A stretch of 64,000 nt of DNA from a virus (Duplodnaviria > Heunggongvirae > Uroviricota > Caudoviricetes). Location of the stretch: the IMG/VR virus record IMGVR_UViG_3300008114_000011. One strand, written 5' to 3'. A program made the position numbers and the translations under genes. This document shows, in pieces, positions 1 through 64,000 of this stretch. The first letter of the stretch is position 1, and every line of letters begins with the position of its first letter. Under the pieces are notes generated by a model. That model was not told the origin of the DNA. It saw nothing but the letters and a program-made list of their open reading frames with translations, and ran no database searches.

Positions 1-2
1 CA

Positions 3-266
3 TTGAGTTTAATTCATAAACAACAAACATCATACATGAGTTGGATTGATGAATTTATAACTGTTCGTAGAAGTAATTATATAAAATTAATTCATAAGAA
101 ACTACACACAAAAGATCTTACTTATTATAATATAAAGGTTATTGAACACCCATTTGAAATTAATAAGTCCTATTATGATTTAGAATTATGTGGTAATATC
201 CAAATAATAACAAATATCATAAAAGAGAAAATAAGAGACATAAAATTAAATCAATTAGGAATATAA
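3..266 (+). CDS. small protein of the C-terminal KLNELGI-tail family (5' end at window edge, alt start TTG)
   Basis: ORF ends ...IRDIKLNQLGI, the family tail, followed by stop. Confidence 0.5.
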   Translation: MSLIHKQQTSYMSWIDEFITVRRSNYIKLIHKKLHTKDLTYYNIKVIEHPFEINKSYYDLELCGNIQIITNIIKEKIRDIKLNQLGI

Positions 267-277
267 TATATTGTCAC

Positions 278-991
278 ATGGAACATAATGAAAATATTCT
301 AAATAAAATTAGATCCAATATAAAAGACTTTTGGAGATTGATTTCTATCGAGAAAAGTAAAGTTAAAGATGATAAATATTATGATATTACTTACATAAGT
401 TTAGAGTATTATAATAACAAACCACAATTTACTATTGAGTGTGAAATGCTTGATATAAAAGCTGAAGTTCGTGATAGTCTTATAGACTTCATCTTAAAAA
501 CAGATAGAGAAGAACTACCATCATTTGATGTAGAAAGTATTATCTATACACAAGAACAACAAAAACGATTAGAAGAACTTAGAACTCCAACTAAACAATA
601 TAAGTTTGATTATCGTCAAGTTATTGAAGCAAAGAAAGAATATTCAAAGTCTTTTGAAATAGGAGACCCAGTACACTACAATGGACACTATGGTATTATA
701 ACATTCAAACACCAATATCTTGGTGGTAACCAACTATGGAGTGTTAAAGTAGGAGATACCGAACATAGATATGTAGATGGTGTTTGTTTACGTAAACGAA
801 AAAAAGAAGATCTTACTAATATTTCAATTGATAAAAAACTTGATAAACTCTCTACTGAAAGACTTTTAAAGATGTATAAAAGAAGTTTGTTTATAAATCA
901 AGGAAGAGGAAATCTAAAAATAAAAAGAATACTTAACGAACGCGAACACGTTCAAAAAGGAGAAACTAAAGTAATAAATCACAAACACTAA
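278..991 (+). CDS. hypothetical protein (237 aa)
   Basis: long ORF with ATG start, tightly packed with neighbours. Confidence 0.55.
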   Translation: MEHNENILNKIRSNIKDFWRLISIEKSKVKDDKYYDITYISLEYYNNKPQFTIECEMLDIKAEVRDSLIDFILKTDREELPSFDVESIIYTQEQQKRLEELRTPTKQYKFDYRQVIEAKKEYSKSFEIGDPVHYNGHYGIITFKHQYLGGNQLWSVKVGDTEHRYVDGVCLRKRKKEDLTNISIDKKLDKLSTERLLKMYKRSLFINQGRGNLKIKRILNEREHVQKGETKVINHKH

Positions 992-1272
992 TGGAAAAAA
1001 TATTCTGTATAAAAACTTTTATATTATCAGGAACAGAAAACATTCTTGTAGAAGAAGGTAAATGGTATGTTGGTGAAGAGTTTATGAATAAAGTATATAG
1101 AATATTTGGTGAAGGTAAATCAACACCATCTGAATTAGTTATACCAGAACCAACAGGATTTAAAGTTGATGGTGTTGATATTTATGATAATTATATCGGT
1201 ATGTTTATGAAAGAACTATTCATAAACCATACCATGTTTAGAGATGAAAAACTTAATAAGATATTAGAATGA
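991..1272 (+). CDS. hypothetical small protein, degenerate tail (RDEKLNKILE)
   Basis: ORF; ATGA overlap with next gene. Confidence 0.5.
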   Translation: MEKIFCIKTFILSGTENILVEEGKWYVGEEFMNKVYRIFGEGKSTPSELVIPEPTGFKVDGVDIYDNYIGMFMKELFINHTMFRDEKLNKILE

Positions 1273-1499
1273 AAGTTATTTGTATAGATGATTATGACTT
1301 AGCTGGACGTAAAGTAAAACTAACACCAGGTAAAATATATAATGTTGATTCAAATAAAAACGGTTATTTATTTGATAAAGATAAAGGAGCATGGGTCGTA
1401 ACAAATGATGCTGGTATACAAAGATGGTATTACAAGGATGTTTTAATGCCACTAGAAAAATGGAGAGAAATTAGAATAAAAGAATTGGGAATATCCTAG
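1269..1499 (+). CDS. MKVICI-type small protein with C-terminal EWREIRIKELGI tail
   Basis: N-terminal MKVICI..LTPGKIYNV core and C-terminal family tail. Confidence 0.7.
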   Translation: MKVICIDDYDLAGRKVKLTPGKIYNVDSNKNGYLFDKDKGAWVVTNDAGIQRWYYKDVLMPLEKWREIRIKELGIS

Positions 1500-1507
1500 A
1501 AAATTAT

Positions 1508-1515
1508 TATATTTG
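1508..1515 (+). promoter_or_regulatory. Bacteroidetes-type -7 promoter box TAnnTTTG
   Basis: TATATTTG ~20 nt upstream of ATG 1534. Confidence 0.4.
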
Positions 1516-1533
1516 TTATAAAATCTAAAGAAT

Positions 1534-1986
1534 ATGGAAAAAACACCAATGCAACAACTTATCGATAAGATAGAACTTTATGACCAAAGAGGTGGTATTA
1601 ATATGCCTACACTTAAAGCAGTATTACAATCCTATCTTAGATTAGAAACTGAGTATTTAGAAAAACTAAAAGAAAATCAAACATCTAATATCAGTGAAGA
1701 TGCTTCTTTACTTATTGATAAGATAGATAAAGCAATTCAAAAGTTCGGCACTTACAGTTATGATGATAAAGGACCACATGAAGTAATGAACATGAATGAT
1801 ATCATAAAATTTCTAAAAAACAAACCTTTAAAAGAAATTGGTAAGATCCTATCCGAAGTATTAGACAACTACTCCAATTACTCAAGAGCATCTTATTTTG
1901 TTAATACTGTTATAGGAGAGTTTGATTATCTTCCTGAAGAAGAGTTTGAGCAATTACTTGATTGTGATAAAAGATTTGAATACTAA
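1534..1986 (+). CDS. hypothetical protein; N-terminus paralogous to 11292..11528
   Basis: MEKTPMQQLIDKIELYDQRGGINMPTLKAVLQSYL vs MADKTPMEQLIDKIDLYDKNGGINMFTLKDVLQSYL; TAnnTTTG box at 1508. Confidence 0.6.
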   Translation: MEKTPMQQLIDKIELYDQRGGINMPTLKAVLQSYLRLETEYLEKLKENQTSNISEDASLLIDKIDKAIQKFGTYSYDDKGPHEVMNMNDIIKFLKNKPLKEIGKILSEVLDNYSNYSRASYFVNTVIGEFDYLPEEEFEQLLDCDKRFEY

Positions 1987-1990
1987 GAAT

Positions 1991-2386
1991 ATGAAAGTAC
2001 TGACAGCAGAATTAGTGGCATCAAACAGAAGAGAAAAAATATCTGGTGGTGTTTATATTGAATTCGAAACCACAGAGAATGTTAAGAAAGGCGATTACTT
2101 TAAAGTAAGAGTTGGTAATGATAATTATGACTTCAAAGCAACTGGTATTAAAGTAATTGGTGAGAAACTAATGATAACAGCTAAAGAGGTTGGTTATTGG
2201 GCATGGAAACTCGAAGATAAACCAGAGATACAAAATATAATTCTATGGGATGATTCTATGGATGTGTATGGTGTTTGGGATAAAATGCCAAATTGGAAAG
2301 AACTATTAGTGGCTTATAGAAAAACCATTTGGTTTAGTAAGAGCTTAGAAGATAAGAGAGATCAATTATTAAGGACGATATTATGA
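1991..2386 (+). CDS. hypothetical protein (probable ATG at 1991; ORF-track start 1922 overlaps upstream gene)
   Basis: ORF; internal ATG right after upstream stop. Confidence 0.5.
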   Translation: MKVLTAELVASNRREKISGGVYIEFETTENVKKGDYFKVRVGNDNYDFKATGIKVIGEKLMITAKEVGYWAWKLEDKPEIQNIILWDDSMDVYGVWDKMPNWKELLVAYRKTIWFSKSLEDKRDQLLRTIL

Positions 2387-2727
2387 GTTTAGAAGATTGT
2401 TTTAACACACCATTTTTTGATTGGGTAATTGATAGTAATTATCCAAAATCAATTAAGTATTGGGATAAAATAACACATTCATTTAATAAAATGCCTCAAA
2501 GCACTCAGAAAGAATTAGAAGATGATATAGTTAAAGGAGCATTAGAAGAAATATATGATGTTCTTAAAAGAGAACCTCTTGCTGATTACTTCTGGTATAC
2601 CCATGATGGTAAACTAACTTGGACTACACCAGATTCTAAACTCGCACCTGGAGATTCATTAAGAATTAATAAAGAAAAGATTAAAGCCTTTTTTAGAGAA
2701 GAAAAATTAAATCAATTATTATCATGA
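2383..2727 (+). CDS. small protein with variant family tail (REEKLNQLLS)
   Basis: ATGA overlaps both sides; C-terminal tail variant. Confidence 0.55.
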   Translation: MSLEDCFNTPFFDWVIDSNYPKSIKYWDKITHSFNKMPQSTQKELEDDIVKGALEEIYDVLKREPLADYFWYTHDGKLTWTTPDSKLAPGDSLRINKEKIKAFFREEKLNQLLS

Positions 2728-3110
2728 ATGTCTTAAAAACCAAGAATCTAAAGTTAGAAATGATAGAAAGAATTCTAAGCTATTTAGATAGAAACAATAA
2801 ATTAAAAATAAGTGGAGATGATTTAATGGGTTATAAACCTAATCTTTACTTATTCAGTAATCCGGTTATGCCATTCATTATAACTAATATCTACTTTAAA
2901 GGAGATGTTTTAAATATAGATATTAAATCTAATGATGATTTCTATAATTATCATAATAAACCCATCTTAGAAACCATAGAAATATCACATAAAGAAGAAT
3001 GTTATAGATTGAAGTCTGACTTAAAATACTTATTAAGTATTAAAGCTCTTAGGAGTTTAGAAGGAATATTATATACAAATCATATTAGATATGAAAGTAC
3101 TTTGTATTAA
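2724..3110 (+). CDS. hypothetical protein
   Basis: ORF in coupled array. Confidence 0.5.
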   Translation: MNVLKTKNLKLEMIERILSYLDRNNKLKISGDDLMGYKPNLYLFSNPVMPFIITNIYFKGDVLNIDIKSNDDFYNYHNKPILETIEISHKEECYRLKSDLKYLLSIKALRSLEGILYTNHIRYESTLY

Positions 3111-3306
3111 TAATGATGATGTTAGTTCTATAACAGTTGGTAAGTGGTATAGAATTGCCGACCCCAAAGTATTTACTGAACAATTTAAGAATGGTAAATA
3201 TATAATATGTGATGATAAACATCGTTGGATTACTATAAGTCAAGATTTTTTTAAAACCATACAACAAATTAGAGAAGAAAAACTAAATGAATTAGGAATA
3301 TGTTAA
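3091..3306 (+). CDS. MKVLCI-type small protein with REEKLNELGI tail
   Basis: family N-core and C-tail. Confidence 0.7.
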   Translation: MKVLCINNDDVSSITVGKWYRIADPKVFTEQFKNGKYIICDDKHRWITISQDFFKTIQQIREEKLNELGIC

Positions 3307-3749
3307 TAGTTATTATATGTTTGTCTATAGCACTGGTAATCTCTGCTATAACCATATCAAACCTCCTTGATAAAAACACTACACTCAGAACAGAATTAGA
3401 TTCTGCTAAAAAGGTAGTTGTAAAAGAAAAAGAGATATTTGATATAATGCCTGGTGATACTGGGATAATAAAGGACTATGGGATTGTAAACACCAACCCG
3501 AAAAGAGATCCTGTTAAAATAGAATATAAAGTAACTTATGAGGTAACCATCTTAGAAGTATCAAAAGATAGTGTTAAGGTTACTGCTACTGATTTCTCTT
3601 CATTTGATCTTTATCCAAGAGATCCTAATAACAGACCTAGTATAATTAACTTTATGAAAGAGAAGTGGATAGATAAGAGAATAGTAGAGATAGTTGTTGA
3701 TCAGAAAAAGATCAGAGATAGAAAATTATCAGAATTAGGAATAGAATAA
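3300..3749 (+). CDS. membrane-anchored small protein with RDRKLSELGI tail
   Basis: N-terminal hydrophobic helix; family tail. Confidence 0.6.
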   Translation: MLIVIICLSIALVISAITISNLLDKNTTLRTELDSAKKVVVKEKEIFDIMPGDTGIIKDYGIVNTNPKRDPVKIEYKVTYEVTILEVSKDSVKVTATDFSSFDLYPRDPNNRPSIINFMKEKWIDKRIVEIVVDQKKIRDRKLSELGIE

Positions 3750-3759
3750 ATATAAAATA

Positions 3760-3978
3760 ATGGGAAGTGGACTAGATAAAATGTATGATGATTACGACGA
3801 CTATCAATACATTTGTAAAAATTTAGGTGAGAAATCAACTCGTGGTTACACCGAGTTCCGTTCACATGAAACTCAGGTTTTAAGAAAACACGGGTTTAAA
3901 AGTAAATATGATTATTTTGATTATTTACACAAACAAGAAGAACGAGATAAAAAGATAGAGAATATACTTAAAAGATGA
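3760..3978 (+). CDS. hypothetical small protein
   Basis: ORF. Confidence 0.45.
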   Translation: MGSGLDKMYDDYDDYQYICKNLGEKSTRGYTEFRSHETQVLRKHGFKSKYDYFDYLHKQEERDKKIENILKR

Positions 3979-4142
3979 AAATATTTAATAACCTATTATA
4001 CTTAATCGTCATATCTTTTTGGTTTTTTTGTATAATTTTTGTATCATTTATATATTTAATGACACCTAAAAAGTATAAAGATTCTCTTAGAAGAAAATTA
4101 AAGATTTTTATAAATGATTAAAAGAATTTTAATATATAACTA

Positions 4143-4403
4143 ATGAAGTATATTAAAAATTTTAAGATGCTAAAAGAGCAATCTCATAAAGAGTTGCTTT
4201 CATTAAGTGAATTAAGAAAAAAATATCCAGAAGCAGTATTGACAATGGATACTAAACCTGGAGGTTATTTCGTTAGAGTGGATATAAAGACACAAGGTGG
4301 TGAACTGAAGTATATTGGTTCTCTTAGAGGAACTGTCTCAAAAGAGAAAGCTTTAGAGTTTCTTAATTCAACAATTGATGATAATTACGATAAGTATTAC
4401 TAA
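4143..4403 (+). CDS. hypothetical small protein (N-term MKYIKNFKML)
   Basis: ORF after AT-rich intergenic. Confidence 0.5.
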   Translation: MKYIKNFKMLKEQSHKELLSLSELRKKYPEAVLTMDTKPGGYFVRVDIKTQGGELKYIGSLRGTVSKEKALEFLNSTIDDNYDKYY

Positions 4404-4413
4404 AAAATAAATA

Positions 4414-4692
4414 ATGATTATGAAATATTTACACAGATATAACGAAAGTAATGAAAATTTAGAAGGAGTTGCTCTTAAATTATATCCACCAGATCTATAT
4501 GAAGGAGATTATGGTAGCACCGAAGATTATAATAAAGATGTTAGAAATGCTTTCAAAGCTGGTGCTAAATGGCAATCAGAAAAAATGTACACCGAAGAAG
4601 ATATGAAACAATTTGGTTTATACTTAGGTGACAACCTTAAAAATTTAAAAGGTAAAACTATTGACGAGATTTTTGAAGAATTTATAAAGTAA
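4414..4692 (+). CDS. hypothetical small protein (N-term MIMKYLHRYNESNENL)
   Basis: ORF; N-terminus resembles shared MKYLKxFNE leader. Confidence 0.5.
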   Translation: MIMKYLHRYNESNENLEGVALKLYPPDLYEGDYGSTEDYNKDVRNAFKAGAKWQSEKMYTEEDMKQFGLYLGDNLKNLKGKTIDEIFEEFIK

Positions 4693-4697
4693 ATCAT

Positions 4698-4922
4698 ATG
4701 AAAGCTATTTGTATAAACGAATACGTCGGTGATACTTATATGGAACTAACTTTAGGTAAGATCTATAATGTCGTTAAAAAAGCTAAAGAAATAAAATTCC
4801 CGGATGATAAAATGAGATTCTTTATTATTAACGATGCTGGATATGGATCATACTATACGAGAAGAGTTATAATTCCATTAGATGAATGGAGAGAGAAACA
4901 ATTAAATGAATTAGGAATATGA
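4698..4922 (+). CDS. MKAICI-type small protein with EWREKQLNELGI tail
   Basis: family core LTLGKIYNV and tail. Confidence 0.7.
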   Translation: MKAICINEYVGDTYMELTLGKIYNVVKKAKEIKFPDDKMRFFIINDAGYGSYYTRRVIIPLDEWREKQLNELGI

Positions 4923-5140
4923 AAGCAATCTGCATAAGAAAATCCCACCCTGGATACTGCAAATGGGACCTCACCCCAGGAAAGGCCTACGACGTGCTGG
5001 AACAGGGGAAAGACAACAACACCGAAGAGCCGATCTACCTAATACAGGACGACGAGGGAAACACATACTGGTACAGCAAGATCACGGTGATGCCGATAGA
5101 TGAATGGAGAGAGAAAAGGCTAAAAGAGATAGGAATATGA
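4919..5140 (+). CDS. MKAICI-type family member with EWREKRLKEIGI tail, GC-rich codons
   Basis: family motifs; markedly higher GC than flanks. Confidence 0.7.
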   Translation: MKAICIRKSHPGYCKWDLTPGKAYDVLEQGKDNNTEEPIYLIQDDEGNTYWYSKITVMPIDEWREKRLKEIGI

Positions 5141-5189
5141 AAAAGATATTCATCTATAAAGTGAGACATATTGATTCAAAAAAGGAAGA

Positions 5190-5432
5190 ATGAAAGTTAT
5201 TTGTATAAACAACCATATGGATCAGATTCCACTTACTATGGGAAAAGTCTATGATATCAAACAAAGATTTTATAGATATGATTTTTCAAATATGAAATCT
5301 TTGTTTGATATAGAAGGAAAAGAACATTTTTCTATAAAGAACAACAAAGGTAAGGAATCTTGGTATACTAGAGAAGAAGTAGTTCCACTAGAAGAGTGGA
5401 GAGAAATTAAACTTAATGATTTATTAAAGTAG
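5190..5432 (+). CDS. MKVICI-type family member (tail EWREIKLNDLLK)
   Basis: family motifs. Confidence 0.65.
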   Translation: MKVICINNHMDQIPLTMGKVYDIKQRFYRYDFSNMKSLFDIEGKEHFSIKNNKGKESWYTREEVVPLEEWREIKLNDLLK

Positions 5433-5434
5433 TT

Positions 5435-5626
5435 ATGGAAATAAAATTTATTGAAAGTCACTCCTTCTTAGGGGAAGAAATGACTATGATAGTTAATGGT
5501 AATCATCACCGTTTAGAAATGAATAGGATGACATATGCTCAACATGCTGTAAAGATATTGAAAGATATTTATGATATTGATTTCAAACTAGAAGATGTTA
5601 AGTTTGAATGGGATGGGTATTTATAA
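5435..5626 (+). CDS. hypothetical small protein
   Basis: ORF. Confidence 0.4.
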   Translation: MEIKFIESHSFLGEEMTMIVNGNHHRLEMNRMTYAQHAVKILKDIYDIDFKLEDVKFEWDGYL

Positions 5627-5659
5627 AAAATTTGTTAATCACTAAAAAGAATTAGGAAT

Positions 5660-5887
5660 ATGAGAACATATGAAGAGTTAGTACCAGAGTTTGCTAGTAA
5701 AGGTAGAGAAGAGAAACAGAAATGGATTGATGAACTACCCATAGAAGAAATTAAAGTTCTTATAAATGGATTGAAGGGTGTTGCTTACACTGGTATATGG
5801 GATTCTTGGATTGAGTATATGGAAATGATTATACTTATAAAGATTGAATTGGAAAGAGAAAGGAAACTAAATGAACTTGGTATATGA
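5660..5887 (+). CDS. small protein with RERKLNELGI tail
   Basis: family tail; ATGA coupling. Confidence 0.65.
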   Translation: MRTYEELVPEFASKGREEKQKWIDELPIEEIKVLINGLKGVAYTGIWDSWIEYMEMIILIKIELERERKLNELGI

Positions 5888-6231
5888 TGTTAGAAGACTT
5901 TTTAAAATTTGTAAAAGATATTGGATTCACTCTCACTATTATAAGAGATGAGTTTATCTACCTTTCTTATGGAAGATACACGATAACCATATACAATCCG
6001 GAAGAACATAGTGGATTCGAAAAAAGATATAGTCTGGGGTTTAAAAAAAATGAACACAACGTTACATATATCACAAGTGGTTCCGAAACAACTTTGAGTA
6101 GGACTACCATTTGGCTTGGCGAAAAAGTCACGTCTAACAAGATAAACTTCAAATTAGATGACTTTGAAGTACTTGAAAATGAATTCAAAGATATTATTAG
6201 AGAAAGGAAACTAAATGAACTTGGTATATGA
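5884..6231 (+). CDS. small protein with RERKLNELGI tail
   Basis: family tail. Confidence 0.65.
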   Translation: MMLEDFLKFVKDIGFTLTIIRDEFIYLSYGRYTITIYNPEEHSGFEKRYSLGFKKNEHNVTYITSGSETTLSRTTIWLGEKVTSNKINFKLDDFEVLENEFKDIIRERKLNELGI

Positions 6232-6470
6232 ATGAGTTTAGAATAGGAGATATCGTAGTATGTATAGAAGGTGGAACAAATATACCATTCTCAGAAGGGA
6301 GATATCTAACGGAAGGTAAACAATATGAGATACAATCACTTAAATATTTAAATGGTAGAACCTATATATTCATAATTAACGATAGAAGGGCCAGGGAGAT
6401 ATATGATGTGAAAAGGTTCCGAAATTTTCAGAGAGAAAGAGATAATAAACTAAATGAACTTGGTATATGA
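6228..6470 (+). CDS. SH3/KOW-like small protein (GDIVVCIEG) with RERDNKLNELGI tail
   Basis: family tail. Confidence 0.65.
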   Translation: MNEFRIGDIVVCIEGGTNIPFSEGRYLTEGKQYEIQSLKYLNGRTYIFIINDRRAREIYDVKRFRNFQRERDNKLNELGI

Positions 6471-6700
6471 AAGTAGGAGACTTAATAAAACCCATCAACG
6501 GATTTAAATTTGGTAAAGGTAAAATGGAAATAATACAGATAATACCAGATACTAATATATCATCCGGACGAATACTCGTGAAGTACCATAATAGATCTAC
6601 ATTAAATAGAGAACCTTTAATGTCCTGGGAAGCCGCAGATGAATTTGTAGTAGATGTGGAGAGAATGAGAGATGAGAAATTAAACGAATTAGGAATATGA
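6467..6700 (+). CDS. small protein (MKVGDLIKP) with RDEKLNELGI tail
   Basis: family tail. Confidence 0.65.
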   Translation: MKVGDLIKPINGFKFGKGKMEIIQIIPDTNISSGRILVKYHNRSTLNREPLMSWEAADEFVVDVERMRDEKLNELGI

Positions 6701-6948
6701 ACGTAGGAGATTGGGTTAAGATAAGAAACATGGTAATGAAACCACACATTAAAATGAGAATAATAGAAATGAGGAAATACGTCGATCCGAACACATCCAC
6801 CAACTTCGTTATCGATCAGGTTCGCGTGAGGTACTATGATAAATGGTGGGTCAACGGAAAGGATATGTCTGGCTGGGAAAATGCATACGAATACGAATTG
6901 GATGTGGAGACAATGAGAGAAGAGAAACTTAAAGAACTGGGTATATGA
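6697..6948 (+). CDS. small protein (MNVGDWVKI, DUF2158-like start) with REEKLKELGI tail
   Basis: family tail. Confidence 0.65.
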   Translation: MNVGDWVKIRNMVMKPHIKMRIIEMRKYVDPNTSTNFVIDQVRVRYYDKWWVNGKDMSGWENAYEYELDVETMREEKLKELGI

Positions 6949-7235
6949 AAGATTTAAGAATAAACCAATCAACATTCCCACTTAAAAATGGTGGCACTGG
7001 TGTAATAGCAATATTCATGTATGCCGGTGATGAAGATCCAAAACCTATATTAGAAGATGCTATAAGAAAATATACCGAAGGAACTGATAACTACGATACC
7101 TTTATTGATGCTCAAATGAATTGTCCATGGGTAAGAGTAATCATAAGTGGTATAAGTGAAATGGAACAAATGAATTTTAATGACTTTATAGTTCAATGGA
7201 GAAGAGATCAAAAACTAAATGAACTTGGAATATGA
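6945..7235 (+). CDS. small protein with RDQKLNELGI tail
   Basis: family tail. Confidence 0.65.
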   Translation: MKDLRINQSTFPLKNGGTGVIAIFMYAGDEDPKPILEDAIRKYTEGTDNYDTFIDAQMNCPWVRVIISGISEMEQMNFNDFIVQWRRDQKLNELGI

Positions 7236-7591
7236 TAAAAGTTAGGGCTATATTAAAAAGAACCGGTGAAGAATTTAACATAGATATAATAAGAACTTCT
7301 AAGGCAATGCCTGGTTCCATTACAATAAACGTTAGAGATTTAGAAAATAAACTAAATATTGTAAGTGTAAGATATGAAGAAGAAGAAAGACCAAAAGTTT
7401 GGAATGCCGACGGAACCCCTAAATATATTAGAATAGAAACTTTCCATGAGTTTAATAAATATTGGGATGTTATTTGGGTTGATGTTGATAGTTATGATAG
7501 ATTAGGATCTAATAAAGAAAGATATGAGATGATATATGGGAGCTTTAAAAGAATCATAAGAGATCAAAAGTTAAATGAGCTTGGTGTATGA
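7232..7591 (+). CDS. small protein with RDQKLNELGV tail
   Basis: family tail. Confidence 0.65.
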   Translation: MIKVRAILKRTGEEFNIDIIRTSKAMPGSITINVRDLENKLNIVSVRYEEEERPKVWNADGTPKYIRIETFHEFNKYWDVIWVDVDSYDRLGSNKERYEMIYGSFKRIIRDQKLNELGV

Positions 7592-7782
7592 ACGATTTAC
7601 CGAATGATTTCGAAGAACTTATGAAAATTCTCTCAAAAAAGAGAAGTTCCGAACGTGATAAGAATAGGATAAAAGAAATCGATGATTTGACGAAATCATT
7701 TAGAGAGATGAGGTCAAAGAACAATTCTTTAAAAAGAAAGGGGTTTATTGAGAAGATTTTCCTATATTTGTATAAACATTAA
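7588..7782 (+). CDS. hypothetical small basic protein
   Basis: ORF coupled by ATGA. Confidence 0.4.
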   Translation: MNDLPNDFEELMKILSKKRSSERDKNRIKEIDDLTKSFREMRSKNNSLKRKGFIEKIFLYLYKH

Positions 7783-7787
7783 AGGAT

Positions 7788-8084
7788 ATGAGTAATTCTA
7801 AGAAGAAATCTTTAGAAAAGATAAGATTAAAAAATAGATACTTATCTGATCTTCATAAAAAACAGAATGAAGATTTTATGAAAAGTATAGGTAAAAATAT
7901 AGGTGAGTTTGTAACTTGTAAAAAAAGTCTTAAAGCACCTGGATTACTTGGTGGTTTCACAAAAGGTATATCATATAAAATACTTGGCTTTTGTGGTGAA
8001 CATGTTTGTTTATTAGATGATGAGAATAAAGAATATGATTCCATGGATTTATCCTTAAATTATTATAAAGAGTATTTTTATTAA
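7788..8084 (+). CDS. hypothetical small protein
   Basis: ORF. Confidence 0.45.
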   Translation: MSNSKKKSLEKIRLKNRYLSDLHKKQNEDFMKSIGKNIGEFVTCKKSLKAPGLLGGFTKGISYKILGFCGEHVCLLDDENKEYDSMDLSLNYYKEYFY

Positions 8085-8096
8085 ACAAAGACTAAT

Positions 8097-8318
8097 ATGA
8101 TAACAGAATACTCAACAACCGAACCAATAGTTACTAAAAGAGATATTATTAGATTAACCGTAAATATCATTCCGGTTGACTTTTATGTAGATGAAATAAT
8201 AGATGGAATTCCACAAATAAGTATTCTATTACCTTATCTCAATAATGTTGAATATACAGAGTATAGATTAGGAGCTACTCAACCTTTAAGAACAGGACAA
8301 GAATATGAAAAACTATAA
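8097..8318 (+). CDS. hypothetical small protein
   Basis: ORF. Confidence 0.4.
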   Translation: MITEYSTTEPIVTKRDIIRLTVNIIPVDFYVDEIIDGIPQISILLPYLNNVEYTEYRLGATQPLRTGQEYEKL

Positions 8319-8344
8319 CACATAATTTACTTTTAATATGGTTT

Positions 8345-8569
8345 ATGAAAGAAGGTGATATTGTTTTTTGTATTGATTCATCTGATCATGGTAAGAAACA
8401 GAAATTAACTTATGGTAAAGGATATACAATTAAAAGAATTGATAATTATAAATTAAATTCAAGTATATCCATTAAAAATGATAGTGGTGTAATTGGTATT
8501 TATAATTTTAATAGATTTATAACTCTCAAAGAATGGAGAGATAAGAAACTAAAAGAACTTGGGTTATGA
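8345..8569 (+). CDS. family member (LTYGKGYTI core, EWRDKKLKELGL tail)
   Basis: family motifs. Confidence 0.7.
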   Translation: MKEGDIVFCIDSSDHGKKQKLTYGKGYTIKRIDNYKLNSSISIKNDSGVIGIYNFNRFITLKEWRDKKLKELGL

Positions 8570-8835
8570 AAATGGTTTGTATAACAAATAAAATAAAAGG
8601 AAAAAACTTATCCAACCAATTAGTTGTTGGTAAAGAGTATGATTTCAAAGTGCAAGACTATGGTAGACTAACAAGTAATAGATATTGCTCTGTTTATTAC
8701 TATTGTACAAATGTTAGAGATAAATCAAATGCTTGGATAAGATTTACCGGTTCTGGTGGAGTTGATTGTATTTGGAGATGGTTTTCAACTAAACAGAATA
8801 TTAGAGATCAAAAACTAAAAGAGATTGGGATATGA
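8566..8835 (+). CDS. MKMVCI-type member with RDQKLKEIGI tail
   Basis: family motifs. Confidence 0.65.
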   Translation: MKMVCITNKIKGKNLSNQLVVGKEYDFKVQDYGRLTSNRYCSVYYYCTNVRDKSNAWIRFTGSGGVDCIWRWFSTKQNIRDQKLKEIGI

Positions 8836-9032
8836 ATGTAGATGAAGATTTACTAAGATATTTTATTATACATTCACAAGGAATTAAACACGACGGTCCT
8901 TTATTTGATATCAGATTACTTGGTAATTCAATTATGTTTAGACTGAATCCTAATAGTGGTGCTTATGGTGTTGATTATAACTACTATAAGAGTTTATTAA
9001 GAGATAAGAAACTAAAAAATCTTGGGATATGA
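8832..9032 (+). CDS. small protein with RDKKLKNLGI tail; shares ~70-nt near-identical segment with 15463-15535
   Basis: family tail; PLFDIRLLGNSIMFRLNPNS segment duplicated elsewhere. Confidence 0.65.
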   Translation: MNVDEDLLRYFIIHSQGIKHDGPLFDIRLLGNSIMFRLNPNSGAYGVDYNYYKSLLRDKKLKNLGI

Positions 9033-9247
9033 AAGAGATAAAGATTGGTACCAGATACCTTTGGATTGAAGATGGATATATCATAAGAGGAATTATAAAG
9101 GATATAAAAGAGAAAAACATAATCATACACTGGTATGGTAAGACAAACTATTCATACAAAATAGATTATTTTATGAATGAAACCAGAATACAGATGGATA
9201 AAGAGTATTATAGAGATCAGAAACTAAAAGATCTTCTGGGTATATAA
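9029..9247 (+). CDS. small protein with RDQKLKDLLGI tail
   Basis: family tail. Confidence 0.65.
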   Translation: MKEIKIGTRYLWIEDGYIIRGIIKDIKEKNIIIHWYGKTNYSYKIDYFMNETRIQMDKEYYRDQKLKDLLGI

Positions 9248-9262
9248 AAATAAAAACGAATT

Positions 9263-9481
9263 ATGAAGAAAGTAAAATGTAAACAATGTGATTGTGAAAT
9301 ATTTCATGAATATACATCAATAGAAAGTCTAAACACTGGCTTTTGGTCTAAAAAAAAGAAAGAGAAATATATATCTGAACTTGAACAGATACCATCAGAA
9401 ACATGTCATACTTCAATATATTTAACATGTGGTAATGGTCATTTCGATAATTACTTCTGTAATGTAGAAACTCGTGATTAA
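9263..9481 (+). CDS. Cys-rich small protein (CKQCDC..CHTS..CGNGH)
   Basis: ORF with zinc-ribbon-like cysteines. Confidence 0.45.
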   Translation: MKKVKCKQCDCEIFHEYTSIESLNTGFWSKKKKEKYISELEQIPSETCHTSIYLTCGNGHFDNYFCNVETRD

Positions 9482-9490
9482 ATTGGACTT

Positions 9491-9775
9491 ATGAAAATAT
9501 TAAAACTCTTATTAAAGATATTTGAGGAGAAACCTAAACTAAAAAAAGTTATTGATTATGGAAAGGATCATCCATCAATTGGTGATTTTATCATTTCAAT
9601 TTCAAATGATAGAGGTTTAATTTATGGCAAGAAATATGAAGTAACTCGATTATATTATAATAATGGTGCCATTAATGAACTTGGACATGGTGTTTCTGAT
9701 ATGAACCTATTTGTTTATGAAAGAGATTTATTACAGTACAATAGAGATAAAAAACTAAGAAAACTGGGTTTATAA
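9491..9775 (+). CDS. small protein with RDKKLRKLGL tail
   Basis: family tail. Confidence 0.65.
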   Translation: MKILKLLLKIFEEKPKLKKVIDYGKDHPSIGDFIISISNDRGLIYGKKYEVTRLYYNNGAINELGHGVSDMNLFVYERDLLQYNRDKKLRKLGL

Positions 9776-9780
9776 AAAAA

Positions 9781-9810
9781 AGTTTGAGTAGTCAATTAAC
9801 TACTCAAACT
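9781..9810. terminator. hairpin between convergent genes
   Basis: AGTTTGAGTAG-tcaattaa-CTACTCAAACT flanked by A-run / T-run. Confidence 0.45.
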
Positions 9811-10344
9811 AATATTATTTCCTACATAAAAAAGATAAGGAACACCACTTGGACTAGTTCCACTAACTGTCGGCGCACCATCCAAAGATGTCAATTTATT
9901 ATCTCTACAATCAAAAACATAAACCTTTTTTGGTGAACCTTCTAAAGATGTCAATTCATTTTTACTACAATCAAATCTTTCCACACCAATTTGTGGTGAT
10001 CCAACTAAAGTTGTTAATTGATTATTACTACAATTGAAATCCCCATTAATTTCTTTTGGAGCACCTTCTAAGGATGTTAATTGATTGTTACTACAATTGA
10101 AATCACCATTGACTTTATTAAACTTAACCGGTAACTTAGTTAGCTTTAAACCAGATAAATCAACATGACAATAAACATCAACAGATAAATCATCATTAAC
10201 TCTAAACCTTTTACCAATAGAGCTATCACCAATTAAATATAAATTACAAAGTCCAATCACTTTATTTTTAGCGGACTTTAACTTTTGTTCATCACTTTTT
10301 TCGAAGAAGTCAAAAAAACCTTCAAATGTTTTTAATTTTTTCAT
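9796..10344 (-). CDS. leucine-rich-repeat-like protein (~22-aa tandem repeats GDFNCSNNQLTSLEGAP) with MKKLKTFEGF N-terminus
   Basis: five tandem ~22-residue LRR-like units visible in protein and as ~66-nt DNA repeats. Confidence 0.65.
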   Translation of the reverse strand: MKKLKTFEGFFDFFEKSDEQKLKSAKNKVIGLCNLYLIGDSSIGKRFRVNDDLSVDVYCHVDLSGLKLTKLPVKFNKVNGDFNCSNNQLTSLEGAPKEINGDFNCSNNQLTTLVGSPQIGVERFDCSKNELTSLEGSPKKVYVFDCRDNKLTSLDGAPTVSGTSPSGVPYLFYVGNNISLSS

Positions 10345-10374
10345 TTCATTTATTTTTTTAAATATAATAATAAA

Positions 10375-10914
10375 TTATTTAAACTCTATAACAAACTTAA
10401 AATCATGTTTAAGTCCCACTATTTCACTTTCTGAAATTTTCTTTGAATATCTAAGTGAATTTACAGAGAAGTTTTCAGGTTTTAACCAATCTTGTTCACT
10501 ATATGTAAACATATAATAAGTAACCGAATAACCACTATCAGTTATTTTATTAGCAATTTCAAATAACTTCTTTTTATCAACCTTATCTAAAACTACATAG
10601 ATTGGTAAGTTTAATTTTTTTATATTCTTAGTTTTAATATAATCTGGATCATTTTTATAAAGGTATTCAATTGAATTTCCCATACTCAATAAATGAGCAC
10701 CTTTATCATTTGAATTATCAAAACTAGACTTTGATGTACTAACTAAATCACCTTCTTCAAAATTCAATTTAATCAATTTAACGCTTGGGTGGTTAAATGT
10801 AAACCTTCCTGGTGATGAATAGATAATAGCATCTGGTTTTATATTATTAAGTTCTTTTACTAAAGAAACTAAACTATCATTTGATAGTGACTCATATGTT
10901 TGTAAATATCTCAT
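10375..10914 (-). CDS. hypothetical protein (N-term MRYLQTYESL)
   Basis: ORF. Confidence 0.55.
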   Translation of the reverse strand: MRYLQTYESLSNDSLVSLVKELNNIKPDAIIYSSPGRFTFNHPSVKLIKLNFEEGDLVSTSKSSFDNSNDKGAHLLSMGNSIEYLYKNDPDYIKTKNIKKLNLPIYVVLDKVDKKKLFEIANKITDSGYSVTYYMFTYSEQDWLKPENFSVNSLRYSKKISESEIVGLKHDFKFVIEFK

Positions 10915-11210
10915 TATTCTTCATCATTATTTTCTGGTATCATATTACCTAAAGCATTAAAAATCTGAATACCATCAAAACCTTCAGTTCTTAATACATG
11001 ATAGAACTCAGCAAACTCTTGAGTTGAAAAATCTCTATTACCAAACTCAGCTTTAAATCTTTCGATAATTTCGGATGTTTTATCATCATTGATTACATTT
11101 TTCTTTCTTAAAAAATTGTCTAACTCTTTAGTTCTATCTGAACGTCTTTCATTTTCTTGATATGTTCCTCTATCACGTCCATAATTTTCAAATGTTTTAA
11201 TATTCTTCAT
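10914..11210 (-). CDS. hypothetical acidic small protein (N-term MKNIKTFENY)
   Basis: ORF; 3' ~40 nt duplicated at 16934-16970. Confidence 0.5.
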   Translation of the reverse strand: MKNIKTFENYGRDRGTYQENERRSDRTKELDNFLRKKNVINDDKTSEIIERFKAEFGNRDFSTQEFAEFYHVLRTEGFDGIQIFNALGNMIPENNDEE

Positions 11211-11258
11211 AATAATTTTTATTTTCTTTATATATTAAAAAGTAATTTTTATTTTTTT

Positions 11259-11266
11259 TATATTTG
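11259..11266 (+). promoter_or_regulatory. Bacteroidetes-type -7 box TAnnTTTG
   Basis: TATATTTG upstream of 11292. Confidence 0.4.
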
Positions 11267-11291
11267 TAGTATAAATTAAAAACGAAAAGAG

Positions 11292-11528
11292 ATGGCTGAT
11301 AAAACTCCAATGGAACAATTGATTGATAAGATTGATTTATACGATAAAAATGGTGGTATTAATATGTTTACATTAAAAGATGTTTTACAATCTTATCTTA
11401 AAATAGAGACTGAATATTTATCTAATTTAAAACTAGAGAAAGTAGAGAAGGTCAAGGAGGAGAAAAAACACCGTTGTCCAGAGTGTGGTAGATATAACTC
11501 AGGTACTTGTAATTGTTGGTTCTCTTAA
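11292..11528 (+). CDS. hypothetical protein, paralog of 1534..1986 N-domain with C-terminal zinc ribbon (CPECG..CNC)
   Basis: paralogy; TAnnTTTG box at 11259. Confidence 0.55.
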   Translation: MADKTPMEQLIDKIDLYDKNGGINMFTLKDVLQSYLKIETEYLSNLKLEKVEKVKEEKKHRCPECGRYNSGTCNCWFS

Positions 11529-11559
11529 TTGACTTCGTTAAAAATAAAACTGGAATAAT

Positions 11560-11823
11560 ATGAAAAGAATACTTTTAGGAATAGCAATCGGTATAACCGT
11601 AATCACTACATTATCAATGACTATTAGTGGTGCAACGAATGATAATAGATTTGGTGGAAACAGTGGTGTTATGTTAACTGTACCTGCTAAACCAACTTCG
11701 ACGGTATATGTAGGATACGATCAATTAAATAAATATCTACAAAAGGGATATCAAGTACAACAAGTAGTGACTGGTGATTATAATGAACCAAGAAATCATA
11801 GTTTCTTAATGGTTAAATATTAA
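11560..11823 (+). CDS. small secreted/membrane protein (signal-peptide-like N-terminus)
   Basis: hydrophobic N-terminus MKRILLGIAIGITVITTLS. Confidence 0.5.
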   Translation: MKRILLGIAIGITVITTLSMTISGATNDNRFGGNSGVMLTVPAKPTSTVYVGYDQLNKYLQKGYQVQQVVTGDYNEPRNHSFLMVKY

Positions 11824-11856
11824 AAGATTTTGGTGATTATTGTAAAAATATTACTA

Positions 11857-11950
11857 TATTTGTTTTAGTCAGGTGGCGGAATTGGTAGACGTTATTAGAG
11901 GTAAATCCATGTAGGTAAAATCGAAAGGTTCTCATACAGGTTCGAGTCCT
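11857..11950 (+). tRNA. tRNA-like gene (long-variable-arm type; GGCGGAATTGGTAGAC D-arm, GGTTCGAGTCC T-arm)
   Basis: acceptor AGTCAGG/CCTGACT pairing, canonical D and T arms; anticodon arm not resolved by eye; TAnnTTTG box immediately upstream. Confidence 0.5.
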
Positions 11951-12125
11951 GTCCTGACTACGAGGTTCTAACTATGTGTGGTTTTGTGTATTACATAGGG
12001 TGAGGTTTAGTAAATACCATTTATTGAATAAAAAATACACGCCAGGGCGGAAATGTAACTTAATACAACTGGGTTGACCTTGATCAGGTGTTACGTGAGT
12101 TCAAATCTCAATCTGTCCACTAAAT

Positions 12126-12215
12126 AGTCAGATCGTCTAATGGTAGGACGGCTAGATGACTCAGATACTGATTCTGAAAATTTTGCTTATATAGGTTCGA
12201 ATCCTTTTCTGACTA
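12126..12215 (+). tRNA. tRNA-like gene (D-arm CGTCTAATGGTAGGACG, T-arm GGTTCGAATCC)
   Basis: acceptor AGTCAGA/TCTGACT pairing; long extra arm; anticodon not resolved. Confidence 0.45.
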
Positions 12216-12224
12216 CGAACATGG

Positions 12225-12449
12225 TTGCTAAATAATATGAAAGACGAAATTAGAAAAATCATTGAGAGTGGTAATAATACTGATGATATTGTTGATAATA
12301 TATTAGAGTTATTAAAGAATAAATCAATAGTGGTTTATGATACTCGAGATAATATTGAATGGAAAAAAAATTTAAAACATATATTATTAGATAATAAAAA
12401 GTATGTTTTATATCCGAATAGAGAAAGAATTATAATTACTTGTGTATGA
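12225..12449 (+). CDS. hypothetical small protein
   Basis: ORF directly after tRNA-like gene. Confidence 0.4.
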   Translation: MLNNMKDEIRKIIESGNNTDDIVDNILELLKNKSIVVYDTRDNIEWKKNLKHILLDNKKYVLYPNRERIIITCV

Positions 12450-12506
12450 AGGGTAACTTCATAGATGAAATTAAGTTTGTGGGTATAACAGATTAAAACC
12501 CTCGTT

Positions 12507-12672
12507 AGTCAGGTGGCGGAATATTAACATCCCCGTTCTAGTTGTAAAAATAATGTGGTTAGAATCCACTACGGGGACAATGTTAATTTGGTAGACGCAC
12601 GAGAAGTACAATCGACAAGGCGGCCCTATAAACGGGAACGAGTGTGTACAGGTTCGAGTCCTGTTCTGACTT
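12507..12672 (+). tRNA. tRNA-like gene interrupted in the D-loop by a ~66-nt inverted-repeat insertion
   Basis: GTCAGGTGGCGGAAT[insert]TTGGTAGACGC...GGTTCGAGTCCTGTTCTGACT; insert ATTAACATCCCCGT...ACGGGGACAATGTTAAT. Confidence 0.4.
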
Positions 12673-12674
12673 CT

Positions 12675-12992
12675 ATGAGATCTATTAAAAAGGTCACCGA
12701 ATTATTTTATTTGGTGAATGAAAAAAATGATTATTCCGGTGAATACGATATAGAAATATTGTCAGAGATTACAGGGGAGGATTTTGATGATGAATCTATT
12801 GGAATATTTACAATAGATTCAAACAATACAATCGATGATGATTTTATATCAATCCGTCGTAAAACGATTTCAAGTGAACCATTTTTCTCTGAGGAGAAGA
12901 CAATATTCTATGAAGAGATACATCGAATAAGTATGAACGAATATAAGACATATTTAAGAGATAAGAAGATAAGTGAATTATTAAAAAAATAA
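12675..12992 (+). CDS. hypothetical protein with variant tail (RDKKISELLKK); ORF-track start 12555 overlaps tRNA-like gene
   Basis: internal ATG at 12675 after tRNA 3' end. Confidence 0.45.
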   Translation: MRSIKKVTELFYLVNEKNDYSGEYDIEILSEITGEDFDDESIGIFTIDSNNTIDDDFISIRRKTISSEPFFSEEKTIFYEEIHRISMNEYKTYLRDKKISELLKK

Positions 12993-13038
12993 TATGAGAG
13001 ATTTATAATAATTGGGTTTATAGTGTGTGATTTTTTAT

Positions 13039-13046
13039 TATATTTG
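13039..13046 (+). promoter_or_regulatory. Bacteroidetes-type -7 box TAnnTTTG
   Basis: TATATTTG upstream of 13063. Confidence 0.4.
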
Positions 13047-13062
13047 TTATAAAAGTATCTAA

Positions 13063-13542
13063 ATGAAAGTAATATTTTTAGACATAGATGGCGTTCTTAA
13101 CCTTTGTTACGAAGGTAGAGATGAATATGGATCACTATTTCATCCACACTTAGTAGACAATCTAAAACGATTGATTGATGAAACTGGTGCTAAGATTGTT
13201 ATAAGTAGTACTTGGCGTTTAAGTGGGTTAGAAATAATGAAAGAAATGTGGATTAAAAGAGGTTTACCAGGTGAGGTTATTGGTATAACTCCAAACTTTA
13301 TGAGACATTATGGCACAACTTTATGTAGAGGAAAAGAAATAGACGCTTATCTTAAAGAGAACAAAGATATTACGAGTTATTTAATCTTAGACGATGATAC
13401 AGATATGGAAGAACACCAACTACCTTATTTCGTAAAAACATCTGGTAATAAAGATCACGAAGATTGTGTTGATATTGGTTATGGTTTGACAAGAATCTGT
13501 ACGGATAAGGCAATAGAAATACTAAATAACTTAGAGTTATGA
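13063..13542 (+). CDS. HAD-superfamily phosphatase
   Basis: motif I FLDIDGVL near N-terminus, motif II VISSTWR; TAnnTTTG box at 13039. Confidence 0.65.
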   Translation: MKVIFLDIDGVLNLCYEGRDEYGSLFHPHLVDNLKRLIDETGAKIVISSTWRLSGLEIMKEMWIKRGLPGEVIGITPNFMRHYGTTLCRGKEIDAYLKENKDITSYLILDDDTDMEEHQLPYFVKTSGNKDHEDCVDIGYGLTRICTDKAIEILNNLEL

Positions 13543-13578
13543 ACTCGAATCTGATTTAAAACATTCTAAAGAAATTAA

Positions 13579-13956
13579 ATGTATAGAGAGTTCAAAAAAG
13601 GAGAAACATACCACGTAACATCAATCAGAGTTGATGGTACTGAAGGCTTTAGTATATTTAGACCCAACTCAACACAAAATGTATTCGACTCTATAATAGA
13701 TTGCCAAAGCTTCTCTAATATGAATAACCACTGGCACAAAAATAGTGTTGTATTCATTAGAAAATCAGATGGGGCCAACACTTACCCCTGGACATTAGGT
13801 GAAGGTACTTCTGTATGGAATAGACCAACTCGTCTTGCGACCGAACAAGAAAAACTAATATTAGATTCTGTACTACAAAGAGACGAGGCTCTAACAACTG
13901 CTGAAATTAGAGATATAAAGATTAATACCATTCTAAGTAAAAATGAAAAAAATTAA
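13579..13956 (+). CDS. hypothetical protein with decayed family tail (EIRDIKINTIL...)
   Basis: ORF. Confidence 0.45.
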   Translation: MYREFKKGETYHVTSIRVDGTEGFSIFRPNSTQNVFDSIIDCQSFSNMNNHWHKNSVVFIRKSDGANTYPWTLGEGTSVWNRPTRLATEQEKLILDSVLQRDEALTTAEIRDIKINTILSKNEKN

Positions 13957-14281
13957 AACCTGGTTCATTTATAGAACATATAAATTATTTTATAATGCAC
14001 CTGCTCCTAAATTTAAAATAGGTGACTCTGTTGTAACAGATGGTTATCTTAATACTAATGGTTATAAAATTGAAGGTGAAATAATCTCTATGAGATATAA
14101 TAAGCATGATAATATGTGGTTATGTGTAGTTAAGGATAATACACCATTTGAAAATAATCATACAACCAGTATGGGTTATGAATTTGACATTGATTTTCTA
14201 ACACTTACATTTCAAGAAGATCAATTACTACCTAGTAAATCTTATATTAGAAATAAAAAATTGGAAGAGTTAGGTATTTAA
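13943..14281 (+). CDS. small protein with RNKKLEELGI tail
   Basis: family tail. Confidence 0.6.
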   Translation: MKKIKTWFIYRTYKLFYNAPAPKFKIGDSVVTDGYLNTNGYKIEGEIISMRYNKHDNMWLCVVKDNTPFENNHTTSMGYEFDIDFLTLTFQEDQLLPSKSYIRNKKLEELGI

Positions 14282-14299
14282 ATAATAATAAATTAATAA

Positions 14300-14866
14300 A
14301 TGAAGTTTGAAACTGAACATTATAAATATTTTACATATTTATTGAATAAATATTTAATTTTAAAGGAAAAGTTCAAAGAAATATCTAATAGGGATTATAA
14401 ATTAAATATACTATTAAATCAAAAATATAGTGATATAGATGGAGATATTTCACAGTTAATTGATTTGATTGATAATTTATATGATGATTTGGATATAAAT
14501 AATTTGAATGAGAAAGTTTTATCTTGTATAGATTCACATATGGTAAAATTATCACACTTAATTAGTATTAATTATGGTAAGGGTGGCATTAGAACATCCT
14601 TGGAACGTGAATTGGATGGATATGCTGATAGAAATTTATGTGTATCTCCTGGTTTAACTGATATATCAAAATCAGGTGTCATACCAGCTAATTATTCAAA
14701 TGGAACTGGTGATGTACAAGAAATTATATATGCTACACATATATCAGGTGGTATGGATTCAACATTAAATATGCCTAATAGAATTGTCTTAGATAAATTA
14801 TCATATATTGATGGTGTCTTATTCAAATATAAAGGAATTTATAAATTAAGTAGTGATGGAAAATAA
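14300..14866 (+). CDS. hypothetical protein
   Basis: ORF. Confidence 0.5.
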   Translation: MKFETEHYKYFTYLLNKYLILKEKFKEISNRDYKLNILLNQKYSDIDGDISQLIDLIDNLYDDLDINNLNEKVLSCIDSHMVKLSHLISINYGKGGIRTSLERELDGYADRNLCVSPGLTDISKSGVIPANYSNGTGDVQEIIYATHISGGMDSTLNMPNRIVLDKLSYIDGVLFKYKGIYKLSSDGK

Positions 14867-15116
14867 ACTAAGTATTGGAGACTTCGTCAAATATAAATCT
14901 CATCCAAGTATATCACATTTCACTCGTAAATATCATAGAGGTCAGATAATCGATATCATAGAACCTTATACATGTCCTCATACCGGATCTCCTGAACCAG
15001 GTTCGATAACCATAGTAAGAGAAGATGGTTCTATAAACACAGACTATCATTATGTATTCGAATTAGATAGGGAGAAAATGAGGGATGATAAACTAAAGGA
15101 ATTAGGAATATGTTAA
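14853..15116 (+). CDS. small protein with RDDKLKELGI tail
   Basis: family tail. Confidence 0.65.
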   Translation: MMENKLSIGDFVKYKSHPSISHFTRKYHRGQIIDIIEPYTCPHTGSPEPGSITIVREDGSINTDYHYVFELDREKMRDDKLKELGIC

Positions 15117-15388
15117 AAGATATTATGACCGCAAAGCTGATTGCCAAGGAAGACTACTTCCTAACGCTCGACCTGGGATATAAAAATCCCACCCCCAACA
15201 AGGTGCTCACGAGAGGGAAGATCTACGAGTGCGAGGACATCTCCGGGACATCCCCTGATGATTTCCCTGATTATGACAAGTACTACAAGGTGATCGGCGA
15301 CGACGGAAACCGTCTGACCCTTGGCAAAGGAAGGTTCTTCTCCATAGAAGAGACGAGAGAAATGAAGCTGAAAGAAATTGGACTATGA
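15110..15388 (+). CDS. family member with REMKLKEIGL tail, strongly GC-rich codon usage
   Basis: family tail; GC-rich island. Confidence 0.65.
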   Translation: MLKDIMTAKLIAKEDYFLTLDLGYKNPTPNKVLTRGKIYECEDISGTSPDDFPDYDKYYKVIGDDGNRLTLGKGRFFSIEETREMKLKEIGL

Positions 15389-15872
15389 AACTCAAGATAG
15401 GAGATTGGGTCTTGCCGAAGAACCACATACGACAAAGCCCGCACATCAAAATGAAGGTCATAGACACGAGGGTCCTTTATTTGATATTAGATTAGTTGGT
15501 AATTCAATTATGTTTAGACTGAATCCTAATAGTAGAATTAACGATTTAGTTGAAACTATTGGATTCAAAATAAATAAACTATTAATTGATAACATTGCAT
15601 CAAAGAGTAGATTAGAAGTATTGGAATTCAGAAAAGGAAATATTTCAATCAAACTGGAAGCTACTAATTTTGGGAATAGATATGATTTTTTAATAAGTGA
15701 AGATGTTGAATACTCATATAATAGAAATGATATTGAAAAAAGAAGAGATCCAGGATTTAGATATACTGGATCCAGATTAGTCGGTACAGATACCAAAATC
15801 GATTATGGTTATATTAAATATGATTCATTTACATTAAATCTAAGTTCTTCACAAACTGAACCAGATTTTTAA
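15378..15872 (+). CDS. chimeric ORF containing PLFDIRLVGNSIMFRLNPNS segment; coding status uncertain
   Basis: ORF track; no family tail; mosaic. Confidence 0.3.
   Translation: MDYETQDRRLGLAEEPHTTKPAHQNEGHRHEGPLFDIRLVGNSIMFRLNPNSRINDLVETIGFKINKLLIDNIASKSRLEVLEFRKGNISIKLEATNFGNRYDFLISEDVEYSYNRNDIEKRRDPGFRYTGSRLVGTDTKIDYGYIKYDSFTLNLSSSQTEPDF
15385..15495 (+). pseudogene. truncated family member (MKLKIGDWVLPKNHIRQSPHIKMKVID..., homolog of 6697..6948 N-terminus)
   Basis: 36-codon ORF matching GDWV..KPHIKM+IIE then running out of frame into a segment copied from 8832..9032. Confidence 0.4.
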
Positions 15873-16003
15873 ACTATTATAGAAATAATAAAAAAAACCT
15901 TTAAAGGAGAATTGAGAGATATTAAAATCAATCAACTGATGAGTTAATTGAAAAAATTTATTATCTTTGAGTAAGTTTTGTTATTTAAATAAACATAAAC
16001 ATA

Positions 16004-16216
16004 ATGAAAAAGTTAATTAAAGAATATGAGAAGCTCAATCCTGGGTGTAAGATTAAGTACATACCTGAAAATTTTGCTTCTATTGAAATTTATAATAGTG
16101 GTGGATTAATTGCTATATTAGAGCCATTTGAATTGAGAGTGGAAGTGGAAAGAATGGTGAAAAATAAAGCTGAAGTTCGTGATAAAAAACTTAGTGAGTT
16201 ACTTGGAGAAAATTAA
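16004..16216 (+). CDS. small protein with RDKKLSELLGEN tail
   Basis: family tail variant. Confidence 0.55.
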   Translation: MKKLIKEYEKLNPGCKIKYIPENFASIEIYNSGGLIAILEPFELRVEVERMVKNKAEVRDKKLSELLGEN

Positions 16217-16308
16217 AACTAACGGTTATGGAGATATAAAGATTAACAACATTATAGAAACTAATTGAAAAAATTATTATCTTTGATGTGTAAATTAAAA
16301 CCACCAGA

Positions 16309-16638
16309 ATGGCATCATCCAGAAAACGAAGACTTAAAATTAAAAAAGGTGAAACTCATAAGAGTATAGAAATTAAATATTGTAAGCCAGAAATATCTAT
16401 ACAACATACTCGTGAATATTCAAAGATATTTGTTGAATGGGAAGATAAAAACGAAAAATCAGAAGATCTACGTAGAGAAGGTAAATACCATATAGTGTCA
16501 TATACTTATAGAAATAAACAAGAGTTGGATGATAATATCCAAAAGATCTCCGACTTAAAGAATATATTCCCATATCTAAGTATAAAATCATCACTTATTA
16601 AGTATTTGAAAACTCTAAGACCATTATCATATGTTTAA
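16309..16638 (+). CDS. hypothetical basic protein
   Basis: ORF. Confidence 0.4.
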   Translation: MASSRKRRLKIKKGETHKSIEIKYCKPEISIQHTREYSKIFVEWEDKNEKSEDLRREGKYHIVSYTYRNKQELDDNIQKISDLKNIFPYLSIKSSLIKYLKTLRPLSYV

Positions 16639-16870
16639 AAAGGGAGATATATTAATTGCTAAAACGAGCTCAATTTATAATAACCATAATAAATTGACTA
16701 TTGGTAAAGAATATGTAATAAAAAATACATATGGTGGTCTAAATATTTATGATGATACTTTAAAAGCTTGGTTCTTTTCTCCAGATGAATATGATATTCA
16801 TTACTATGGGAAATTCTTTTATACCAAAGAGGAGTTGAGAGATATGAGATTATCCACTTTACTTGAATAA
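16631..16870 (+). CDS. family member (LTIGKEYVI core, RDMRLSTLLE tail)
   Basis: family motifs. Confidence 0.55.
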   Translation: MFKKGDILIAKTSSIYNNHNKLTIGKEYVIKNTYGGLNIYDDTLKAWFFSPDEYDIHYYGKFFYTKEELRDMRLSTLLE

Positions 16871-16987
16871 AATTGATAATATTTTATTTATATATTTTTC
16901 TTTGAAAAGAATTTTGAAATGATAGATATTTCATTATTCTTCATCATTATTTTCTGGTATCATATTACTATTAAACTCCAACCTGCT

Positions 16988-17560
16988 TTATACACATACT
17001 TGAAGAAGTGAACCTTTATTTAATAATACTACTAATTTACCATCAATATTTAACCAATTATTCATGATGGTTTCTTTACTCCATTCCCACGCCTCCTTCT
17101 TGTATATATTCAATAAAAAACCATATCTCTCAAAAAACGACCAGATTGAAGTGCTTACGTAAATTCGTCTATCTCTACTTTTATCATAAAAAATTATATT
17201 GTCACCTGGATTATACCTATAAAGAACACATCCAGGGTGATCCTTACTCTCAACTTTTTCCATATCAGAAAAGTTTTTATTTAACCAATCAATACATACA
17301 TTCTCTATTGGTTTATCAGTAACTATAATTCCTTTACTTGTTTTATGAGAGTAATATCCTTCCTCTTCTATCCATGATTTTAAATGGTTTATTTTATCTT
17401 CACTAGGTTCTTCACTAAATTCAAATAAACGAAACATAGATGTATCTCCGTACTTCTCATCAAAGGTAACCTCATCAACCTCTATTGGATCTAAAGCAGA
17501 TGTTACAATCCATTTAGGATCTTCTCCATCGAAGTTTTCAAATAATTTTAAGTATTTCAT
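16988..17560 (-). CDS. hypothetical protein with MKYLKLFENF N-terminus
   Basis: ORF; shared N-terminal decapeptide. Confidence 0.55.
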   Translation of the reverse strand: MKYLKLFENFDGEDPKWIVTSALDPIEVDEVTFDEKYGDTSMFRLFEFSEEPSEDKINHLKSWIEEEGYYSHKTSKGIIVTDKPIENVCIDWLNKNFSDMEKVESKDHPGCVLYRYNPGDNIIFYDKSRDRRIYVSTSIWSFFERYGFLLNIYKKEAWEWSKETIMNNWLNIDGKLVVLLNKGSLLQVCV

Positions 17561-17915
17561 ATTTCTATATATTATTTATTAAATGATTCAGATGGATAGA
17601 TTCATTAAATTTTCTTATCTTCATAAAGTATATATTAACTTTGTTTATTCTAAAAAAATTCATATCTTTATATAAACTAAAAATAGAATTATGAAATTGT
17701 CTCCATTTACCTCATTAGTAATTAGTATGATATTCACCATCATTTGTACAATGGTCGTATTATCACATATACACCAAAACTTCCCTAATTGTAAATAATC
17801 ATGAAAGAAGGAGTACAACCATGGCATATCATTTTATCAGTAGTTCCACTGGTTATTACCGTCATAATTCTAATATTCATAGTACTCAAAAGAATATCAA
17901 AAGACTTAGATTAAA

Positions 17916-18098
17916 ATGAAAGGAATAAACAATATTAAATCAACCTCATCAGTAGATAAATTTACCGATGATGTATGTGTTTTTAGAGAACATAATGAAC
18001 TAAGACTTGAGTTCGATTGTCAAGAAACAATCATTCTCACATTAACAAAAGAACAATCAGAACAAATGATTCTTATGTTAGAGAAAATGTATAAATAA
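17916..18098 (+). CDS. hypothetical small protein
   Basis: ORF. Confidence 0.35.
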   Translation: MKGINNIKSTSSVDKFTDDVCVFREHNELRLEFDCQETIILTLTKEQSEQMILMLEKMYK

Positions 18099-18099
18099 T

Positions 18100-18399
18100 A
18101 TGAGTTCTAAGAAACGGAGACAAGCATTAAGAAAATGCTCACACCCTATGAATATATTAGAGGGTAAAGGCGTAAAGTTTACATCCGGCCCATGGGAAGG
18201 TTGTGATGCAAATATAGGACGTAGAAGTAAAAAGGGTATTTGGGACATAACGGTTCGATACCCGAAAAATGGGTCTTATCAAACCAATATTTGGTGGGAT
18301 CTTCATAAAATAAAAGATAAACACCTATTTGAATATTCAGAAGATGTTAGAATACTTCTGAGAGATGTTAGATTAGCAAACTTATTAAAAACTTATTAA
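18100..18399 (+). CDS. small basic protein with RDVRLANLLKTY tail variant
   Basis: ORF. Confidence 0.5.
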   Translation: MSSKKRRQALRKCSHPMNILEGKGVKFTSGPWEGCDANIGRRSKKGIWDITVRYPKNGSYQTNIWWDLHKIKDKHLFEYSEDVRILLRDVRLANLLKTY

Positions 18400-18400
18400 A

Positions 18401-18637
18401 ATGAAAACACAAATAACAATAGATGTTAGTGCTCACCTACCTAATGGTAAGTTTATAGGTGATGAACAATTAAAAATGATTATATGGCAATTTGAGAATA
18501 TTGGTGGGAAATATATTAATTCTCAATATATCAGACCAGAAAATCTTTCTCAACAGCCTTATTATAGTTCAACATTTGAATTTGAGTGTAAGGAAGATCC
18601 TTCATTCTTCACCCCATTAAGTATGAAAGTTATTTAG
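18401..18637 (+). CDS. hypothetical small protein
   Basis: ORF. Confidence 0.4.
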   Translation: MKTQITIDVSAHLPNGKFIGDEQLKMIIWQFENIGGKYINSQYIRPENLSQQPYYSSTFEFECKEDPSFFTPLSMKVI

Positions 18638-18699
18638 ATTTTAATCATTTTTATTTGAAAAGAGTAACAAAGTTACTATATTTGTAAAAGAGTTAAACT

Positions 18700-19062
18700 A
18701 TGAATACCACCAATATTTTAAATAAGTTAAAAGATTTCTTAGAGAAACATGATTATGTAAAAGATGCATTCCCTGAAATCTTAGAGAAACATAATGTAAC
18801 CAATATTAAATCAGAGTTCGCTGATAAACTGGATACAATAACAGATCCATTCGAAAGACTTATAGTAGGAATGCATATGGTGGACCTCATCGATGAAGAC
18901 CAGGCAGATGATCAAGTCCTATCCGACCTAAATGAAAGACACCAATCTCTTATTAAGGTTTGGTTATATATGAATGATAACAAAATACAAAGAGCAGAAG
19001 AATCTTTAAGAGTATATCTGGCTCAGATAAGAGATTCGAGACTTACACATTTAGGTATATAA
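18700..19062 (+). CDS. small protein with RDSRLTHLGI tail
   Basis: family tail; TAnnTTTG box upstream. Confidence 0.55.
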   Translation: MNTTNILNKLKDFLEKHDYVKDAFPEILEKHNVTNIKSEFADKLDTITDPFERLIVGMHMVDLIDEDQADDQVLSDLNERHQSLIKVWLYMNDNKIQRAEESLRVYLAQIRDSRLTHLGI

Positions 19063-19074
19063 TCTATTAAAACT

Positions 19075-19332
19075 ATGAAATTCGAAATAGACTTCAACGA
19101 TACTCATTACCAAAATGATGATCTCCTAATAAAATTAGGAGCCAAATTAGTACCCACTGGAAGTACTAAATATCCACCATTTGAAGTATTCGAAATTGAA
19201 ATCGATAGTTTAGATAAACTAAAAGATATTACTGAGATCGTAGATGAAGAACTCTACGCAATATCAAGTTTAGTTATATCATTTGATCCAGCAACTATAT
19301 TTATAGATTTCATGGAGAAAAAGAGATACTAA
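19075..19332 (+). CDS. hypothetical small acidic protein
   Basis: ORF. Confidence 0.4.
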   Translation: MKFEIDFNDTHYQNDDLLIKLGAKLVPTGSTKYPPFEVFEIEIDSLDKLKDITEIVDEELYAISSLVISFDPATIFIDFMEKKRY

Positions 19333-19667
19333 TGGATTATAGTACAGATTTAAATACTTTTACTAGCCAAAAAGTATTCAACTATGGTACTGATTGCCAA
19401 TTTTACCATGAGTTAAAGTCGCATTATGAGTGGAATATAACTCTTGATGGGTTTTATGATGATGAATACTCTGGTTGGAGATGGTCTATTAATATTAGTT
19501 ATCCAGGTGGAACTATGATGTGTGGTGGTTATGGAGATAATAATGAGATTCTATTTAAAACATATAAGGATGCTTTAGAATACGCAATTGAAATTATCTG
19601 TGGAAACAGATCTGATGGTAAAGAATTAAGAAGAGATATGAGATTAAAATTAATATTAGAATTATGA
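19332..19667 (+). CDS. small protein with RDMRLKLILEL tail variant
   Basis: ORF. Confidence 0.5.
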   Translation: MDYSTDLNTFTSQKVFNYGTDCQFYHELKSHYEWNITLDGFYDDEYSGWRWSINISYPGGTMMCGGYGDNNEILFKTYKDALEYAIEIICGNRSDGKELRRDMRLKLILEL

Positions 19668-19823
19668 ATATATTCCAAATAAGAGAAATAATTGCTGAGA
19701 GTGGTAGACTAAAAGTTAAAGAAGTATTAGAATACTTTGAAAGTCTTCACCCTCAAGCTGATCCTAAAATCGTGGAGGAACAAGCTAAAGAAATGATTAA
19801 AGAAGCTAAAAAATACATATAAA

Positions 19824-20084
19824 ATGAAAAATGTAATCTTAGGTGGTCTTATCACCATCATAACACTCGCTCTATTTAGTTATACAACAACTGATAATAG
19901 TCGCACCAATTATAATCATAGAACGATTTACAACATCCCTCTTAAACAAAGGAGAGTAATTACAACGAATGATATCAAAGTAGTAAATAAACTCGTTAAA
20001 GGAGGTTATAGAGTCGAATTCGTTACAGAGAATTGGTATAATAGTAATGGATCAGAAACAACTTATACTCTAATCTTATACTAA
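19824..20084 (+). CDS. small protein with N-terminal TM/signal
   Basis: hydrophobic N-terminus. Confidence 0.45.
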   Translation: MKNVILGGLITIITLALFSYTTTDNSRTNYNHRTIYNIPLKQRRVITTNDIKVVNKLVKGGYRVEFVTENWYNSNGSETTYTLILY

Positions 20085-20245
20085 AGATGAAAAAATTAAT
20101 TTATTCACCAGCCATTTCACTAATACTACATATTTTTATGTTTTATATGTTGTGGTTTTATTGGTCACTTCCAATGATTATAGTTTGGTCTATTTTTCTT
20201 GTAATTTACAATGAGAGAAGATACAATTGGAAAAAGTCCAGAAAA

Positions 20246-20271
20246 TACTAAAATCCGCACGTTTTTTAGTA
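20246..20271 (+). repeat. 26-nt GC-cored inverted-repeat element, orientation A (TACTAAAATCCGCACGTTTTTTAGTA)
   Basis: copy 1 of 8. Confidence 0.8.
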
Positions 20272-20364
20272 TTTTACTACGTAAAAATCTAAACTAAGTT
20301 TAGTATACCTGAGCTTGTGAAATCCAGATAAAATGCTTATCTTTGTTAATAATAATTTTATTAT

Positions 20365-20598
20365 ATGACAAAGTCCGAAATATTCAAATCTCAATTTCCC
20401 GATTTTTGTGGAACTCTTGGTTTCTATACTGAAGATTGCCAAATGGTAAACTTCATCGATGTTGAATCTGATATAGTTGAATTTGCAACATTAGTACCTA
20501 TGAGTTGTTCTAAAACCAAAGCACATTCAATTACATTATCCGAACTACTTGATGAAATGCCGGATAATGATTTTGAAAAATTCCTTGAAATTTTTTAA
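20365..20598 (+). CDS. hypothetical small protein
   Basis: ORF in repeat-delimited cassette. Confidence 0.4.
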   Translation: MTKSEIFKSQFPDFCGTLGFYTEDCQMVNFIDVESDIVEFATLVPMSCSKTKAHSITLSELLDEMPDNDFEKFLEIF

Positions 20599-20608
20599 AT
20601 TATAAGAT

Positions 20609-20965
20609 ATGGCATCTAAGAAAGCTAGAAAAAAGTTAAGACCCAAAGAAGATAAACAAAATTATCTAAAAGCTTATGTTTCATGGGACTTTGGGTTTAA
20701 ATCATTCAGAATATTAAATCGTGATAATTTTGATGTTATTTCAGAAAGAAAACTAATTAAAGATGGTAAACAATGCTGGTTTGATCTATCTAACGTTAAA
20801 GATGAAGTTGAAAGATATGCCACAGAAAGAGATTTATCTACATGGGGTTTAGGAGAATTATACCAATGTATCGATGATGAAGGGTTTAGTTATTCACATA
20901 AAGATCCTAACTTAGAAGGAGTTAAATCAAAGGCGAAACAAAAATCAATTATATTGATAGATTAA
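20609..20965 (+). CDS. hypothetical basic protein
   Basis: ORF. Confidence 0.45.
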   Translation: MASKKARKKLRPKEDKQNYLKAYVSWDFGFKSFRILNRDNFDVISERKLIKDGKQCWFDLSNVKDEVERYATERDLSTWGLGELYQCIDDEGFSYSHKDPNLEGVKSKAKQKSIILID

Positions 20966-20977
20966 AATATAATACAT

Positions 20978-21163
20978 ATGAAAGTAAGAAAAGGTGATAG
21001 TGTTAAGTTATTAAACGGCTTTAAAGAGACTATAAATGAAATTGATGTACATAAAGGTAAATTCAATATAAATGGTGAATATAATTATATGTCATTTATT
21101 ATTGCTGATATTATAGAATTAAATGGCGTAGATGTTAGATATAATACAAATTTGACTTTTTAA
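20978..21163 (+). CDS. hypothetical small protein
   Basis: ORF. Confidence 0.35.
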   Translation: MKVRKGDSVKLLNGFKETINEIDVHKGKFNINGEYNYMSFIIADIIELNGVDVRYNTNLTF

Positions 21164-21432
21164 AAAAATAAACTATGATAGCAATTATTCTTATACCAAT
21201 AATAATCACCAGTTTCCTTATCGGGAAATATACAGAGAGATTTCAATGGAATAAACTAATCAAATTAGGTAGAATTCCTAAACCAAATAACCCTAATCTA
21301 AATCATTCAGATTATTGGGCAAATAACTAGACTAAACAAACTAAAACATAAATATATGGAATACTTAGCTTATACATTTTTTGGAATGGTTATATACATT
21401 CTTGCTTATTTACTATTAAAACCTGAGAAATA

Positions 21433-21657
21433 ATGAATTTAGCAGACCAAATGAAAGCTGATATTAACTTTAATAAGATAATATCACAACTACAAAGAGA
21501 ATTCTCTTCCGGTAAATCTCAAGTTCTTATTGATAGCAACCTTTTAGAGAATAACATACAACGCCTTAGAGACGAAGGCTTCCATGTTGATACTGATGGT
21601 TTCCAATATAATGGTGGTGCCTACGTTTCATTCAAGAAGAAAAATCAATGGATGTAA
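21433..21657 (+). CDS. hypothetical small protein
   Basis: ORF. Confidence 0.4.
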   Translation: MNLADQMKADINFNKIISQLQREFSSGKSQVLIDSNLLENNIQRLRDEGFHVDTDGFQYNGGAYVSFKKKNQWM

Positions 21658-21664
21658 ATCAGAT

Positions 21665-21982
21665 ATGATTAAAAATCCAAAATTTACTCAGATTGGTGAA
21701 GAAGTTCATGATGATATAATTGAACTAATTCAGGATATTACTGTTTCTGGTATTCATTATTCTTCAAAGCCATATAGTAATTGTGAAATCAAAATAAAGA
21801 GTATTCTACTTACACTCGTATTTGGTAAATGGTCATATCTTATCAATTATGAAATAGGTGATAAAAATATGAATTTCTATACTTCTGAGAGACATAGTTC
21901 ATTAGATAATAAAATTGAAGAATATTTAGATAAACATATGACCCAAATAATAAGGGATGAGAAAATAAGAGAAATACTTTGA
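21665..21982 (+). CDS. small protein with RDEKIREIL tail variant (ORF-track start 21584 overlaps upstream gene)
   Basis: internal ATG. Confidence 0.45.
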   Translation: MIKNPKFTQIGEEVHDDIIELIQDITVSGIHYSSKPYSNCEIKIKSILLTLVFGKWSYLINYEIGDKNMNFYTSERHSSLDNKIEEYLDKHMTQIIRDEKIREIL

Positions 21983-22410
21983 AAATGGTCTTTACCATGT
22001 CAATGAAACAAAAAACAAACCAAATGATTAACACACGTATCTTCAATATAAAGTCATTTAAAGGGTTCACCTTAGGTAAAGAGTATCTTATATTAGATAA
22101 CTCACCAGGGACTAAGAAATCACACGAAATCATTGGCTCAAATGATCATGACTGGATAGCATTCCACTATCAATATGATGGATATGTAAGTCCATATGAG
22201 TATTTTGATTACCTATCTAAAAGGAACGCTATGCGTAAAAAGAAAATAGGCAAACAAAAGAATGAAAAGAAAGAAAGATTCTATATCATAGATGATTTTG
22301 GAAAAAGAAGATCATTCACAAGAAATGAATTAAATATGATATTCACTAATAATAGTGATGATATAACTTTAGAAATACGTAACGCTAAACTAAATACTTT
22401 AAATATATGA
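21979..22410 (+). CDS. small protein (FTLGKEYLIL core) with RNAKLNTLNI tail
   Basis: family motifs. Confidence 0.5.
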   Translation: MKMVFTMSMKQKTNQMINTRIFNIKSFKGFTLGKEYLILDNSPGTKKSHEIIGSNDHDWIAFHYQYDGYVSPYEYFDYLSKRNAMRKKKIGKQKNEKKERFYIIDDFGKRRSFTRNELNMIFTNNSDDITLEIRNAKLNTLNI

Positions 22411-22736
22411 TAGATTTATTAGAAATAATACTTATAGTAGGATTATTGGTATTCACATTTTTTCTTTTTACCACACTTTGGTTATTAATTAAATACCCAA
22501 AGTATGCAAATAAAATGATAAGTAAAATGATATGGGGTAAAGAGTGGGTTAAAAAGAATAAAAAACTAAATCCATAAGAAGTTGTTTTTATGAAATAAAA
22601 ACCCTACTCACTTGTGAGAGTCATATAAAATGACTATCTTTATAATGTCAATGAGAACATCGAAGACGGGTCCGTATAACTCCAATACGTAGAGGGTAAA
22701 CTCCAACCTGCTTATATAAATAATAAAACAAATAAA

Positions 22737-22762
22737 TACTAAAAAACGTGCGGATTTTAGTA
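22737..22762 (-). repeat. 26-nt element, orientation B (TACTAAAAAACGTGCGGATTTTAGTA)
   Basis: copy 2. Confidence 0.8.
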
Positions 22763-22780
22763 TTTTGTCTCATTTTTATT

Positions 22781-22788
22781 TATATTTG
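22781..22788 (+). promoter_or_regulatory. -7 box within conserved promoter TTATATTTGTATAAACTAAA (copy 1), 20 nt after a 26-nt repeat
   Basis: identical 20-mer at 23979-23998. Confidence 0.45.
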
Positions 22789-22834
22789 TATAAACTAAAT
22801 GTTATGGCTAAAACTAATACTAAATTAAATAGAA

Positions 22835-23041
22835 ATGGAAAAGTTTTTTAAAATACTAATAATAGTTTGTGCAATATTTATAGTTGTGAATAATTACCAA
22901 AATGGAATTGATAAAAATTACCCAATAATGCAATTAGGTGTAACATCTTTATGGATGTTGGTATCTTTTATTCTGTATAAAAGTATTAATAGTAAAGGTA
23001 AACTAAAAAGAAAACCTTTAAATTTTGAGGAAAAATACTAA
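22835..23041 (+). CDS. small membrane protein (2 TM)
   Basis: ORF flanked on both sides by the 26-nt repeat. Confidence 0.4.
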   Translation: MEKFFKILIIVCAIFIVVNNYQNGIDKNYPIMQLGVTSLWMLVSFILYKSINSKGKLKRKPLNFEEKY

Positions 23042-23061
23042 AAAACGTGCGGATTTTAGTA
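23036..23061 (-). repeat. 26-nt element, orientation B
   Basis: copy 3. Confidence 0.8.
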
Positions 23062-23107
23062 TAATCTAAACAAAGTTTAGTATATTTGTTCTACAAAACA
23101 AGTTCCT

Positions 23108-23386
23108 ATGAAAACTACCGAAGAATATAAAATGGATACTTTCCGTATGTGGGAAGGAGACTGCCACCCAGCTATATACAAGAAAAATAAAAAAGGTGAA
23201 TGGGATTACCTATTCCTCGTCAGTAGCAAAGAAGAGGGACAGGCATACCTGGAAGACCACTCCACCATAAAGAGACGATACATTCAGGACCGCGTACTAA
23301 TCTACACCCTTTTCGTGATACCAGCGTCAGCTCTGTTGTTATGGTCAATAATAGTAGGTATATTGGCAGTAACCGGGAATATGTAA
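23108..23386 (+). CDS. small membrane-anchored protein, GC-rich
   Basis: ORF; C-terminal TM. Confidence 0.45.
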   Translation: MKTTEEYKMDTFRMWEGDCHPAIYKKNKKGEWDYLFLVSSKEEGQAYLEDHSTIKRRYIQDRVLIYTLFVIPASALLLWSIIVGILAVTGNM

Positions 23387-23421
23387 TCAAGATTTAATGT
23401 AGGTAAAATTATTTTATTAAA

Positions 23422-23715
23422 ATGAAAACACATTTGACTAACCCCAAGACAAATAAAACATTAGTCTTGGACCACAATATAGAACAGACTGTTTTTGATT
23501 CAATATTTAATGATTCAAAAGAATTGTTTTATAATAAACAAGAAGAAATTGAAGAAATATATGGTGTTTCTTTTGATTTATGTGATTTGAAAATTGATGG
23601 TGAATTATTATATGGTTATTTTATCAACGATTTAACTTCAGATGAAATTTTAGAAGAAATATTTAACGATTTAAATAAATTCATCATAGATAATATTGGA
23701 GAAGTAATAAACTAA
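23422..23715 (+). CDS. hypothetical acidic protein
   Basis: ORF. Confidence 0.45.
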   Translation: MKTHLTNPKTNKTLVLDHNIEQTVFDSIFNDSKELFYNKQEEIEEIYGVSFDLCDLKIDGELLYGYFINDLTSDEILEEIFNDLNKFIIDNIGEVIN

Positions 23716-23728
23716 AAGAATTAGGAAT

Positions 23729-23932
23729 ATGGACCAACAAATGAATATTATATGTATAGCTGAAGGTACTTACAAAATAACTAAAGGCAAGACCTACCAA
23801 GTAAACGCACATTCAACTCACCAATATTGGATCATAGATGATGAAGGTCATATGCAATTGATAGGTAAAGACTTTTTCAGAACACAACAAGAAATAAGAG
23901 AAGAGAAGTTAAATGAACTTGGAATAATCTAA
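23729..23932 (+). CDS. family member (NIICIAEGTYKITKGKTYQV, REEKLNELGII)
   Basis: family motifs. Confidence 0.65.
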   Translation: MDQQMNIICIAEGTYKITKGKTYQVNAHSTHQYWIIDDEGHMQLIGKDFFRTQQEIREEKLNELGII

Positions 23933-23945
23933 ATTTTACTAATAA

Positions 23946-23971
23946 AATACTAAAATCCGCACGTTTTTTAG
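23946..23971 (+). repeat. 26-nt element, orientation A
   Basis: copy 4. Confidence 0.8.
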
Positions 23972-23980
23972 TATTTATTT

Positions 23981-23988
23981 CTTATATT
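23981..23988 (+). promoter_or_regulatory. -7 box within conserved promoter TTATATTTGTATAAACTAAA (copy 2)
   Basis: identical 20-mer at 22779-22798. Confidence 0.45.
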
Positions 23989-24012
23989 TGTATAAACTAA
24001 AAATAAACAACC

Positions 24013-24177
24013 ATGATAACCTTATTCAAAAAACTATTCAATAAAGATTGTAATCACAAGTGGGAACTTGTACAAAACGATAAAAAACTAAATATCAAAG
24101 TCCACCAATGTGACAATTGCAATAAAAGAAAATTAAATGTATCAACATCATTCGGTAATGAAGTAATTGAATTATAA
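24013..24177 (+). CDS. 54-aa zinc-ribbon-like protein (below ORF-track cutoff)
   Basis: ATG 24013 sits ~25 nt after TAnnTTTG box at 23981; CNHKW..HQCDNCNKRK. Confidence 0.3.
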   Translation: MITLFKKLFNKDCNHKWELVQNDKKLNIKVHQCDNCNKRKLNVSTSFGNEVIEL

Positions 24178-24500
24178 TCTTAAAGGTTAGATACAAACCT
24201 AATCAGCGTCCATCTCCATAATCCAATAGGAGGCAAATATATCTAACCTTCAATGAAACTAAGGCATTGAGCCAAGATGCTGTTAGTGTGCGTTATTTAT
24301 TAGTAGAATGGCTTGAGGGCAACCCTATTATCGAATGTTTAGAGTATTGGAGTAATCTACCTAAATACGAAGGTTTTAAAATAGAACACACTATTTGTCG
24401 TATTACTAATGCACACTAACGTATCGGGGCTTTGCGTAGTAGTCCTTAGTAGAAACTTAAAATTAACCACGACACTTGATAGGGCTATTACACAAAGCCC

Positions 24501-24731
24501 TTGTTATGTGCCGTTAAATTTCACAAAATGAGATACGAAGAAAAAATTATCGAACACACAGAAGAAGAAACAGACTTCTTACCACTCAAAGAAGCAATAG
24601 TGAATATCGAATTTTCTCAAGGTGACTTGATTGAAATGAGAGATATTTTAAGACAATTTAAGCCTAATTTATGGGCAAAAGGATTGTTGTCAGATATAGA
24701 AGCCACACTCGAAAAGGTGTCGGTGTATTAA
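24501..24731 (+). CDS. hypothetical small protein
   Basis: ORF between two GC-richer non-coding segments. Confidence 0.35.
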   Translation: MLCAVKFHKMRYEEKIIEHTEEETDFLPLKEAIVNIEFSQGDLIEMRDILRQFKPNLWAKGLLSDIEATLEKVSVY

Positions 24732-24871
24732 TGGCCCGTTTTGCGGTTTTGTGTTAGGCTACGAAGCCTTGGCATTGAGCGGTCGAGCAGCTTGCACAAA
24801 ACCGCTGTTATACGCTGGCACGGGTAATTTAGTAGGAACTTAATTTGAAACACAAATAAAAATCAAAAGCA

Positions 24872-25174
24872 ATGGCAACAGTAATTTATGAAATACCAAA
24901 CTCCGTAAAGGAAATGTTTGAACAAGGCGAAAATAGTTATCGCATTATTGACTATTCAATACAGGAAATGGATAACATCCAAAGTATGCAACATTTCCTT
25001 GACTGTATAGGTGCAACAACGGATAATATCGAAACAGATGATGGAACGCAAGTAGTAGTAATTCATCCCGATTTTGACCACAAACTTGTAATTGATAGTG
25101 GTGGGTTGGGTGATTTTTATTCTCACGGTTATGACGTAACTCTCTATTCGGAAACGGTCAGTAGTGCTTGTTAA
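24872..25174 (+). CDS. hypothetical acidic protein
   Basis: ORF. Confidence 0.4.
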   Translation: MATVIYEIPNSVKEMFEQGENSYRIIDYSIQEMDNIQSMQHFLDCIGATTDNIETDDGTQVVVIHPDFDHKLVIDSGGLGDFYSHGYDVTLYSETVSSAC

Positions 25175-25188
25175 ATATAAAAAACATC

Positions 25189-25398
25189 ATGAAAGATTAC
25201 AAGAAAGGTGATGAATTCACATCTAAAAACTCAGGGACTATTTCAACAATAATAGAGATTGCATCGGAAGATGTCCTAAACTGGTACGGATTAGAAGGTC
25301 CAGCGTTCTGGATAAATGAGAATGGAAGCTCTCAATTAAGACTTTGTACCATAGAAGGCCTCAAAGAACTATTCATTATACCCGAAGAGAAAAAATAG
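25189..25398 (+). CDS. hypothetical small protein
   Basis: ORF (probable start MKDYKKGDEF). Confidence 0.4.
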   Translation: MKDYKKGDEFTSKNSGTISTIIEIASEDVLNWYGLEGPAFWINENGSSQLRLCTIEGLKELFIIPEEKK

Positions 25399-25474
25399 GT
25401 TTCTGACTTCGTGGAAAAATAGTGAACCTTCGTTAACTCAGGTACTAAACTTCGTTTAGAGTTTCTAAAGAAAC

Positions 25475-25500
25475 TACTAAAATCCGTGCGGATTTTAGTA
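25475..25500 (+). repeat. 26-nt element variant (TACTAAAATCCGTGCGGATTTTAGTA, near-perfect palindrome)
   Basis: copy 5. Confidence 0.7.
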
Positions 25501-25584
25501 TCATTAGCTTGTGATATACAGATAAAATCATTATCTTTATACTCACAGAGTGAGAGTATAAAATACTAAAACAAAATAAGAGAT

Positions 25585-26004
25585 ATGAACCTTGACACTA
25601 TAATAAAATCACAAATAATCGGATTAGAAATCGGAATAATAAACGTTATCAAAACAACCGAGTTTAACGTACACGCAATCGCAAACGAATTATCCGATAT
25701 ATTAGGTAAAGAAAATATCCAAATATTCAAAGTTGGTACCCACACAGGTATATCAATACCAGAAATCGTTAAACAATTCGATAACTTCGACTACTCTAAA
25801 CCAATCATAATCGTTACAAACAAAGACGCAATCTATAAACATATCATACCAAGAAACGGTAAAGTAATTCAATCTAAATGCCCAAAAACAGGCTTCCTAA
25901 TCCTAAACGATGTTAAATGGAAATTCACACGTTTCCAATCTACTTTCGAAGGAACAATAACTCAACTAAGAAGAGATTACCAATTAGAAACACTAATAAA
26001 TTAA
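25585..26004 (+). CDS. hypothetical protein with RRDYQLETLIN tail variant
   Basis: ORF. Confidence 0.5.
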   Translation: MNLDTIIKSQIIGLEIGIINVIKTTEFNVHAIANELSDILGKENIQIFKVGTHTGISIPEIVKQFDNFDYSKPIIIVTNKDAIYKHIIPRNGKVIQSKCPKTGFLILNDVKWKFTRFQSTFEGTITQLRRDYQLETLIN

Positions 26005-26019
26005 AAAATAGGTTAGGTG

Positions 26020-26093
26020 GGTAGCTCAACTGGAAAGAGCCTCTCATTAAGAGAGAGATTAAGGTTCGAATCCTGTCCCTTCTGACCTATACT
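26020..26093 (+). tRNA. tRNA-like element, possibly degenerate or partial (GTAGCTCAACTGG D-arm, GGTTCGAATCC T-arm, candidate TAA anticodon)
   Basis: D-arm, anticodon hairpin CTCTC-ATTAAGA-GAGAG and T-arm are recognisable but the acceptor stem pairs poorly. Confidence 0.35.
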
Positions 26094-26108
26094 AAACTTC
26101 AGAGAAGA

Positions 26109-26134
26109 TACTAAAATCCGCACGTTTTTTAGTA
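26109..26134 (+). repeat. 26-nt element, orientation A
   Basis: copy 6, directly after the tRNA-like element. Confidence 0.8.
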
Positions 26135-26348
26135 TCTTCTTTAGTTCTGATTGATCCGAGCCGCCCGAAATCACCGATTAAAATTGTTAAAAACCAGGTA
26201 AAAACCCAGTGGATTTTTTACTGAAAAATGACCCTCTGGAAACGTAAGCAGGTCAAGGCTTTCCGAGAGGTGTGTATATACAAATTGGTGCTGAAAATAA
26301 GGCTACTGGTAGAGAAAATGAAATGGCGATAGAGTTTACACAAAAATA

Positions 26349-26374
26349 TACTAAAAAACGACCGGATTTTAGTA
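26349..26374 (-). repeat. 26-nt element variant (TACTAAAAAACGACCGGATTTTAGTA)
   Basis: copy 7. Confidence 0.65.
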
Positions 26375-26389
26375 TGTTGAAAAATAAGG

Positions 26390-26415
26390 TACTAAAAAGT
26401 GTGCGGAATTTAGTA
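26390..26415 (-). repeat. 26-nt element variant (TACTAAAAAGTGTGCGGAATTTAGTA)
   Basis: copy 8. Confidence 0.6.
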
Positions 26416-26571
26416 TTAACTAAAAGTGAAGTATGACTTTGAAATCGTTCCATTCAAATTAAATCAAAACTAATTCAAATTCTATAAACGTAAAATTGTT
26501 CACATTACACTATAATTTATTTTTATTATTCGTATAGAGTTCTTATATTTATTAAATCAAAACGAAAATAT

Positions 26572-26913
26572 ATGAATGTATTTGATCTAAAAAACAAAAA
26601 GGGATATTTCTTTGACGGATTTACACTTCTTTCTGGTTATATCGGTGGTGGTGAATCAGTATATAGTAGATACTTATCAGGTAAAGTTATTTATGACAAA
26701 CCAGTTTGGTTTTCCAGAACTTGGAGACACGGTTATAAATACGATAATTGGGATTTTAGTAATTTTGAATTCATACCATACGATACATTCAAAAACTTAG
26801 AAACTTATCTTAAATTCATTGAGAAAGCAACCTACAATGAAATTAAAATGTACTTCAAATTGAAAGAGGTAATGAAGTCAGAAGACTTTATAGAATGTGG
26901 GATTAAATTATAA
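26572..26913 (+). CDS. hypothetical protein
   Basis: ORF. Confidence 0.45.
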   Translation: MNVFDLKNKKGYFFDGFTLLSGYIGGGESVYSRYLSGKVIYDKPVWFSRTWRHGYKYDNWDFSNFEFIPYDTFKNLETYLKFIEKATYNEIKMYFKLKEVMKSEDFIECGIKL

Positions 26914-27144
26914 AATAATATGAAACAGATTAATTTATTACTGGATAAGATTTCTAACATTCTTCTGAGTTAGAGGTTATAGTTTATACCAAGGGTATAG
27001 ATTTATTAAATGAGATGTATTAAAATTTTTTTACCTAACGGTAAGAAGTAGTTATTTTTTATTTATATTTGTAGAAATATCTCACTATGAAAGGACACAA
27101 TAGTTATGTGGGAATTAGGTTTATTTAATGGTAATTTATAAGTT

Positions 27145-27609
27145 ATGGAAGGTAGATTATTTAAGGTTGATGATGTTTGGAGGTTAGTCAATTCAAAGAA
27201 TTCAATAATAGCAACGAGTGATTTAGAGTATCAGAGAGCTTTTAGGTGTTATAAACTATCTAATGATAATTGTGAGTTTATATATGATTATGAAAAAATA
27301 TACAATGATTTTAAATTAAATAATCAGTATTGGTTTGCTAAACTTAAAGATGGTAGTATTTTATCTTGTGGATATGGATTAGTTGAAAACGAATTTAATG
27401 GTGATACTTGGTTTGAAATTGGTAAAATAATACCAGATGAGTTGAAAAGTATAGATGGGTATTATACTTTTGATGAGACTCATGATTTAATTAATAATAA
27501 TGGTATAAAAATTGGTAAATTAAGTGATATTGGATATAATAGTCATCCAGATGAAAATAGTTTTGTTCTGATACCTAAATCTGATATTATTGAAACTTAT
27601 TTCAAATAG
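27145..27609 (+). CDS. hypothetical protein
   Basis: ORF; TAnnTTTG box at ~27070. Confidence 0.45.
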   Translation: MEGRLFKVDDVWRLVNSKNSIIATSDLEYQRAFRCYKLSNDNCEFIYDYEKIYNDFKLNNQYWFAKLKDGSILSCGYGLVENEFNGDTWFEIGKIIPDELKSIDGYYTFDETHDLINNNGIKIGKLSDIGYNSHPDENSFVLIPKSDIIETYFK

Positions 27610-28019
27610 CGAAGCTTTCATCAATTTTATTACTTATAACGTCTGATGATAAATTATCGTTTTAATGTTGTTTATCATTTGTTATGTGTAGGTTTTTAGT
27701 TAATTAAAAAAATATAAATATGAAAAAGATAATAGAAGAAATAGATTTTTTGTGGAAAGGTGATAGAAGTATGTTAATTACTATGTGGTTATGTATATTG
27801 TTAGCACTTGTAGTTTTAACTGAACTTGGTTTTAACATATACTTCACTTTTTTTAATTAATGTTAAGAAAACTTACACATAACGGTTGAGAATATAAGCA
27901 GTTATTAACGAAAACTTAAATTGAAACACAGAACTTAATTATTAACAGACAACTTTTATTTGAAAGTAATGAAATAATTGCTTATATTTTTTGTTAGTTT
28001 TAGTATTTAATTTTAATTC

Positions 28020-28274
28020 ATGATTATGAAAAAAACAGATTTGATTTCTTATTTAAAAATATTAGGTGGTTTATCACTTACATTTCCATTATCTCATGCG
28101 TTTTTTGCACTTGACTTTGGGTTAGTAAAAGGTGGATTTATAGCACTTGGTTTATATTTTTTGATGATGTTAATTGCAATACCAATGTTTAACTACCTTG
28201 AATATGGTAAATTTTGGTATTGGGTAAGTGATAAACATAGAGATAGTTTTGATAAAATTAAATATTGGAACTAA
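28020..28274 (+). CDS. small membrane protein
   Basis: two hydrophobic helices. Confidence 0.4.
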   Translation: MIMKKTDLISYLKILGGLSLTFPLSHAFFALDFGLVKGGFIALGLYFLMMLIAIPMFNYLEYGKFWYWVSDKHRDSFDKIKYWN

Positions 28275-28353
28275 CGGTTGGTTGTATATGTAGGTTTTTT
28301 AATTCTAACCTTTAATATATACTATGACTTAATAAAAAACTTGCATATACACC

Positions 28354-28803
28354 TTGTTATATACCGTAAAAATGTGGGATGGTAAAAAATTAAAATTAGA
28401 TATGAAACATAAAATAAAAACAACTCTACGAGAGTTTATTAGGGAAGAACTTGAAAAATTAGATTATTTTTCAACTAATATAGATGGACATCGTTTTGAA
28501 TTGTTGAAAGATGGTGAAGTGGTAGGTTGGACAATGTTTAGTAATGTCATTAAAAATAATAAATTCAATAATCAACCACATATAAGTTTGTGGGATTTAA
28601 TGATAAAAGAACAATATAGAAAGAAAGGATATTCTAAAATATTAATGGAAAAAGTTTTAGAATATTTAAGATACAGTGTAGATATTGTGGATTTACAGGT
28701 TATGGAACATAATAAACCTGCAGTAAATTTATATAAGAGTTTTGGATTTGAAATTTATCATAATACTGGACAAGGTGTTCTTTATATGTCAAAAAAATTT
28801 TAA
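28354..28803 (+). CDS. GNAT-family N-acetyltransferase
   Basis: acetyl-CoA motif A Q-YRKKGYSKILMEKVLEY and motif B NKPAVNLYKSFGF. Confidence 0.6.
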   Translation: MLYTVKMWDGKKLKLDMKHKIKTTLREFIREELEKLDYFSTNIDGHRFELLKDGEVVGWTMFSNVIKNNKFNNQPHISLWDLMIKEQYRKKGYSKILMEKVLEYLRYSVDIVDLQVMEHNKPAVNLYKSFGFEIYHNTGQGVLYMSKKF

Positions 28804-28920
28804 TTTTTTTAAGAAGGGTGTAAAATTTTTATTGTATATAACGGTTGAGAATATGTTTCGTTTCAATGATAAATATTCTTTGTTAGATTGCGTTTCAATG
28901 TGATCTAACGATACTCAGAT

Positions 28921-28948
28921 ATATTTAGGTTTTCTTTTTAATATATAC
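28921..28948 (+). promoter_or_regulatory. local promoter-like repeat ATATTTAGGTTTTCTTTTTAATATATAC
   Basis: near-identical copy at 29227-29258, related copies at ~28295 and ~27690, each ~25-30 nt upstream of an ATG. Confidence 0.45.
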
Positions 28949-28968
28949 TTAAAAATAATAAACGAGTT

Positions 28969-29217
28969 ATGAATAAATTAACACACCTTAAAAGATTTAA
29001 CGAGTCAGAAGAAAACTTGAATATATCTGATGTTAGTGAGAGTAGATGGAATATGATTCCAGATAGATGTGAATATAATGGTAAAATATACAGAATTCTC
29101 AATATAGAACTACAAGGTGGATATTTTACACTACAAGATTTAGAAGCAGAAAGAGGTGACATTCAAGTTTTAGATGATATAGATATGGATAAATGTATTC
29201 CAGTCTATTCTCACTAA
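28969..29217 (+). CDS. small protein with conserved N-terminal leader (..FNESEENLNISDVSES)
   Basis: leader shared with 29276..29644. Confidence 0.5.
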   Translation: MNKLTHLKRFNESEENLNISDVSESRWNMIPDRCEYNGKIYRILNIELQGGYFTLQDLEAERGDIQVLDDIDMDKCIPVYSH

Positions 29218-29226
29218 CGGTCACAG

Positions 29227-29258
29227 ATATATTTAGGTTTTCTTTTTAATATATAAAC
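29227..29258 (+). promoter_or_regulatory. local promoter-like repeat (copy 2)
   Basis: see 28921-28948. Confidence 0.45.
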
Positions 29259-29275
29259 TAAAATAATTTACAAAG

Positions 29276-29644
29276 ATGAAAGGTAAAAATAACATACAAA
29301 GTTTCGAAGAGTTTAAAGAAAACTTGAATATATCTGATGTTAGTGAGAGTAAAACTATTGGAGATATAATAGATGATAACACTAAAGATTCTAATGGATT
29401 TTTTTGGGGTGTATTTTCTGATACTATGAATTTTTTCATTGTTGATAAGGGGTTTAATGTTATATTTGAAACACCTGCGTTTTTTAATGGAAAATGGACA
29501 AATGATGTAAAAGAAGCAATGAAAAAATATGGAATAGACGACAACAAATCAAGAATGAGAACTGATAATAACATAGAAAAATTAAAAAAATCCATTAAAC
29601 TAGAATATGATTTATGGAAAATGTATAGTGATAGAACTAAATAG
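29276..29644 (+). CDS. small protein with conserved N-terminal leader (..FEEFKENLNISDVSES)
   Basis: leader shared with 28969..29217. Confidence 0.5.
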   Translation: MKGKNNIQSFEEFKENLNISDVSESKTIGDIIDDNTKDSNGFFWGVFSDTMNFFIVDKGFNVIFETPAFFNGKWTNDVKEAMKKYGIDDNKSRMRTDNNIEKLKKSIKLEYDLWKMYSDRTK

Positions 29645-29693
29645 TTTTATTCTCACTAATGGTTTGTGTATATGTATAGTTAAATTTTTTAAT

Positions 29694-29873
29694 ATGAAAG
29701 TTAAATGTATAAAAAACAGTATTGATTCAATGACAATACAAATGCCTTGGATAAAGGTAGGAGAAATTTATGAAGTAGTTGGTGAGCATTGGTCAAGGGA
29801 AGATTATTTTGCAGTAAAAGGTGAAGGCGGTTGTATTGCGTTTTATAGGAAGAGTTGGTTTGAAAAAATTTAA
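29694..29873 (+). CDS. MKVKCI-type family member lacking the C-terminal tail
   Basis: N-core MKVKCIKNS..KVGEIYEVV; internal ATG of ORF 29607..29873. Confidence 0.45.
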   Translation: MKVKCIKNSIDSMTIQMPWIKVGEIYEVVGEHWSREDYFAVKGEGGCIAFYRKSWFEKI

Positions 29874-29969
29874 TTATTCATATACGCTGTTAGCAAATCG
29901 TTTTAATGTTTGCTAACTAGATTATATCTCTAAATCAACATTAATAATTAATTTACAAATACTTAACAT

Positions 29970-30770
29970 ATGAAAAAGACAAATTATTACGAAATTTGTA
30001 ATCAAAAATTGAAGTATTTAAACTATTCAGATAGGACTATCAAGTCCTATCTTTATTATATTAATCAATTTTTAGAAAATACTAAAATACCACCAACCAG
30101 ATTAACAGCAACAGATTTCCAACAATATCTCAATAATTACAATTTTACCTCCACCTCACAACAAAATCAAGTCATAAACTCAATAAGATTCCTATACAAA
30201 GAATCACTTAATAAAAAATATGATAAGGTTGATTTTAAAAGACCTAGATCTGAAAAGAAACTACCAAAAGTAATTGATGGCGATTATATCAAATCTAAAC
30301 TTTCTAAAATAGAAAACCTTAAGCATAAAACTATACTTACTTTAACCTATTCAGTTGGTTTAAGAGTTTCCGAAATAATAAATCTTAAAATAGAAGATAT
30401 TGACTCCAAAAGAATGATTATTCATATTAAAAATGCTAAAGGTAAAAAAGATAGAATTGTACCACTTTCAGAAAACGTACAAAATCTAATAAAAATATAT
30501 TCAGAAAAATATACACCAAAAGAATATCTTTTTAATGGTCAATCCACAAACAAATATTCAATACAATCCTGTCAAAATATCTATAAAAAATATATTGATG
30601 AAAATTCATCTATACATACCCTCAGACACTCAGCCTTTACCAACCTCTTAGAAAATGGAACAGATCTAAGAATAATACAGAAAATAGCAGGTCACTCATC
30701 CACCAAAACAACAGAGATATATACACACGTTTCTAATCAACTTTTAAATAAAGTTAATCTACCAATTTAA
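29970..30770 (+). CDS. tyrosine recombinase/integrase (XerC/D-like)
   Basis: C-terminal catalytic block HTLRHSAFTNLLENGTDLRIIQKIAGHSSTKTTEIYTHV (R..H-x-x-R..Y). Confidence 0.85.
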   Translation: MKKTNYYEICNQKLKYLNYSDRTIKSYLYYINQFLENTKIPPTRLTATDFQQYLNNYNFTSTSQQNQVINSIRFLYKESLNKKYDKVDFKRPRSEKKLPKVIDGDYIKSKLSKIENLKHKTILTLTYSVGLRVSEIINLKIEDIDSKRMIIHIKNAKGKKDRIVPLSENVQNLIKIYSEKYTPKEYLFNGQSTNKYSIQSCQNIYKKYIDENSSIHTLRHSAFTNLLENGTDLRIIQKIAGHSSTKTTEIYTHVSNQLLNKVNLPI

Positions 30771-30794
30771 CTTTTCTTTGAAAAGAATTATTAA

Positions 30795-31256
30795 ATGATT
30801 ATATTTGTATATAATCACACACATAATATGATAAAGTTTGTTAAGAAGTCGAGTTCGGGGTCTACAAAAGAGGTGGATTTAATATTATCTGATGTTAGTA
30901 ATTGTAAATCATTAGCATCTTCTATCTTATTAAGAAAATATTTAATGGAGATGGATGTGGATTATATAGAGAAGATGGATTTGATTAATAAACGTATTGA
31001 GTTTAGTAGAAGTTATTTAGAGAGTGTTTTATCTCGTGATGGTGATATTAAGTGTACTTATTGTGGTAAGGGAGATTTGGTTATTGAGTATGATGGGATG
31101 CGTGTCAAAGAAAGTATAAAGGCTACGATTGATCATATCGTTCCTGTATCAAGAGGAGGAGGTAGGTTTGATGTTAGTAATATAACTCCATGTTGTGGTG
31201 AGTGTAATGGTAAGAAGGGTAATAAGTCATTAGATGATTTTCTAAAGTCGATTTAA
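30795..31256 (+). CDS. HNH endonuclease
   Basis: CTYCGK...IDHIVPVSRGGGRFDVSNITPCCGECNGKKGNK. Confidence 0.7.
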   Translation: MIIFVYNHTHNMIKFVKKSSSGSTKEVDLILSDVSNCKSLASSILLRKYLMEMDVDYIEKMDLINKRIEFSRSYLESVLSRDGDIKCTYCGKGDLVIEYDGMRVKESIKATIDHIVPVSRGGGRFDVSNITPCCGECNGKKGNKSLDDFLKSI

Positions 31257-31257
31257 T

Positions 31258-31650
31258 ATGAATAAGATCACATTTTGTTTATCGGATAAGGCTGAATCAT
31301 TTTCATTTGATTTTGATTACTTTACTTTATTGGATGATGGTTCCATAACTTATAGTGGTGTAAATAGACATACTGGTTTTAGCACTAACGAGTTTTATGA
31401 TATTGAGAATATTTTTAAACAAAATGAGAGGTTTGATTTAATTGTATTGAGATGTTTTAGAATTAGAATAAATACTGTAAATAGGGTTATACATGGAGAG
31501 ATTACAAGTTTTGAGAGTTCTGGTCTTAGTAAGGTAAATTTAACTATTAAACCTAAGTTTATTTGGGATCTCGATCTTGGTGATGAGTTTTACAAACATT
31601 TACCAGCAATCAGAAGAGAAATAAAATTAAATAATATTATAGGAATATGA
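31258..31650 (+). CDS. hypothetical protein with RREIKLNNIIGI tail
   Basis: family tail. Confidence 0.55.
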   Translation: MNKITFCLSDKAESFSFDFDYFTLLDDGSITYSGVNRHTGFSTNEFYDIENIFKQNERFDLIVLRCFRIRINTVNRVIHGEITSFESSGLSKVNLTIKPKFIWDLDLGDEFYKHLPAIRREIKLNNIIGI

Positions 31651-31946
31651 CATTAGAAGAATTAAGAGATCGTCCTTTAGAAGAAAAGGTAGATTATATA
31701 TGTGACTACGTTATCTCTCATGGATTGGGACCAAAGTTTAGAAATATTTCTTTCCGTGGAGTAATTGTTGAATATAAGGATATATTTGATGCTATTAGAG
31801 AAGTTAATAGGAGTTTAAGACCAGCTGAATATCATACCGATTGGTATCGATTAGGTGCTAATGTATTTAAAAATGAATTAGTTAAGGGAGTTTTAAATCA
31901 TGAATTGATATTCCCACGTATAAAAGAAGAAATATCAAAGTTATGA
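31647..31946 (+). CDS. hypothetical protein, tandem paralog A
   Basis: MTLEELRDRPLEEKVDYI...VKGVLNHELIFPRIKEEISKL. Confidence 0.55.
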   Translation: MTLEELRDRPLEEKVDYICDYVISHGLGPKFRNISFRGVIVEYKDIFDAIREVNRSLRPAEYHTDWYRLGANVFKNELVKGVLNHELIFPRIKEEISKL

Positions 31947-32242
31947 CATTAGAAGAGTTAAGAGAAAAGTCTTTAGAAGAAAAGGTGAATTATATTTTTG
32001 ATTATGTTACGTCTTATGCTCGTGAAAGAGAAGATAGGTTTAAAGATATACCTTTACGTGTATTAATTGATGAGTATGATGATATAATTGATGTTTTCAG
32101 AGAAGTTAATTATGGTCTAAGAAGATTTTGGAGTCAACCCGGATATCGAGCAAGTATTGAATATAAGAGAGAAGTAGTTAAGGGAGTTTTAAATCATGAA
32201 TTGTTATTCCCACGTATAAAAGAAGAAATATCAAAGTTATGA
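31943..32242 (+). CDS. hypothetical protein, tandem paralog B
   Basis: near-identical N- and C-termini to 31647..31946. Confidence 0.55.
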   Translation: MTLEELREKSLEEKVNYIFDYVTSYAREREDRFKDIPLRVLIDEYDDIIDVFREVNYGLRRFWSQPGYRASIEYKREVVKGVLNHELLFPRIKEEISKL

Positions 32243-32565
32243 GAGTGGTAACTGAAAGCCCAGAGAACTGGGTTATATTAAAAATTGACGGTGTTGATGG
32301 TGTTTACTATCGAGTTTTCGGTGGTTGGCGTGGTGGTTATGCCGGCAGTGATCGTTGGAAGATGAACTCTGGTATTGTTAAGGTGGAATCTGATAGTGAT
32401 TACTATTACTTTATAGGAGCTAGTGGTAGTTGTTATAAATGTCACAAGGAGAGTTATGCTGGTTTCAGTGGTTGGGTTTATGGAGTTTTGTCTAAGATAA
32501 TGGATGGAAGTCCGGTTCCTATTGAGGTTTTAGATGAAATGAATTTTGAGGAGTTAGGTATTTAA
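32239..32565 (+). CDS. hypothetical protein ending ..EELGI
   Basis: ORF; partial family tail. Confidence 0.5.
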   Translation: MRVVTESPENWVILKIDGVDGVYYRVFGGWRGGYAGSDRWKMNSGIVKVESDSDYYYFIGASGSCYKCHKESYAGFSGWVYGVLSKIMDGSPVPIEVLDEMNFEELGI

Positions 32566-32604
32566 TTTATTATACGGAATTTGTAAATTAAAAAAGATAT
32601 TAGG

Positions 32605-32865
32605 ATGAAAGATGGGATGGTTCAGTGTGTATCAAATGGTTGTGGTTATTACAAGAGTTTGAAGGTTGGTAAGTGGTATAAATTTAGAGAGGTATCTGAT
32701 TTAGTGGTCCCACCTCGGCTCGAAGGTCAATATTTAATTTACTTTGATGATTATGTTTCTGGACCAAAGGGTTCTCAAATGCTCAGATGTTCTTATCCAA
32801 AGAAATTATTTAGAACGGTTTCTGATAGAAGAGATTTTAAACTTAAAAAGATCGGTGTAATATAA
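32605..32865 (+). CDS. family-like small protein (LKVGKWYKF core, RRDFKLKKIGVI tail)
   Basis: family motifs; GC-richer. Confidence 0.5.
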   Translation: MKDGMVQCVSNGCGYYKSLKVGKWYKFREVSDLVVPPRLEGQYLIYFDDYVSGPKGSQMLRCSYPKKLFRTVSDRRDFKLKKIGVI

Positions 32866-32870
32866 AAAAT

Positions 32871-33170
32871 ATGAATGGAATTTTAATATCATTAGTAGTC
32901 GTATTAGGAATTATTGCGATTGCTGTATTATTTTTAATTTGGAAGATTGTTTCTTTCAAAAGTAAAATTGAGGATACTGTTGTCGATAGTATCAAAGAGG
33001 TTATTGTAACAAGAGGACCTGAGGCTGTTAAGTATGTTAATGGTAAGATTAGTAAACCAAAACCACCAAGAAGTCAGATAATAAAAGAAGGGCGTGATCC
33101 AGTTCCTGCACCACCAAAAGATAGGATTTTAAAAGAAGGTGAACAACCACCTAAACCAGATAATTTATAA
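32871..33170 (+). CDS. small membrane protein with Pro/Lys-rich tail
   Basis: N-terminal TM. Confidence 0.4.
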   Translation: MNGILISLVVVLGIIAIAVLFLIWKIVSFKSKIEDTVVDSIKEVIVTRGPEAVKYVNGKISKPKPPRSQIIKEGRDPVPAPPKDRILKEGEQPPKPDNL

Positions 33171-33172
33171 AT

Positions 33173-33889
33173 ATGAGAAATAATTTAGTAGAGATATTTC
33201 ACGATACTCAAATCAAGTCCGTGAAGTTTAATGATGGTGTTACAACACAACATTCAAATAATGAGATAGTTGGACCTTATTTATCAGTTTATAAAGGTAA
33301 TGTTAAGGTCGTTAATTTAGATACGGTATCTGCTCTTGTAGAGTTATCTAAGTCTGGTAAAACTTGTGGCTTGAATATGGCTTCGTATAAGAAACCGGGT
33401 GGTGGAGTTCGTAATGGAGCCAGAGCTCAAGAAGAATGTTTATTTAGATGTTCTAACTTAATCAATTCAATTGTAGAAGATTTTTATCCATTAGAAGATG
33501 GTACTTGTCTTTATACATCAGATGCTACATTCTTTAAAGATAAGGATTATAATGATATGGAACCGGTTGAGTGTGATATTATTACGATAGCTGCTATAAA
33601 CTTAAACAGTCGTAGTTATGATAAAGAGACTTATGAAGAGATTACACTCCAAAAGATAAGATTGATGCTTACTATCCCATCTAAACATGGTGTTGAGAAC
33701 TTGGTTTTGGGAGCTTTTGGTTGTGGTGTTTTTGGGAATGATCCCCATGTGATGTCAGAATTATTTAGAAAGGTTTTAGTTGAAGAAGGTTATTCATCTT
33801 TATATAAAGAGGTTGTTTTTGCTGTTATAAACGATCATAATTCTGTTGGTAATAATTATAGTGTGTTTTCTGATAAATTCTACTCTTAA
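33173..33889 (+). CDS. bacterial-type poly(ADP-ribose) glycohydrolase-like macrodomain protein (DUF2263 family)
   Basis: PARG signature GGG-x7-QEE (KPGGGVRNGARAQEE) plus GAFGCGVFGNDP. Confidence 0.65.
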   Translation: MRNNLVEIFHDTQIKSVKFNDGVTTQHSNNEIVGPYLSVYKGNVKVVNLDTVSALVELSKSGKTCGLNMASYKKPGGGVRNGARAQEECLFRCSNLINSIVEDFYPLEDGTCLYTSDATFFKDKDYNDMEPVECDIITIAAINLNSRSYDKETYEEITLQKIRLMLTIPSKHGVENLVLGAFGCGVFGNDPHVMSELFRKVLVEEGYSSLYKEVVFAVINDHNSVGNNYSVFSDKFYS

Positions 33890-34317
33890 CCAAATTGAAT
33901 TAAAATACTCATTGAATTATTAAAATTACCGCGCCCACTTAGAATAGATTTTCCATCTATATAATCTAAGTGTTCTTTCAGAAGAACAATAAAATTATTA
34001 AGTATTTCATTATCAGAAGGTGAAAAATCAAGTCTAGTTTTTTTAGATGTCTCAATCGAATTTTTGTGAATAACTAAAGAAATTCCATTTATCTTTTTTC
34101 TAGCTCTACCAGCATCTCTTGATGTGTTATAATCATCAACATTTATAAATGATTGTTTCCAATCTTTACTGAATTGAAAGGTATATTGAATATCAAATCC
34201 CTCATCTTCTATGATATATGATATACTTTTAATATCTTCTAGTATTTCATTAGCCTTTTTATTATTTTCAATGAGTTCTTCAATAGTGAATTTTTCAAAT
34301 AGTTTTAGATATTTCAT
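33886..34317 (-). CDS. hypothetical protein with MKYLKLFEKF N-terminus
   Basis: ORF; shared N-terminal decapeptide. Confidence 0.5.
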   Translation of the reverse strand: MKYLKLFEKFTIEELIENNKKANEILEDIKSISYIIEDEGFDIQYTFQFSKDWKQSFINVDDYNTSRDAGRARKKINGISLVIHKNSIETSKKTRLDFSPSDNEILNNFIVLLKEHLDYIDGKSILSGRGNFNNSMSILIQFG

Positions 34318-34471
34318 AGTGTATATATTAAAATAATTTAGTATATTTGTTATATGAAACTAAAGAGATTTTTATTGAAGGAATTGAGACCTATTTTAGG
34401 TAGTCTTTTATTCTTTATATTCATAACAGCACTACATGGGTTGTTATGGGGATTTATAATCACTGTAATAT

Positions 34472-34717
34472 TTGTTTCTCTTTGTTTATTTTTATATAGA
34501 TAGTATGGAAAATTTTATTAGAAATTTTATTGGAAAGGGACCAGATAAAGGGTTTAGGGGTATTTTAGTTGTAATAATACTATGTCTTTTATTATGGACA
34601 TCAATTTTCACAATCGAGTTTGTAACTGGTTTATTTATGCCAAGAATGTTGACTGGTGCGATTGCTGCCATATCAGGGGTTTTAATTGGAACTTGGGTTG
34701 GTCGTTTAACTGATTAA
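34472..34717 (+). CDS. small membrane protein
   Basis: ORF; 2 TM. Confidence 0.35.
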   Translation: MFLFVYFYIDSMENFIRNFIGKGPDKGFRGILVVIILCLLLWTSIFTIEFVTGLFMPRMLTGAIAAISGVLIGTWVGRLTD

Positions 34718-34718
34718 G

Positions 34719-35027
34719 ATGGAACATTTATTAAAAGATAAGAATTTCATGAAGTTAGTTAACATTGCTGAGGTGTTATCTGAATTCATAGTTAAGGAAT
34801 CAGAAAGTGGTTCATTACTTAGACTTTATAAGCAATGTGATTACATCAGAGATGCTGTTAATAAGTTCAATCAGAAGTTTGATGGTGAGAAAGCACTATT
34901 CTACAATAGAATATTTGAAAGAAGTTTAGAGAAGTCTATGAAGATATTGGAGATTGATGGGTTTCATCAATCTGAGATTTATTTTGTACAAGATTTATTA
35001 AGTCATATAAGATCATTTAAAAAATAA
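34719..35027 (+). CDS. hypothetical protein
   Basis: ORF. Confidence 0.4.
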   Translation: MEHLLKDKNFMKLVNIAEVLSEFIVKESESGSLLRLYKQCDYIRDAVNKFNQKFDGEKALFYNRIFERSLEKSMKILEIDGFHQSEIYFVQDLLSHIRSFKK

Positions 35028-35029
35028 AT

Positions 35030-35233
35030 ATGAGATACGCAATTAAACACAAACCCACTAATACCTTTTTATATGAAGATGAGGGTGGTGCCTTTTTAAT
35101 TCCTGAGGAAGAGGCTTTTATAACATTTGGTAGAAAATTAGATGCTGAAGAAATGCTAGATTGTTATGATGATGTTATTTACACAGAGAATGGAGATTTT
35201 CCAGTTAATGAATTTGAAGTAGTTGAAATATAA
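35030..35233 (+). CDS. hypothetical small acidic protein
   Basis: ORF. Confidence 0.35.
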   Translation: MRYAIKHKPTNTFLYEDEGGAFLIPEEEAFITFGRKLDAEEMLDCYDDVIYTENGDFPVNEFEVVEI

Positions 35234-35236
35234 GTT

Positions 35237-35674
35237 ATGAGTTATACAAAAGAAGAATTTTACAAAGCGTTTATTGAAACGCAAAAGTTAACAGGTCAGG
35301 GAACATCTGGAATTGTTAAAGTTGCTGGTGGTCCAACAATCGCAAAGATACTTGATGATTTAATCGAAGAAGGTCTTTGCGTGGCTGAGAATACTGGTGG
35401 TTCATTAGGTCACCCAGAGTCTAATATCTTTTACATGCCATCAAAAGGTTATAATGTTTGGCGAGAAGAAAACAGTATGGCGGCGTTAGAGTGTGTTAGG
35501 TATTACATTGCTAAACAAAGAGGTGAGAAATATAGTGGAGATCGTTTCTTAAAGATTGACGAGAGTTCGTTTGAAGAAGGTGGTCCATTCCACGAGTTCT
35601 ATAATAATTGGTTAGAACGAAATAGAGAGGAGTTAGATGTGATGATGAATCTATCAGATGTTTATCCGAATTAA
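35237..35674 (+). CDS. hypothetical protein
   Basis: ORF followed by terminator hairpin. Confidence 0.45.
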   Translation: MSYTKEEFYKAFIETQKLTGQGTSGIVKVAGGPTIAKILDDLIEEGLCVAENTGGSLGHPESNIFYMPSKGYNVWREENSMAALECVRYYIAKQRGEKYSGDRFLKIDESSFEEGGPFHEFYNNWLERNREELDVMMNLSDVYPN

Positions 35675-35677
35675 ATA

Positions 35678-35707
35678 AAAGTCCTGATGAAAATCAGGAC
35701 TTTTTTA
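35678..35707 (+). terminator. rho-independent terminator
   Basis: GTCCTGAT-GAAA-ATCAGGAC stem-loop followed by TTTTTT. Confidence 0.6.
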
Positions 35708-35915
35708 TTTAATATATAATGAATGAGATACTTAAAGTTATACGAAGCTTACTTCAAGAAAGAAGATATTGATATACAAAAGGTTTGTGATATTTATGAA
35801 GATGTTAAGTCAATTGGATATATTCTTTTGATGAGAGTTTTATTAAGGTTGAAGGTTGGAGACCACCACAAAGAAAAGATATAATTATATCAAAAAATTA
35901 TTTTATGGAAAAGGT

Positions 35916-36203
35916 TTAGGTCCAAAGTGATTTTCTGATTTTCATAAGACGAAGTAACATTTCATCATCTTCATCATCAGAGTTTAACTTCCAATCTCTA
36001 TCTGAACGAATTTTCCACCATTGATAAAGAAATCTTACTTCATCTACAAAATCTTTGTGAGCTTCATAATTACAATGAGTGTCAACTCCTTCTTTTTCAA
36101 CACAATCTACAAGAATTTGAAAGCAAGAGTGTAACATAATGACATCTCGATCAATCCAAGCGTCTGATGCTTTTGGAAGTGTTGTTATTTTAACAAGTCT
36201 CAT
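35916..36203 (-). CDS. hypothetical protein
   Basis: ORF coupled to 36190..37002. Confidence 0.4.
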   Translation of the reverse strand: MRLVKITTLPKASDAWIDRDVIMLHSCFQILVDCVEKEGVDTHCNYEAHKDFVDEVRFLYQWWKIRSDRDWKLNSDDEDDEMLLRLMKIRKSLWT

Positions 36204-37002
36204 ATAAATCTGTTATTTCAATTTTAAATTTCTGATAAGTTTCATCACTTATACCTAATTTTTCTAACCAATTCTTAAAGTATTGATCTAATTCATTACT
36301 TCTCGGATGTGTTCCTAAATGATAAAGTTCAAAATCTTTTCTATTTTGAATTTTATCAGCGATCAACATATCATTTACATCTTTTAAAGGAGATAATCTA
36401 ATTTCTTCTAAAGAATTAATCTCTCTTTTAGATAAGTATTCATTTGCTACTGAACGATATTCTGTTAAAGCAATTATAGTCTTTGTATCAAATTCCTTTA
36501 ATTGGTCATAGTTTTGTTTTAATGCCTCATCACTTTGAATAATAGGGTGTAACATATAAGCCTTTTTAGCTGTTTCTGATGCTCCTATTTTTTCTAAAAT
36601 ATAAAGACCTTCATCTATGTGGTTCATTAAGTAAACACCACTACGAGTTGCCTTTTGATCACCATAAAATTGTGATATTGTTTTGTATTCTTTCGTATCT
36701 TCAAAATCTACTTCTACGAATGGTATATCATTCTTTTTTAAGTAATCTGAAATGTTACAATCAGTTGACGTTATAATTTTATTTGTTATCCACTCTTTGT
36801 AAATTCCTTTACCTCGGTACCCATCTAATATATAAATTGATTGGTATGGTAGTCCACCTTTAATAAAATAAGCAATAACAACACCTTCATCCGGAGTTAT
36901 TATTTCATTTAATGAAAAACCAAATCGTAACAATTGTTTAGCTCTCGCCATAAAATATTCAATTGCTTCATCAGTTGTTTTAGCGTCGTGGTTAAATCTC
37001 AT
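36190..37002 (-). CDS. hypothetical protein (270 aa)
   Basis: long ORF; no motif recognised. Confidence 0.5.
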   Translation of the reverse strand: MRFNHDAKTTDEAIEYFMARAKQLLRFGFSLNEIITPDEGVVIAYFIKGGLPYQSIYILDGYRGKGIYKEWITNKIITSTDCNISDYLKKNDIPFVEVDFEDTKEYKTISQFYGDQKATRSGVYLMNHIDEGLYILEKIGASETAKKAYMLHPIIQSDEALKQNYDQLKEFDTKTIIALTEYRSVANEYLSKREINSLEEIRLSPLKDVNDMLIADKIQNRKDFELYHLGTHPRSNELDQYFKNWLEKLGISDETYQKFKIEITDLYETC

Positions 37003-37423
37003 TTATAATTTGTTTTAGTTTTAATTCTCTATTCCAAGAAACAGACTCTTCTATTATCCCCTCTGATATTAGTATATCAATTTTTTCAATAAAAGGTTTT
37101 TTATCAAAGAATGTTCCAATGGTTCTCACACCATCACCATCATATGACTTTATAGTAGGATTTATGATATTGATATTATCAACATCTTTGGTATGTTCTT
37201 TTGTTTTTATTTCACCTGATTCATCTTTATAAAGATTTTGTTCTGAATAGATAACTCTTCTTAATATAAAGACTTCCTCTGATTTAGAAGAATAATTACT
37301 ATTCCAGAATCCACTTTCAATGAAAAATGAATCTCCATTTTCTAAATGAATACCATAATCAACCTTTTCTTTATTATGAAAAGAAAGTTCTATACTTTTA
37401 ATAACTTTATATGCTTTTAACAT
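36992..37423 (-). CDS. hypothetical protein
   Basis: ORF. Confidence 0.45.
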   Translation of the reverse strand: MLKAYKVIKSIELSFHNKEKVDYGIHLENGDSFFIESGFWNSNYSSKSEEVFILRRVIYSEQNLYKDESGEIKTKEHTKDVDNINIINPTIKSYDGDGVRTIGTFFDKKPFIEKIDILISEGIIEESVSWNRELKLKQIINEI

Positions 37424-37561
37424 TAGTTATAATAAGTTAAATCATAGATAAGTGCGTCTAAAGCAATCGCTTTTGTCATAAGTTTTATTAGTTCTGTGTC
37501 AAAGTAGTCTTCGTACTGGTTCATGATTTTTATTTTTATATAAATATAGTTATTTTAAATT

Positions 37562-37590
37562 AAAAAAGAGGTCTGTGACCTCTTTTTTTT
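37562..37590. terminator. bidirectional terminator hairpin
   Basis: AAAAAAGAGGTC-TGT-GACCTCTTTTTTTT, immediately 3' of minus-strand gene 37589..38272. Confidence 0.55.
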
Positions 37591-38272
37591 ATGAGTTAAT
37601 CATATAACTTGCTAAGTTTTTCCAAGTATCTGGGTAACAACATCTGATTTTTGAAATCATAATTAATGTTCTCATATTCAACTCACACTTATCTTTGTTA
37701 AGATCTAAGAAGTTTAATGCTTCTTCTTTTACTTTAATGTCATAGTCTGGTAAGATATTTGGTAGGATAAATTTCATACGTTGTATCTTTTCAGATGGAG
37801 TCATTGACAAGTCAACAGTTAAAGATCTTGATAAAACTGCTTGATCAATACTAGACTTATTTTTATTTGAAATAAAGATGATATTACCTGTAAACTTAAA
37901 TTGTTGTGGGTATTCATCACTCTTATTCATTTTAGCCATCCAAGAAATTTCACGAGTATCATAAGAGTCAAGTGCTGACTTTAAGATATTAACAGCAACT
38001 CTATCATCTAGTACTGAGTCACAATCGTCAAAAATAATCAACTTACCATTGTTATCGTAAAGAGTATTATAAAGACCTCTTGCTGTTGAGTAACCTTTAA
38101 AGAAAACATAATCATCTGGTTGTAAACCACTCTCATTAATAGATTCTTTAACTGTATGAGTTTTACCTAAACCACCTTCACCAGTTACTAAGATAGAAGG
38201 AGTTATACCAGCTACTACCATTGAGGTTAAGTCTTGTAAGAAATTAAATTTTTGATTGATGTCGTATACCAT
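37589..38272 (-). CDS. P-loop NTPase (AAA-like ATPase)
   Basis: Walker A LVTGEGGLGKTHT, Walker B LIIFDDCD. Confidence 0.6.
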   Translation of the reverse strand: MVYDINQKFNFLQDLTSMVVAGITPSILVTGEGGLGKTHTVKESINESGLQPDDYVFFKGYSTARGLYNTLYDNNGKLIIFDDCDSVLDDRVAVNILKSALDSYDTREISWMAKMNKSDEYPQQFKFTGNIIFISNKNKSSIDQAVLSRSLTVDLSMTPSEKIQRMKFILPNILPDYDIKVKEEALNFLDLNKDKCELNMRTLIMISKIRCCYPDTWKNLASYMINS

Positions 38273-38315
38273 TTTTCTCAGATTTTGTTTAACAAATATA
38301 GTGAAAAATGTTTAT

Positions 38316-38507
38316 TTAATTCGTGTATTTTGGTTTTTTTCTAAATTTTTTTGTTCTTCTACCACTTGAACATTTTTTTCTTACCTTATGAACTTCGTGA
38401 AACATTTTGATAGAATCTTCTTTTCTATCATTCATTCTTTGTTGGTATATATTGTAATTATTACAAGAAGTTAAAATTAATACTATTATAATTAATACTA
38501 TTTTCAT
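38316..38507 (-). CDS. small putative lipoprotein (MKIVLIIIVLILTSCNN)
   Basis: signal peptide with lipobox-like TSC. Confidence 0.35.
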   Translation of the reverse strand: MKIVLIIIVLILTSCNNYNIYQQRMNDRKEDSIKMFHEVHKVRKKCSSGRRTKKFRKKPKYTN

Positions 38508-38854
38508 ACTAAATCATCTAAATTTTTTCTTCTTCTATATTTCTTTTTTGATTCTTCTAATTGTTTATCAGCGTTTCTATAATCAGCACTCTTAAATATT
38601 AATAAAGTAGCATCATTAAGATTTTCTTTTATACAATCATCACATATAGCAATAATGAATTGGTCCATATCATGGACAGATCCGTATCCAGCATCAATTA
38701 TATGTATAATACCATTATTGATCATTTCATTATTGATGGTTAATCTTCTACCTTGTTTCTCAACAGATCTCCAAAGTAAATCTTCTTCGGTTTCATCAAG
38801 ATTTTTATCAATAAATGGTGATACATTATTTTTCTTACAACAGATACAATACAT
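38504..38854 (-). CDS. hypothetical Cys-containing protein
   Basis: ORF. Confidence 0.4.
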   Translation of the reverse strand: MYCICCKKNNVSPFIDKNLDETEEDLLWRSVEKQGRRLTINNEMINNGIIHIIDAGYGSVHDMDQFIIAICDDCIKENLNDATLLIFKSADYRNADKQLEESKKKYRRRKNLDDLV

Positions 38855-39060
38855 TACTTTTTCTTTTTAAGTTTTTTTGTGAATTCAACCATTGAAATAC
38901 AAATATCATTCACACCTTTAATATAATCTGTTTCTTCACAATCGTTGTGATGACACCATTGATAGTTTCTATAAACATGATACCTTAATTTTTCAATTAC
39001 TTTATCAAGCTTATCATTTTTCTTTTTTAATTTATTCTTTTTTTTCTTGTCTTTTTTCAT
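38854..39060 (-). CDS. hypothetical Lys-rich small protein
   Basis: ORF. Confidence 0.35.
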   Translation of the reverse strand: MKKDKKKKNKLKKKNDKLDKVIEKLRYHVYRNYQWCHHNDCEETDYIKGVNDICISMVEFTKKLKKKK

Positions 39061-39128
39061 ACAACATATTTAGTGTAAAATTAAATAAAGTTTTTTAAAA
39101 TTCATATCGATTTAAAAAAAATATTTTT

Positions 39129-39136
39129 TATATTTG
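39129..39136 (+). promoter_or_regulatory. Bacteroidetes-type -7 box TAnnTTTG
   Basis: TATATTTG upstream of 39153. Confidence 0.4.
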
Positions 39137-39152
39137 TCAAAAATTGTATTAA

Positions 39153-39794
39153 ATGAGTAAGATTTGGAAAATAACAAGTAAGAAGTATTATGGTCAGAAT
39201 AACCAATATACTTACAACAACATAACATATGTTTATAGCGAGAAAAAACTAAATCAAGAGTTAAAAAAGTCAACAGAGGGTACAGTTGAAGTTTTTGAAT
39301 TAACCAAAACTTTTGATATCGCAGCTCATTTATCTTCTTTAGTTAGAGATAATCAACTAGATAGTTTACTTTGTGTTGATGATGAAAAATCAATTCTTCA
39401 CTCTAAATTTATTGAGTTATTAGAAAGTGCTAACACACCTAATAGAGAATATGATAGACGTTATCTCAACTCTCTTAAAAAAGAATGGGACTTCTTAAAG
39501 AAAAGTGATGAACCAGCACTTAAAAAGTTTTTTGCGAAATATAGAACTTACTTATTACATTATGCTAATGATAGTGTTGAGTGGTATCAAACACTTTTAA
39601 GTATTTACAATTTTGCTGATATAAAACCAATTTATACTTCAAATTGGACTTATAATAGAGTAACTAACCGACATGAAAGTGTTAAAAAGTTAGTTCTTGA
39701 TTTAACAGAAGATCAAAAAACCAATTTTGCTGAAGCCAAGAAAGTAGTAAGTGCTGAGAAAAAGGCTAAAAAGAAACTTAAATTACAAAAGTAA
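39153..39794 (+). CDS. hypothetical protein with Lys-rich C-terminus
   Basis: ORF; TAnnTTTG box at 39129. Confidence 0.45.
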   Translation: MSKIWKITSKKYYGQNNQYTYNNITYVYSEKKLNQELKKSTEGTVEVFELTKTFDIAAHLSSLVRDNQLDSLLCVDDEKSILHSKFIELLESANTPNREYDRRYLNSLKKEWDFLKKSDEPALKKFFAKYRTYLLHYANDSVEWYQTLLSIYNFADIKPIYTSNWTYNRVTNRHESVKKLVLDLTEDQKTNFAEAKKVVSAEKKAKKKLKLQK

Positions 39795-40057
39795 TGAAAC
39801 TATTTCTACTTAGATGTTACCTAATAATTCTACATTTATTTGATTTAAACCTTTTTTATTTCTTCACAAAATATATATTAGGTGTAGATTTAATTTTTGG
39901 TAATATACCACTAGTTTTCAAATTATTAATGTTATACATAATGTATAATATGATTAAGTGGATTATTAAAAAAAGTGAATTAGATCAAACATTCGAATCA
40001 TTAATAGAAAAAGAACTATCTAAAAATGATATACAAGATAGAAATAGAGATAAATAA
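39794..40057 (+). CDS. small membrane protein
   Basis: ORF; hydrophobic. Confidence 0.3.
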   Translation: MKLFLLRCYLIILHLFDLNLFYFFTKYILGVDLIFGNIPLVFKLLMLYIMYNMIKWIIKKSELDQTFESLIEKELSKNDIQDRNRDK

Positions 40058-40526
40058 AACCACTTTTTTGTCTGGTGATAGATGGGGTAATAACTTAACA
40101 AAAGTTATTGAATCTATTTATCACCAAACTAATAGTTTGATGTTACATTCATATTCAAGTCAAGAAACTTGGGGCAATAGTTATTGTTTAAAAAACATTA
40201 AAAAGTTTAATTTAGACAGATTGAAACACAAAAGAGTTTTCATTAGAGATTTAAGAATGTTTCACGAAGAAGATGGTGGTAGATTTCTAAAAGAAGAAAC
40301 AAGTGAGTTTTTAAAACATTTTACAGGTGATGTAGATATTTATCTACCTTTTTATCATAATCAACATTATCATGAGAATAAATGGATTACTAAGTTGGGA
40401 GATTTCTTTTCTTATGTAGAAGAAAACTTCGATGTGAAAGACTTTATCAAATTTTCTGATAATGATGCTTACTCCACCATTTCAAAAAACATAATTAGAG
40501 ATATTAAACTAAGTGATTTAATCTAA
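40026..40526 (+). CDS. hypothetical protein with RDIKLSDLI tail variant
   Basis: ORF. Confidence 0.5.
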   Translation: MIYKIEIEINKTTFLSGDRWGNNLTKVIESIYHQTNSLMLHSYSSQETWGNSYCLKNIKKFNLDRLKHKRVFIRDLRMFHEEDGGRFLKEETSEFLKHFTGDVDIYLPFYHNQHYHENKWITKLGDFFSYVEENFDVKDFIKFSDNDAYSTISKNIIRDIKLSDLI

Positions 40527-41150
40527 AGAGTTTCTTAACCAATCAACCTTTGATTCGTGTACTAACAAACAAGGACTTGATGTGAAAAACTCAACACCTC
40601 CACGTAAATTAGCTTTATCTAATTTAGATAAGTCTTCTAAAGGAACTTTAAAATCTGGAGTATAATTAACCATTATAAAATTATCTTTACTAATTTGTTT
40701 TCTACCAACTAATTCACTTCCACCAGGTCTATCATTAGATAAAGCCCATAAGTCAACAATTGGACAAAAAACAATTTCTGAATTATCATAAGGTATAACT
40801 AAGAACATATCACTATCAACTAAAAATTTCAGTGTATCAAGATTGGTACCACCAATCAACGAATTCTTTCTTTTAACTGGGAAATTAGGATCATCAGCTA
40901 TGTCATTAAAAAATTTAGGAAATGCAACTGGTCTAGCATTACGAGGACTTGGTTGAAATAATTGTAAATCAGACTTACTAACTTTATTTTTACCTCTCCA
41001 CAACAAATCATTACTAAATGAGAAGTTTTTACAATTTTGTCTTAATAAGTCTAAGAATTCCTGTTCGTTAAGATCTTTACATCTTTCTATTCTTTCTAAA
41101 TTTGTATCAACACCAGCAATACTCTCTTTAAATGATTTTAAATATTTCAT
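40518..41150 (-). CDS. hypothetical protein with MKYLKSFKES N-terminus
   Basis: ORF; shared N-terminal decapeptide. Confidence 0.5.
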   Translation of the reverse strand: MKYLKSFKESIAGVDTNLERIERCKDLNEQEFLDLLRQNCKNFSFSNDLLWRGKNKVSKSDLQLFQPSPRNARPVAFPKFFNDIADDPNFPVKRKNSLIGGTNLDTLKFLVDSDMFLVIPYDNSEIVFCPIVDLWALSNDRPGGSELVGRKQISKDNFIMVNYTPDFKVPLEDLSKLDKANLRGGVEFFTSSPCLLVHESKVDWLRNSLD

Positions 41151-41331
41151 AGATTATATATTAAACTTTTAGCTTTATTTTATTATATTTGTAATGTACC
41201 TTCTGGTAGTTATATAATACTTGATATATAAAATGATTATAACTTTACAGAGACCAACCGAAGAGGAACCGAACAGCAACAAGAATATAGAAGTGGTGTT
41301 GTGGGTACATTTTTAATAAATAAATTTAAAT

Positions 41332-41820
41332 ATGAAGATTTTGATTCTTGGTAACATGAGGTCTGGAAAAGACACACTCGCTGAATTATTAAATGAGTAT
41401 TTCGGAATGACTTACAGATCTTCATCCGAAATGGCAAATGAGCTATTCATTTACGACACAATTAAAGATGAATATGGTTACCAATCAATCGAAGAGTGTT
41501 TTGAAGATAGAGTAAACCATAGAAGTTTATGGTATAAACTTATCTGTTTCTTCAACAAAGAAGATAAAGCCAAGTTAGCAAAAGCCATCTTGAAAGAAAA
41601 TGATTGTTATGTTGGAATGAGAGATTTAGAAGAGTTTGAAGCGTCTAAACATCTTTTTGATATAATCATATGGGTTGATGCTTCAAAGCGTCTTGGTAAC
41701 TCTGAAATCACAAATAAAATATCAATCGAAGATGCTCATATTGTTGTACATAATAATGGTACATTTGAAGAGTTTCAAGAAAAAGCAAAAGTAATCGGTA
41801 AATTATTGTTTAAAAAATGA
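41332..41820 (+). CDS. deoxynucleoside monophosphate kinase-like (T4 Dnk-like P-loop kinase)
   Basis: MKILILGNMRSGKDTLAELL resembles T4 gp1 MKLIFLSGVKRSGKDTTADF; C-terminus HIVVHNNGTFEEFQEK resembles T4 LVITNDGSLEELFSK. Confidence 0.6.
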   Translation: MKILILGNMRSGKDTLAELLNEYFGMTYRSSSEMANELFIYDTIKDEYGYQSIEECFEDRVNHRSLWYKLICFFNKEDKAKLAKAILKENDCYVGMRDLEEFEASKHLFDIIIWVDASKRLGNSEITNKISIEDAHIVVHNNGTFEEFQEKAKVIGKLLFKK

Positions 41821-42071
41821 AGATTGATATCGATGTAATGAGGAAGATACTAATTATCTTAAAAGAAGAAAACACAGCAAATGTAAATGATATTTGGTTT
41901 GATGATTGTGTTGAGGTTATTAGACTTAGAGAAATCCACGTAGAAATGTTATCAGTTGATTTATTCCACCCGGAACGCAGAATAATGGGTAATTTTTATT
42001 TCGGTAAATGTAGAGTTAATGAGGTTTTAAGAAAAGAAAGAGAAAATAAATTAAATGAGTTAGGTATTTAA
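41817..42071 (+). CDS. small protein with RENKLNELGI tail
   Basis: family tail. Confidence 0.6.
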   Translation: MKIDIDVMRKILIILKEENTANVNDIWFDDCVEVIRLREIHVEMLSVDLFHPERRIMGNFYFGKCRVNEVLRKERENKLNELGI

Positions 42072-42103
42072 AATATTTTTATTATCTTTACAAAAAAAAC
42101 AAT

Positions 42104-42394
42104 ATGATATTTAGATTTTTAATCGCATTTGTTCCACTTATTATAGTCATGATTATGATCTATAAGGTATTGGAAAAACCAAAGAAAGTACGTGAACCCA
42201 GTAAGTTTATGACTTTAATCAACAAACCTTTTTTTAAAATACCGATTGGTATTATTATTTCACTAATCTCAATCTTATTAGCTCTGAGATTTGCGAAAGT
42301 CTTACCACTTGTTGGTAAAATCGCGGTGATTGGATTAGAATTCACAATCATCTATTTAGTAGTAAATTATTTAATAATCAATAAACAAAAATAA
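42104..42394 (+). CDS. small membrane protein (3 TM)
   Basis: hydrophobic. Confidence 0.4.
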   Translation: MIFRFLIAFVPLIIVMIMIYKVLEKPKKVREPSKFMTLINKPFFKIPIGIIISLISILLALRFAKVLPLVGKIAVIGLEFTIIYLVVNYLIINKQK

Positions 42395-42396
42395 AA

Positions 42397-43242
42397 ATGG
42401 AAATGACACCAAAAAACATCATTAAATTAGTAGCGATTTCTTTAGTTTCGCTTATCAGTATTATCATCTTTATCACGTCTTGGGAAGATGTAGAACAAGG
42501 TTCAGAAGGGTTCCTTTATAAACCATATAGTGGAGGTATCCAAAAAGAAGTAATCTATGACGAGGGTACTTACTTTGTAGCTCCTTGGAACGAAATGGTT
42601 ACTTACAACATTCGTCAACAATCAAAACGTGATACAACAACCGTAATGGATATCAACGGTACAGATATCACAGTTGTTTTATCAACTAACTATTCAGCGG
42701 CTAAAGGTAAAACACCTAAACTACACTTAAAACACGGACCTGGTTATATCCAAGTTATTGATGATAAAGTGAAAGGTGCTATTAAAGACGTAATTGGTCG
42801 ATATACTTACCAAGAGGTTTACTCAACTAAACGTGAAGCACTTGAAGAAGAGATTGAGGAAATCCTAAGAGAAGACTTTTCTAAAAACTTTATAACATTG
42901 AACTATGTTGAGTTAGCAGACGTAAACTTACCAGGAGCAATTGCGAATGAGATTGTTAGTAAAGAAACTCAAAAACAGCGAAACTTAACTTCTGAGTTAA
43001 AGAAAACTGAAGAGAAAAACTTAGCAGACGCTAGAATTGAAAAAGCACGTGGTGACTCTTCTTTAATCATTACAGCAACCTTTAAAGCAGAAGCAATTAA
43101 GAAAGAGGCTCAACAATTAAATAAAAACCCTCAGTATATCGAATACATTAAGTGGAAAGGATACGCTGATGGTCAAGGTTCACCTTATGGTTCTGGCAAC
43201 GTCTTTGGTTCAGGGACTACTGTGATAAAAGGAATTAAGTAA
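42397..43242 (+). CDS. SPFH/band-7 (prohibitin/HflC-like) membrane protein
   Basis: N-terminal TM then SPFH-type core and coiled-coil region. Confidence 0.65.
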   Translation: MEMTPKNIIKLVAISLVSLISIIIFITSWEDVEQGSEGFLYKPYSGGIQKEVIYDEGTYFVAPWNEMVTYNIRQQSKRDTTTVMDINGTDITVVLSTNYSAAKGKTPKLHLKHGPGYIQVIDDKVKGAIKDVIGRYTYQEVYSTKREALEEEIEEILREDFSKNFITLNYVELADVNLPGAIANEIVSKETQKQRNLTSELKKTEEKNLADARIEKARGDSSLIITATFKAEAIKKEAQQLNKNPQYIEYIKWKGYADGQGSPYGSGNVFGSGTTVIKGIK

Positions 43243-43256
43243 TAAACAGTTTAACT

Positions 43257-43289
43257 AAATGAGTCACCTAAATGGTGACTCATTTTTAT
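43257..43289 (+). terminator. rho-independent terminator
   Basis: ATGAGTCACC-TAAAT-GGTGACTCAT followed by TTTTT. Confidence 0.6.
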
Positions 43290-43300
43290 TTATAATAAAT

Positions 43301-43897
43301 ATGAATATCTTTAAAAGACTTTACAATTACTTTTTAGAAAAAGTTGAGAAACAAAAAGAAATAATTGAGGAAAAAGAAATAGAACGCAAGGTAGAAAAAG
43401 CTCTTAACAATGTATGTAAAAGTTGTAATGGTATTGGAATAGTAGATCATGAAAATGCTGAGTTTCGAACTGTTAAACATTGGTGTAACTGTAAAGTGCA
43501 TGAAAATGGTAGACCACCAGGTGATGCTTGGTCATTTGATATTAGATGGAGAGAGTGTTATAAGATGATTATAATGTCTAATTCTGAATTTGATAAACCA
43601 AACATGACATCTATTTCCGAAATTAAAACATCTCTACCAAGACCGGAACTAGTATTTGAACCTTATATAAAACTTTATATACATGAAGATAATAAAGTAG
43701 TAAAGATTGTTACATTTGAGAAAAAATATGGGTATAATAGATTCTTAGGTTTAGGAAATTATAAACCAGAAGTATCAAATACAAAAAAAGTTTTTTATTG
43801 GGATCATATTGATGTTCAATCGTGGATCACAGATGAAGATAATAAAATTTTTCTTAGTGAATTAAGAGATATTAAATTAAAAGAACTCGGAATATAG
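43301..43897 (+). CDS. hypothetical protein with CxxC..CNC zinc site and RDIKLKELGI tail (ORF-track start 43259 lies inside terminator)
   Basis: family tail; ATG at 43301. Confidence 0.55.
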   Translation: MNIFKRLYNYFLEKVEKQKEIIEEKEIERKVEKALNNVCKSCNGIGIVDHENAEFRTVKHWCNCKVHENGRPPGDAWSFDIRWRECYKMIIMSNSEFDKPNMTSISEIKTSLPRPELVFEPYIKLYIHEDNKVVKIVTFEKKYGYNRFLGLGNYKPEVSNTKKVFYWDHIDVQSWITDEDNKIFLSELRDIKLKELGI

Positions 43898-43920
43898 TTT
43901 ATTTTCCATATCTTTGTTAT

Positions 43921-44130
43921 ATGGAAAAAATAAACAAAATATTGAACAACGGCTTTAGTGATATAAAAGTATTTTATGAAAAAGTTGATGATGAATATAT
44001 TGTTTATCAAAAGTATAATTTTTTCTGGGTGAAATTTAAAAGTAAAGTTATTTCTTGTAGAAATTTTGAAACTTTAAAAGAAGTAGATAATAGATGTAAT
44101 TTAGGACTATTTGAGAAATCCTCAAAATAG
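43921..44130 (+). CDS. hypothetical small protein
   Basis: ORF. Confidence 0.35.
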   Translation: MEKINKILNNGFSDIKVFYEKVDDEYIVYQKYNFFWVKFKSKVISCRNFETLKEVDNRCNLGLFEKSSK

Positions 44131-44152
44131 ATAATTAATATCATGATGTTAC

Positions 44153-44410
44153 ATGAAAGTTAAATGTATTTCCAATCAAAAGAGATGGGGTGGGTCAGTT
44201 AGTACCTACCCTTTAGTAGTTGGTAAAGTATATAATGTTATATCAACTGGTCACGTACCATTTGTTTCGAGAAGATATGATGATTATAGTGGACCTTTCT
44301 ATAAAGTCACTAATGAAGATGGTGTAGAGGGTAATTATAGTGATGATATTATGAGACCATTAAATAAGTCTGAAATGAGAGACGAATTGTTAAAAGAGTT
44401 GGGTATATGA
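44153..44410 (+). CDS. MKVKCI-type member with RDELLKELGI tail
   Basis: family motifs. Confidence 0.65.
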   Translation: MKVKCISNQKRWGGSVSTYPLVVGKVYNVISTGHVPFVSRRYDDYSGPFYKVTNEDGVEGNYSDDIMRPLNKSEMRDELLKELGI

Positions 44411-44625
44411 TTGGAATTATTTGGGTTTGTGTTGACAATACTGCTAATGAACATAGACTAACTGTTGGTAAAAAATATACCGAGATTTTAAATAAATTTG
44501 CTGATCTTGATTGTATTTTAATAAAAGATGATAATGGTATGATATCAGAGGTTTATCAACCTGGTTTCTTTATTAAAATTGATGAATGGAGAGATAGTCA
44601 GTTAAGAAAAATTGGAATAAAATGA
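44407..44625 (+). CDS. family member (LTVGKKYTEI, EWRDSQLRKIGIK)
   Basis: family motifs. Confidence 0.65.
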   Translation: MIGIIWVCVDNTANEHRLTVGKKYTEILNKFADLDCILIKDDNGMISEVYQPGFFIKIDEWRDSQLRKIGIK

Positions 44626-44858
44626 TAAAAGTAATTTGTATAAATGAACCAGATATTTCTTATACAAGAAATAAAAAGTTAGAATTGAATAAACAATACA
44701 ACGCTAAAACCAATGAGGTTTCTTTAGGTTTTTCATATGGTATTGTTTATATGTATAAGATATTTGATGGTAATAACTATCTTGGTGAGTATTATAGACG
44801 TGATTTTCTCACTGTTGAAGAATATCGTGATAAAAAATTAGAATCAATTTTAGACTAA
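44622..44858 (+). CDS. MIKVICI-type member (tail RDKKLESILD)
   Basis: family motifs. Confidence 0.6.
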   Translation: MIKVICINEPDISYTRNKKLELNKQYNAKTNEVSLGFSYGIVYMYKIFDGNNYLGEYYRRDFLTVEEYRDKKLESILD

Positions 44859-45163
44859 TGAAATTCTTCACTGATTATAAAAATTTAAAATGTAACTATG
44901 AACAATTTGAGTTCATAAAACCTTATCTTTATGCTGATGGTTGGGATTGGTATAATGGTGATATATTCTTGTATGACGAATCAAATGAAAATATTGATGA
45001 TTATCTTGATGATTTAGTTATGATACAACCACATTATAAATATGAAGAAGATAAAAATCATAAATTCTTTATTCCTTATTATGAAGATGAAATTGAATAC
45101 TTAAAATTTGAAAAAGATGTTAAAGAAATAATCAGAGAAATTAAATTAAATGAATTATTATGA
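44858..45163 (+). CDS. acidic small protein with REIKLNELL tail
   Basis: family tail. Confidence 0.55.
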   Translation: MKFFTDYKNLKCNYEQFEFIKPYLYADGWDWYNGDIFLYDESNENIDDYLDDLVMIQPHYKYEEDKNHKFFIPYYEDEIEYLKFEKDVKEIIREIKLNELL

Positions 45164-45411
45164 GCCCGTATAAAATATCTGGTGTAGAAAGGCGAAAACT
45201 CAAAAAAGAACTTTCTGAATTAAAATACTTTGTTAAAATGTTTTGGCACTTCGAAGATATAGATAGAGTTTATGGTGGTGGTTTAACAGACAAAGAATGT
45301 GATGATTTAATAGAAGAAAAGAATAAAGAAATAGAAAAGTTAGAAAGTTTATTAAATGAACCTTCTGATCAAATAGTTAGAGATTTTAAATTAAATGAAT
45401 TAGGTATATGA
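45160..45411 (+). CDS. small protein with RDFKLNELGI tail
   Basis: family tail. Confidence 0.6.
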   Translation: MSPYKISGVERRKLKKELSELKYFVKMFWHFEDIDRVYGGGLTDKECDDLIEEKNKEIEKLESLLNEPSDQIVRDFKLNELGI

Positions 45412-46004
45412 TAGTTTTAGTATTGTTATTGATAGCATCACAAGTTTTTCTATTTGTGAAATATTCAGAGTTATTAAAAGTAAAGAAAGAAAGTGAAGAG
45501 GTTATTGAAAAGTATAAAGATGTTAAGATAGTTGCTAATATACCTGAAGAGCCTCAATATGAAGATATCGAACCTGATTATAAAACATTTTATAATTTTA
45601 TGGAGAACATAAAGTTAGAAAACTGGAAGGTAAAGATTGATGATGATTATTGTACGGATACTTATTCATATTGGACGGTTTTGATTGAGTCACATGATGG
45701 TGAATATTGTATGTATATTTCATTAAATTGTTACGATGGTAAACAAGTTGAATTTTCAACTTGTCGAATTGGTAGAACACAATTAGGTGTCGGTAATACA
45801 GAACATCATCTATACATAAAAAGTACAACAAAACACCAAATTAAGAAAGATGTTACTATATTTGCATGGGATTATATTATCAAATATTATGAAGATAAAA
45901 ATCAGAAAATATTTGATAAAATAAAAGATAATATTGATGTTATCAATAAGAGTATGAAAACATTAAATCGTAGTAATAGATTGGATGGTATTTTAAAATT
46001 TTAA
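45408..46004 (+). CDS. membrane-anchored hypothetical protein
   Basis: N-terminal TM. Confidence 0.45.
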   Translation: MIVLVLLLIASQVFLFVKYSELLKVKKESEEVIEKYKDVKIVANIPEEPQYEDIEPDYKTFYNFMENIKLENWKVKIDDDYCTDTYSYWTVLIESHDGEYCMYISLNCYDGKQVEFSTCRIGRTQLGVGNTEHHLYIKSTTKHQIKKDVTIFAWDYIIKYYEDKNQKIFDKIKDNIDVINKSMKTLNRSNRLDGILKF

Positions 46005-46006
46005 TT

Positions 46007-46366
46007 ATGAATATTAAAATAGGAGAACGAGAATACAAAACCATGGATATGCTTGGGAAAGCATCAGAATTAAAAAAAGCCGGAACTGTTGTACTTCATC
46101 TTTATGATTGTGTTGAAGATGATTTAAATTACTTAAAATCATTTCCGGAAATTGATAAAATGGTGTGTATGAAAAGACATTACACTTGGGTATTCTTGAA
46201 TTGTGAGATTCAGACTTTACATTTCGCTCCTGCGAGATGGAGTTATAATCATGAACACAAAGATTTAATTGTTACTTTTAAATTCAAAGATATAGTTGGC
46301 TCACATAGTGATGAATTGGTAAAAGGTAAAATCAGAGATAAAAAATTAAAAGAATTATTAAAATAA
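46007..46366 (+). CDS. small protein with RDKKLKELLK tail
   Basis: family tail. Confidence 0.55.
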   Translation: MNIKIGEREYKTMDMLGKASELKKAGTVVLHLYDCVEDDLNYLKSFPEIDKMVCMKRHYTWVFLNCEIQTLHFAPARWSYNHEHKDLIVTFKFKDIVGSHSDELVKGKIRDKKLKELLK

Positions 46367-46404
46367 TTTCCCGTCTGAGGGAGTAAGTTTTTTATATATA
46401 GATA

Positions 46405-47193
46405 ATGGGAAAACATTATTTATATAAACATATAAGAAATGATAGTAATATCATTTTCTATATTGGTATAGGGACAAAAAATAAATCTGATATAACTTAT
46501 AATAAGTATAGTAGGGCTTTTAATAAAAAAAGGAGAAATAAACATTGGTTAAATACAGTTTCTTTATTGAATGATGATTATTCAATTGAGATAGTATGTG
46601 AGACCGATGATTATGAATATGTGAAAAGTCTAGAAAAAAATCTGATTTTATTTTATGGTAGAAAGGATCTAGGTTTAGGTAATTTAGTAAATATGACAGA
46701 TGGTGGTGATGGTCAAATAAAAAGAGTTTGGAGTGAAGAGTCTAGGAAGAAGGCATCTAAATCACACATTGGTAAAGTAATTGATGGTGAGTGGAAGAAA
46801 AATTTAATAAAAGCTAGATTTGGAAATAAATCACATTCTGGTCGAACTTTTTCAGATGAACATAGAAAAAAAATATCAGAAGCAGGTAAGGGAAAAATAC
46901 CTTGGAATAAGAATAGAGAATTATCCAATGATGAGATTGAAAAAATAAAAAAGGGTATAGAAGAAAATAAAAAAATTTGTTATATTTGTAATGTTGAGTG
47001 TGACTCTGCTAATTATAATAGATGGCATGGTGATAAATGTGAGATGGGATCTATTTTAGATAGGGTTGATGAGATAAAGGATTTATTGTATAATAAAGTT
47101 CCTTTACTTAGGATTAGTAGAGTTTTAGGAATAAAGTATAAATTATTGAGAAGATTAAAAGAGTCAGTTTTATTTAAAGAAGAATTATTATGA
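46405..47193 (+). CDS. GIY-YIG homing endonuclease with NUMOD3 repeats (I-TevI-like)
   Basis: YLYKHI..IIFYIGIG..R..NKHW GIY-YIG core; repeated SEESRKKASKSHIGK / SDEHRKKISEAGKGK. Confidence 0.8.
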   Translation: MGKHYLYKHIRNDSNIIFYIGIGTKNKSDITYNKYSRAFNKKRRNKHWLNTVSLLNDDYSIEIVCETDDYEYVKSLEKNLILFYGRKDLGLGNLVNMTDGGDGQIKRVWSEESRKKASKSHIGKVIDGEWKKNLIKARFGNKSHSGRTFSDEHRKKISEAGKGKIPWNKNRELSNDEIEKIKKGIEENKKICYICNVECDSANYNRWHGDKCEMGSILDRVDEIKDLLYNKVPLLRISRVLGIKYKLLRRLKESVLFKEELL

Positions 47194-47963
47194 AATATTT
47201 AAAAAAGAAATATCCGGATGGTAGCTTTTATGTTGAAGTAGAGGATTTTAGTGAACCTATAATAACCGAAAGAATAAATTCATATGAGGACCTTTTTTTC
47301 ATAAAATCCATCAAAGAGGTTTGTGATTTTAATGGAATTAAAGATGTTGAGTTATTTATACCATGTATGTTTCAACAGCAACATGACCGTAGATTTTTTG
47401 ATAATCAATCATTTGAACTAAAGATAGTTTGTGACTTTATCAACTCATGTAATTTTAGTAAAGTTTATGTTTTCCATCCACATTCTGATTCCACTCAAAT
47501 GGGATTGAATAATATTAGAGTTGTTGATAATTCTAAATTTATATCAAGTGTTTTAAGTAGAATTGATTCTAATCCAATATTATTTTCAACAGATGCTGGT
47601 TCATTTAAATGGATAAATAAATTAGTTGATAAAATAGGATTTAATGGTGATGTTTATTGTGCTAGTAAGTCTAGAGATTTAAAAACACATGATTTGAAGC
47701 AAGTTATTGATTGTTCTGATTTTGGTGGTAGAGATATATTAGTATTGGATGATTTATGTGTAAAGGGTGGTACATTTATAGGTCTATTGAATATGTTAAA
47801 GGAGAGAAATGTTGGTAAGATATACTTAGCAGTTAGTCATATGACTATTCAAGATCCAAATACAAGTCTTGAGTGTTATGATAAGATATTTACTACTAAT
47901 AGTAAGTATGACTATTATGTTCTAAATAATTTAGAATTGATTGATTATAAAAGTATTATATAA
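47190..47963 (+). CDS. ribose-phosphate pyrophosphokinase (Prs)-like phosphoribosyltransferase-fold enzyme; possibly a phage Adps-type ADPR pyrophosphokinase
   Basis: FHPHSD (cf. Prs MDLHADQ), PRPP-binding loop ILVLDDLCVKGGTF, LAVSHMT. Confidence 0.65.
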   Translation: MKYLKKKYPDGSFYVEVEDFSEPIITERINSYEDLFFIKSIKEVCDFNGIKDVELFIPCMFQQQHDRRFFDNQSFELKIVCDFINSCNFSKVYVFHPHSDSTQMGLNNIRVVDNSKFISSVLSRIDSNPILFSTDAGSFKWINKLVDKIGFNGDVYCASKSRDLKTHDLKQVIDCSDFGGRDILVLDDLCVKGGTFIGLLNMLKERNVGKIYLAVSHMTIQDPNTSLECYDKIFTTNSKYDYYVLNNLELIDYKSII

Positions 47964-47968
47964 AAGAT

Positions 47969-48826
47969 ATGAAAAACTTTAAAATAGGAGGTGTTCCCGA
48001 ACACTTCAACTTACCTTGGCGTTTAGCCATTGAAGAAGGAAGATTAAATGATTTAGATGTAAATCTACACTGGTCTGATATGACTGGTGGTACTGGTCAA
48101 ATGATTAAAGGTTTACAAGCAGGTTCAATTGACATCGCAGTTCTTCTTACTGAAGGAATTACAAAAGCAATTTTAGATGGTTTGGATGCCAAAATATTAA
48201 CAGTTTATGTTAAAAGTCCATTACGATGGGGTATTCACGTACCTTTTAATTCAGAAATGAAAACTTCTGATGATATCAAAGGTAAAACATTTGCTATCTC
48301 AAGAGAAGGTTCTGGTTCACACTTAATGGCTTATGTAAACTCATTTCAAAGAGGTTGGAATACCGATGATTTAAAGTTTGAAGTTGTTGGTGATGTTTAT
48401 GGTGGTTTATGGGCTTTAGAGAATGGGCAGTCTGATGTTTTCTTATGGGAAAAGTTTACAACTTATCCATTTGTTAAAGCAGAGAAATGTAAATGTATCG
48501 GTGAAGTTGTAACACCTTGGCCCTGTTTCGTAGTTGCTGTTAGAAACGAGATCTATGAACAACACAAAGATTTGTTAAGAGAAGTTATGAAAGTCGTTGG
48601 TGGTGTCGCAAATGAGATTAAAAACCCATCATTACATGATTTCTATTCAAATGAAATTTCTTGGAGATATAACTTAGAAAAAGATCAAGCTTCTACTTGG
48701 TTGAATGAAGTAGAATGGAACTACACTGGTGATAATGATGTTAATGATTATGAATTAGTAGTTGATTATCTACAAAAAATATCTCTTATTGAAGAAAATA
48801 AAGACTGGAAATCTAAATTATTTTAG
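47969..48826 (+). CDS. NMT1/THI5-like (periplasmic-binding-fold) protein, tentative
   Basis: FKIGGVPEHFNLPW N-terminus resembles the NMT1/ThiY/THI5 family; weak. Confidence 0.35.
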   Translation: MKNFKIGGVPEHFNLPWRLAIEEGRLNDLDVNLHWSDMTGGTGQMIKGLQAGSIDIAVLLTEGITKAILDGLDAKILTVYVKSPLRWGIHVPFNSEMKTSDDIKGKTFAISREGSGSHLMAYVNSFQRGWNTDDLKFEVVGDVYGGLWALENGQSDVFLWEKFTTYPFVKAEKCKCIGEVVTPWPCFVVAVRNEIYEQHKDLLREVMKVVGGVANEIKNPSLHDFYSNEISWRYNLEKDQASTWLNEVEWNYTGDNDVNDYELVVDYLQKISLIEENKDWKSKLF

Positions 48827-48862
48827 AGGTAATAGGTTCTTATATATATAAGTATAAAAGAA

Positions 48863-49846
48863 GTGATACTTATGTTAGAAGAATTTATAAAAAAATCGAT
48901 AGTTAAATTTGGTAATAAATTTGATTATAGTAAGTTTAATTATGTGAATGCTAAAACTAAATCTATAATCATATGCCCAGTACATAAAGATTTTTTTCAA
49001 ACACCTGATAAGCATTTACGTTCAAAATATGGATGTAAATTATGTTGGGAAATTGAAAAAAAGAAAATAAAAAGAGATTATGTAAAGGGTCCAAATATCA
49101 TTTCAAAAGATGAGTTCTTGGGTAGATGTTATGAGAAGTTTGGTGATAAATTCAAATACGATTTATCAAACTACAATGGGTTTGTTGGTGATTATATAAA
49201 AATAACTTGTTCAGAACATGGTGATTTTTATACAAAACCGAATATACATTTATTAAGTAATAACACCTATGGGTGTAAATTATGTGCTAATGATAATAGA
49301 GTACTCAATAAAACACAAACCTATGATGATGTTATAGAAAAATTATCAAATATTTATAATGATAAATATATTTATCCTGAATATAATAGAGATACTTATA
49401 TTAACAAGAGGTCGAAAATAGATATAATTTGTCCGGATCATGGGCTATTTGTTAAGAGTGTTCAAAAACACCAAAGCGGTCAATATTGTTTTGAGTGTAA
49501 AATTAAGAATATGGTTTTTAATAATATTTTAGTTGGTGGTTACACTGAGAAATTATTTGAAGATAAACCAGAATTAAAGGATAAAAAATCTAAATTATAT
49601 TATTTGAGAATAAATAATGGTGATTATTATAAAATAGGAATAACAACAGTTTCGGTTGAAAGTAGAATAAAGTCATTGAAGAGTAAATCTAAAGGTTTTA
49701 TAAAAGATGTTGAGATTTTATTTGAAAAGGAAATGTCTTTATATGAATCATATATCATGGAGAGTAAAATATTAAATGATAATATAGATAGTAGAGTTTA
49801 TAAAAAATGGAGTACTGAAATTTTCAACAAAAATGTTTTGGAATAA
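48863..49846 (+). CDS. homing-endonuclease-like protein: three zinc-ribbon modules plus C-terminal T5orf172/GIY-YIG-like domain
   Basis: three CP-xHG-x-F..H..GC-xxC repeats; KLYYLRINNGDYYKIGITT..R C-domain. Confidence 0.5.
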   Translation: MILMLEEFIKKSIVKFGNKFDYSKFNYVNAKTKSIIICPVHKDFFQTPDKHLRSKYGCKLCWEIEKKKIKRDYVKGPNIISKDEFLGRCYEKFGDKFKYDLSNYNGFVGDYIKITCSEHGDFYTKPNIHLLSNNTYGCKLCANDNRVLNKTQTYDDVIEKLSNIYNDKYIYPEYNRDTYINKRSKIDIICPDHGLFVKSVQKHQSGQYCFECKIKNMVFNNILVGGYTEKLFEDKPELKDKKSKLYYLRINNGDYYKIGITTVSVESRIKSLKSKSKGFIKDVEILFEKEMSLYESYIMESKILNDNIDSRVYKKWSTEIFNKNVLE

Positions 49847-49881
49847 TAGAATAATTATTATCTTTATAAAAAATAAAAACT

Positions 49882-51462
49882 ATGAACTTTTTAGAAATTT
49901 ATTATACCGATGTGTATAAAACAGGACACAAACCAATGCTACCAGTGGGTAGTGTTTTGATGCAATCAAATTTTACACCAAGGAGTGGTAAATATAGCAA
50001 TTGTCCAAATAATGGTAAAATTGTTTCGTTTGGTCAACAAATGATGGTGAGAAAAATGAAACAAGATTGGGATGTTAACTTTTTTCAAAGACCAATTGAA
50101 GAAATCGATCAATTTGGGAAGGATTTAACAGATATGTTAATGCTGAGTGATCCTTTTGATGTTACTCACTTCAAAGAACTACATAAATTGGGATATCTTC
50201 CGATTGAGTTTAGAGCAATCACTGAAGGTGAGAGAATTCCGTATAAAATACCATTATCGACTATCGTTAATACTAAACCTTTAAATGGTCAAGTTTTTGA
50301 CTGGATAGTTAATTACTTAGAAACTATTAATTCTGCTGAATCTTGGCAAGCACCAACTTCAGCGACGCTATCATTCGCATTAAGAGAGTTATCAACAAAG
50401 TGGATCACAAAAACAGATCCGGAGAGTTTGTGGTTTGTTGACTATCAAAATCATGATTTCTCAATGAGAGGTATGGGTGGTAAATCAGCTATTGTTAATA
50501 GTGGTTTAGGATTTGCTACTTGTTCGAGAGGTTCAGATACACTACCTGTTATACCAGCTGCTAGAATGTATTATGATGAAAAAGATGTTTGTATCAACTC
50601 TGTTATCGCATCTGAACATGCTATTATGTGTTCATTGACTGGATTTTTCATTAAGACTAAAGATGGTTCTTGGGATAAGGTTGGTAACTTTGAAGTTGAG
50701 ACATTTAGGTATTTATTAAGAACTTTTCCAACTGGAATATTGTCATTAGTATCTGATACTTGGGATTTATGGAGAGTTATTACGGAGTACTGTCAAATAT
50801 TAAAAGATGAAATTTTAGCAAGAGATGGCAAACTTGTTATCCGTCCTGACTCTGGTGATCCAGTAGATATTATTTGTGGTAGCATAACTCCAGATATGTC
50901 TTCTTATAATGAAAGATACAAACAACCTCAATATAAAGGTGTTATCGAGTTATTATGGGATATCTTTGGTGGTACTGAAACATCAACCGGATATAAAAAA
51001 TTAGACTCACACATTGGTGCTATCTATGGTGACTCTATTAACTATAAGAGAGCTGAGAGTATTTATGAAAGATTATCAGCTAAAGGATTTGCAACAACAA
51101 ACATCGTTCTCGGTGTGGGATCCTATTCACTTCAGATGGTAACACGCGATACACATGGTATGGCTCAAAAAGCAACCTACATCGAAATTGAAGTTGATGG
51201 TGATGTTGAAGGTATCAACATCTTTAAAGACCCTATCACTGATGATGGTACTAAAAAATCAGCAACTGGATTACTAAAAGTAGTTAAAGTTGATGGTGAG
51301 TTTACATTAATTGATAAATGTACTTGGGATGATGTTAACTCGGAAGATAATGAGCTGAAAGTTATCTTCAAAGATGGTAAGTTCTATAACGAAACGACTT
51401 TGACCATCATACGTGGGAAGTTAGAGGATCTTGTTTCTAAAGAACAACCTGAATTAGTTTAA
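49882..51462 (+). CDS. nadV: nicotinamide phosphoribosyltransferase (NAMPT/NadV) family
   Basis: TDVYKTGH, IRPDSGDPVD and NIFKDPITDDGTKKSATGLL match NAMPT blocks. Confidence 0.85.
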   Translation: MNFLEIYYTDVYKTGHKPMLPVGSVLMQSNFTPRSGKYSNCPNNGKIVSFGQQMMVRKMKQDWDVNFFQRPIEEIDQFGKDLTDMLMLSDPFDVTHFKELHKLGYLPIEFRAITEGERIPYKIPLSTIVNTKPLNGQVFDWIVNYLETINSAESWQAPTSATLSFALRELSTKWITKTDPESLWFVDYQNHDFSMRGMGGKSAIVNSGLGFATCSRGSDTLPVIPAARMYYDEKDVCINSVIASEHAIMCSLTGFFIKTKDGSWDKVGNFEVETFRYLLRTFPTGILSLVSDTWDLWRVITEYCQILKDEILARDGKLVIRPDSGDPVDIICGSITPDMSSYNERYKQPQYKGVIELLWDIFGGTETSTGYKKLDSHIGAIYGDSINYKRAESIYERLSAKGFATTNIVLGVGSYSLQMVTRDTHGMAQKATYIEIEVDGDVEGINIFKDPITDDGTKKSATGLLKVVKVDGEFTLIDKCTWDDVNSEDNELKVIFKDGKFYNETTLTIIRGKLEDLVSKEQPELV

Positions 51463-51512
51463 TTTAAACAAGGCACCAAACTTGTAAACTAATTTCTTTA
51501 TTCACTCGTTAA

Positions 51513-51541
51513 AAAACCCACTCAATTGAGTGGGTTTTTTG
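51513..51541. terminator. bidirectional rho-independent terminator between convergent genes
   Basis: AAAACCCACTCA-AT-TGAGTGGGTTTTTT. Confidence 0.7.
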
Positions 51542-51548
51542 TTTATAG

Positions 51549-51932
51549 TTATTCAAATATAGATACTTTTATTTGTGGATTTCTAATAAGTTCTCCATAT
51601 TCCATACCATCATCATATGTTATTACACATTCGTAATTTGGATATTCATCTTTTACTTTTTTAATACCACTATTTATATCATTCATTATATCTTTTGTAA
51701 TTTGGAGATCTTTTATATAATCTTCAATTTTCATAAGAGGTGATCCATCCCAATTATTTCGATAATCTACTTTTGGCTCTGGTAACTTTTCAAACTCTAT
51801 TAAAACAAAATCTTCATCATCAATATATTTGATTTTATCAGACTCTATTAAATCAATAAAGCATAATTTTACATAGTCGTAGTCAAAACTATCATCTTCA
51901 ATATTCTCATTAAACTTTTTTAAGTGTTTCAT
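51549..51932 (-). CDS. hypothetical acidic protein with MKHLKKFNEN N-terminus
   Basis: ORF; shared N-terminal motif. Confidence 0.5.
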   Translation of the reverse strand: MKHLKKFNENIEDDSFDYDYVKLCFIDLIESDKIKYIDDEDFVLIEFEKLPEPKVDYRNNWDGSPLMKIEDYIKDLQITKDIMNDINSGIKKVKDEYPNYECVITYDDGMEYGELIRNPQIKVSIFE

Positions 51933-51947
51933 ATTTATCTTTATATT

Positions 51948-53663
51948 TTATGTACAATCTGGACAATCAATTCTACCATCACCATCACATCGATTACACC
52001 AAATTCTACCTTCACCATCACAATCACCACACTCTCTGGTACCATCACCACCACATCTATCACATTCGTTAGTACAGTCACCCTCACATTCAGAACAATC
52101 TTGTTTACCTGATCCACTACAATAAGAACACTCATTTCCCTCATCATCTTCTCCAGTTCCATCACAACTAGAACAGTCTTCTTTTCCAGTTCCTTCGCAG
52201 TTATCACAAGGTAGAGTACCGTGTCCATCACAATTAGAACATTCTACTTCACCAGAGGCACCACATTCTTCACAATCATATCTTCCATCACCCTCACATT
52301 CATAGCAATCAATTCTTTCATCACCACCACATCTTTCACATTCTTCTCCATTACCACCATCAGTTTCTCTTAGTTCGTAATAGTTACTATTTATTACTAA
52401 TTTTTGCTCATTTGTTAAGAATCCATAATCCCATTCATAATAACAAAGAGTATCTAAATAAGGGTATTTACTAAAGCCGTTCATTTCTAAATCAACTTTA
52501 ATTGTTCCGATGTTTGAATCAGAACCATTAAACATAAACTCTTCCTCTGAAATATTTTGATTTTTCTTATAAACATATCCCATTTTAATTGCGTATTTAA
52601 TAAACAATTCTTGGTCTGGTGAATTACTCACATAAATTCTATCCATAAATGGTTTTCCTTCTGATTCGGTATGTTTTACTAAATTATATTTCGTTATTAC
52701 TCCTTCATCATCACCACCATCCCATGGCATATATTCTGGTTTTTTCCAAAGAAGAGCTCTACCTATAATTTTAGTTGGATCTTCTTTAGATTTTAATATA
52801 ACTAATCCAACACTTTTAGGATTTTTAGAATATATGTTTAAGTAGTCTTGACATCTAGCATGTCTCATACAAGATGCTCCTAAAGTATGATTACCACCTC
52901 GATAATAATTACCTTCATAATAAAACTTTTTAATATCATCACCTTCAACCAATTCAAAATCAGAGAATATATTTTCTTTTTTAGCTTTAGTGGCAATTGA
53001 AAACTTAGTTACAAAATCTTCAACTTCAGTTCCTTTAACTTCTTTACCAGCTTTCTTCAATAGTGATTGAACGAATGATCCAACTCTAACTTCTTGTGAG
53101 GAAACCGCTCCCTCACCAATTTTAAGACCATAATCTTCAATGATAAGATCAATATTCTCACCACTTCTATTAAATCTTATATGATAAATTTTACGTCCTT
53201 GATCAAGATACCATTTTAATCTATTTTTTACATCCTCATCATTAAAATCATCAATACTTGTTATCTGTTTAGTAATAGTAGCTTTTTGGTTTCTTTGAAG
53301 TAATTCATACCAATTCAAAAAACCTTTTTCGACTCTTGGATCTTCAAATAATTTAGCAAATGATGTAAATATTTCTTTTGATAAGATAGACAATGATGCG
53401 CCAAAATCAATTATAACACAAGAGTTTTTAGACTTTTTATCGGATTTAAATTGTATAAAGTTGTCTTTATCATCAGAAATATCAATAAAGTTTGTATCAA
53501 CATCAACGTCAACACCCTCTAAATCTAAAATCTCTTTTGAAAGTGGACTATTAACCGACTTCAAAATTTCTTTGAAATCATCTTTATAAACCATATTACC
53601 TTCAAGTAGTAAATTGAGTTTACTCTCGTTTAGGAAACTATCATATCTTAAAATATTACTCAT
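51948..53663 (-). CDS. hypothetical protein, paralog of 61155..62276, with C-terminal array of ~12 DnaJ-type CxxCxGxG zinc-finger units
   Basis: shared core GxSCM..GRALLWKKP..FMDRIYV..KYPYLDTLC; tail CERCGGD..CYECEGDG..CEECGASG.. Confidence 0.6.
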   Translation of the reverse strand: MSNILRYDSFLNESKLNLLLEGNMVYKDDFKEILKSVNSPLSKEILDLEGVDVDVDTNFIDISDDKDNFIQFKSDKKSKNSCVIIDFGASLSILSKEIFTSFAKLFEDPRVEKGFLNWYELLQRNQKATITKQITSIDDFNDEDVKNRLKWYLDQGRKIYHIRFNRSGENIDLIIEDYGLKIGEGAVSSQEVRVGSFVQSLLKKAGKEVKGTEVEDFVTKFSIATKAKKENIFSDFELVEGDDIKKFYYEGNYYRGGNHTLGASCMRHARCQDYLNIYSKNPKSVGLVILKSKEDPTKIIGRALLWKKPEYMPWDGGDDEGVITKYNLVKHTESEGKPFMDRIYVSNSPDQELFIKYAIKMGYVYKKNQNISEEEFMFNGSDSNIGTIKVDLEMNGFSKYPYLDTLCYYEWDYGFLTNEQKLVINSNYYELRETDGGNGEECERCGGDERIDCYECEGDGRYDCEECGASGEVECSNCDGHGTLPCDNCEGTGKEDCSSCDGTGEDDEGNECSYCSGSGKQDCSECEGDCTNECDRCGGDGTRECGDCDGEGRIWCNRCDGDGRIDCPDCT

Positions 53664-53753
53664 AACTTATATATAAAAATGTTTAACTTAAAAAAATTTT
53701 TTCACATTTTATGAAAAGAAACTTTTCGATTTTGATAATAAATATATACTATT

Positions 53754-54587
53754 ATGGAAAAGGGATATATTTATAAAATAATTTCACCAACTAACAGGAT
53801 TTATATTGGTAAAACTTTTAATTTGGAAAAGAGAGTAAGATCTTATAAAGGTTTATGGTGTAAAAAACAAAGAGTTTTGTATAAATCATTAGTTAAATAT
53901 GGTTGGGATAAACATAGTTTTGAGATACTATTTGAAGATTTTTGTAGTGAGGAATATTTATCTGAGTTGGAGACAAAGTATATAATTGAATATAATAGTT
54001 TTCGAAGATACAACTATAAATTTGGAATGAATTTAACTCTTGGTGGTGAAGGATCTTGTGGATTAAAACATACGGATAAAACTAAAAAAATGATATCCGA
54101 AACTAAGAAAAAGGCTAAAAGAACGGAGAAAGAGATTTTAGCAAGTGAAAAAAGAAGAGGGACTAAGGTTTATAAAAGTGAAGAGTGGATTAAAAATAAC
54201 GCAGAGAGTATAAAAAAACCAATATTGCAATATGATTTGGATGGTAATTTTATCAAAGAATGGAAAAGTGCTAAAGATATTGAATTGGAATTGGGATTTT
54301 CTAGGAAAAACATTTCCTGTAATGTTAGATATAAAAGTAATAGTGCATTTAACTTTATATGGATTTTTAAAAATGCCGATCTTAAAATAGATGATATTCT
54401 AATAAGGAGAAAAAGAGAAAGAAAAAAACCAACTAATAGTATTAAGGTTTTAGATATTGAATGTAATATTGTCTATGATAGTATAATGGATGTAGTTAAA
54501 AATACTAACATGACATATGCTAAAGTTTATCGAGTTATATACAGTAATGATGAGAATAAAAAGTATATTATATATGAAGAGAAATAA
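53754..54587 (+). CDS. GIY-YIG homing endonuclease with NUMOD-type DNA-binding repeats
   Basis: GYIYKI..IYIGKT..R..Y core; HTDKTKKMISETKKKAK repeat. Confidence 0.75.
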   Translation: MEKGYIYKIISPTNRIYIGKTFNLEKRVRSYKGLWCKKQRVLYKSLVKYGWDKHSFEILFEDFCSEEYLSELETKYIIEYNSFRRYNYKFGMNLTLGGEGSCGLKHTDKTKKMISETKKKAKRTEKEILASEKRRGTKVYKSEEWIKNNAESIKKPILQYDLDGNFIKEWKSAKDIELELGFSRKNISCNVRYKSNSAFNFIWIFKNADLKIDDILIRRKRERKKPTNSIKVLDIECNIVYDSIMDVVKNTNMTYAKVYRVIYSNDENKKYIIYEEK

Positions 54588-54978
54588 AATATCTATGGAT
54601 TTTGATAGCACTATGTCACGTAAAGATGTACAAGAATACGCAACCAAACTAGTAAATGAAGGTTATGAAGTTTGGATTGTAACAAGTCGATGTGCTACTG
54701 AACCAGCTTTAGCCAAGGGTTGGTGGTGGGTTGAAAAACAAAATCAAGAGTTATATGATGTTGCTGAATTGGTTGGTATTCCAAGAGAAAGAATACAATT
54801 TACAGAACACGTTGATAAGATTGAGTTTTTAGAAGGTAAAAACTTTATTTTTCATTTAGATGATGATCCGGATGAATTATGGGCTATTATTAGAAGTGGT
54901 GATCCTTGTAAACCGGTAAATGTTGAACATTTTGAATGGTTAGAAACTTGTAAAGAAATTTTAAAAAAATGTAAATAA
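54574..54978 (+). CDS. HAD-like phosphatase/nucleotidase (start uncertain)
   Basis: DxDxT motif ISMDFDSTMS, motif II VWIVTSR. Confidence 0.5.
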   Translation: MKRNKISMDFDSTMSRKDVQEYATKLVNEGYEVWIVTSRCATEPALAKGWWWVEKQNQELYDVAELVGIPRERIQFTEHVDKIEFLEGKNFIFHLDDDPDELWAIIRSGDPCKPVNVEHFEWLETCKEILKKCK

Positions 54979-55133
54979 TATTAAACTTTTTTTTATTTTT
55001 GTAAAAAAAGTAATTATGAATAAGTGTAGAAGTAGAGAAATTAAACCGTTGAAAAGAAGATATAGAAAACAAGTTAAATTTCATAATTATTTGAAAGAAT
55101 TTTTGTTCGATTTAAGAATTTTATTACAGTAAT

Positions 55134-55571
55134 ATGATTAATATAGGTGATAAACAAATAGAATGTTCTGTTCATGTTGTTCAGACATCAAAATTATCAA
55201 ATATAAGACGATTTGATGATACTTATGATATTTTAGGTAAGAATATACCAGGTGGTGAAAATTGTTTATTAGAGTTTCGTATTTTTGATAAAGTAGTTGC
55301 TACTTCTGACTTAGAAGATGAATACCCAAATATCGGATATGATTTTATTTGGACTTGGATTAAAAGTCCAAGTATTAGATCAGTTAAGGTTTCCTATGAT
55401 AGTGATAACAAAGTTAAAATACACAATGGTGTTGTAGTTGTTTCACCAGTTAAAAAGTTATATTCTGAAACAGATGTTATTGATATGTTATCATATGCTT
55501 TAACTAGTGATAGTAGTGAAAATATTAAAGAAAAAATAATTGAAGTGTTGGGTTGGTTTAAAACTAAATAG
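55134..55571 (+). CDS. hypothetical protein
   Basis: ORF. Confidence 0.4.
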   Translation: MINIGDKQIECSVHVVQTSKLSNIRRFDDTYDILGKNIPGGENCLLEFRIFDKVVATSDLEDEYPNIGYDFIWTWIKSPSIRSVKVSYDSDNKVKIHNGVVVVSPVKKLYSETDVIDMLSYALTSDSSENIKEKIIEVLGWFKTK

Positions 55572-55576
55572 TTTTT

Positions 55577-56014
55577 ATGAGGAGTTGGATTTTGTTTTTG
55601 ATTTTTTTACCATTTGTTACTTTCTCTCAATGGAATTTACATGAGGAAGTAACAAGTGGTTTAGATGCTTATAGAGTTGCTGATATTAAATCAGGTAATA
55701 GTGAATTGTTATTACAAGAGTATTATGAAGATGTTATGTTTTGTTTACATGACTCTACTTTTATTTCTGATACACAGACCGTAGTTTTAGAAATAACATA
55801 TGGTTTAGAAACAAAAACTTTTATCCTAAAAGACTTAATTGTTAATGACTATACTATTATACTATCTCCTGATGTAAAAAAAGAAGAATATTTTAATTAT
55901 TTGGAATTATCAAGGTCTATTAAAATTTCTTTAGTAGGAACTTCACCAACAAAGTGTTATCAGTTTAGTACAATAGGTACTATTAATGCTTATAACTACA
56001 TTATAGATTTATAA
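55577..56014 (+). CDS. secreted hypothetical protein (signal peptide)
   Basis: MRSWILFLIFLPFVTFSQ. Confidence 0.45.
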   Translation: MRSWILFLIFLPFVTFSQWNLHEEVTSGLDAYRVADIKSGNSELLLQEYYEDVMFCLHDSTFISDTQTVVLEITYGLETKTFILKDLIVNDYTIILSPDVKKEEYFNYLELSRSIKISLVGTSPTKCYQFSTIGTINAYNYIIDL

Positions 56015-56024
56015 ATTAAGAAAC

Positions 56025-57749
56025 ATGAAAAGAATATTATTTTTACTAACACTATTATTATCATTTAGTTCATTAGCAACTAATTATTATATTAGTTCAA
56101 CCGGAAACAATACAAACAATGGAACATCATCTATTACACCAAAATTAACATTAGCAAACGTTTTCAGCACCTATAATTTAGGTTCTAATGATACTATTTT
56201 CGTTGAAGCAGGAACTTATTCTGAGACAGGTATTACTGTTGGTACTGATGATGAAGGTTTTGTAATTTCTGGTGCGGCTTTATCATCTGGTGTACCTACA
56301 TCTATTTTTGATGCAGGTAGTACCGCAAGATGGTTATTGTTAAATAACACAAATAATGATAATATCACAATCACTAAATTAATTATAAAGGATCATAAAA
56401 ATTCTGATGGAGGTGATCCAGGAGGTGGTGGAGCAATTAAAATAATTGCTGGATGTACAGGATTTAAAGCAACTTATTGTCAGTTTGATAATTGTGATAC
56501 AAGAACTGCCTCTTTACATCACCGAGGTGGTGTTATTTATTCTGCTGAGGGAATAACCATCGATTATTGTACTTTCAAAAATTGTAATGCTGAATATTAT
56601 GGTGGTGCTATTTCAATAGAATTATCACCAACATCATCATCATCAATAAAACATTCAATTTTTTATTCAAATACCGCTACTAATTACGGAGGTGCTATAT
56701 TCTTTGGTGTTGGATCTACCTCTACTCTAACATTAGAAAACTGTTTATTTTATGAAAATAATACATCATCAGGAGAGGCTGTTATTGTTGCTATGAATAC
56801 ATATAGTACATTAAATATTATGAACTGTACTATAACTGCTAATGGTAATGCTTCTGTTGGAACTGGAGGTGTTTTGGCTTTATCATCAGCTAAAATAAAT
56901 TTAATAAATACAATTATTTATAATAATTTAGGTAATACTTTCAATGATGTTTATAATAATGCCGCTACCGTTAACATGACAAATTGTTGTTATGGAAATT
57001 CAGCTGAGATAAAATCAGCTACATCAAATACATCACCGTTAATATCAAATCCACTATTCACAAATAGTGCTAGTGATGATTATACACTTTCTGGTACATC
57101 ACCTTGTATAGATTGGGGAACAACAACCGGAGCACCAACTGATGATTTGAGACATTATAGTCGTATTGGTAATCCAGATGTTGGATGTTATGAATCAAAT
57201 GGTATTGCTTTACCAATTGAGTTGATTTACTTTAAAGTTAAATTTGAAGATGGTGTTGTTAAATTAAGATGGTCAACAGCATCAGAACACAATAATGATT
57301 ATTTCACAATTGAAAAGTCAAAAGATGGTTTAGATTATGATATAGTTACAACTCTACCAGGTGCTGGTAATTCAACTCAAAGAATAAACTATCAAGCAAT
57401 TGATCGAAATATTGAAACTGGAATAACTTACTATCGATTAAAACAAACTGATTATAATGGTGATTATAAAAGAACAGATTGGGAGTCTATATTAATTCAA
57501 TTAAATATTGAGAACTTAACGGTTTATCCAAATCCAATTACAAATGAAATAAATGTTTCTTTACATTCATCTTTTAGTAAGGTTGAAGACTTATTGATAT
57601 ATGATTTAACCGGTAAACAATTTTATAAAAAATCATTAGATTTACAATTAGGTGATAATTATTTTGATGTAGAGTTACCACAACTTTCTAAAGGTCTTTA
57701 CATACTACAAATAGGTGATAAGAAACTTAAACTTGAATATAATGATTAA
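56025..57749 (+). CDS. secreted right-handed beta-helix (pectin-lyase-fold) protein with T9SS C-terminal sorting domain
   Basis: signal peptide; Gly/Asn/Thr-rich beta-helix repeats; C-terminal ~80 aa match Por secretion-system CTD (..LTVYPNPITNEINVS..LYILQIGDKKLKLEY). Confidence 0.7.
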   Translation: MKRILFLLTLLLSFSSLATNYYISSTGNNTNNGTSSITPKLTLANVFSTYNLGSNDTIFVEAGTYSETGITVGTDDEGFVISGAALSSGVPTSIFDAGSTARWLLLNNTNNDNITITKLIIKDHKNSDGGDPGGGGAIKIIAGCTGFKATYCQFDNCDTRTASLHHRGGVIYSAEGITIDYCTFKNCNAEYYGGAISIELSPTSSSSIKHSIFYSNTATNYGGAIFFGVGSTSTLTLENCLFYENNTSSGEAVIVAMNTYSTLNIMNCTITANGNASVGTGGVLALSSAKINLINTIIYNNLGNTFNDVYNNAATVNMTNCCYGNSAEIKSATSNTSPLISNPLFTNSASDDYTLSGTSPCIDWGTTTGAPTDDLRHYSRIGNPDVGCYESNGIALPIELIYFKVKFEDGVVKLRWSTASEHNNDYFTIEKSKDGLDYDIVTTLPGAGNSTQRINYQAIDRNIETGITYYRLKQTDYNGDYKRTDWESILIQLNIENLTVYPNPITNEINVSLHSSFSKVEDLLIYDLTGKQFYKKSLDLQLGDNYFDVELPQLSKGLYILQIGDKKLKLEYND

Positions 57750-58476
57750 ACAAAAATTAGACGAATACTTAGAGTTTGATTCATCTTTGTTATTTGGTGA
57801 TGATACTTTCATCACTAATGAATTAAAAGATCGTGGAATAATTTATAATAAGTTAGTTAGAGTTTTTGGTGGAGCTTTAAGAGATATTATAGCCGGTCAA
57901 AAAATCAATGATGTGGATATATTAATTGGTACTAAATCAATGAATTTTGTTGATAAAGTATTAGTTGAGAATGGATATATTTATCATGAAAATTTAGCAC
58001 CTAAAGATCTATCATCTGTTTATGATATGAATATGGTTATATCTGAACCCTATTCTTATGTTAAAGGAACTAAAGTGGTTCAACTTATAAGACCAAGAGT
58101 TATGTCTGTTGAAAGACCATCCGATGTTACTCAAGATTTATACACGCAAACGTTTATTGATTTGATTGCTAATGTTGATATTAGTTGTTGTGGTATATCT
58201 TATGATGGTAAAAACTTATATCAAAACTATCCAGGTGCTATTTCACATGCTAAACATAGAAAGTTTCTTGTAAATAACTTAGCTAAAATGTATAATCAAA
58301 AAAGAATTAGTTCTAGAAGATGGAAGCTGATAAATAGAGGTTGGGAAGAGTTGAATGGAGTTGCTGATTATAGAGATTTTAAAATAGATGCTATTTTTGA
58401 TATCGAAAATTTTGAATATATAGATGAATCAAAAACCATAAATAAAAAGAAGAATAAAGAGTTCGATTTGTGGTAA
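57742..58476 (+). CDS. nucleotidyltransferase, CCA-adding/poly(A) polymerase head-domain family
   Basis: VFGGALRDIIAGQKINDVDILIG matches GGxVRDxLLG..DxDI (ORF-track start is GTG at 57715). Confidence 0.5.
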   Translation: MIKQKLDEYLEFDSSLLFGDDTFITNELKDRGIIYNKLVRVFGGALRDIIAGQKINDVDILIGTKSMNFVDKVLVENGYIYHENLAPKDLSSVYDMNMVISEPYSYVKGTKVVQLIRPRVMSVERPSDVTQDLYTQTFIDLIANVDISCCGISYDGKNLYQNYPGAISHAKHRKFLVNNLAKMYNQKRISSRRWKLINRGWEELNGVADYRDFKIDAIFDIENFEYIDESKTINKKKNKEFDLW

Positions 58477-58499
58477 TAAAAATAAAAAATAAAAAATAA

Positions 58500-59033
58500 A
58501 TGAGAAAACCCTTTAAGAGAGTAGAACCAAAAAGAAAACACAAAATTAATTTAGAAATAACATCAAGTGATGTTAGATTGATTGGTAATGGAGAACCAAT
58601 CGTTATTTCTAGAAATGAAGCTATTAGAATGGCTGAAGCAGAGGAAAAAGATTTGATTATGATTAATGAAAATCAAACTCCACCTATTGTTAGAATTGAG
58701 GACTACAACAAATTTCTTTATAATCAAGAAAAGATTGAGAAAGAGAAAAAGAAAAATGCTGTTAAATCCTCTTTAAAAGAAATACAATTATCGGTTAATA
58801 TATCAGATCATGATTTAGAAACTAAATCTAAAAAAGGTAGAGAGTTTTTAAGTGACGGTGATAAAGTAAAAGTTGTTATCTCTTTAAAAGGTAGAGAGAA
58901 AGCATCTCCAGAAAGAGGTGAGTTAGTTATGTTAAAATTTGCTCAATCCGTTGAAGAGTTTGGTACACCAGAGGCACTTCCTAAATTAGAATCCGGAAAG
59001 TGGTTAATGATTTTGAAATGTAAAAAGAAATAA
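58500..59033 (+). CDS. infC: translation initiation factor IF-3 homolog
   Basis: near full-length collinear match to bacterial IF3: VRLIG..GE..IS..EA...AEE...DL+.I.....PP+.RI.DY.KFLY...K...K.K......KEI......D..D...K......FL..G.KVK....+GRE.......++.......F........K.EG+..+M+L. Confidence 0.85.
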   Translation: MRKPFKRVEPKRKHKINLEITSSDVRLIGNGEPIVISRNEAIRMAEAEEKDLIMINENQTPPIVRIEDYNKFLYNQEKIEKEKKKNAVKSSLKEIQLSVNISDHDLETKSKKGREFLSDGDKVKVVISLKGREKASPERGELVMLKFAQSVEEFGTPEALPKLESGKWLMILKCKKK

Positions 59034-59136
59034 CTATCTTCACTTTATGAAGAAAACCATTCTAATATTAGGATTTTTTTTAGGAGCTATTGCCGGTATG
59101 ATAGCTTATAAATTAGAAAAACTATTCAAATGAGTA

Positions 59137-61158
59137 TTAAACCCATTTATCATTTTTTCTTTTAAGAAGTTTATCTCCTTCTAATTTATAAAACTTATAT
59201 TTTTTATCAATAGAAGTTATAACATAATATTTATCTGGTCCTAATTCCTTATATCTTTTCATATTACCAGTTACCTTAACACCATCCACTTCACCACCCA
59301 TTTGTTTGGCATAAGCCCATTTAATATAGTGTGGATCAACGTGTCTCGATCTTAATTTATCTTGTTCAATTGATGTTTCTAATGTAGATAATAAGTGAAT
59401 AAAAACTATTTCATATCCATTCTCTCTTGCTAAATCAAATATATCCTTAATGTGTTCATAACCAGTATCAGTATATTCTTTACCAGCACCGGTTGTATCA
59501 TAGATAAAGTTTTGACCAGTTTTCATAAAACCTTTCATCTTCATTAAGTTTAATTCAGACGCATTTTTTGTTCTACCACCTTCTTCTTTTTCTTTTCCTT
59601 TATAATAAACATTTGGATCTTTTGTGTAAAGAAGTGAAATATCATCAGTTGAGAAGTCTTTAATGTTTGTATTTTTTGTATGTAAATAATTATTCACAAA
59701 GTGTGAATTATGTAGTATTGTTGGTAAGTTACCACCTATGAAGTTATGATGTTTATCTAAGACTATATCATAAACATAATCATTATGTTCTATTGTTGAT
59801 ATATTAGTTATTTTATCAAAAAATAAGTTATTGTGATGATTAATATATGTTTCTGGTATATAAACATTATTCTCATTTAAAAAATTACATATTTTATTAA
59901 AACGTTTTTTCGTTATTACTCTTCTATATTTATAACTTCTAGTAAATCTATATCCAGTTTCATCTTCTGGTATAAATTCGGTAATAAAAAATAAAAAAAC
60001 AAATTTAAATAATAAGGATTTTTTATCATATATAGTCAGGGTAACAAGTGATGATTTTAATTTATTTGGAGAAATATTAAATAAATATATTAGATGTAGT
60101 AGAAAAAAAATTAAACCAATTGAAAAAACTAATACAAATATTGGTGGATTTATACCAAATGATGACATGGTGGAATTAATTTATAATAATAAATTAAACA
60201 TTAAAAGTGCATAAGATAAATCAGTAGCCATTTCATATGACGATGTGTAATATTCAACTCTATTTTCAAATACAGAACCATCACAAGATAAATAACTACC
60301 TAAGAAATGTTTTAATGATTCACTGTTTGATATTATATCATCCGGAATTCTAACTTTATGTGATTTGTTGCCAAAAATATAATCACCACATATTTCAGAA
60401 ATATTTGAAATAAAATCATATTTATCTTTTTTAAATCTTCGATTTCCTAATTTAATATCATCTGAATATTGAACACTATGTCTTATTTTTTTAGATTTTA
60501 CTGTTAATATTTTATTTTCTTTTTCGACACATTTTCTAAAATCATCTATTATATCAATATCTATATTTGTTAGTGTTAGAAATTTACTATTTTTATTTTT
60601 TATAAAATTACCATCACTTAACGAATAACCAATAATCCTTGATAATTCATTACTTATTTTTGATTTATTATTAAAAGTGTTATTTATTATTCTAGGTCTG
60701 GCTAACTTATCATCTATTGTTATTTCTGATGATTTTTTCCAAATAATATCACCGTTTTTTTCTAAAACTAATAATGGGTGTATAGGTGTAACTTTTATAT
60801 CAACACCCGTTTGTGTTTTTATATTTATTAACTTTTCTGAATAGCCTCTATATAAACTCGAAATCTCATTTTCCACAAACTCACCACTATCATTTAATGA
60901 TTTAACATATAAGTTTTTAACAGGAATATTTATTTCACCAATTTTTGATTCGGTGTTATAGTTATCTATCAATTTACCAATTTTAGTCATTTTATTATTC
61001 ACTAAAATGGGTGTATTATATTCTAAGCACTTTCCAATACCGGGAGCACCGATTAGGAAAACAGCTAATCCTTTTTCTTTATCTAATATTTCTGGAATTG
61101 GTTCATTCTTTGACCATTCTTCTTTTATGTAATTGAAAAATTCTTTTATATATCTCAT
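59137..61158 (-). CDS. P-loop kinase-like gene interrupted by a LAGLIDADG intein; intein reading frame contains an in-frame TAA (60181-60183)
   Basis: Walker A GAPGIGK|C-LEYNTPI (intein start) ... VYDIVLDKHHNFIGGNLPTILHN|S (intein end), restoring GAPGIGKS. Confidence 0.6.
59707..61029 (-). mobile_element. intein with LAGLIDADG homing-endonuclease domain (~441 codons)
   Basis: blocks A (CLEYNTPI), C (RIIGYSLSDGNF), E (HFLGSYLSCDGSV), F/G (VYDIVLDKHHNF..ILHN). Confidence 0.65.
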
Positions 61159-62276
61159 ACTAATCTATTTATTTTAGTTTCAATTCCTTTTCTTTTCAAA
61201 AAGATGTGACCATCTCCACAAACATCACAGATTCCATTGTAACTTGAGAAACATTCACCATCACATTCATAACATTGATCATCACCACCATCCGTTTCAT
61301 GTAACCAATTACAATTCTTAGATGGTAAGTTTGATAACTTTTTACCTTTTAAGAAACAAAGTGTATCAATGAATGGATATTTATTGAAGTTTGATTTTTC
61401 TAATTTGACAGATATTTCGCCAAAAAATTCCTTATTATCATATAAAAAACAAACATTTGTTTCCGTATGACTATTCATTTTCTGTTTATATAAAAATTTA
61501 TTCTCATTAGCAAAATTTTTAAACTTTATAACATCAGAATCATTATTTACATAAACTCTATCCATAAAATATTTAGCATCACAAGGTGACTTTTTTAGTT
61601 TCCAAACTAAAGCTCGACCACAAATTTGATCAGTTTCTTTATTGTGTAGAATTAAAAGACCAACTTTATTATCATTCTCCACATATAGTTTTAATTTACC
61701 CCTAGCATCACCCATACAAGATCCTCCTAAAGTCCCATTAGTGTTTAAGTAATTAGATGTGTTATAATATTTGATAATATCATCACCTTTAACAATTTTA
61801 AACTGCCATTTATCATTTATTTCTAATGATTTATATGCGTTCACAAAGTCTTCAACATCTTTATCGGTTAAATTAAAATTAATAGATTTTGAACTTTGTA
61901 TCATAGACACAATAGATCTCAAAACTCTACCAATTTTCATTTCAGATCTCCCTAATGTGTATGGCAAATCTGGATCTTCATCATTATCCCAATCTTTAGG
62001 AACTTTATCATTCATAGTGAAACTAACCATATCAACTCGATTGGTAGTATCAAAAAAGTTTTGAGTTATTGAATCATCTTTTAATTGATGAAATGGATCT
62101 GCTTTTCTATTTAAGAATTCATCAATGATTTTAGAAATATCACCCACTCTACCAGATTGTCTAGATAATTCGGAAATCTTTCTATGAAATTCGGATGTCG
62201 AATATAAATACCCCTCTAATAAGATGACTAAATCATTATTTAATTTTTCTAAAATAAATTGGTTATACTTTCTCAT
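61155..62276 (-). CDS. hypothetical protein, paralog of 51948..53663 N-domain with short Cys-rich tail
   Basis: GGSCMGDARG..GRALVWK..FMDRVYV..KYPFIDTLC; tail CYECDGEC..CDVCGDG. Confidence 0.55.
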   Translation of the reverse strand: MRKYNQFILEKLNNDLVILLEGYLYSTSEFHRKISELSRQSGRVGDISKIIDEFLNRKADPFHQLKDDSITQNFFDTTNRVDMVSFTMNDKVPKDWDNDEDPDLPYTLGRSEMKIGRVLRSIVSMIQSSKSINFNLTDKDVEDFVNAYKSLEINDKWQFKIVKGDDIIKYYNTSNYLNTNGTLGGSCMGDARGKLKLYVENDNKVGLLILHNKETDQICGRALVWKLKKSPCDAKYFMDRVYVNNDSDVIKFKNFANENKFLYKQKMNSHTETNVCFLYDNKEFFGEISVKLEKSNFNKYPFIDTLCFLKGKKLSNLPSKNCNWLHETDGGDDQCYECDGECFSSYNGICDVCGDGHIFLKRKGIETKINRLV

Positions 62277-62294
62277 TTCTTATATATTTAATCT

Positions 62295-62906
62295 TTATCT
62301 TTTAATTCTTTTAATAGCACCTTTTATAACAGATTTATGATCAAATGCCATATCAACAATAGTTTCACCACTATAACTAACATCAATCCAATCACATTCA
62401 TCAGCATCATCAGCCGCGGATGTTTCAGGTATATCACTTAAAATAACTGAGAAAGCATAAGAAATACAATTCTTATTTCTTGGATCTCTCCACGGTTCAT
62501 TGAATACATCAATAAATCTCAAATATCTTTTAGGTACTTTTAAACTTGTTTCTTCTTCCAACTCACGAATAGCAGCATCTATTGGTTCTTCACCTTCGTC
62601 AATGTTCCCACCAGGACAAGCCCACTTGCCTTTAAATGGATCTTTATTTCTTAGAATTGCCAACATCTTATAATTTGAGCCAGTATCAACTAAAATAACT
62701 AAATCGACACAAGACATACCCGTATCAACTATCATATCACCATTCAATCTAAAAACATATGTATAACCTTTCTTTATTTGATTTATAGAATTATTTACAA
62801 AATTTCCAGAAGTTGTATAAACTTTACGATCTTTTATATCTAGAACCTTAACAGGTCCAAACCAATCACTCGAATTAAATTGGTTATAAGTTTTAATTTT
62901 TAACAT
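62295..62906 (-). CDS. Nudix hydrolase (ADP-ribose pyrophosphatase-like)
   Basis: Nudix box GGNIDEGEEPIDAAIRELEEETSL. Confidence 0.75.
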   Translation of the reverse strand: MLKIKTYNQFNSSDWFGPVKVLDIKDRKVYTTSGNFVNNSINQIKKGYTYVFRLNGDMIVDTGMSCVDLVILVDTGSNYKMLAILRNKDPFKGKWACPGGNIDEGEEPIDAAIRELEEETSLKVPKRYLRFIDVFNEPWRDPRNKNCISYAFSVILSDIPETSAADDADECDWIDVSYSGETIVDMAFDHKSVIKGAIKRIKR

Positions 62907-62949
62907 AATGTATATATAAAATATTAAAAAAATTTTTTAATTTTGTAGA

Positions 62950-63375
62950 ATGAATTTAGATAGTTTAAGAGATTGGCTTGACTCAGAAGAAGGTCAACAA
63001 AGTATTATTGAGTTTGGTGAAAAACTCAAAAGAAAAAGAGAAAGACAAGAAAGATATACTCAATATATCCATGATAACTTCAGAGATAATCTCGATGAAC
63101 TTATTCAAAAGATTTATGATAAGTATAGTTCTGATAAGTATCGTGATCGTGAATATAGTTTAGGTAGAGAACCTATGGAAGTTCTTTACTGGACACTACT
63201 TGAGTATTCTAAAGAATATGGTGTAGAGTTTACTGAACAAGAGTATGAAGATTATTCTTGTATGTTTACCGGTGAAATGTATTACTTAGGTGATTGGGTA
63301 TTTGAGGTTCTTCACGGACAAGGATCTTGTGTAGAAGTTTATAAAAAAGACCAATTAAAAAGAAACTCTCAATAA
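62950..63375 (+). CDS. hypothetical acidic protein
   Basis: ORF. Confidence 0.4.
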   Translation: MNLDSLRDWLDSEEGQQSIIEFGEKLKRKRERQERYTQYIHDNFRDNLDELIQKIYDKYSSDKYRDREYSLGREPMEVLYWTLLEYSKEYGVEFTEQEYEDYSCMFTGEMYYLGDWVFEVLHGQGSCVEVYKKDQLKRNSQ

Positions 63376-63392
63376 TTATTGAGAGTTTTTCT
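63361..63392. terminator. palindromic hairpin between convergent genes
   Basis: AAACTCTCAATAAT/ATTATTGAGAGTTT perfect palindrome then TTT. Confidence 0.45.
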
Positions 63393-63954
63393 TTGTTAGG
63401 TTTTCAATATCTTTTAAAATTGATTGTTGCCAAGGAATATCACCACCTATATAAGGTATAACAACGTCCAGGTCTTCGTTTATAGGTAATTCAGTAATAT
63501 CATCATTATCTAAGTTGAATATATTTAATATATTTTCTTTATATTTCTCCTTAAACTCGTTTATATTATCACCTGTATATTCATAAATAGGATAAGCATC
63601 AATTCTTGAGTATCCAAGAGATTTTAAATCTTTATGAATAAATATCTTATCCAACTTAAATGCTGATCTTTTAACATTATACTTTTGTTTAATCTCTTCC
63701 GCGAGTTTCTTAGTTCTTGTATCATAATCATCATCTAACTTAATAACACAACTATCATTTTCTATTTCTCTTAATAAAACTTGAGAAGCCCACTCACCAA
63801 TATTTAAATTTAATTCACTACAATACTTTTTAATAGTAGAATGAGTTTTACCAGGTATTGTAATCGTTTTTGGTTTATTTTTTTCTCTCAATTCTTTTTC
63901 CATTTGCTTAACCTTCTTCTTCATTTCGATTAAGTCTTCTTCTGTAAAGTCCAT
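63376..63954 (-). CDS. hypothetical protein
   Basis: ORF. Confidence 0.45.
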   Translation of the reverse strand: MDFTEEDLIEMKKKVKQMEKELREKNKPKTITIPGKTHSTIKKYCSELNLNIGEWASQVLLREIENDSCVIKLDDDYDTRTKKLAEEIKQKYNVKRSAFKLDKIFIHKDLKSLGYSRIDAYPIYEYTGDNINEFKEKYKENILNIFNLDNDDITELPINEDLDVVIPYIGGDIPWQQSILKDIENLTKKNSQ

Positions 63955-64000
63955 ATAATTATTTTTATTTTTAATTATATATATAATAATTATCTCTCCC

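What the first reader, a model, noticed from the sequence alone, without database searches (positions are those of the whole stretch)
47190..51462. NAD+ reconstitution module: NAMPT-family enzyme plus Prs-like pyrophosphokinase, with a Nudix hydrolase nearby; candidate NARP1-type anti-defence pathway
49882..51462 is clearly a NAMPT-family enzyme. 47190..47963 is a shortened Prs-like phosphoribosyl-pyrophosphokinase. A Nudix ADP-ribose pyrophosphatase-like gene lies at 62295..62906 (minus). Phages carry NAMPT plus Prs either as classical salvage (PRPP + nicotinamide -> NMN), or, in the recently described NARP1 pathway, as Adps (a Prs homolog making ADPR-pyrophosphate from ADPR) plus Namat (a NAMPT homolog joining it to nicotinamide). 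NARP1 rebuilds NAD+ after Thoeris, DSR or SIR2-type depletion. The Prs-like protein here is ~60 aa shorter than canonical Prs, which fits the Adps idea but does not prove it.
Basis: partly seen in the sequence, partly recalled or inferred. Interest (0 to 1): 0.75.

Follow-up and report, generated by a model that had tools for sequence, protein, structure and literature searches.

The report
Phage NAD+ rebuilding operon with extra gene
A large phage of Bacteroidota carries the known two-enzyme pathway (NARP1) that rebuilds NAD+ after bacterial defences destroy it, but here, as in five other metagenomic phage-like contigs, a binding-protein gene of unknown function sits inside the operon and may be a new third part.

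Summary
ORFs at 47190-47963 (Prs-like, 257 aa), 49882-51462 (NAMPT-family, 526 aa) and 62295-62906(-) (Nudix) exist exactly as described.

The NARP1 reading is supported.
- **Namat:** the NAMPT-like protein falls in the Namat clade (100% bootstrap). Its best solved relative is SPbetaL1 Namat 9W5X at 372 bits, against 154 and 128 bits for Xanthomonas and human Nampt. It has the catalytic core and most of the ADPR-PP "selectivity clamp".
- **Adps:** the Prs-like protein is a long-branch member of the phage Adps clade (200/200 bootstraps apart from cellular Prs). It scores 128 bits on an Adps profile and 55 on a Prs profile. Prs genes from Flavobacteriales genomes, the likely host order, give the reverse pattern. 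One substrate-contact arginine is replaced by glutamine.

The Nudix gene lies 10.8 kb away on the other strand and is not part of the operon.

The new point is the gene between the two enzymes, 47969-48826. It belongs to the orphan CA3427 periplasmic-binding-fold family. In all six phage-type contexts I examined it lies between Adps and Namat. In 77 of 80 Flavobacteriales genomes its orthologue instead follows an ABC-transporter gene. It is a candidate third NARP1 component, supported by gene order only.

Overall this is a known system with a new variant.

The parts
46405..47193 (+). Free-standing homing endonuclease (NUMOD3 motif, GIY-YIG-like N-terminus). Its stop overlaps the Adps start codon. 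It is a mobile insertion at the head of the transcription unit, not a pathway enzyme.
   Evidence: Pfam NUMOD3 E 9.7e-8. The same gene is in the same place in identical metagenome contigs. The ORF overlaps 47190.
47190..47963 (+). Adps-like ADP-ribose diphosphokinase, a divergent PRPS-fold enzyme of 257 aa. Inferred reaction: ADPR + ATP -> ADPR-PP + AMP.

Key residues:
- Y8 aligns with ICP1 F18.
- Q64 aligns with R87 (deviation).
- F69 aligns with F92.
- H98 aligns with H121.
- D135 aligns with D161.
- K160 aligns with the catalytic K185 (SPbetaL1 K162).
- The PP loop is D187-D188-L-C-V-K-G-G-T-F196.
   Evidence: Residue roles are from PMC13586617.
47969..48826 (+). CA3427-family protein with a type-2 periplasmic-binding-protein fold, 285 aa, no N-terminal extension. 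Function unknown. It is a candidate accessory component of this NARP1 operon. It was taken from Flavobacteriales-type cellular genes (about 60-65% identity).
   Evidence: Pfam PBP2_Ca3427_like E 3e-13. A profile matches PDB 2X7P at E 1.8e-36. AF2 model pLDDT 90.7, TM 0.90 to 2X7P. Gene order in six phage contexts. Cellular context.
48863..49846 (+). Free-standing homing endonuclease (T5orf172/MUG113 nuclease domain with DUF723-type N-terminal repeats), inserted between the CA3427-like gene and Namat.
   Evidence: Pfam T5orf172 E 1e-3, DUF723 E 2e-3. PHROG 681 'endonuclease' E 3e-40. A DUF723 gene is at the same position in L106/L107, and absent at this position in L011, L102 and L104.
49882..51462 (+). 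Namat (nicotinamide ADP-ribose transferase), the Nampt-fold enzyme of NARP1. Inferred reaction: ADPR-PP + nicotinamide -> NAD+ + PPi.

Key residues:
- D10 and Y12 align with D13 and Y15.
- F193, R196, D219, H246, R321 and D323 form the catalytic core.
- The motif G379-A-I-Y-G-D-S-I is Namat-type.
- SCH clamp: G413-S-Y-S-L-Q-M-V-T-R-D423.
- SCL clamp: K37-Y38.
   Evidence: Residue roles are from PMC12774641.
51510..51541 (.). Strong bidirectional intrinsic-terminator-like hairpin (14-bp stem flanked by A and T runs) between the Namat stop and the convergent gene 51549-51932(-). It marks the 3' end of the unit.
   Evidence: Six terminator-like sites were found against 1.6 expected, and this is by far the longest stem.
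62295..62906 (-). Peripheral, not part of the operon. A stand-alone Nudix hydrolase of the NrtR / NadM-Nudix (ADP-ribose pyrophosphatase-like) group, with a 70-aa N-terminal extension of unknown function.
   Evidence: PDB 2FML 54 bits; NadM-Nudix 2QJT/2QJO 40-41 bits.
33173..33889 (+). Peripheral. A bacterial-type poly(ADP-ribose) glycohydrolase (macrodomain fold) with an intact GGG-x8-QEE signature. This is another ADPR-releasing activity encoded by the same phage, 13 kb upstream of the operon.
   Evidence: Pfam PARG_cat_microb E 1.1e-20. PDB 3SIG 66 bits, with the signature aligned.

Best explanation
Genes 47190-51462 form one rightward transcription unit of a large, AT-rich (about 28% GC) phage of a Bacteroidota host. 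The unit encodes NAD+ reconstitution pathway 1 (NARP1).

Proposed mechanism:
1. A host defence NADase (Thoeris, DSR, SIR2-type and similar) splits NAD+ into ADP-ribose and nicotinamide.
2. The PRPS-fold enzyme Adps (47190-47963) transfers the beta,gamma-diphosphate of ATP to the 1''-OH of ADPR, giving ADPR-pyrophosphate.
3. The Nampt-fold enzyme Namat (49882-51462) joins ADPR-PP to nicotinamide, restoring NAD+ so that replication can proceed.

What is shown here: family and clade membership, catalytic and specificity motifs, gene order, and the terminator. What is inferred: the substrates and the anti-defence phenotype.

The unit is interrupted by two selfish homing endonucleases and by one non-selfish gene. 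That gene is a CA3427-family binding-fold protein taken from Flavobacteriales-type hosts. I propose (inference from conserved gene order only) that it is an accessory component. It could bind or convert an NAD-derived metabolite feeding or leaving the pathway, by analogy with the known NARP1 add-ons Adpp (ADPR-1''-phosphate phosphatase) and RyDEP (cADPR glycosidase), which also sit inside NARP1 operons.

The distant Nudix and PARG genes act on related metabolites but are not part of the operon.
For: **Namat**
- The best solved relatives are 9W5X/9W5W, 371.7 bits, E 4e-110. PMC12774641 identifies these as SPbetaL1 Namat. Xanthomonas Nampt scores 153.8 bits and human NAMPT 128.
- The reciprocal control behaves oppositely. 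Caulobacter phage Ccr5 Nampt, which lies next to a NadM-Nudix gene, gives 322.8 (Xanthomonas Nampt), 230 (human) and 147 (Namat) bits.
- In the NJ tree the window protein is inside the Namat clade at 100/100, together with the proven SPbetaL1, FADO and ICP1 enzymes.
- The catalytic core is intact: HDFSMRG, GSDT, EH, RPDSG.
- It has the Namat-type 'GAIYGDSI' (Nampt has 'RVIQGDGI'), 'FTPRSGKY', and the clamp motif GSYSLQMVTRD.

**Adps**
- In the NJ tree the window clade nests within the phage Adps clade, 200/200 bootstraps apart from bacterial class I and archaeal class III Prs.
- An Adps HMM built without its own clade scores it 128.0 bits, against 55.1 for a canonical Prs HMM. Proven Adps give 172-254 against 65-117. 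Cellular Prs give 97-138 against 184-413.
- Twenty-six housekeeping Prs from Flavobacteriales genomes, the likely host order, give 128-146 against 295-360.
- It falls below the TIGR01251 cut-off, as the proven ICP1 and FADO Adps do (67.9, 98 and 96.5 bits; cut-off 113).
- The hairpin 'SKSRDLKTHDL' matches the Adps 'K-x-R-D-x-x-T' with the catalytic Lys. The PP loop 'DDLCVKGGTF' keeps the Adps-type Cys and Phe. The C-terminus is short.

**Linkage**
- Only two genes separate the partners, within the ten-gene criterion of Osterman et al..
- The 68%-identical homologue in a 623-kb contig has the two genes directly adjacent.
- Sixty-four of 80 related IMG/VR loci have both genes within 8 kb.

**Operon boundaries**
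- Intergenic gaps are 36 nt or less, and a strong terminator lies at 51510-51541.

**CA3427-like gene**
- It lies between Adps and Namat in 6 of 6 phage-type contexts, with different neighbours in each: a homing endonuclease, a DNA methylase, or small ORFs.
- It never lies near Namat in 80 cellular loci.
Against: - **No biochemistry.** Namat enzymes keep PRPP-dependent NMN synthesis in vitro (PMC12774641), so sequence cannot exclude mixed use.
- **The Adps is an outlier.**
  - Its absolute score on the Adps profile (128 bits) is no higher than what cellular Prs obtain.
  - It lacks the N-terminal strand and helix.
  - The residue aligned with ICP1 Arg87 is Gln, within an invariant 'FQQQHDRRF' in its clade. 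Arg87 contacts the ADPR adenine and is conserved in both Adps and PRPS.
  - Asp216 of the PP loop is Val, although the genetically proven FADO Adps has Ser there.
- **The Namat clamp is incomplete.** Position 7 is Met, not the usual Tyr/Phe; the closest relative, L009, has Phe.
- **The trees are limited.** They are neighbour-joining trees on 15-35 hand-picked sequences. Archaeal Prs and the PDB sequences are fragments copied from alignments.
- **The CA3427-like gene rests on synteny alone.**
  - It is absent from 80/80 of the nearest IMG/VR Namat loci and from the closest two-gene relatives.
  - Its tree is unresolved, so the number of independent acquisitions is unknown.
  - Its cellular partner is an ABC transporter, which suggests no obvious link to NAD.
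Confidence: 0.75

Rival explanations
1. Classical salvage. The Prs-like enzyme makes PRPP from ribose-5-phosphate. The NAMPT-family enzyme makes NMN from PRPP and nicotinamide. A host NMN adenylyltransferase, or a phage one outside the window, completes NAD+ (NARP2-like logic).
For: - Namat enzymes retain PRPP-dependent NMN synthesis in vitro (PMC12774641).
- The window Adps is very divergent and lacks the Arg87 equivalent.
- Its Adps-profile score is in the range cellular Prs reach.
- Only 64 kb of a genome of at least 172 kb was seen, so an NMNAT elsewhere cannot be excluded.
- A Nudix of the ADPR-pyrophosphatase-like group, which would supply ribose-5-phosphate, is present.
Against: - Both proteins fall in the NARP1 clades, not with Prs or Nampt.
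- Prs-profile scores are 55 bits against 295-360 for Prs from Flavobacteriales genomes, the likely host order.
- Nampt-type motifs are absent.
- No NMNAT signature motif was found in six-frame translations of the window.
- Osterman et al. found no phage with both pathways, and a Namat within ten genes for 97% of Adps-clade genes.
Confidence: 0.12
2. It is a NARP1-type operon, but the CA3427-like gene is an unrelated host-derived passenger (a 'moron' or auxiliary metabolic gene). It landed in a permissive, insertion-prone spot, as the homing endonucleases and the DNA methylase did.
For: - The Adps-Namat interval is an insertion hot spot. Only 17 of 64 IMG/VR loci have the genes directly adjacent.
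- Clearly unrelated genes occur there: Thg1, homing endonucleases, a DNA methylase.
- The gene is absent from most NARP1 loci.
- Its cellular context is an ABC transporter.
- The six contexts may descend from one or few acquisitions (tree unresolved).
Against: - All six phage-type copies examined are in this one interval, next to Namat or separated from it only by a homing endonuclease. This holds even though the Adps genes share only 28-31% identity and the other inserted genes differ.
- The CA3427 binding-site residues E11/H12, R112 and E161/T164, and more than 100 other columns, are invariant between phage and cellular copies. The protein is therefore under selection for its native ligand.
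- Several other recurrent inserts at this spot are ADPR-related (Macro/Adpp, NADAR).
Confidence: 0.4
3. The divergent Adps clade (Gln in place of Arg87, Val in the PP loop, truncated N-terminus) has shifted specificity. It may pyrophosphorylate a different acceptor (a modified ADPR or another ribosyl compound) or use a different donor. The operon would then rebuild NAD+ or a related dinucleotide by a variant route.
For: - The clade has invariant, clade-specific substitutions in the two loops that hold donor and acceptor in ICP1 Adps.
- It sits on a long branch.
- The partner Namat has Leu and Met at two of the three usually aromatic clamp positions.
Against: - The catalytic Lys, the DD pair and the His and Asp contacts are kept.
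- FADO Adps, proven in vivo, also lacks Asp216.
- The partner enzyme has the full nicotinamide site and the adenine-stacking Tyr415 and K37-Y38.
- The closest relatives are ordinary two-gene NARP1 loci.
Confidence: 0.15

Closest known systems
NARP1 (Adps + Namat) of Bacillus phages SPbetaL1 and FADO, Escherichia phage Bas63 and Vibrio phage ICP1 (Osterman et al., bioRxiv 10.1101/2024.02.11.579819; PMC12774641; PMC13586617)
   Same: - The same two folds in the same order (Adps upstream of Namat), with both proteins inside the respective clades.
- The Namat catalytic core, 'GAIYGD' and the GS..TRD clamp.
- The Adps catalytic Lys hairpin, the DD pair, the Cys/Phe PP loop, and loss of the PRPS C-terminal helices.
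   Different: - Identity to proven enzymes is only about 43-46% (Namat) and about 30% (Adps).
- The Adps is shorter (257 aa against 277-293 in the proven enzymes), lacks the N-terminal strand, and has Gln for Arg87 and Val for Asp216.
- Namat clamp position 7 is Met.
- The partners are separated by two inserted genes.
- The host is Bacteroidota. Searching Osterman et al.'s supplementary tables for Tenacibaculum, Cellulophaga or Flavobacterium phages found none (Table S1 is stored truncated).
Extended NARP1 operons: NARP1-AP (Adps - Macro-domain Adpp - Namat, Vibrio phage Gary; 10.64898/2026.01.28.702374) and the RyDEP-containing NARP1 of mycobacteriophage DyoEdafos (10.64898/2026.05.28.727677)
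   Same: A third, non-selfish gene is embedded between or next to Adps and Namat. In the known cases it converts a variant NAD breakdown product (ADPR-1''-phosphate, 2'/3'cADPR) into ADPR for the pathway.
   Different: The embedded gene here is neither a Macro nor a RyR domain. It is a CA3427-family periplasmic-binding-fold protein with no known ligand or activity. No Macro-domain gene lies within two genes of the operon. The function is untested.
NARP2 / classical phage salvage (Vibrio phage KVP40 Nampt + NMNAT-Nudix NatV; represented here by Caulobacter phage Ccr5 Nampt + NadM-Nudix)
   Same: A NAMPT-fold enzyme and a Nudix of the NadM-Nudix/ADPRase-like group are both encoded by the phage.
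   Different: The NAMPT-fold enzyme is only 28-29% identical to the Nampt-clade phage proteins and falls outside their clade. The Nudix is stand-alone, without an NMNAT domain. No NMNAT motif was found in the window.
CA3427 of Candida albicans (PDB 2X7P/2X7Q; PMC3073944) and its Bacteroidetes orthologues
   Same: Profile E 1.8e-36. The predicted structure superposes at TM 0.90. The proposed binding-site residues (Glu11, His12, Arg112, Glu164/Thr167 equivalents) are conserved. Like those proteins, it has no signal peptide.
   Different: This copy is encoded by a phage and embedded in an NAD+ reconstitution operon. Flavobacteriales orthologues instead follow a 589-aa fused ABC transporter gene. 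The family has no assigned function, so 'same function' cannot be judged.

Membership tests
NARP1 - Adps | Falls in the phage Adps clade, separate from cellular ribose-phosphate diphosphokinases (the criterion of Osterman et al.) | tested here: met
   - NJ tree: 200/200 bootstraps separate all phage-type sequences, including the window clade, from bacterial and archaeal Prs.
- Adps HMM 128 bits against Prs HMM 55 bits, with controls in both directions.
- PHROG 619 scores 148 bits, against 68 bits for TIGR01251.
- Caveat: it is a long branch, and the trees are NJ on a hand-picked set.
NARP1 - Adps | A Namat homologue within ten genes | tested here: met
   Two genes lie between them (PBP-like and homing endonuclease), on the same strand, with gaps of 36 nt or less. 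The genes are directly adjacent in the 68%-identical relative L009.
NARP1 - Adps | Catalytic hairpin lysine (ICP1 K185 / SPbetaL1 K162) and the DD pair that positions the distal ribose | tested here: met
   K160 in 'SKSRDLKT', and D187-D188. All are invariant in 25 clade members.
NARP1 - Adps | Remodelled PP loop (Adps 'DD[IL]C-D-G-G-x-T-F' against PRPS 'DDM[IA]-D-T-G-G-T-[LI]') | tested here: inconclusive
   The window has 'DDLCVKGGTF'. The Adps-type Cys and Phe are present, but Asp216 is replaced by Val and Gly by Lys. Proven FADO has 'DDLSSYGGTF', so Asp216 is not universal.
NARP1 - Adps | Acceptor-adenine contacts Phe18, Arg87 and Phe92. These are conserved contacts shared with PRPS, so they do not discriminate Adps from Prs. 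| tested here: not met
   Y8 and F69 are conserved, but the Arg87 equivalent is Gln64 within an invariant 'FQQQHDRRF'. This lowers confidence in ordinary ADPR binding. It does not favour Prs, which also has the Arg.
NARP1 - Adps | Loss of the PRPS C-terminal alpha11-alpha12 regulatory/filament module | tested here: met
   71 residues follow the DD motif, against 59-86 in Adps and 96-108 in cellular Prs.
NARP1 - Adps | Converts ADPR + ATP to ADPR-PP | not testable with these tools
   Needs purified protein and LC-MS.
NARP1 - Namat | Falls in the Namat clade, distinct from the Nampt clade | tested here: met
   - 100% bootstrap.
- 372 bits to SPbetaL1 Namat, against 154 and 128 to Nampt.
- The reciprocal control with Ccr5 Nampt behaves oppositely.
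- Identity is bimodal in INPHARED: 35-46% to the Namat group, 26-29% to the T4-like Nampt group.
NARP1 - Namat | Nampt-like catalytic core (SPbetaL1 D13, Y15, F189, R192, D215, catalytic His, R306, D308) | tested here: met
   D10, Y12, F193, R196, D219, H246, R321 and D323 all align.
NARP1 - Namat | [quoted passage not shown] | tested here: inconclusive
   The window has G413-S-Y-S-L-Q-M-V-T-R-D423. The frame, GS, TRD and the aromatic at position 3 are met. Position 7 is Met (Phe in L009; Tyr in most Namats). Nampt has GG[GA]-LLQ-x-x-[DT]RD.
NARP1 - Namat | SCL loop supplying a stacking residue: Arg, or Lys/Tyr followed by the stacking residue | tested here: met
   K37-Y38 aligns with R40 of SPbetaL1. 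The same 'KY' occurs in the FADO and ICP1 Namats. This rests on alignment only, and the loop is 3 residues longer.
NARP1 - Namat | Prefers ADPR-PP over PRPP and yields NAD+ | not testable with these tools
   Needs an enzyme assay.
Canonical ribose-phosphate diphosphokinase (Prs) | Reaches the NCBIfam subfamily or equivalog cut-offs | tested here: not met
   TIGR01251 67.9 bits against a cut-off of 113. The best equivalog scores 65 against 296.
NARP2 (Nampt + Nmnat) | Nampt-clade enzyme plus an NMN adenylyltransferase in the same genome | tested here: not met
   The enzyme is outside the Nampt clade. No (H/T)xGH NMNAT motif occurs in the six frames of the window. The Nudix has no NMNAT domain. 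Genome outside the 64-kb window was not seen.
NARP1-AP / RyDEP-extended NARP1 | A Macro-domain Adpp or a RyR-domain glycosidase inside the operon | tested here: not met
   No Macro or RyR hit among the operon genes or their neighbours. The only macro-fold gene is the PARG at 33173-33889, 13 kb away.
CA3427 family (PBP2_Ca3427_like) | Sequence and fold similarity to CA3427, with the conserved inter-domain site | tested here: met
   Pfam PF22384 50.5 bits against a cut-off of 27. Profile E 1.8e-36 to 2X7P. TM 0.90. E11, H12, R112, E161 and T164 are invariant.
ADP-ribose pyrophosphatase-type Nudix | Nudix box with catalytic REx2EE, and similarity to the NadM-Nudix/NrtR group | tested here: met
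   'GGNIDEGEEPIDAAIRELEEETSL'. NCBIfam NMNAT/Nudix 60 bits and NtrR 57 bits, both far below their cut-offs. PDB 2FML, 2QJT and 2QJO. A Pro 16 residues after the box fits the ADPRase signature as I recall it, which is a lead and not a test. The substrate is untested.

The most novel reading that the evidence does not exclude
The CA3427-family binding-fold protein would be a genuine third component of a NARP1 variant in Bacteroidota phages. It would bind, protect, channel or convert an NAD-derived metabolite: for example nicotinamide or another pyridine compound, ADPR-PP, or a variant NADase product that Adps cannot use. This would add a third kind of extended NARP1 after Adpp and RyDEP. It would also give the first functional handle on an orphan family conserved across Flavobacteriales and most fungi, where CA3427 was examined as a possible antifungal target.
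Probability: 0.3. Interest if true: 0.8.

Novelty: new variant of a known kind. Interest (0 to 1): 0.55.

Why it matters
NARP1 itself is established. It was described in 2024, is found in about 4% of sequenced phages, and the structures of both enzymes are solved. Finding one more copy is therefore ordinary. Three things go beyond that.

1. **Host range.** This extends NARP1 to large phages of aquatic Flavobacteriales-type hosts, through a deep and abundant Adps subclade. There are 388 homologues in metagenomes, on contigs up to 623 kb. Their substrate-binding loops depart from the solved ICP1 enzyme, which tests the 'sequence-structure rule' just proposed for annotating Adps.

2. **A candidate accessory gene.** A host-derived protein of the orphan CA3427 family recurs inside the operon. 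The two earlier cases of a gene embedded in NARP1, Adpp and RyDEP, each revealed a new layer of the NAD+ arms race. The same logic gives a concrete ligand panel to test for a protein family that has had a structure but no function since 2011.

3. **A wider pattern.** The Adps-Namat interval is an insertion hot spot that also holds NADAR and nucleoside-deoxyribosyltransferase-like genes. That points to further untested accessories.

Tried and rejected
- **Megablast of the module against 50,697 phage records:** no match. The phage has no close cultured relative. The best Namat hit is Tenacibaculum phage PTm1 at 45.7%.
- **KVP40 as the NARP2 reference:** I fetched the wrong 50-kb region and gave up. 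I used Caulobacter phage Ccr5 (Nampt next to NadM-Nudix) and two T4-like phages instead.
- **PDB 9KE8/9KEO:** no paper was found. It is 55% identical to FADO Namat, so I treated it as a Namat-clade protein of unknown source.
- **IMG/VR scan with the single PBP protein:** nothing. With an alignment it gave one locus, L016.
- **PBP phylogeny to count acquisitions:** the backbone is unresolved (6-14% support), so no conclusion.
- **Idea that window ORF 54517-54978 (a DxDxT motif) belongs to the 144-aa family inserted in 16 IMG/VR NARP1 loci:** rejected, since BLASTP E is 0.12 and only the motif matches. It has no Pfam hit.
- **PADLOC scan of the module genes:** nothing relevant.
- **Sigma-70 promoter scan:** 71 sites against 62.9 expected, so uninformative. 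Bacteroidota promoters are also not covered by the tool.
- **Fold search with the Adps model:** it confirms the PRPS fold but cannot separate Adps from Prs. No Adps structure is in either PDB copy.
- **Nudix as a module member:** rejected on distance, strand and the intervening terminator.
- **Literature search for any link between NARP1 and PBP/SsuA/NMT1-type proteins:** none found in the library searched.

Full report
**1. What is there**

The window is AT-rich (25-34% GC) and packed with small rightward ORFs. It carries several features typical of a large phage:
- three free-standing homing endonucleases and an intein;
- one tRNA;
- an IF-3 homologue;
- a protein with a type IX secretion sorting domain.

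The Prs-like protein is found, 100% identical, on contigs of up to 171,766 bp; the contexts retrieved are metagenome contigs. Megablast finds no cultured relative. I therefore read it as part of a large phage of a Bacteroidota host. The best cellular matches of one of its genes are Crocinitomicaceae and Fluviicola.

The region 46405-51462 contains five same-strand genes with gaps of 36 nt or less:
1. a homing endonuclease;
2. the Prs-like gene;
3. a CA3427-family binding-fold gene;
4. a second homing endonuclease;
5. the NAMPT-family gene.

A 14-bp-stem bidirectional terminator follows at 51510-51541.

**2. The NAMPT-family protein is a Namat**

- *Solved relatives.* Its best solved relatives are 9W5X and 9W5W (371.7 bits, E 4e-110), which PMC12774641 identifies as SPbetaL1 Namat. 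Xanthomonas Nampt scores 153.8 bits and human NAMPT 128.
- *Reciprocal control.* The Nampt of Caulobacter phage Ccr5 is encoded next to a NadM-Nudix gene, the NARP2 arrangement. It scores 322.8, 230 and 147 bits against the same three targets.
- *Phage records.* Against 50,697 phage records, identity is bimodal. It is 35-46% to the Staphylococcus K-like, FelixO1-like, ICP1, Listeria and Bacillus group that carries NARP1. It is 26-29% to T4-like and Caulobacter phage Nampts.
- *Tree.* A neighbour-joining tree places it, with its 71%-identical relative L009, inside the Namat clade at 100% bootstrap.
- *Motifs.* The alignment shows the shared catalytic core (HDFSMRG, GSDT, the catalytic His, RPDSG). 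It also shows three Namat-specific features:
  - 'GAIYGDSI', where Nampts have 'R[VI][IL]QGD[GE][IVM]';
  - 'FTPRSGKY' in the beta1-beta2 loop (SCL), where K37-Y38 aligns with the stacking Arg40 and matches the Lys-plus-next-residue type described for Bas63;
  - the SCH motif GSYSLQMVTRD, which fits the published consensus GS-X-phi-X-phi-X-phi-TRD.
- *Deviation.* The adenine-stacking aromatic at position 3 is present, but position 7 is Met (Phe in L009).

**3. The Prs-like protein is a divergent Adps**

*Family scores.*
- It fails every cellular Prs model: TIGR01251 gives 67.9 bits against a 113-bit cut-off.
- The biochemically proven ICP1 Adps (98 bits) and the genetically proven FADO Adps (96.5 bits) fail it too.
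- It matches the phage family PHROG 619 at 148 bits.

*Tree.* I used reference sequences from Table S1 of Osterman et al., the ICP1 and FADO loci, E. coli Prs and archaeal fragments.
- The window protein and six relatives form a long branch nested in the Adps clade.
- That clade separates from bacterial and archaeal Prs in 200 of 200 bootstraps.

*Profile test.*

| Sequence set | Adps HMM (bits) | Prs HMM (bits) |
|---|---|---|
| Window protein (Adps HMM built without its clade) | 128 | 55 |
| Proven Adps, leave-one-out | 172-254 | 65-117 |
| Cellular Prs | 97-138 | 184-413 |
| 26 housekeeping Prs from Flavobacteriales genomes (likely host order) | 128-146 | 295-360 |

Even so, the protein is an outlier, because its absolute Adps score is low.

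*Residues, read against the ICP1 structure paper.*
- Kept:
  - the catalytic hairpin Lys (K160, in 'K-S-R-D-L-K-T');
  - the DD pair;
  - the His121 and Asp161 equivalents;
  - the Adps-type Cys and Phe of the PP loop ('DDLCVKGGTF');
  - the short C-terminus.
- Changed:
  - Arg87 to Gln, within an invariant FQQQHDRRF;
  - Asp216 to Val (FADO has Ser);
  - the N-terminal strand and helix are missing.

The AlphaFold2 model is confident (pLDDT 90.6) and has the PRPS fold. No Adps structure is in the libraries for comparison.

**4. Linkage and alternatives**

- The 68%-identical Adps in a 623-kb contig is directly followed by its Namat.
- Of the 80 IMG/VR loci most similar to this Namat, 64 have an Adps within 8 kb. 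Most of the others are short or truncated contigs.
- The window contains no NMNAT motif, and the Nudix has no NMNAT domain. The NARP2 or classical reading therefore has little support.
- That reading cannot be excluded for genome outside the window, and Namat enzymes can still use PRPP in vitro.

**5. The gene in the middle**

*Identity.* ORF 47969-48826 is a type-2 periplasmic-binding-fold protein without a signal sequence.
- Pfam PBP2_Ca3427_like.
- A family profile hits only Candida albicans CA3427 in the PDB (2X7P, E 1.8e-36).
- The predicted structure (pLDDT 90.7) superposes on 2X7P at TM 0.90. The next-best matches are Thi5, SsuA and ThiY.
- The CA3427 paper reports a conserved inter-domain site, failed soaks with PLP and amino acids, and no function. 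It noted the family's restriction to fungi and Bacteroidetes.
- The phage protein is 59-65% identical to Flavobacteriales orthologues. It shares more than 100 invariant columns with them, including the proposed site residues.

*Context in phages.* Every phage-type copy I looked at lies between an Adps and a Namat:
- the window type: Adps, PBP, homing endonuclease, Namat;
- L011: Adps, DNA methylase, PBP, Namat;
- L106: Adps, methylase, PBP, DUF723 endonuclease, Namat;
- L102: Adps, 127-aa ORF, PBP, Namat;
- L104: Adps, four small ORFs, PBP, Namat;
- L016: Adps, 1.8-kb gap, PBP, 1.6-kb gap, Namat.

The Adps genes of these loci are only 28-31% identical to the window's.

*Context in cells.* In 77 of 80 Flavobacteriales genomes the orthologue directly follows a 589-aa fused ABC_membrane/ABC_tran gene. 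None of the 80 loci contains a Namat.

*Rarity.* The gene is absent from the 80 nearest IMG/VR Namat loci, has no PHROG family, and no paper in the library searched links such a protein to NARP1.

*Precedent.* Genes embedded in NARP1 operons have twice turned out to feed the pathway: the Macro-domain Adpp and the RyR-domain RyDEP. In the IMG/VR loci the same interval also holds Macro-like, NADAR and nucleoside-deoxyribosyltransferase-like genes. It holds clearly unrelated ones too, such as Thg1.

*Assessment.* I therefore rate a functional link as plausible but unproven. The phylogeny could not resolve how many times the gene was acquired.

**6. Nudix and PARG**

The Nudix at 62295-62906(-) belongs to the NrtR/NadM-Nudix group and has an intact Nudix box. 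It lies 10.8 kb away on the other strand, so it is not part of the operon. An ADPR pyrophosphatase would, if anything, compete with Adps for ADPR.

The window also encodes a bacterial-type PARG with the catalytic GGG...QEE signature. This phage therefore carries several enzymes acting on ADP-ribose.

**7. Verdict**

- The finding is real and the NARP1 interpretation is supported as far as sequence, structure prediction and gene order allow.
- The system is already known.
- The divergent Adps subclade and, above all, the recurrent CA3427-family insert make it a new variant worth an experiment.
- Confidence is about 0.75 in NARP1 function. It is about 0.3 that the inserted gene is a functional third component.

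Noticed in passing
window 47969-48826 (+); also L011:6001-6852, L102:6001-6876, L104:6001-6849, L106:2902-3756, L016:6001-6849: A CA3427-family PBP-fold gene of unknown function (fungi plus Bacteroidota) lies between Adps and Namat in all six phage-type contexts examined. In 77/80 Flavobacteriales genomes its orthologue directly follows a fused ABC transporter gene.
   Followed up: yes
window 33173-33889 (+): A bacterial-type poly(ADP-ribose) glycohydrolase (Pfam PARG_cat_microb E 1e-20; PDB 3SIG 66 bits) with an intact GGG-x8-QEE signature. It is a second ADPR-releasing enzyme in the same phage. It may counter ADP-ribosylating defences or supply ADPR.
   Followed up: partly
window 58500-59033 (+): A phage-encoded translation initiation factor IF-3 homologue with both the N- and C-terminal domains (Pfam E 5e-19 and 8.5e-26).
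   Followed up: no
window 46405-47193, 48863-49846, 53754-54587 (+); 59137-61158 (-): Three free-standing homing endonucleases (NUMOD3/GIY-YIG-like, T5orf172/DUF723, GIY-YIG/NUMOD1), two of them inside the NARP1 unit. There is also an intein (Hint + LAGLIDADG) in a P-loop ('GAPGIGK') gene that reads as two adjacent ORFs (60181-61158 and 59137-60168).
   Followed up: partly
window 51948-53663 (-) and 61155-62276 (-): Two paralogous proteins share a central 'YY..NY...G.LG.SCM' region and end in Cys-rich tails; the tail of the 571-aa copy carries many CxxCxGxG-like repeats. Neither has a hit in Pfam, PHROGs or PADLOC.
   Followed up: no
window 56025-57749 (+); 29970-30770 (+); 26015-26084 (+); 42397-43242 (+): A secreted-type protein with a T9SS C-terminal sorting domain, which points to a Bacteroidota host. 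Also a tyrosine recombinase, a tRNA-Leu(TAA), and an SPFH/Band-7 protein.
   Followed up: no
IMG/VR loci L022-L101 (for example L098:3139-3657, L030:4215-4688, L087:1692-2168, L091:7507-7938, L063:6891-7385): In 64 NARP1 loci only 17 have Adps and Namat directly adjacent. Recurrent genes inserted between them are:
- a Macro-like 173-aa protein (17 loci; presumably the known Adpp type, on a weak Pfam Macro hit);
- an unannotated 144-aa DxD protein (16 loci);
- an unknown 165-aa protein (10 loci);
- Nuc_deoxyri_tr2 (9 loci);
- NADAR (7 loci);
- Thg1 (6 loci).

The NADAR and deoxyribosyltransferase-like inserts look like further untested NARP1 accessories.
   Followed up: partly
window 47190-47963 and relatives P0002-P0120: This Adps subclade (388 metagenome homologues, on contigs up to 623 kb) has an invariant 'FQQQHDRRF' in place of the '(A)R(Q/A)DR' loop that is conserved in both Adps and PRPS. 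It also starts directly at the 'KYPDG' strand.
   Followed up: partly
L007:5974-7469: A contig with identical Adps, PBP-like and endonuclease proteins has its Namat gene called as two ORFs (53 + 442 aa), with residues 54-81 missing. This is either a natural deletion or frameshift variant or an assembly error.
   Followed up: no
L001 (Tenacibaculum phage PTm1, AP019524.1 89725-107200): The closest cultured-phage Namat (45.7% identity) has no Adps or CA3427-like gene within 8 kb either side. It reads 'GCIYGNTI' where other Namats have 'GAIYGD[SA]I', so it may be an orphan or altered Namat.
   Followed up: no
PHROG 12872; Shigella phage Ag3 entry in Table S1 of 10.1101/2024.02.11.579819: A 547-position PHROG profile matches both the window Adps (profile 57-221) and the window Namat (374-540). 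In the Table S1 entry the Adps sequence runs on into Namat-like sequence. Adps-Namat fusion proteins therefore seem to exist.
   Followed up: no
L108-L187 (Flavobacteriales genomes): In 26 of 80 genomes the ABC-CA3427 gene pair lies about 2 kb from the housekeeping prs gene, on the opposite strand; the ribosomal L25/Ctc-like gene is a similarly frequent neighbour (24 loci). This is probably lineage synteny without meaning, but it is the only NAD/PRPP-related neighbour seen.
   Followed up: no

Follow-up and report, generated by a model that had tools for sequence, protein, structure and literature searches.

The window, by which we mean the whole 64-kb stretch of DNA that was analyzed, carries a gene for translation initiation factor IF3 directly downstream of a gene for a small nucleotidyltransferase (NTase). 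We consider it likely that a huge (jumbo) phage, most likely of a Bacteroidota host, here carries two separate accessory genes, one encoding an IF3 of a phage lineage and the other a minimal NTase that is not a conventional CCA-adding enzyme, and that the two do not make up a module. The first-pass annotation of the window had instead read the two genes as acting together on translation initiation and tRNA maturation. The features concerned are:

12126..12215, + strand: tRNA, 90 nt, without an encoded 3' CCA (Rfam 40.3 bits), 46 kb from the IF3 and NTase genes
26015..26084, + strand: tRNA-Leu (anticodon TAA) at the Rfam gathering score, 32 kb from the IF3 and NTase genes
55134..57749, + strand: three co-directional genes upstream of the NTase gene
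57742..58476, + strand: gene for a predicted stand-alone class II-type NTase (244 aa), head and neck only
58477..58499, + strand: A-rich intergenic leader of 23 nt, TAAAAATAAAAAATAAAAAATAA, without a Shine-Dalgarno (SD) motif
58500..59033, + strand: infC-like gene for a predicted IF3 (177 aa), with its ATG straight after an in-frame TAA

Both genes are real. Their open reading frames are present where the first-pass annotation had placed them, and the 244-aa and 177-aa products are also called independently on five public contigs. Gaps of 5 and 10 nt lie between the three genes upstream, and the last of them overlaps the start of the NTase gene by 8 nt, so that the NTase ATG overlaps the stop codon of the preceding gene (ATGATTAA). 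They comprise two 145-aa ORFs without an assigned function and, as the next gene upstream, a beta-helix protein of 574 aa whose C terminus bears a T9SS sorting domain (Pfam). These three genes, the NTase gene and the IF3 gene probably constitute one transcription unit, in which the co-directional IF3 and NTase genes would be co-transcribed; a terminator/promoter scan found no terminator after IF3 and only background levels of promoter signals. The neighbors of IF3 are phage ORFans, the NTase gene and an intein-bearing kinase-like gene. A permissive Rfam scan showed no tRNA cluster or leader element near the IF3 and NTase genes, and a megablast comparison of 14 kb of the window with GenBank phages returned no match.

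The product of 58500..59033 is, by all profile matches, a full-length two-domain bacterial-type IF3, and on this point the first-pass annotation was fully correct. IF3_N (PF05198) matches residues 16-83 over the full profile, positions 1-70 (4.7e-19; 68.8 bits against a cut-off of 26.9), IF3_C (PF00707) matches residues 91-174 (8.5e-26; 90.2 bits against 34.8), and the infC equivalog TIGR00168 covers residues 11-177 with profile positions 2-170 (142.5 bits against 60); phrog_9787 matches at 1.5e-41. The protein consists of a basic N-terminal tail, IF3_N, a Lys-rich linker (YNQEKIEKEKKKNAVKSS) and IF3_C. Three solved full-length IF3s align with it end to end; the 180-residue chain presumably corresponds to the E. 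coli sequence, and we take the two 171-residue chains to be those of G. stearothermophilus and T. thermophilus. The phage protein is 38% identical to E. coli IF3 and keeps Y75, D106, K110, R133 and E134. In a sample of 58 cellular IF3 sequences, 43 positions reach 80% conservation or more; 35 of these have the same consensus in the phage IF3 clade, and the phage protein retains N16, R25, D52, Y70, K72, K79, K94, D106, G121, K125, G132 and R133. Four C-domain arginines of E. coli IF3, which we take to be implicated in 30S binding, are replaced (R99S, R116E, R129S and R168G), at positions none of which reaches 80% conservation in the 58-sequence cellular sample. E. coli infC uses AUU or another atypical start for autoregulation, and the usual cellular context of the gene is thrS-infC-rpmI-rplT. 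The phage gene shares with cellular infC (TIGR00168) its domain order, its length and a score above the equivalog cut-off, but it starts with ATG, has no thrS, rpmI or rplT neighbors and encodes a protein whose identity to the cellular IF3s sampled does not exceed 46%.

The relatives of this IF3 lie in phages. At E <= 1e-10 it matches 397 metagenome proteins, the best 120 of which are 65-100% identical. More than 100 homologues at 65-94% identity come from phage-like contigs, the longest of 623 kb, on which Phage_base_V, CHAP, DNA_pol_B and HNH genes stand among what are mostly ORFans, and IMG/VR viral contigs of 83-436 kb hold copies that are 65-80% identical. A peptide-pattern scan of 185,579 species genomes (one genome per GTDB species) gave best cellular matches of 29-46% identity from mixed phyla, these being identities among the loci retrieved. 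The scan returned no Bacteroidota loci and the comparison set contains no Bacteroidota IF3, so the phage gene may yet derive from a host lineage that is old or lies outside the sample. The clade was monophyletic in 100/100 neighbor-joining bootstraps. Its sister group in the neighbor-joining tree consists of the huge-phage IF3s of LR756500, LR756501 and LR756504 plus one MAG contig, and judged from these comparisons the phage IF3 belongs to a phage-specific clade of its own. The gene could also be explained as a recent capture from a host chromosome, a passenger or auxiliary copy that raises IF3 dosage and has no phage-specific role. Phages do acquire host translation genes, and the canonical sequence with its conserved core residues would fit such a capture. 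We nevertheless regard it as very improbable, because no locus retrieved by the peptide-pattern scan exceeds 46% identity while the phage-context homologues form a well-populated clade with full bootstrap support, and because phage ORFans take the place of the usual cellular neighbors.

IF3 was found in 92 of 50,697 phage records, and it is annotated in phages CBB and Phosso. The first-pass remark that phage-encoded IF3 is uncommon therefore holds across phages as a whole but not for huge and jumbo phages, in which it is a published and recurrent feature (PMC7162821, PMC7824862, PMC11748809). Because such factors have been reported since 2020, the present one is an ordinary addition to a known category. 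The IF3s of LR756504.1 and LR756501.1 (Al-Shayeb et al. 2020), CBB (CBB_318), GAP32, Phosso and Atu_ph07 have in common with it the full-length two-domain bacterial type, a very large genome, accessory-gene neighbors and a presumed function, the redirection of host translation initiation. It differs from them in that it is only 34-42% identical, forms part of a separate, well-populated metagenomic clade and comes from a genome without SD signals. The hosts of the named phages are Pectobacterium (CBB), Cronobacter (GAP32), Sinorhizobium (Phosso) and Agrobacterium (Atu_ph07).

The absence of SD signals extends over the whole window. An SD-like motif precedes 3 of 87 genes, as compared with 7.4% of random positions, and the adenine fraction, 0.38 overall, rises to 0.57-0.66 between positions -14 and -9, with its peak of 0.66 at -11, so that the A-rich, SD-less leader of IF3 is typical of its surroundings. 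The 635-642 kb phages LR745206 and LR756502 encode homologues of the NTase, and Al-Shayeb et al. assigned all their genomes larger than 634 kb to Bacteroidetes hosts. With its lack of SD motifs, its A-rich leaders and a T9SS domain, the element has the appearance of a huge phage that infects Bacteroidota, which is the most likely, if indirect, host assignment. From these features we infer how the IF3 would act. Its synthesis during infection would begin at an ATG preceded by an A-rich leader without an SD motif, and the gene hence lacks the AUU start through which cellular infC is autoregulated. The protein would bind the platform of the host 30S subunit as host IF3 does, keep 30S subunits free and tighten the proofreading of start codon and initiator tRNA, and thereby sustain initiation or bias it toward phage mRNAs, here those with ATG and A-rich leaders. 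The phage probably uses its IF3, then, to bias initiation on the host 30S subunit.

The NTase has a Pol-beta-like head fold with motif A (GGxxRD...DxD), present as F42-G-G-A-L-R-D48 ... D57-V-D59 (FGGALRD..NDVDI). Among 39 homologues G43, G44, R47, D48, D57 and D59 are invariant, and the catalytic DxD on which the first-pass assignment of the gene had turned is thus fully conserved. The equivalent of motif B is N144-V-D146-I-S-C-C-G, and a basic helix (R188, R192, K195 and R199) is also conserved; catalytic competence is predicted to rest on D57, D59 and possibly E102. PolyA_pol (PF01743) scores 20.3 bits, under its gathering score of 23, and covers motif A only (profile positions 2-30), as compared with 87.3 bits for a huge-phage CCA enzyme used as a control. 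No match was returned by an NCBIfam search, and the family profile matched PDB sequences only marginally, at E 0.04-0.9 and in motif A alone. The AF2 model (pLDDT 83.7, pTM 0.82) retrieved only class II tRNA NTases or poly(A) polymerase among its best 45 Foldseek matches in the PDB, the closest solved relatives being exclusively class II CCA-, CC- and A-adding enzymes and poly(A) polymerase, and hhalign aligned the NTase with the huge-phage CCA enzyme at 81% probability (E 1.2e-5). According to the model, then, the NTase is the stand-alone catalytic core (head and neck) of the class II nucleotidyltransferase fold.

This core differs from the class II tRNA NTases and bacterial poly(A) polymerase with a PF01743 head (3wfo/4wby from A. 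aeolicus, 3h37 from T. maritima and 3aql, the E. coli PAP) in length, 244 aa against about 370-450 aa, and is only 12-16% identical to them. The structures 3wfo/4wby are the CC- and A-adding enzymes of A. aeolicus. Pfam finds neither PolyA_pol_RNAbd nor tRNA_NucTran2_2 (body/tail; PF12627 and PF13735) in the NTase, whereas the control CCA enzyme has both. In the hhalign alignment the invariant N144-V145-D146 stands opposite R-R-D (motif B, ribose recognition) of the CCA enzyme, with only the Asp kept, and Q114, an invariant Gln, stands opposite the conserved acidic residue of the 'IDIA' strand. Downstream of motif B the family consensus contains no EDxxR (motif D, the CTP/ATP template) and reads AKMYSxxRxxHRxxKLxxRGW, a correspondence made by eye from the consensus, since the hhalign alignment ends before this region. 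Because it has neither a tRNA-binding body and tail nor, as far as the consensus shows, the templating motif, the NTase is not a conventional CCA-adding enzyme, and the tRNA-maturation role first proposed for it is not borne out. Stand-alone CCA head-domain proteins, such as NP_344798.1 of S. pneumoniae (PDB 2la3) and short phage and giant-virus proteins in BFVD, likewise have only the class II head; they are about 170-220 aa long, widespread in viruses and without known function. The NTase resembles them with TM-scores of only about 0.4-0.5 and 12-22% identity, and it belongs to a distinct sequence family. The structure 2la3 ranked 7 in the NTase structure search, and the short BFVD proteins are labelled 'PolyA_pol head' or 'nucleotidyltransferase'. 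The NTase family itself is large in metagenomes, where 610 representative clusters match at E <= 0.001 and a length of 200-260 aa prevails among the best 150 of them, and is nearly absent from GenBank phage records (2 of 50,697).

Could the two genes still form a translation and tRNA module, with the NTase as a minimal CCA-adding or repair enzyme that restores the 3' termini of tRNAs from both phage and host, and IF3 keeping translation running? One setting for such tRNA repair is the aftermath of host defence nucleases. The fold matches and the invariant DxD given above are in keeping with a module, and the phage tRNA genes of the window have no encoded CCA. The 64-kb window has two tRNAs at the Rfam gathering score and one additional candidate at 11867-11961 (ARAGORN intron mode), and because all of them lie 32-46 kb away there is no tRNA cluster adjoining IF3 and the NTase. 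The element does have tRNAs of its own, as first annotated, but not as a cluster beside these genes. In other huge phages, LR756502 has an RNase P protein gene directly after its NTase homologue and in LR756504 IF3 is preceded by a canonical CCA enzyme two genes upstream, and many phage records match only the head and neck of the CCA enzyme (about residues 23-227) and are annotated as tRNA nucleotidyltransferase (tblastn, best 40 of 489). Set against this are the missing body and tail domains, the N-V-D motif, the consensus without EDxxR and the sub-threshold PolyA_pol score with no NCBIfam match, and, in addition, the genomic distribution of the pair.

The adjacency of IF3 and the NTase is confined to this lineage and its nearest relative, and is absent in every relative outside it. 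None of 18 IMG/VR loci and none of three further loci (L085-L087) has an NTase gene within 4-8 kb of the IF3 relative, and at six NTase loci from outside this lineage no IF3 gene lies nearby. Between this genome and that of the contig L088 the IF3s are 92% identical and the NTases only 55%, which is not the behavior of two co-evolving partners. The neighbors of the NTase vary: in three distant huge phages it stands in a conserved block of two large ORFs, the NTase, DUF5522 and HU, with M50 also nearby, and elsewhere it is found with RnpA, RNase T, RecA or PPK2. The functional pairing originally suggested is therefore not upheld; on these comparisons the adjacency is a lineage-specific arrangement and not a functional or conserved module, and we consider the module quite unlikely. 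The position of the NTase beside IF3 here and beside an RNase P protein gene in LR756502 does leave some room for a role in RNA metabolism or translation. In the reading that we prefer, with two separate accessory genes, the NTase would probably add a nucleotide to the 3' end of an RNA or to some other acceptor.

The NTase domain also distantly resembles, in profile comparisons, that of the anti-Gabija protein Gad2. Precomputed Pfam results list PF26128 (Gad2) as a 'weak' or 'faint' match for the NTase and about half of its listed homologues, and hhalign aligned NTase residues 36-196 with Gad2 residues 28-161 (E 2e-4, 132 columns), although at a probability of only 46%. The two share an N-terminal K-L-x-x-Y-L helix, GG...INDVD, a Q-x-I strand and D-(I/F)-(S/T)-x-C-x-G, Gad2 also has a Gln at the position of Q114, and both are phage-encoded (Gad2 in phage SPbetaL7 and a Brevibacillus laterosporus prophage). 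We know of no anti-defence activity in the NTase family. Gad2 is a predicted NTase that is needed to overcome Gabija (Yirmiya et al.), and our Gad2 profile was built from two sequences in the supplement of that paper. The NTase might accordingly be a Gad2-like enzyme that counters Gabija or another system by nucleotidyl transfer, with IF3 a mere neighbor and no link to translation; its far faster divergence than that of IF3 is of a kind that arms-race genes often show. We judge this unlikely. Gad2 has 394-400 aa, of which the C-terminal 240 residues or so have no counterpart in the NTase, and is itself without a known mechanism, and the conserved block in three huge phages seems to fit a core gene better than an exchangeable cassette for anti-defence. 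A long family member, P0303 (407 aa), was considered as a bridge to the Gad2 architecture and rejected, its tail being of low complexity and unlike that of Gad2. Scanning the NTase, IF3 and the neighboring genes with PADLOC gave nothing meaningful, which is uninformative here because PADLOC holds defence and not anti-defence proteins.

A more far-reaching proposal, which we rate as a long shot, would have the IF3 lineage be old, phage-specific and vertically kept in huge phages, tuned to the SD-independent, A-rich-leader initiation of Bacteroidota and re-selecting mRNAs on the host 30S subunit in favor of phage ATG/A-rich leaders over those of the host, while the minimal NTase would act on an RNA 3' end, of tRNA or another RNA, in the same takeover. 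To our knowledge no phage IF3 has been functionally tested. Both types of gene are already known from huge phages, and neither the IF3 nor the NTase alters current concepts; the two mainly add members to categories described since 2020. Phage initiation factors are among the clearest signs that huge phages take over, and do not merely borrow, the ribosome. The NTase family is the less charted part and may represent a minimal RNA-end-modifying enzyme or an anti-defence enzyme of the Gad2 type. The IF3 clade, being abundant, strongly conserved (65-94%) and derived from SD-less genomes, would be a good candidate for addressing how IF3 selects mRNAs without Shine-Dalgarno pairing.

The genes for the nucleotidyltransferase (NTase) and for translation initiation factor 3 (IF3) are the last two of a run of five genes in the window, which is AT-rich (G+C 28.5% overall, 25-34% per 2-kb windows).

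The NTase-IF3 gene run
55134-59033, + strand: five co-directional genes, with intergenic spacers of 5, 10 and 23 nt and an 8-nt overlap at one junction
57742-58476, + strand: NTase, 244 aa; its ATG and the stop codon of the preceding gene overlap (ATGATTAA)
58500-59033, + strand: IF3, 177 aa; its ATG lies right after an in-frame TAA, with the leader TAAAAATAAAAAATAAAAAATAA

Gene callers gave exactly the same NTase and IF3 products on five independent public contigs. Public contigs of this genome extend to 171,766 bp. Directly 3' of IF3 is a 28-codon ORF (MKKTILILGFFLGAIAGMIAYKLEKLFK; 59047-59133, + strand) with a single predicted membrane helix, which is likewise called as a gene on L005, one of the contigs carrying the identical pair.

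The IF3 product matches the Pfam domains IF3_N (4.7e-19) and IF3_C (8.5e-26), both far over the gathering scores, covers the whole NCBIfam infC equivalog model with 142.5 bits against a cut-off of 60, and has a further match in the PHROG 'translation initiation factor' family. Three solved full-length IF3s align with it from end to end: a 180-residue chain that matches the E. coli sequence, and two 171-residue chains, presumably those of G. stearothermophilus and T. thermophilus, whose hit records give the molecule name only. Identity to E. coli IF3 is 38%, and Y75, D106, K110, R133 and E134 are kept. An alignment of 57 cellular IF3s and the E. coli protein defined 43 positions at least 80% conserved among cellular proteins; the clade of the window IF3 has the same consensus at 35 of the 43, and its substitutions at the other eight are mostly conservative. 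The IF3 call of the first-pass annotation is therefore borne out by the Pfam domains, the family scores, the alignment with solved structures and the conserved positions, which confirm the product as a genuine IF3 under constraint.

Among 5.8 billion proteins searched, 397 were IF3 homologues at E<=1e-10. Of these, the top 120 are 65-100% identical, some of them on contigs as long as 623 kb, and the three homologue-bearing contigs that were inspected carry Phage_base_V baseplate, CHAP, DNA polymerase B and HNH genes amid mostly ORFans. Copies 65-80% identical are present on IMG/VR viral contigs of 83-436 kb, and a peptide-pattern scan of GTDB (one genome per species) found 76 loci from mixed phyla, mostly 32-46% identical and one 29%. 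Neighbour-joining (NJ) trees unite the window IF3 with its metagenomic relatives in a monophyletic clade (100/100 bootstraps), whose sister group in the point-estimate NJ tree comprises the huge-phage IF3s of LR756500, LR756501 and LR756504 and one MAG contig. The metagenomic and viral homologues, the distant cellular loci and the NJ clade favour, within a comparison set that included no Bacteroidota IF3, a long-standing phage lineage over recent capture from a host.

The NTase had been described as a CCA/poly(A)-type enzyme. Sequence searches detect motif A alone (PolyA_pol at 20.3 bits, gathering score 23; phrog_1614 at 0.005), NCBIfam gave no match, and the family profile matched PDB sequences marginally. 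The AlphaFold2 model, built with 39 homologues, is confident (pLDDT 83.7, pTM 0.82), and all of the best Foldseek matches in the PDB (45/45) are class II tRNA nucleotidyltransferases or poly(A) polymerase, with alignments of up to ~230 columns that correspond to head and neck. Our control was the CCA-adding enzyme of the LR756504 huge phage, which has PolyA_pol, RNA-binding and tRNA_NucTran2_2 matches; its profile alignment with the NTase has 81% probability. The fold-level part of the description is therefore right. In that profile alignment the invariant N-V-D of the NTase faces the R-R-D of motif B and the invariant Q114 faces the 'IDIA' strand's acidic residue; the EDxxR motif is not visible in the NTase family consensus, and the protein ends at the point where the body domain would start. 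The hallmarks of CCA-adding enzymes and poly(A) polymerases are missing or altered, and the functional part of the description is not supported. A rival reading of this head-and-neck protein is that of a minimal tRNA-end repair enzyme.

The first search placed the NTase in a family of 178 clusters, and 610 representative clusters were found at E<=0.001; lengths are mostly 200-260 aa among the best 150 listed. Invariant residues include F42-G-G, R47-D48, D57, D59, E102-P103, Q114 and N144-V145, together with the basic residues R188, R192, K195, R199 and R211. The NTase is a putative enzyme of Mg2+-dependent nucleotidyl transfer that would act through D57 and D59, its acceptor being either the 3' end of an RNA or something else. 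BFVD contains numerous short viral proteins named 'PolyA_pol head' or 'nucleotidyltransferase', with TM-scores of ~0.4-0.5 against the NTase.

A second rival reading is that of a Gad2-like anti-defence protein. Precomputed Pfam annotation assigns the NTase and roughly half of the homologues listed to PF26128 (Gabija anti-defence protein 2, Gad2), by weak or faint matches only. Gad2 is a 400-aa phage protein required to overcome the bacterial defence system Gabija; AlphaFold predicts an NTase domain in it. Using a profile built from two published Gad2 sequences (Yirmiya et al.), we aligned NTase residues 36-196 with Gad2 residues 28-161 at an E of 2e-4 and just 46% probability. Both proteins have GG...INDVD, a Q-x-I strand and a D-(I/F)-(S/T)-x-C-x-G motif, whereas the C-terminal ~240 residues of Gad2 are without counterpart in the NTase. 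A distant relationship between the two NTase domains, as opposed to family membership, is plausible from these sequences.

The NTase-IF3 pair is also present on L004-L007, with identical proteins, and on L088, a contig of a close relative. The L088 IF3 is 92% identical to that of the window and the adjacent NTase just 55%, the NTase evolving much faster than its neighbour. The NTase is not beside IF3 at any of the other IF3 loci (L085-L087, 18 IMG/VR loci, LR756504, LR756501, LR756511, LR756500, Phosso and CBB), and IF3 is not beside the NTase at any of the other NTase loci (L001, L002, L089-L092). Three distant huge phages have the NTase in another conserved block, consisting of two large ORFs, NTase, (M50), DUF5522 and HU. 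In LR756502, a 642-kb phage (L002, 5983-7454), the gene for the RNase P protein (RnpA) comes after the NTase homologue, with another Pol-beta NTase, unrelated to it, 2 kb downstream. In LR756504, a 636-kb phage (L003, 3937-6540), a canonical full-length CCA-adding enzyme is encoded two genes upstream of IF3, which two acyl-carrier-protein-like genes also precede. The RnpA gene and the CCA enzyme leave a small opening for an RNA role.

Between 32 and 46 kb separate the window's tRNA genes from the NTase and IF3. Two tRNA-like genes are 165 nt apart and have near-identical acceptor stems (AGTCAGG.../AGTCAGA...); 3' CCA is not encoded in either of them.

tRNA-like genes
11867-11961, + strand: Tyr-GTA with an 11-nt intron, found in ARAGORN intron mode only
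12126-12215, + strand: 90 nt, found by Rfam only (40.3 bits)

The gene just upstream of the NTase (56025-57749, + strand), which overlaps its start by 8 nt, encodes a 574-aa protein whose N-terminus resembles a signal peptide, whose middle is beta-helix/DUF5123-like and whose C-terminus is a T9SS sorting domain (Por_Secre_tail, 1.5e-09). Judged by this domain, the phage protein would apparently be exported by the Bacteroidota-specific type IX secretion system of the host. Across the whole window a Shine-Dalgarno (SD)-like motif precedes only 3/87 predicted genes, below the 7.4% of random positions, and adenine is enriched at positions -14 to -9 of the 87 genes (0.57-0.66 vs 0.38 overall). The near-absence of SD motifs and the upstream adenine are in the Bacteroidota style of translation initiation. 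The T9SS domain and the SD-poor, A-rich regions upstream of genes fit a Bacteroidota host. The window DNA has no close relative among GenBank phages; NTase homologues occur in only two GenBank phage records, LR745206.1 and LR756502.1 (635-kb and 642-kb genomes), and the best phage IF3 matches are in 636-kb and 735-kb genomes. Al-Shayeb et al. assigned every one of their genomes >634 kb to the Mahaphage clade and predicted Bacteroidetes hosts for them.

The window contains no structural genes. Its accessory genes include a NAD-salvage-type set (46405-54587 and 62295-62906) interleaved with homing endonucleases; the PRPP-synthetase-like, periplasmic-binding-protein-like, NAPRTase and NUDIX genes make up the set.

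Accessory genes of the window
29970-30770, + strand: XerC/D-type tyrosine recombinase (1e-35)
33173-33889, + strand: microbial-type poly(ADP-ribose) glycohydrolase (PARG) domain protein (1e-20)
42397-43242, + strand: SPFH/Band 7 protein (3e-23)
46405-47193: homing endonuclease, NUMOD3
47190-47963: PRPP-synthetase-like gene
47969-48826: periplasmic-binding-protein-like gene
48863-49846: homing endonuclease, HNH/T5orf172
49882-51462: NAPRTase
53754-54587: homing endonuclease, GIY-YIG
59137-61158, - strand: P-loop kinase-like gene with intein (AAA_33 and Zeta_toxin matches, both sub-threshold)
62295-62906: NUDIX

The intein of the kinase-like gene, which has Hint and LAGLIDADG parts, is inserted just after the Walker A lysine (GAPGIGK|C...HN|S). 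The gene is a single frame broken by one in-frame stop (60181-60183), after which comes an odd hydrophobic stretch; the split is called on other contigs too, and the L088 counterpart is intein-less (232 aa). The gene may be decaying, or may hold another insertion within the endonuclease domain.

IF3 binds the platform of the 30S subunit and blocks premature joining of the 50S subunit; on the 30S it screens out leaderless mRNAs, tRNAs other than the initiator and non-canonical start codons. The E. coli factor represses its own mRNA, which starts at AUU. Because the phage gene starts with ATG, it would escape AUU-based self-repression and raise IF3 activity. The extra activity could keep 30S subunits available, and the phage IF3 may give an advantage to phage messages that start with ATG behind A-rich leaders.

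Al-Shayeb et al. (2020) reported IF1 and IF3 in huge phages, Iyer et al. (2021) discussed them, and a 2025 study of huge phages from soil recorded them once more. IF3 genes are annotated in cultured jumbo phages, and the JGI name of the window protein is already 'translation initiation factor IF-3'. The IF3 annotation is correct but ordinary, phage IF3 being already known, and the less explored of the two is the NTase family.
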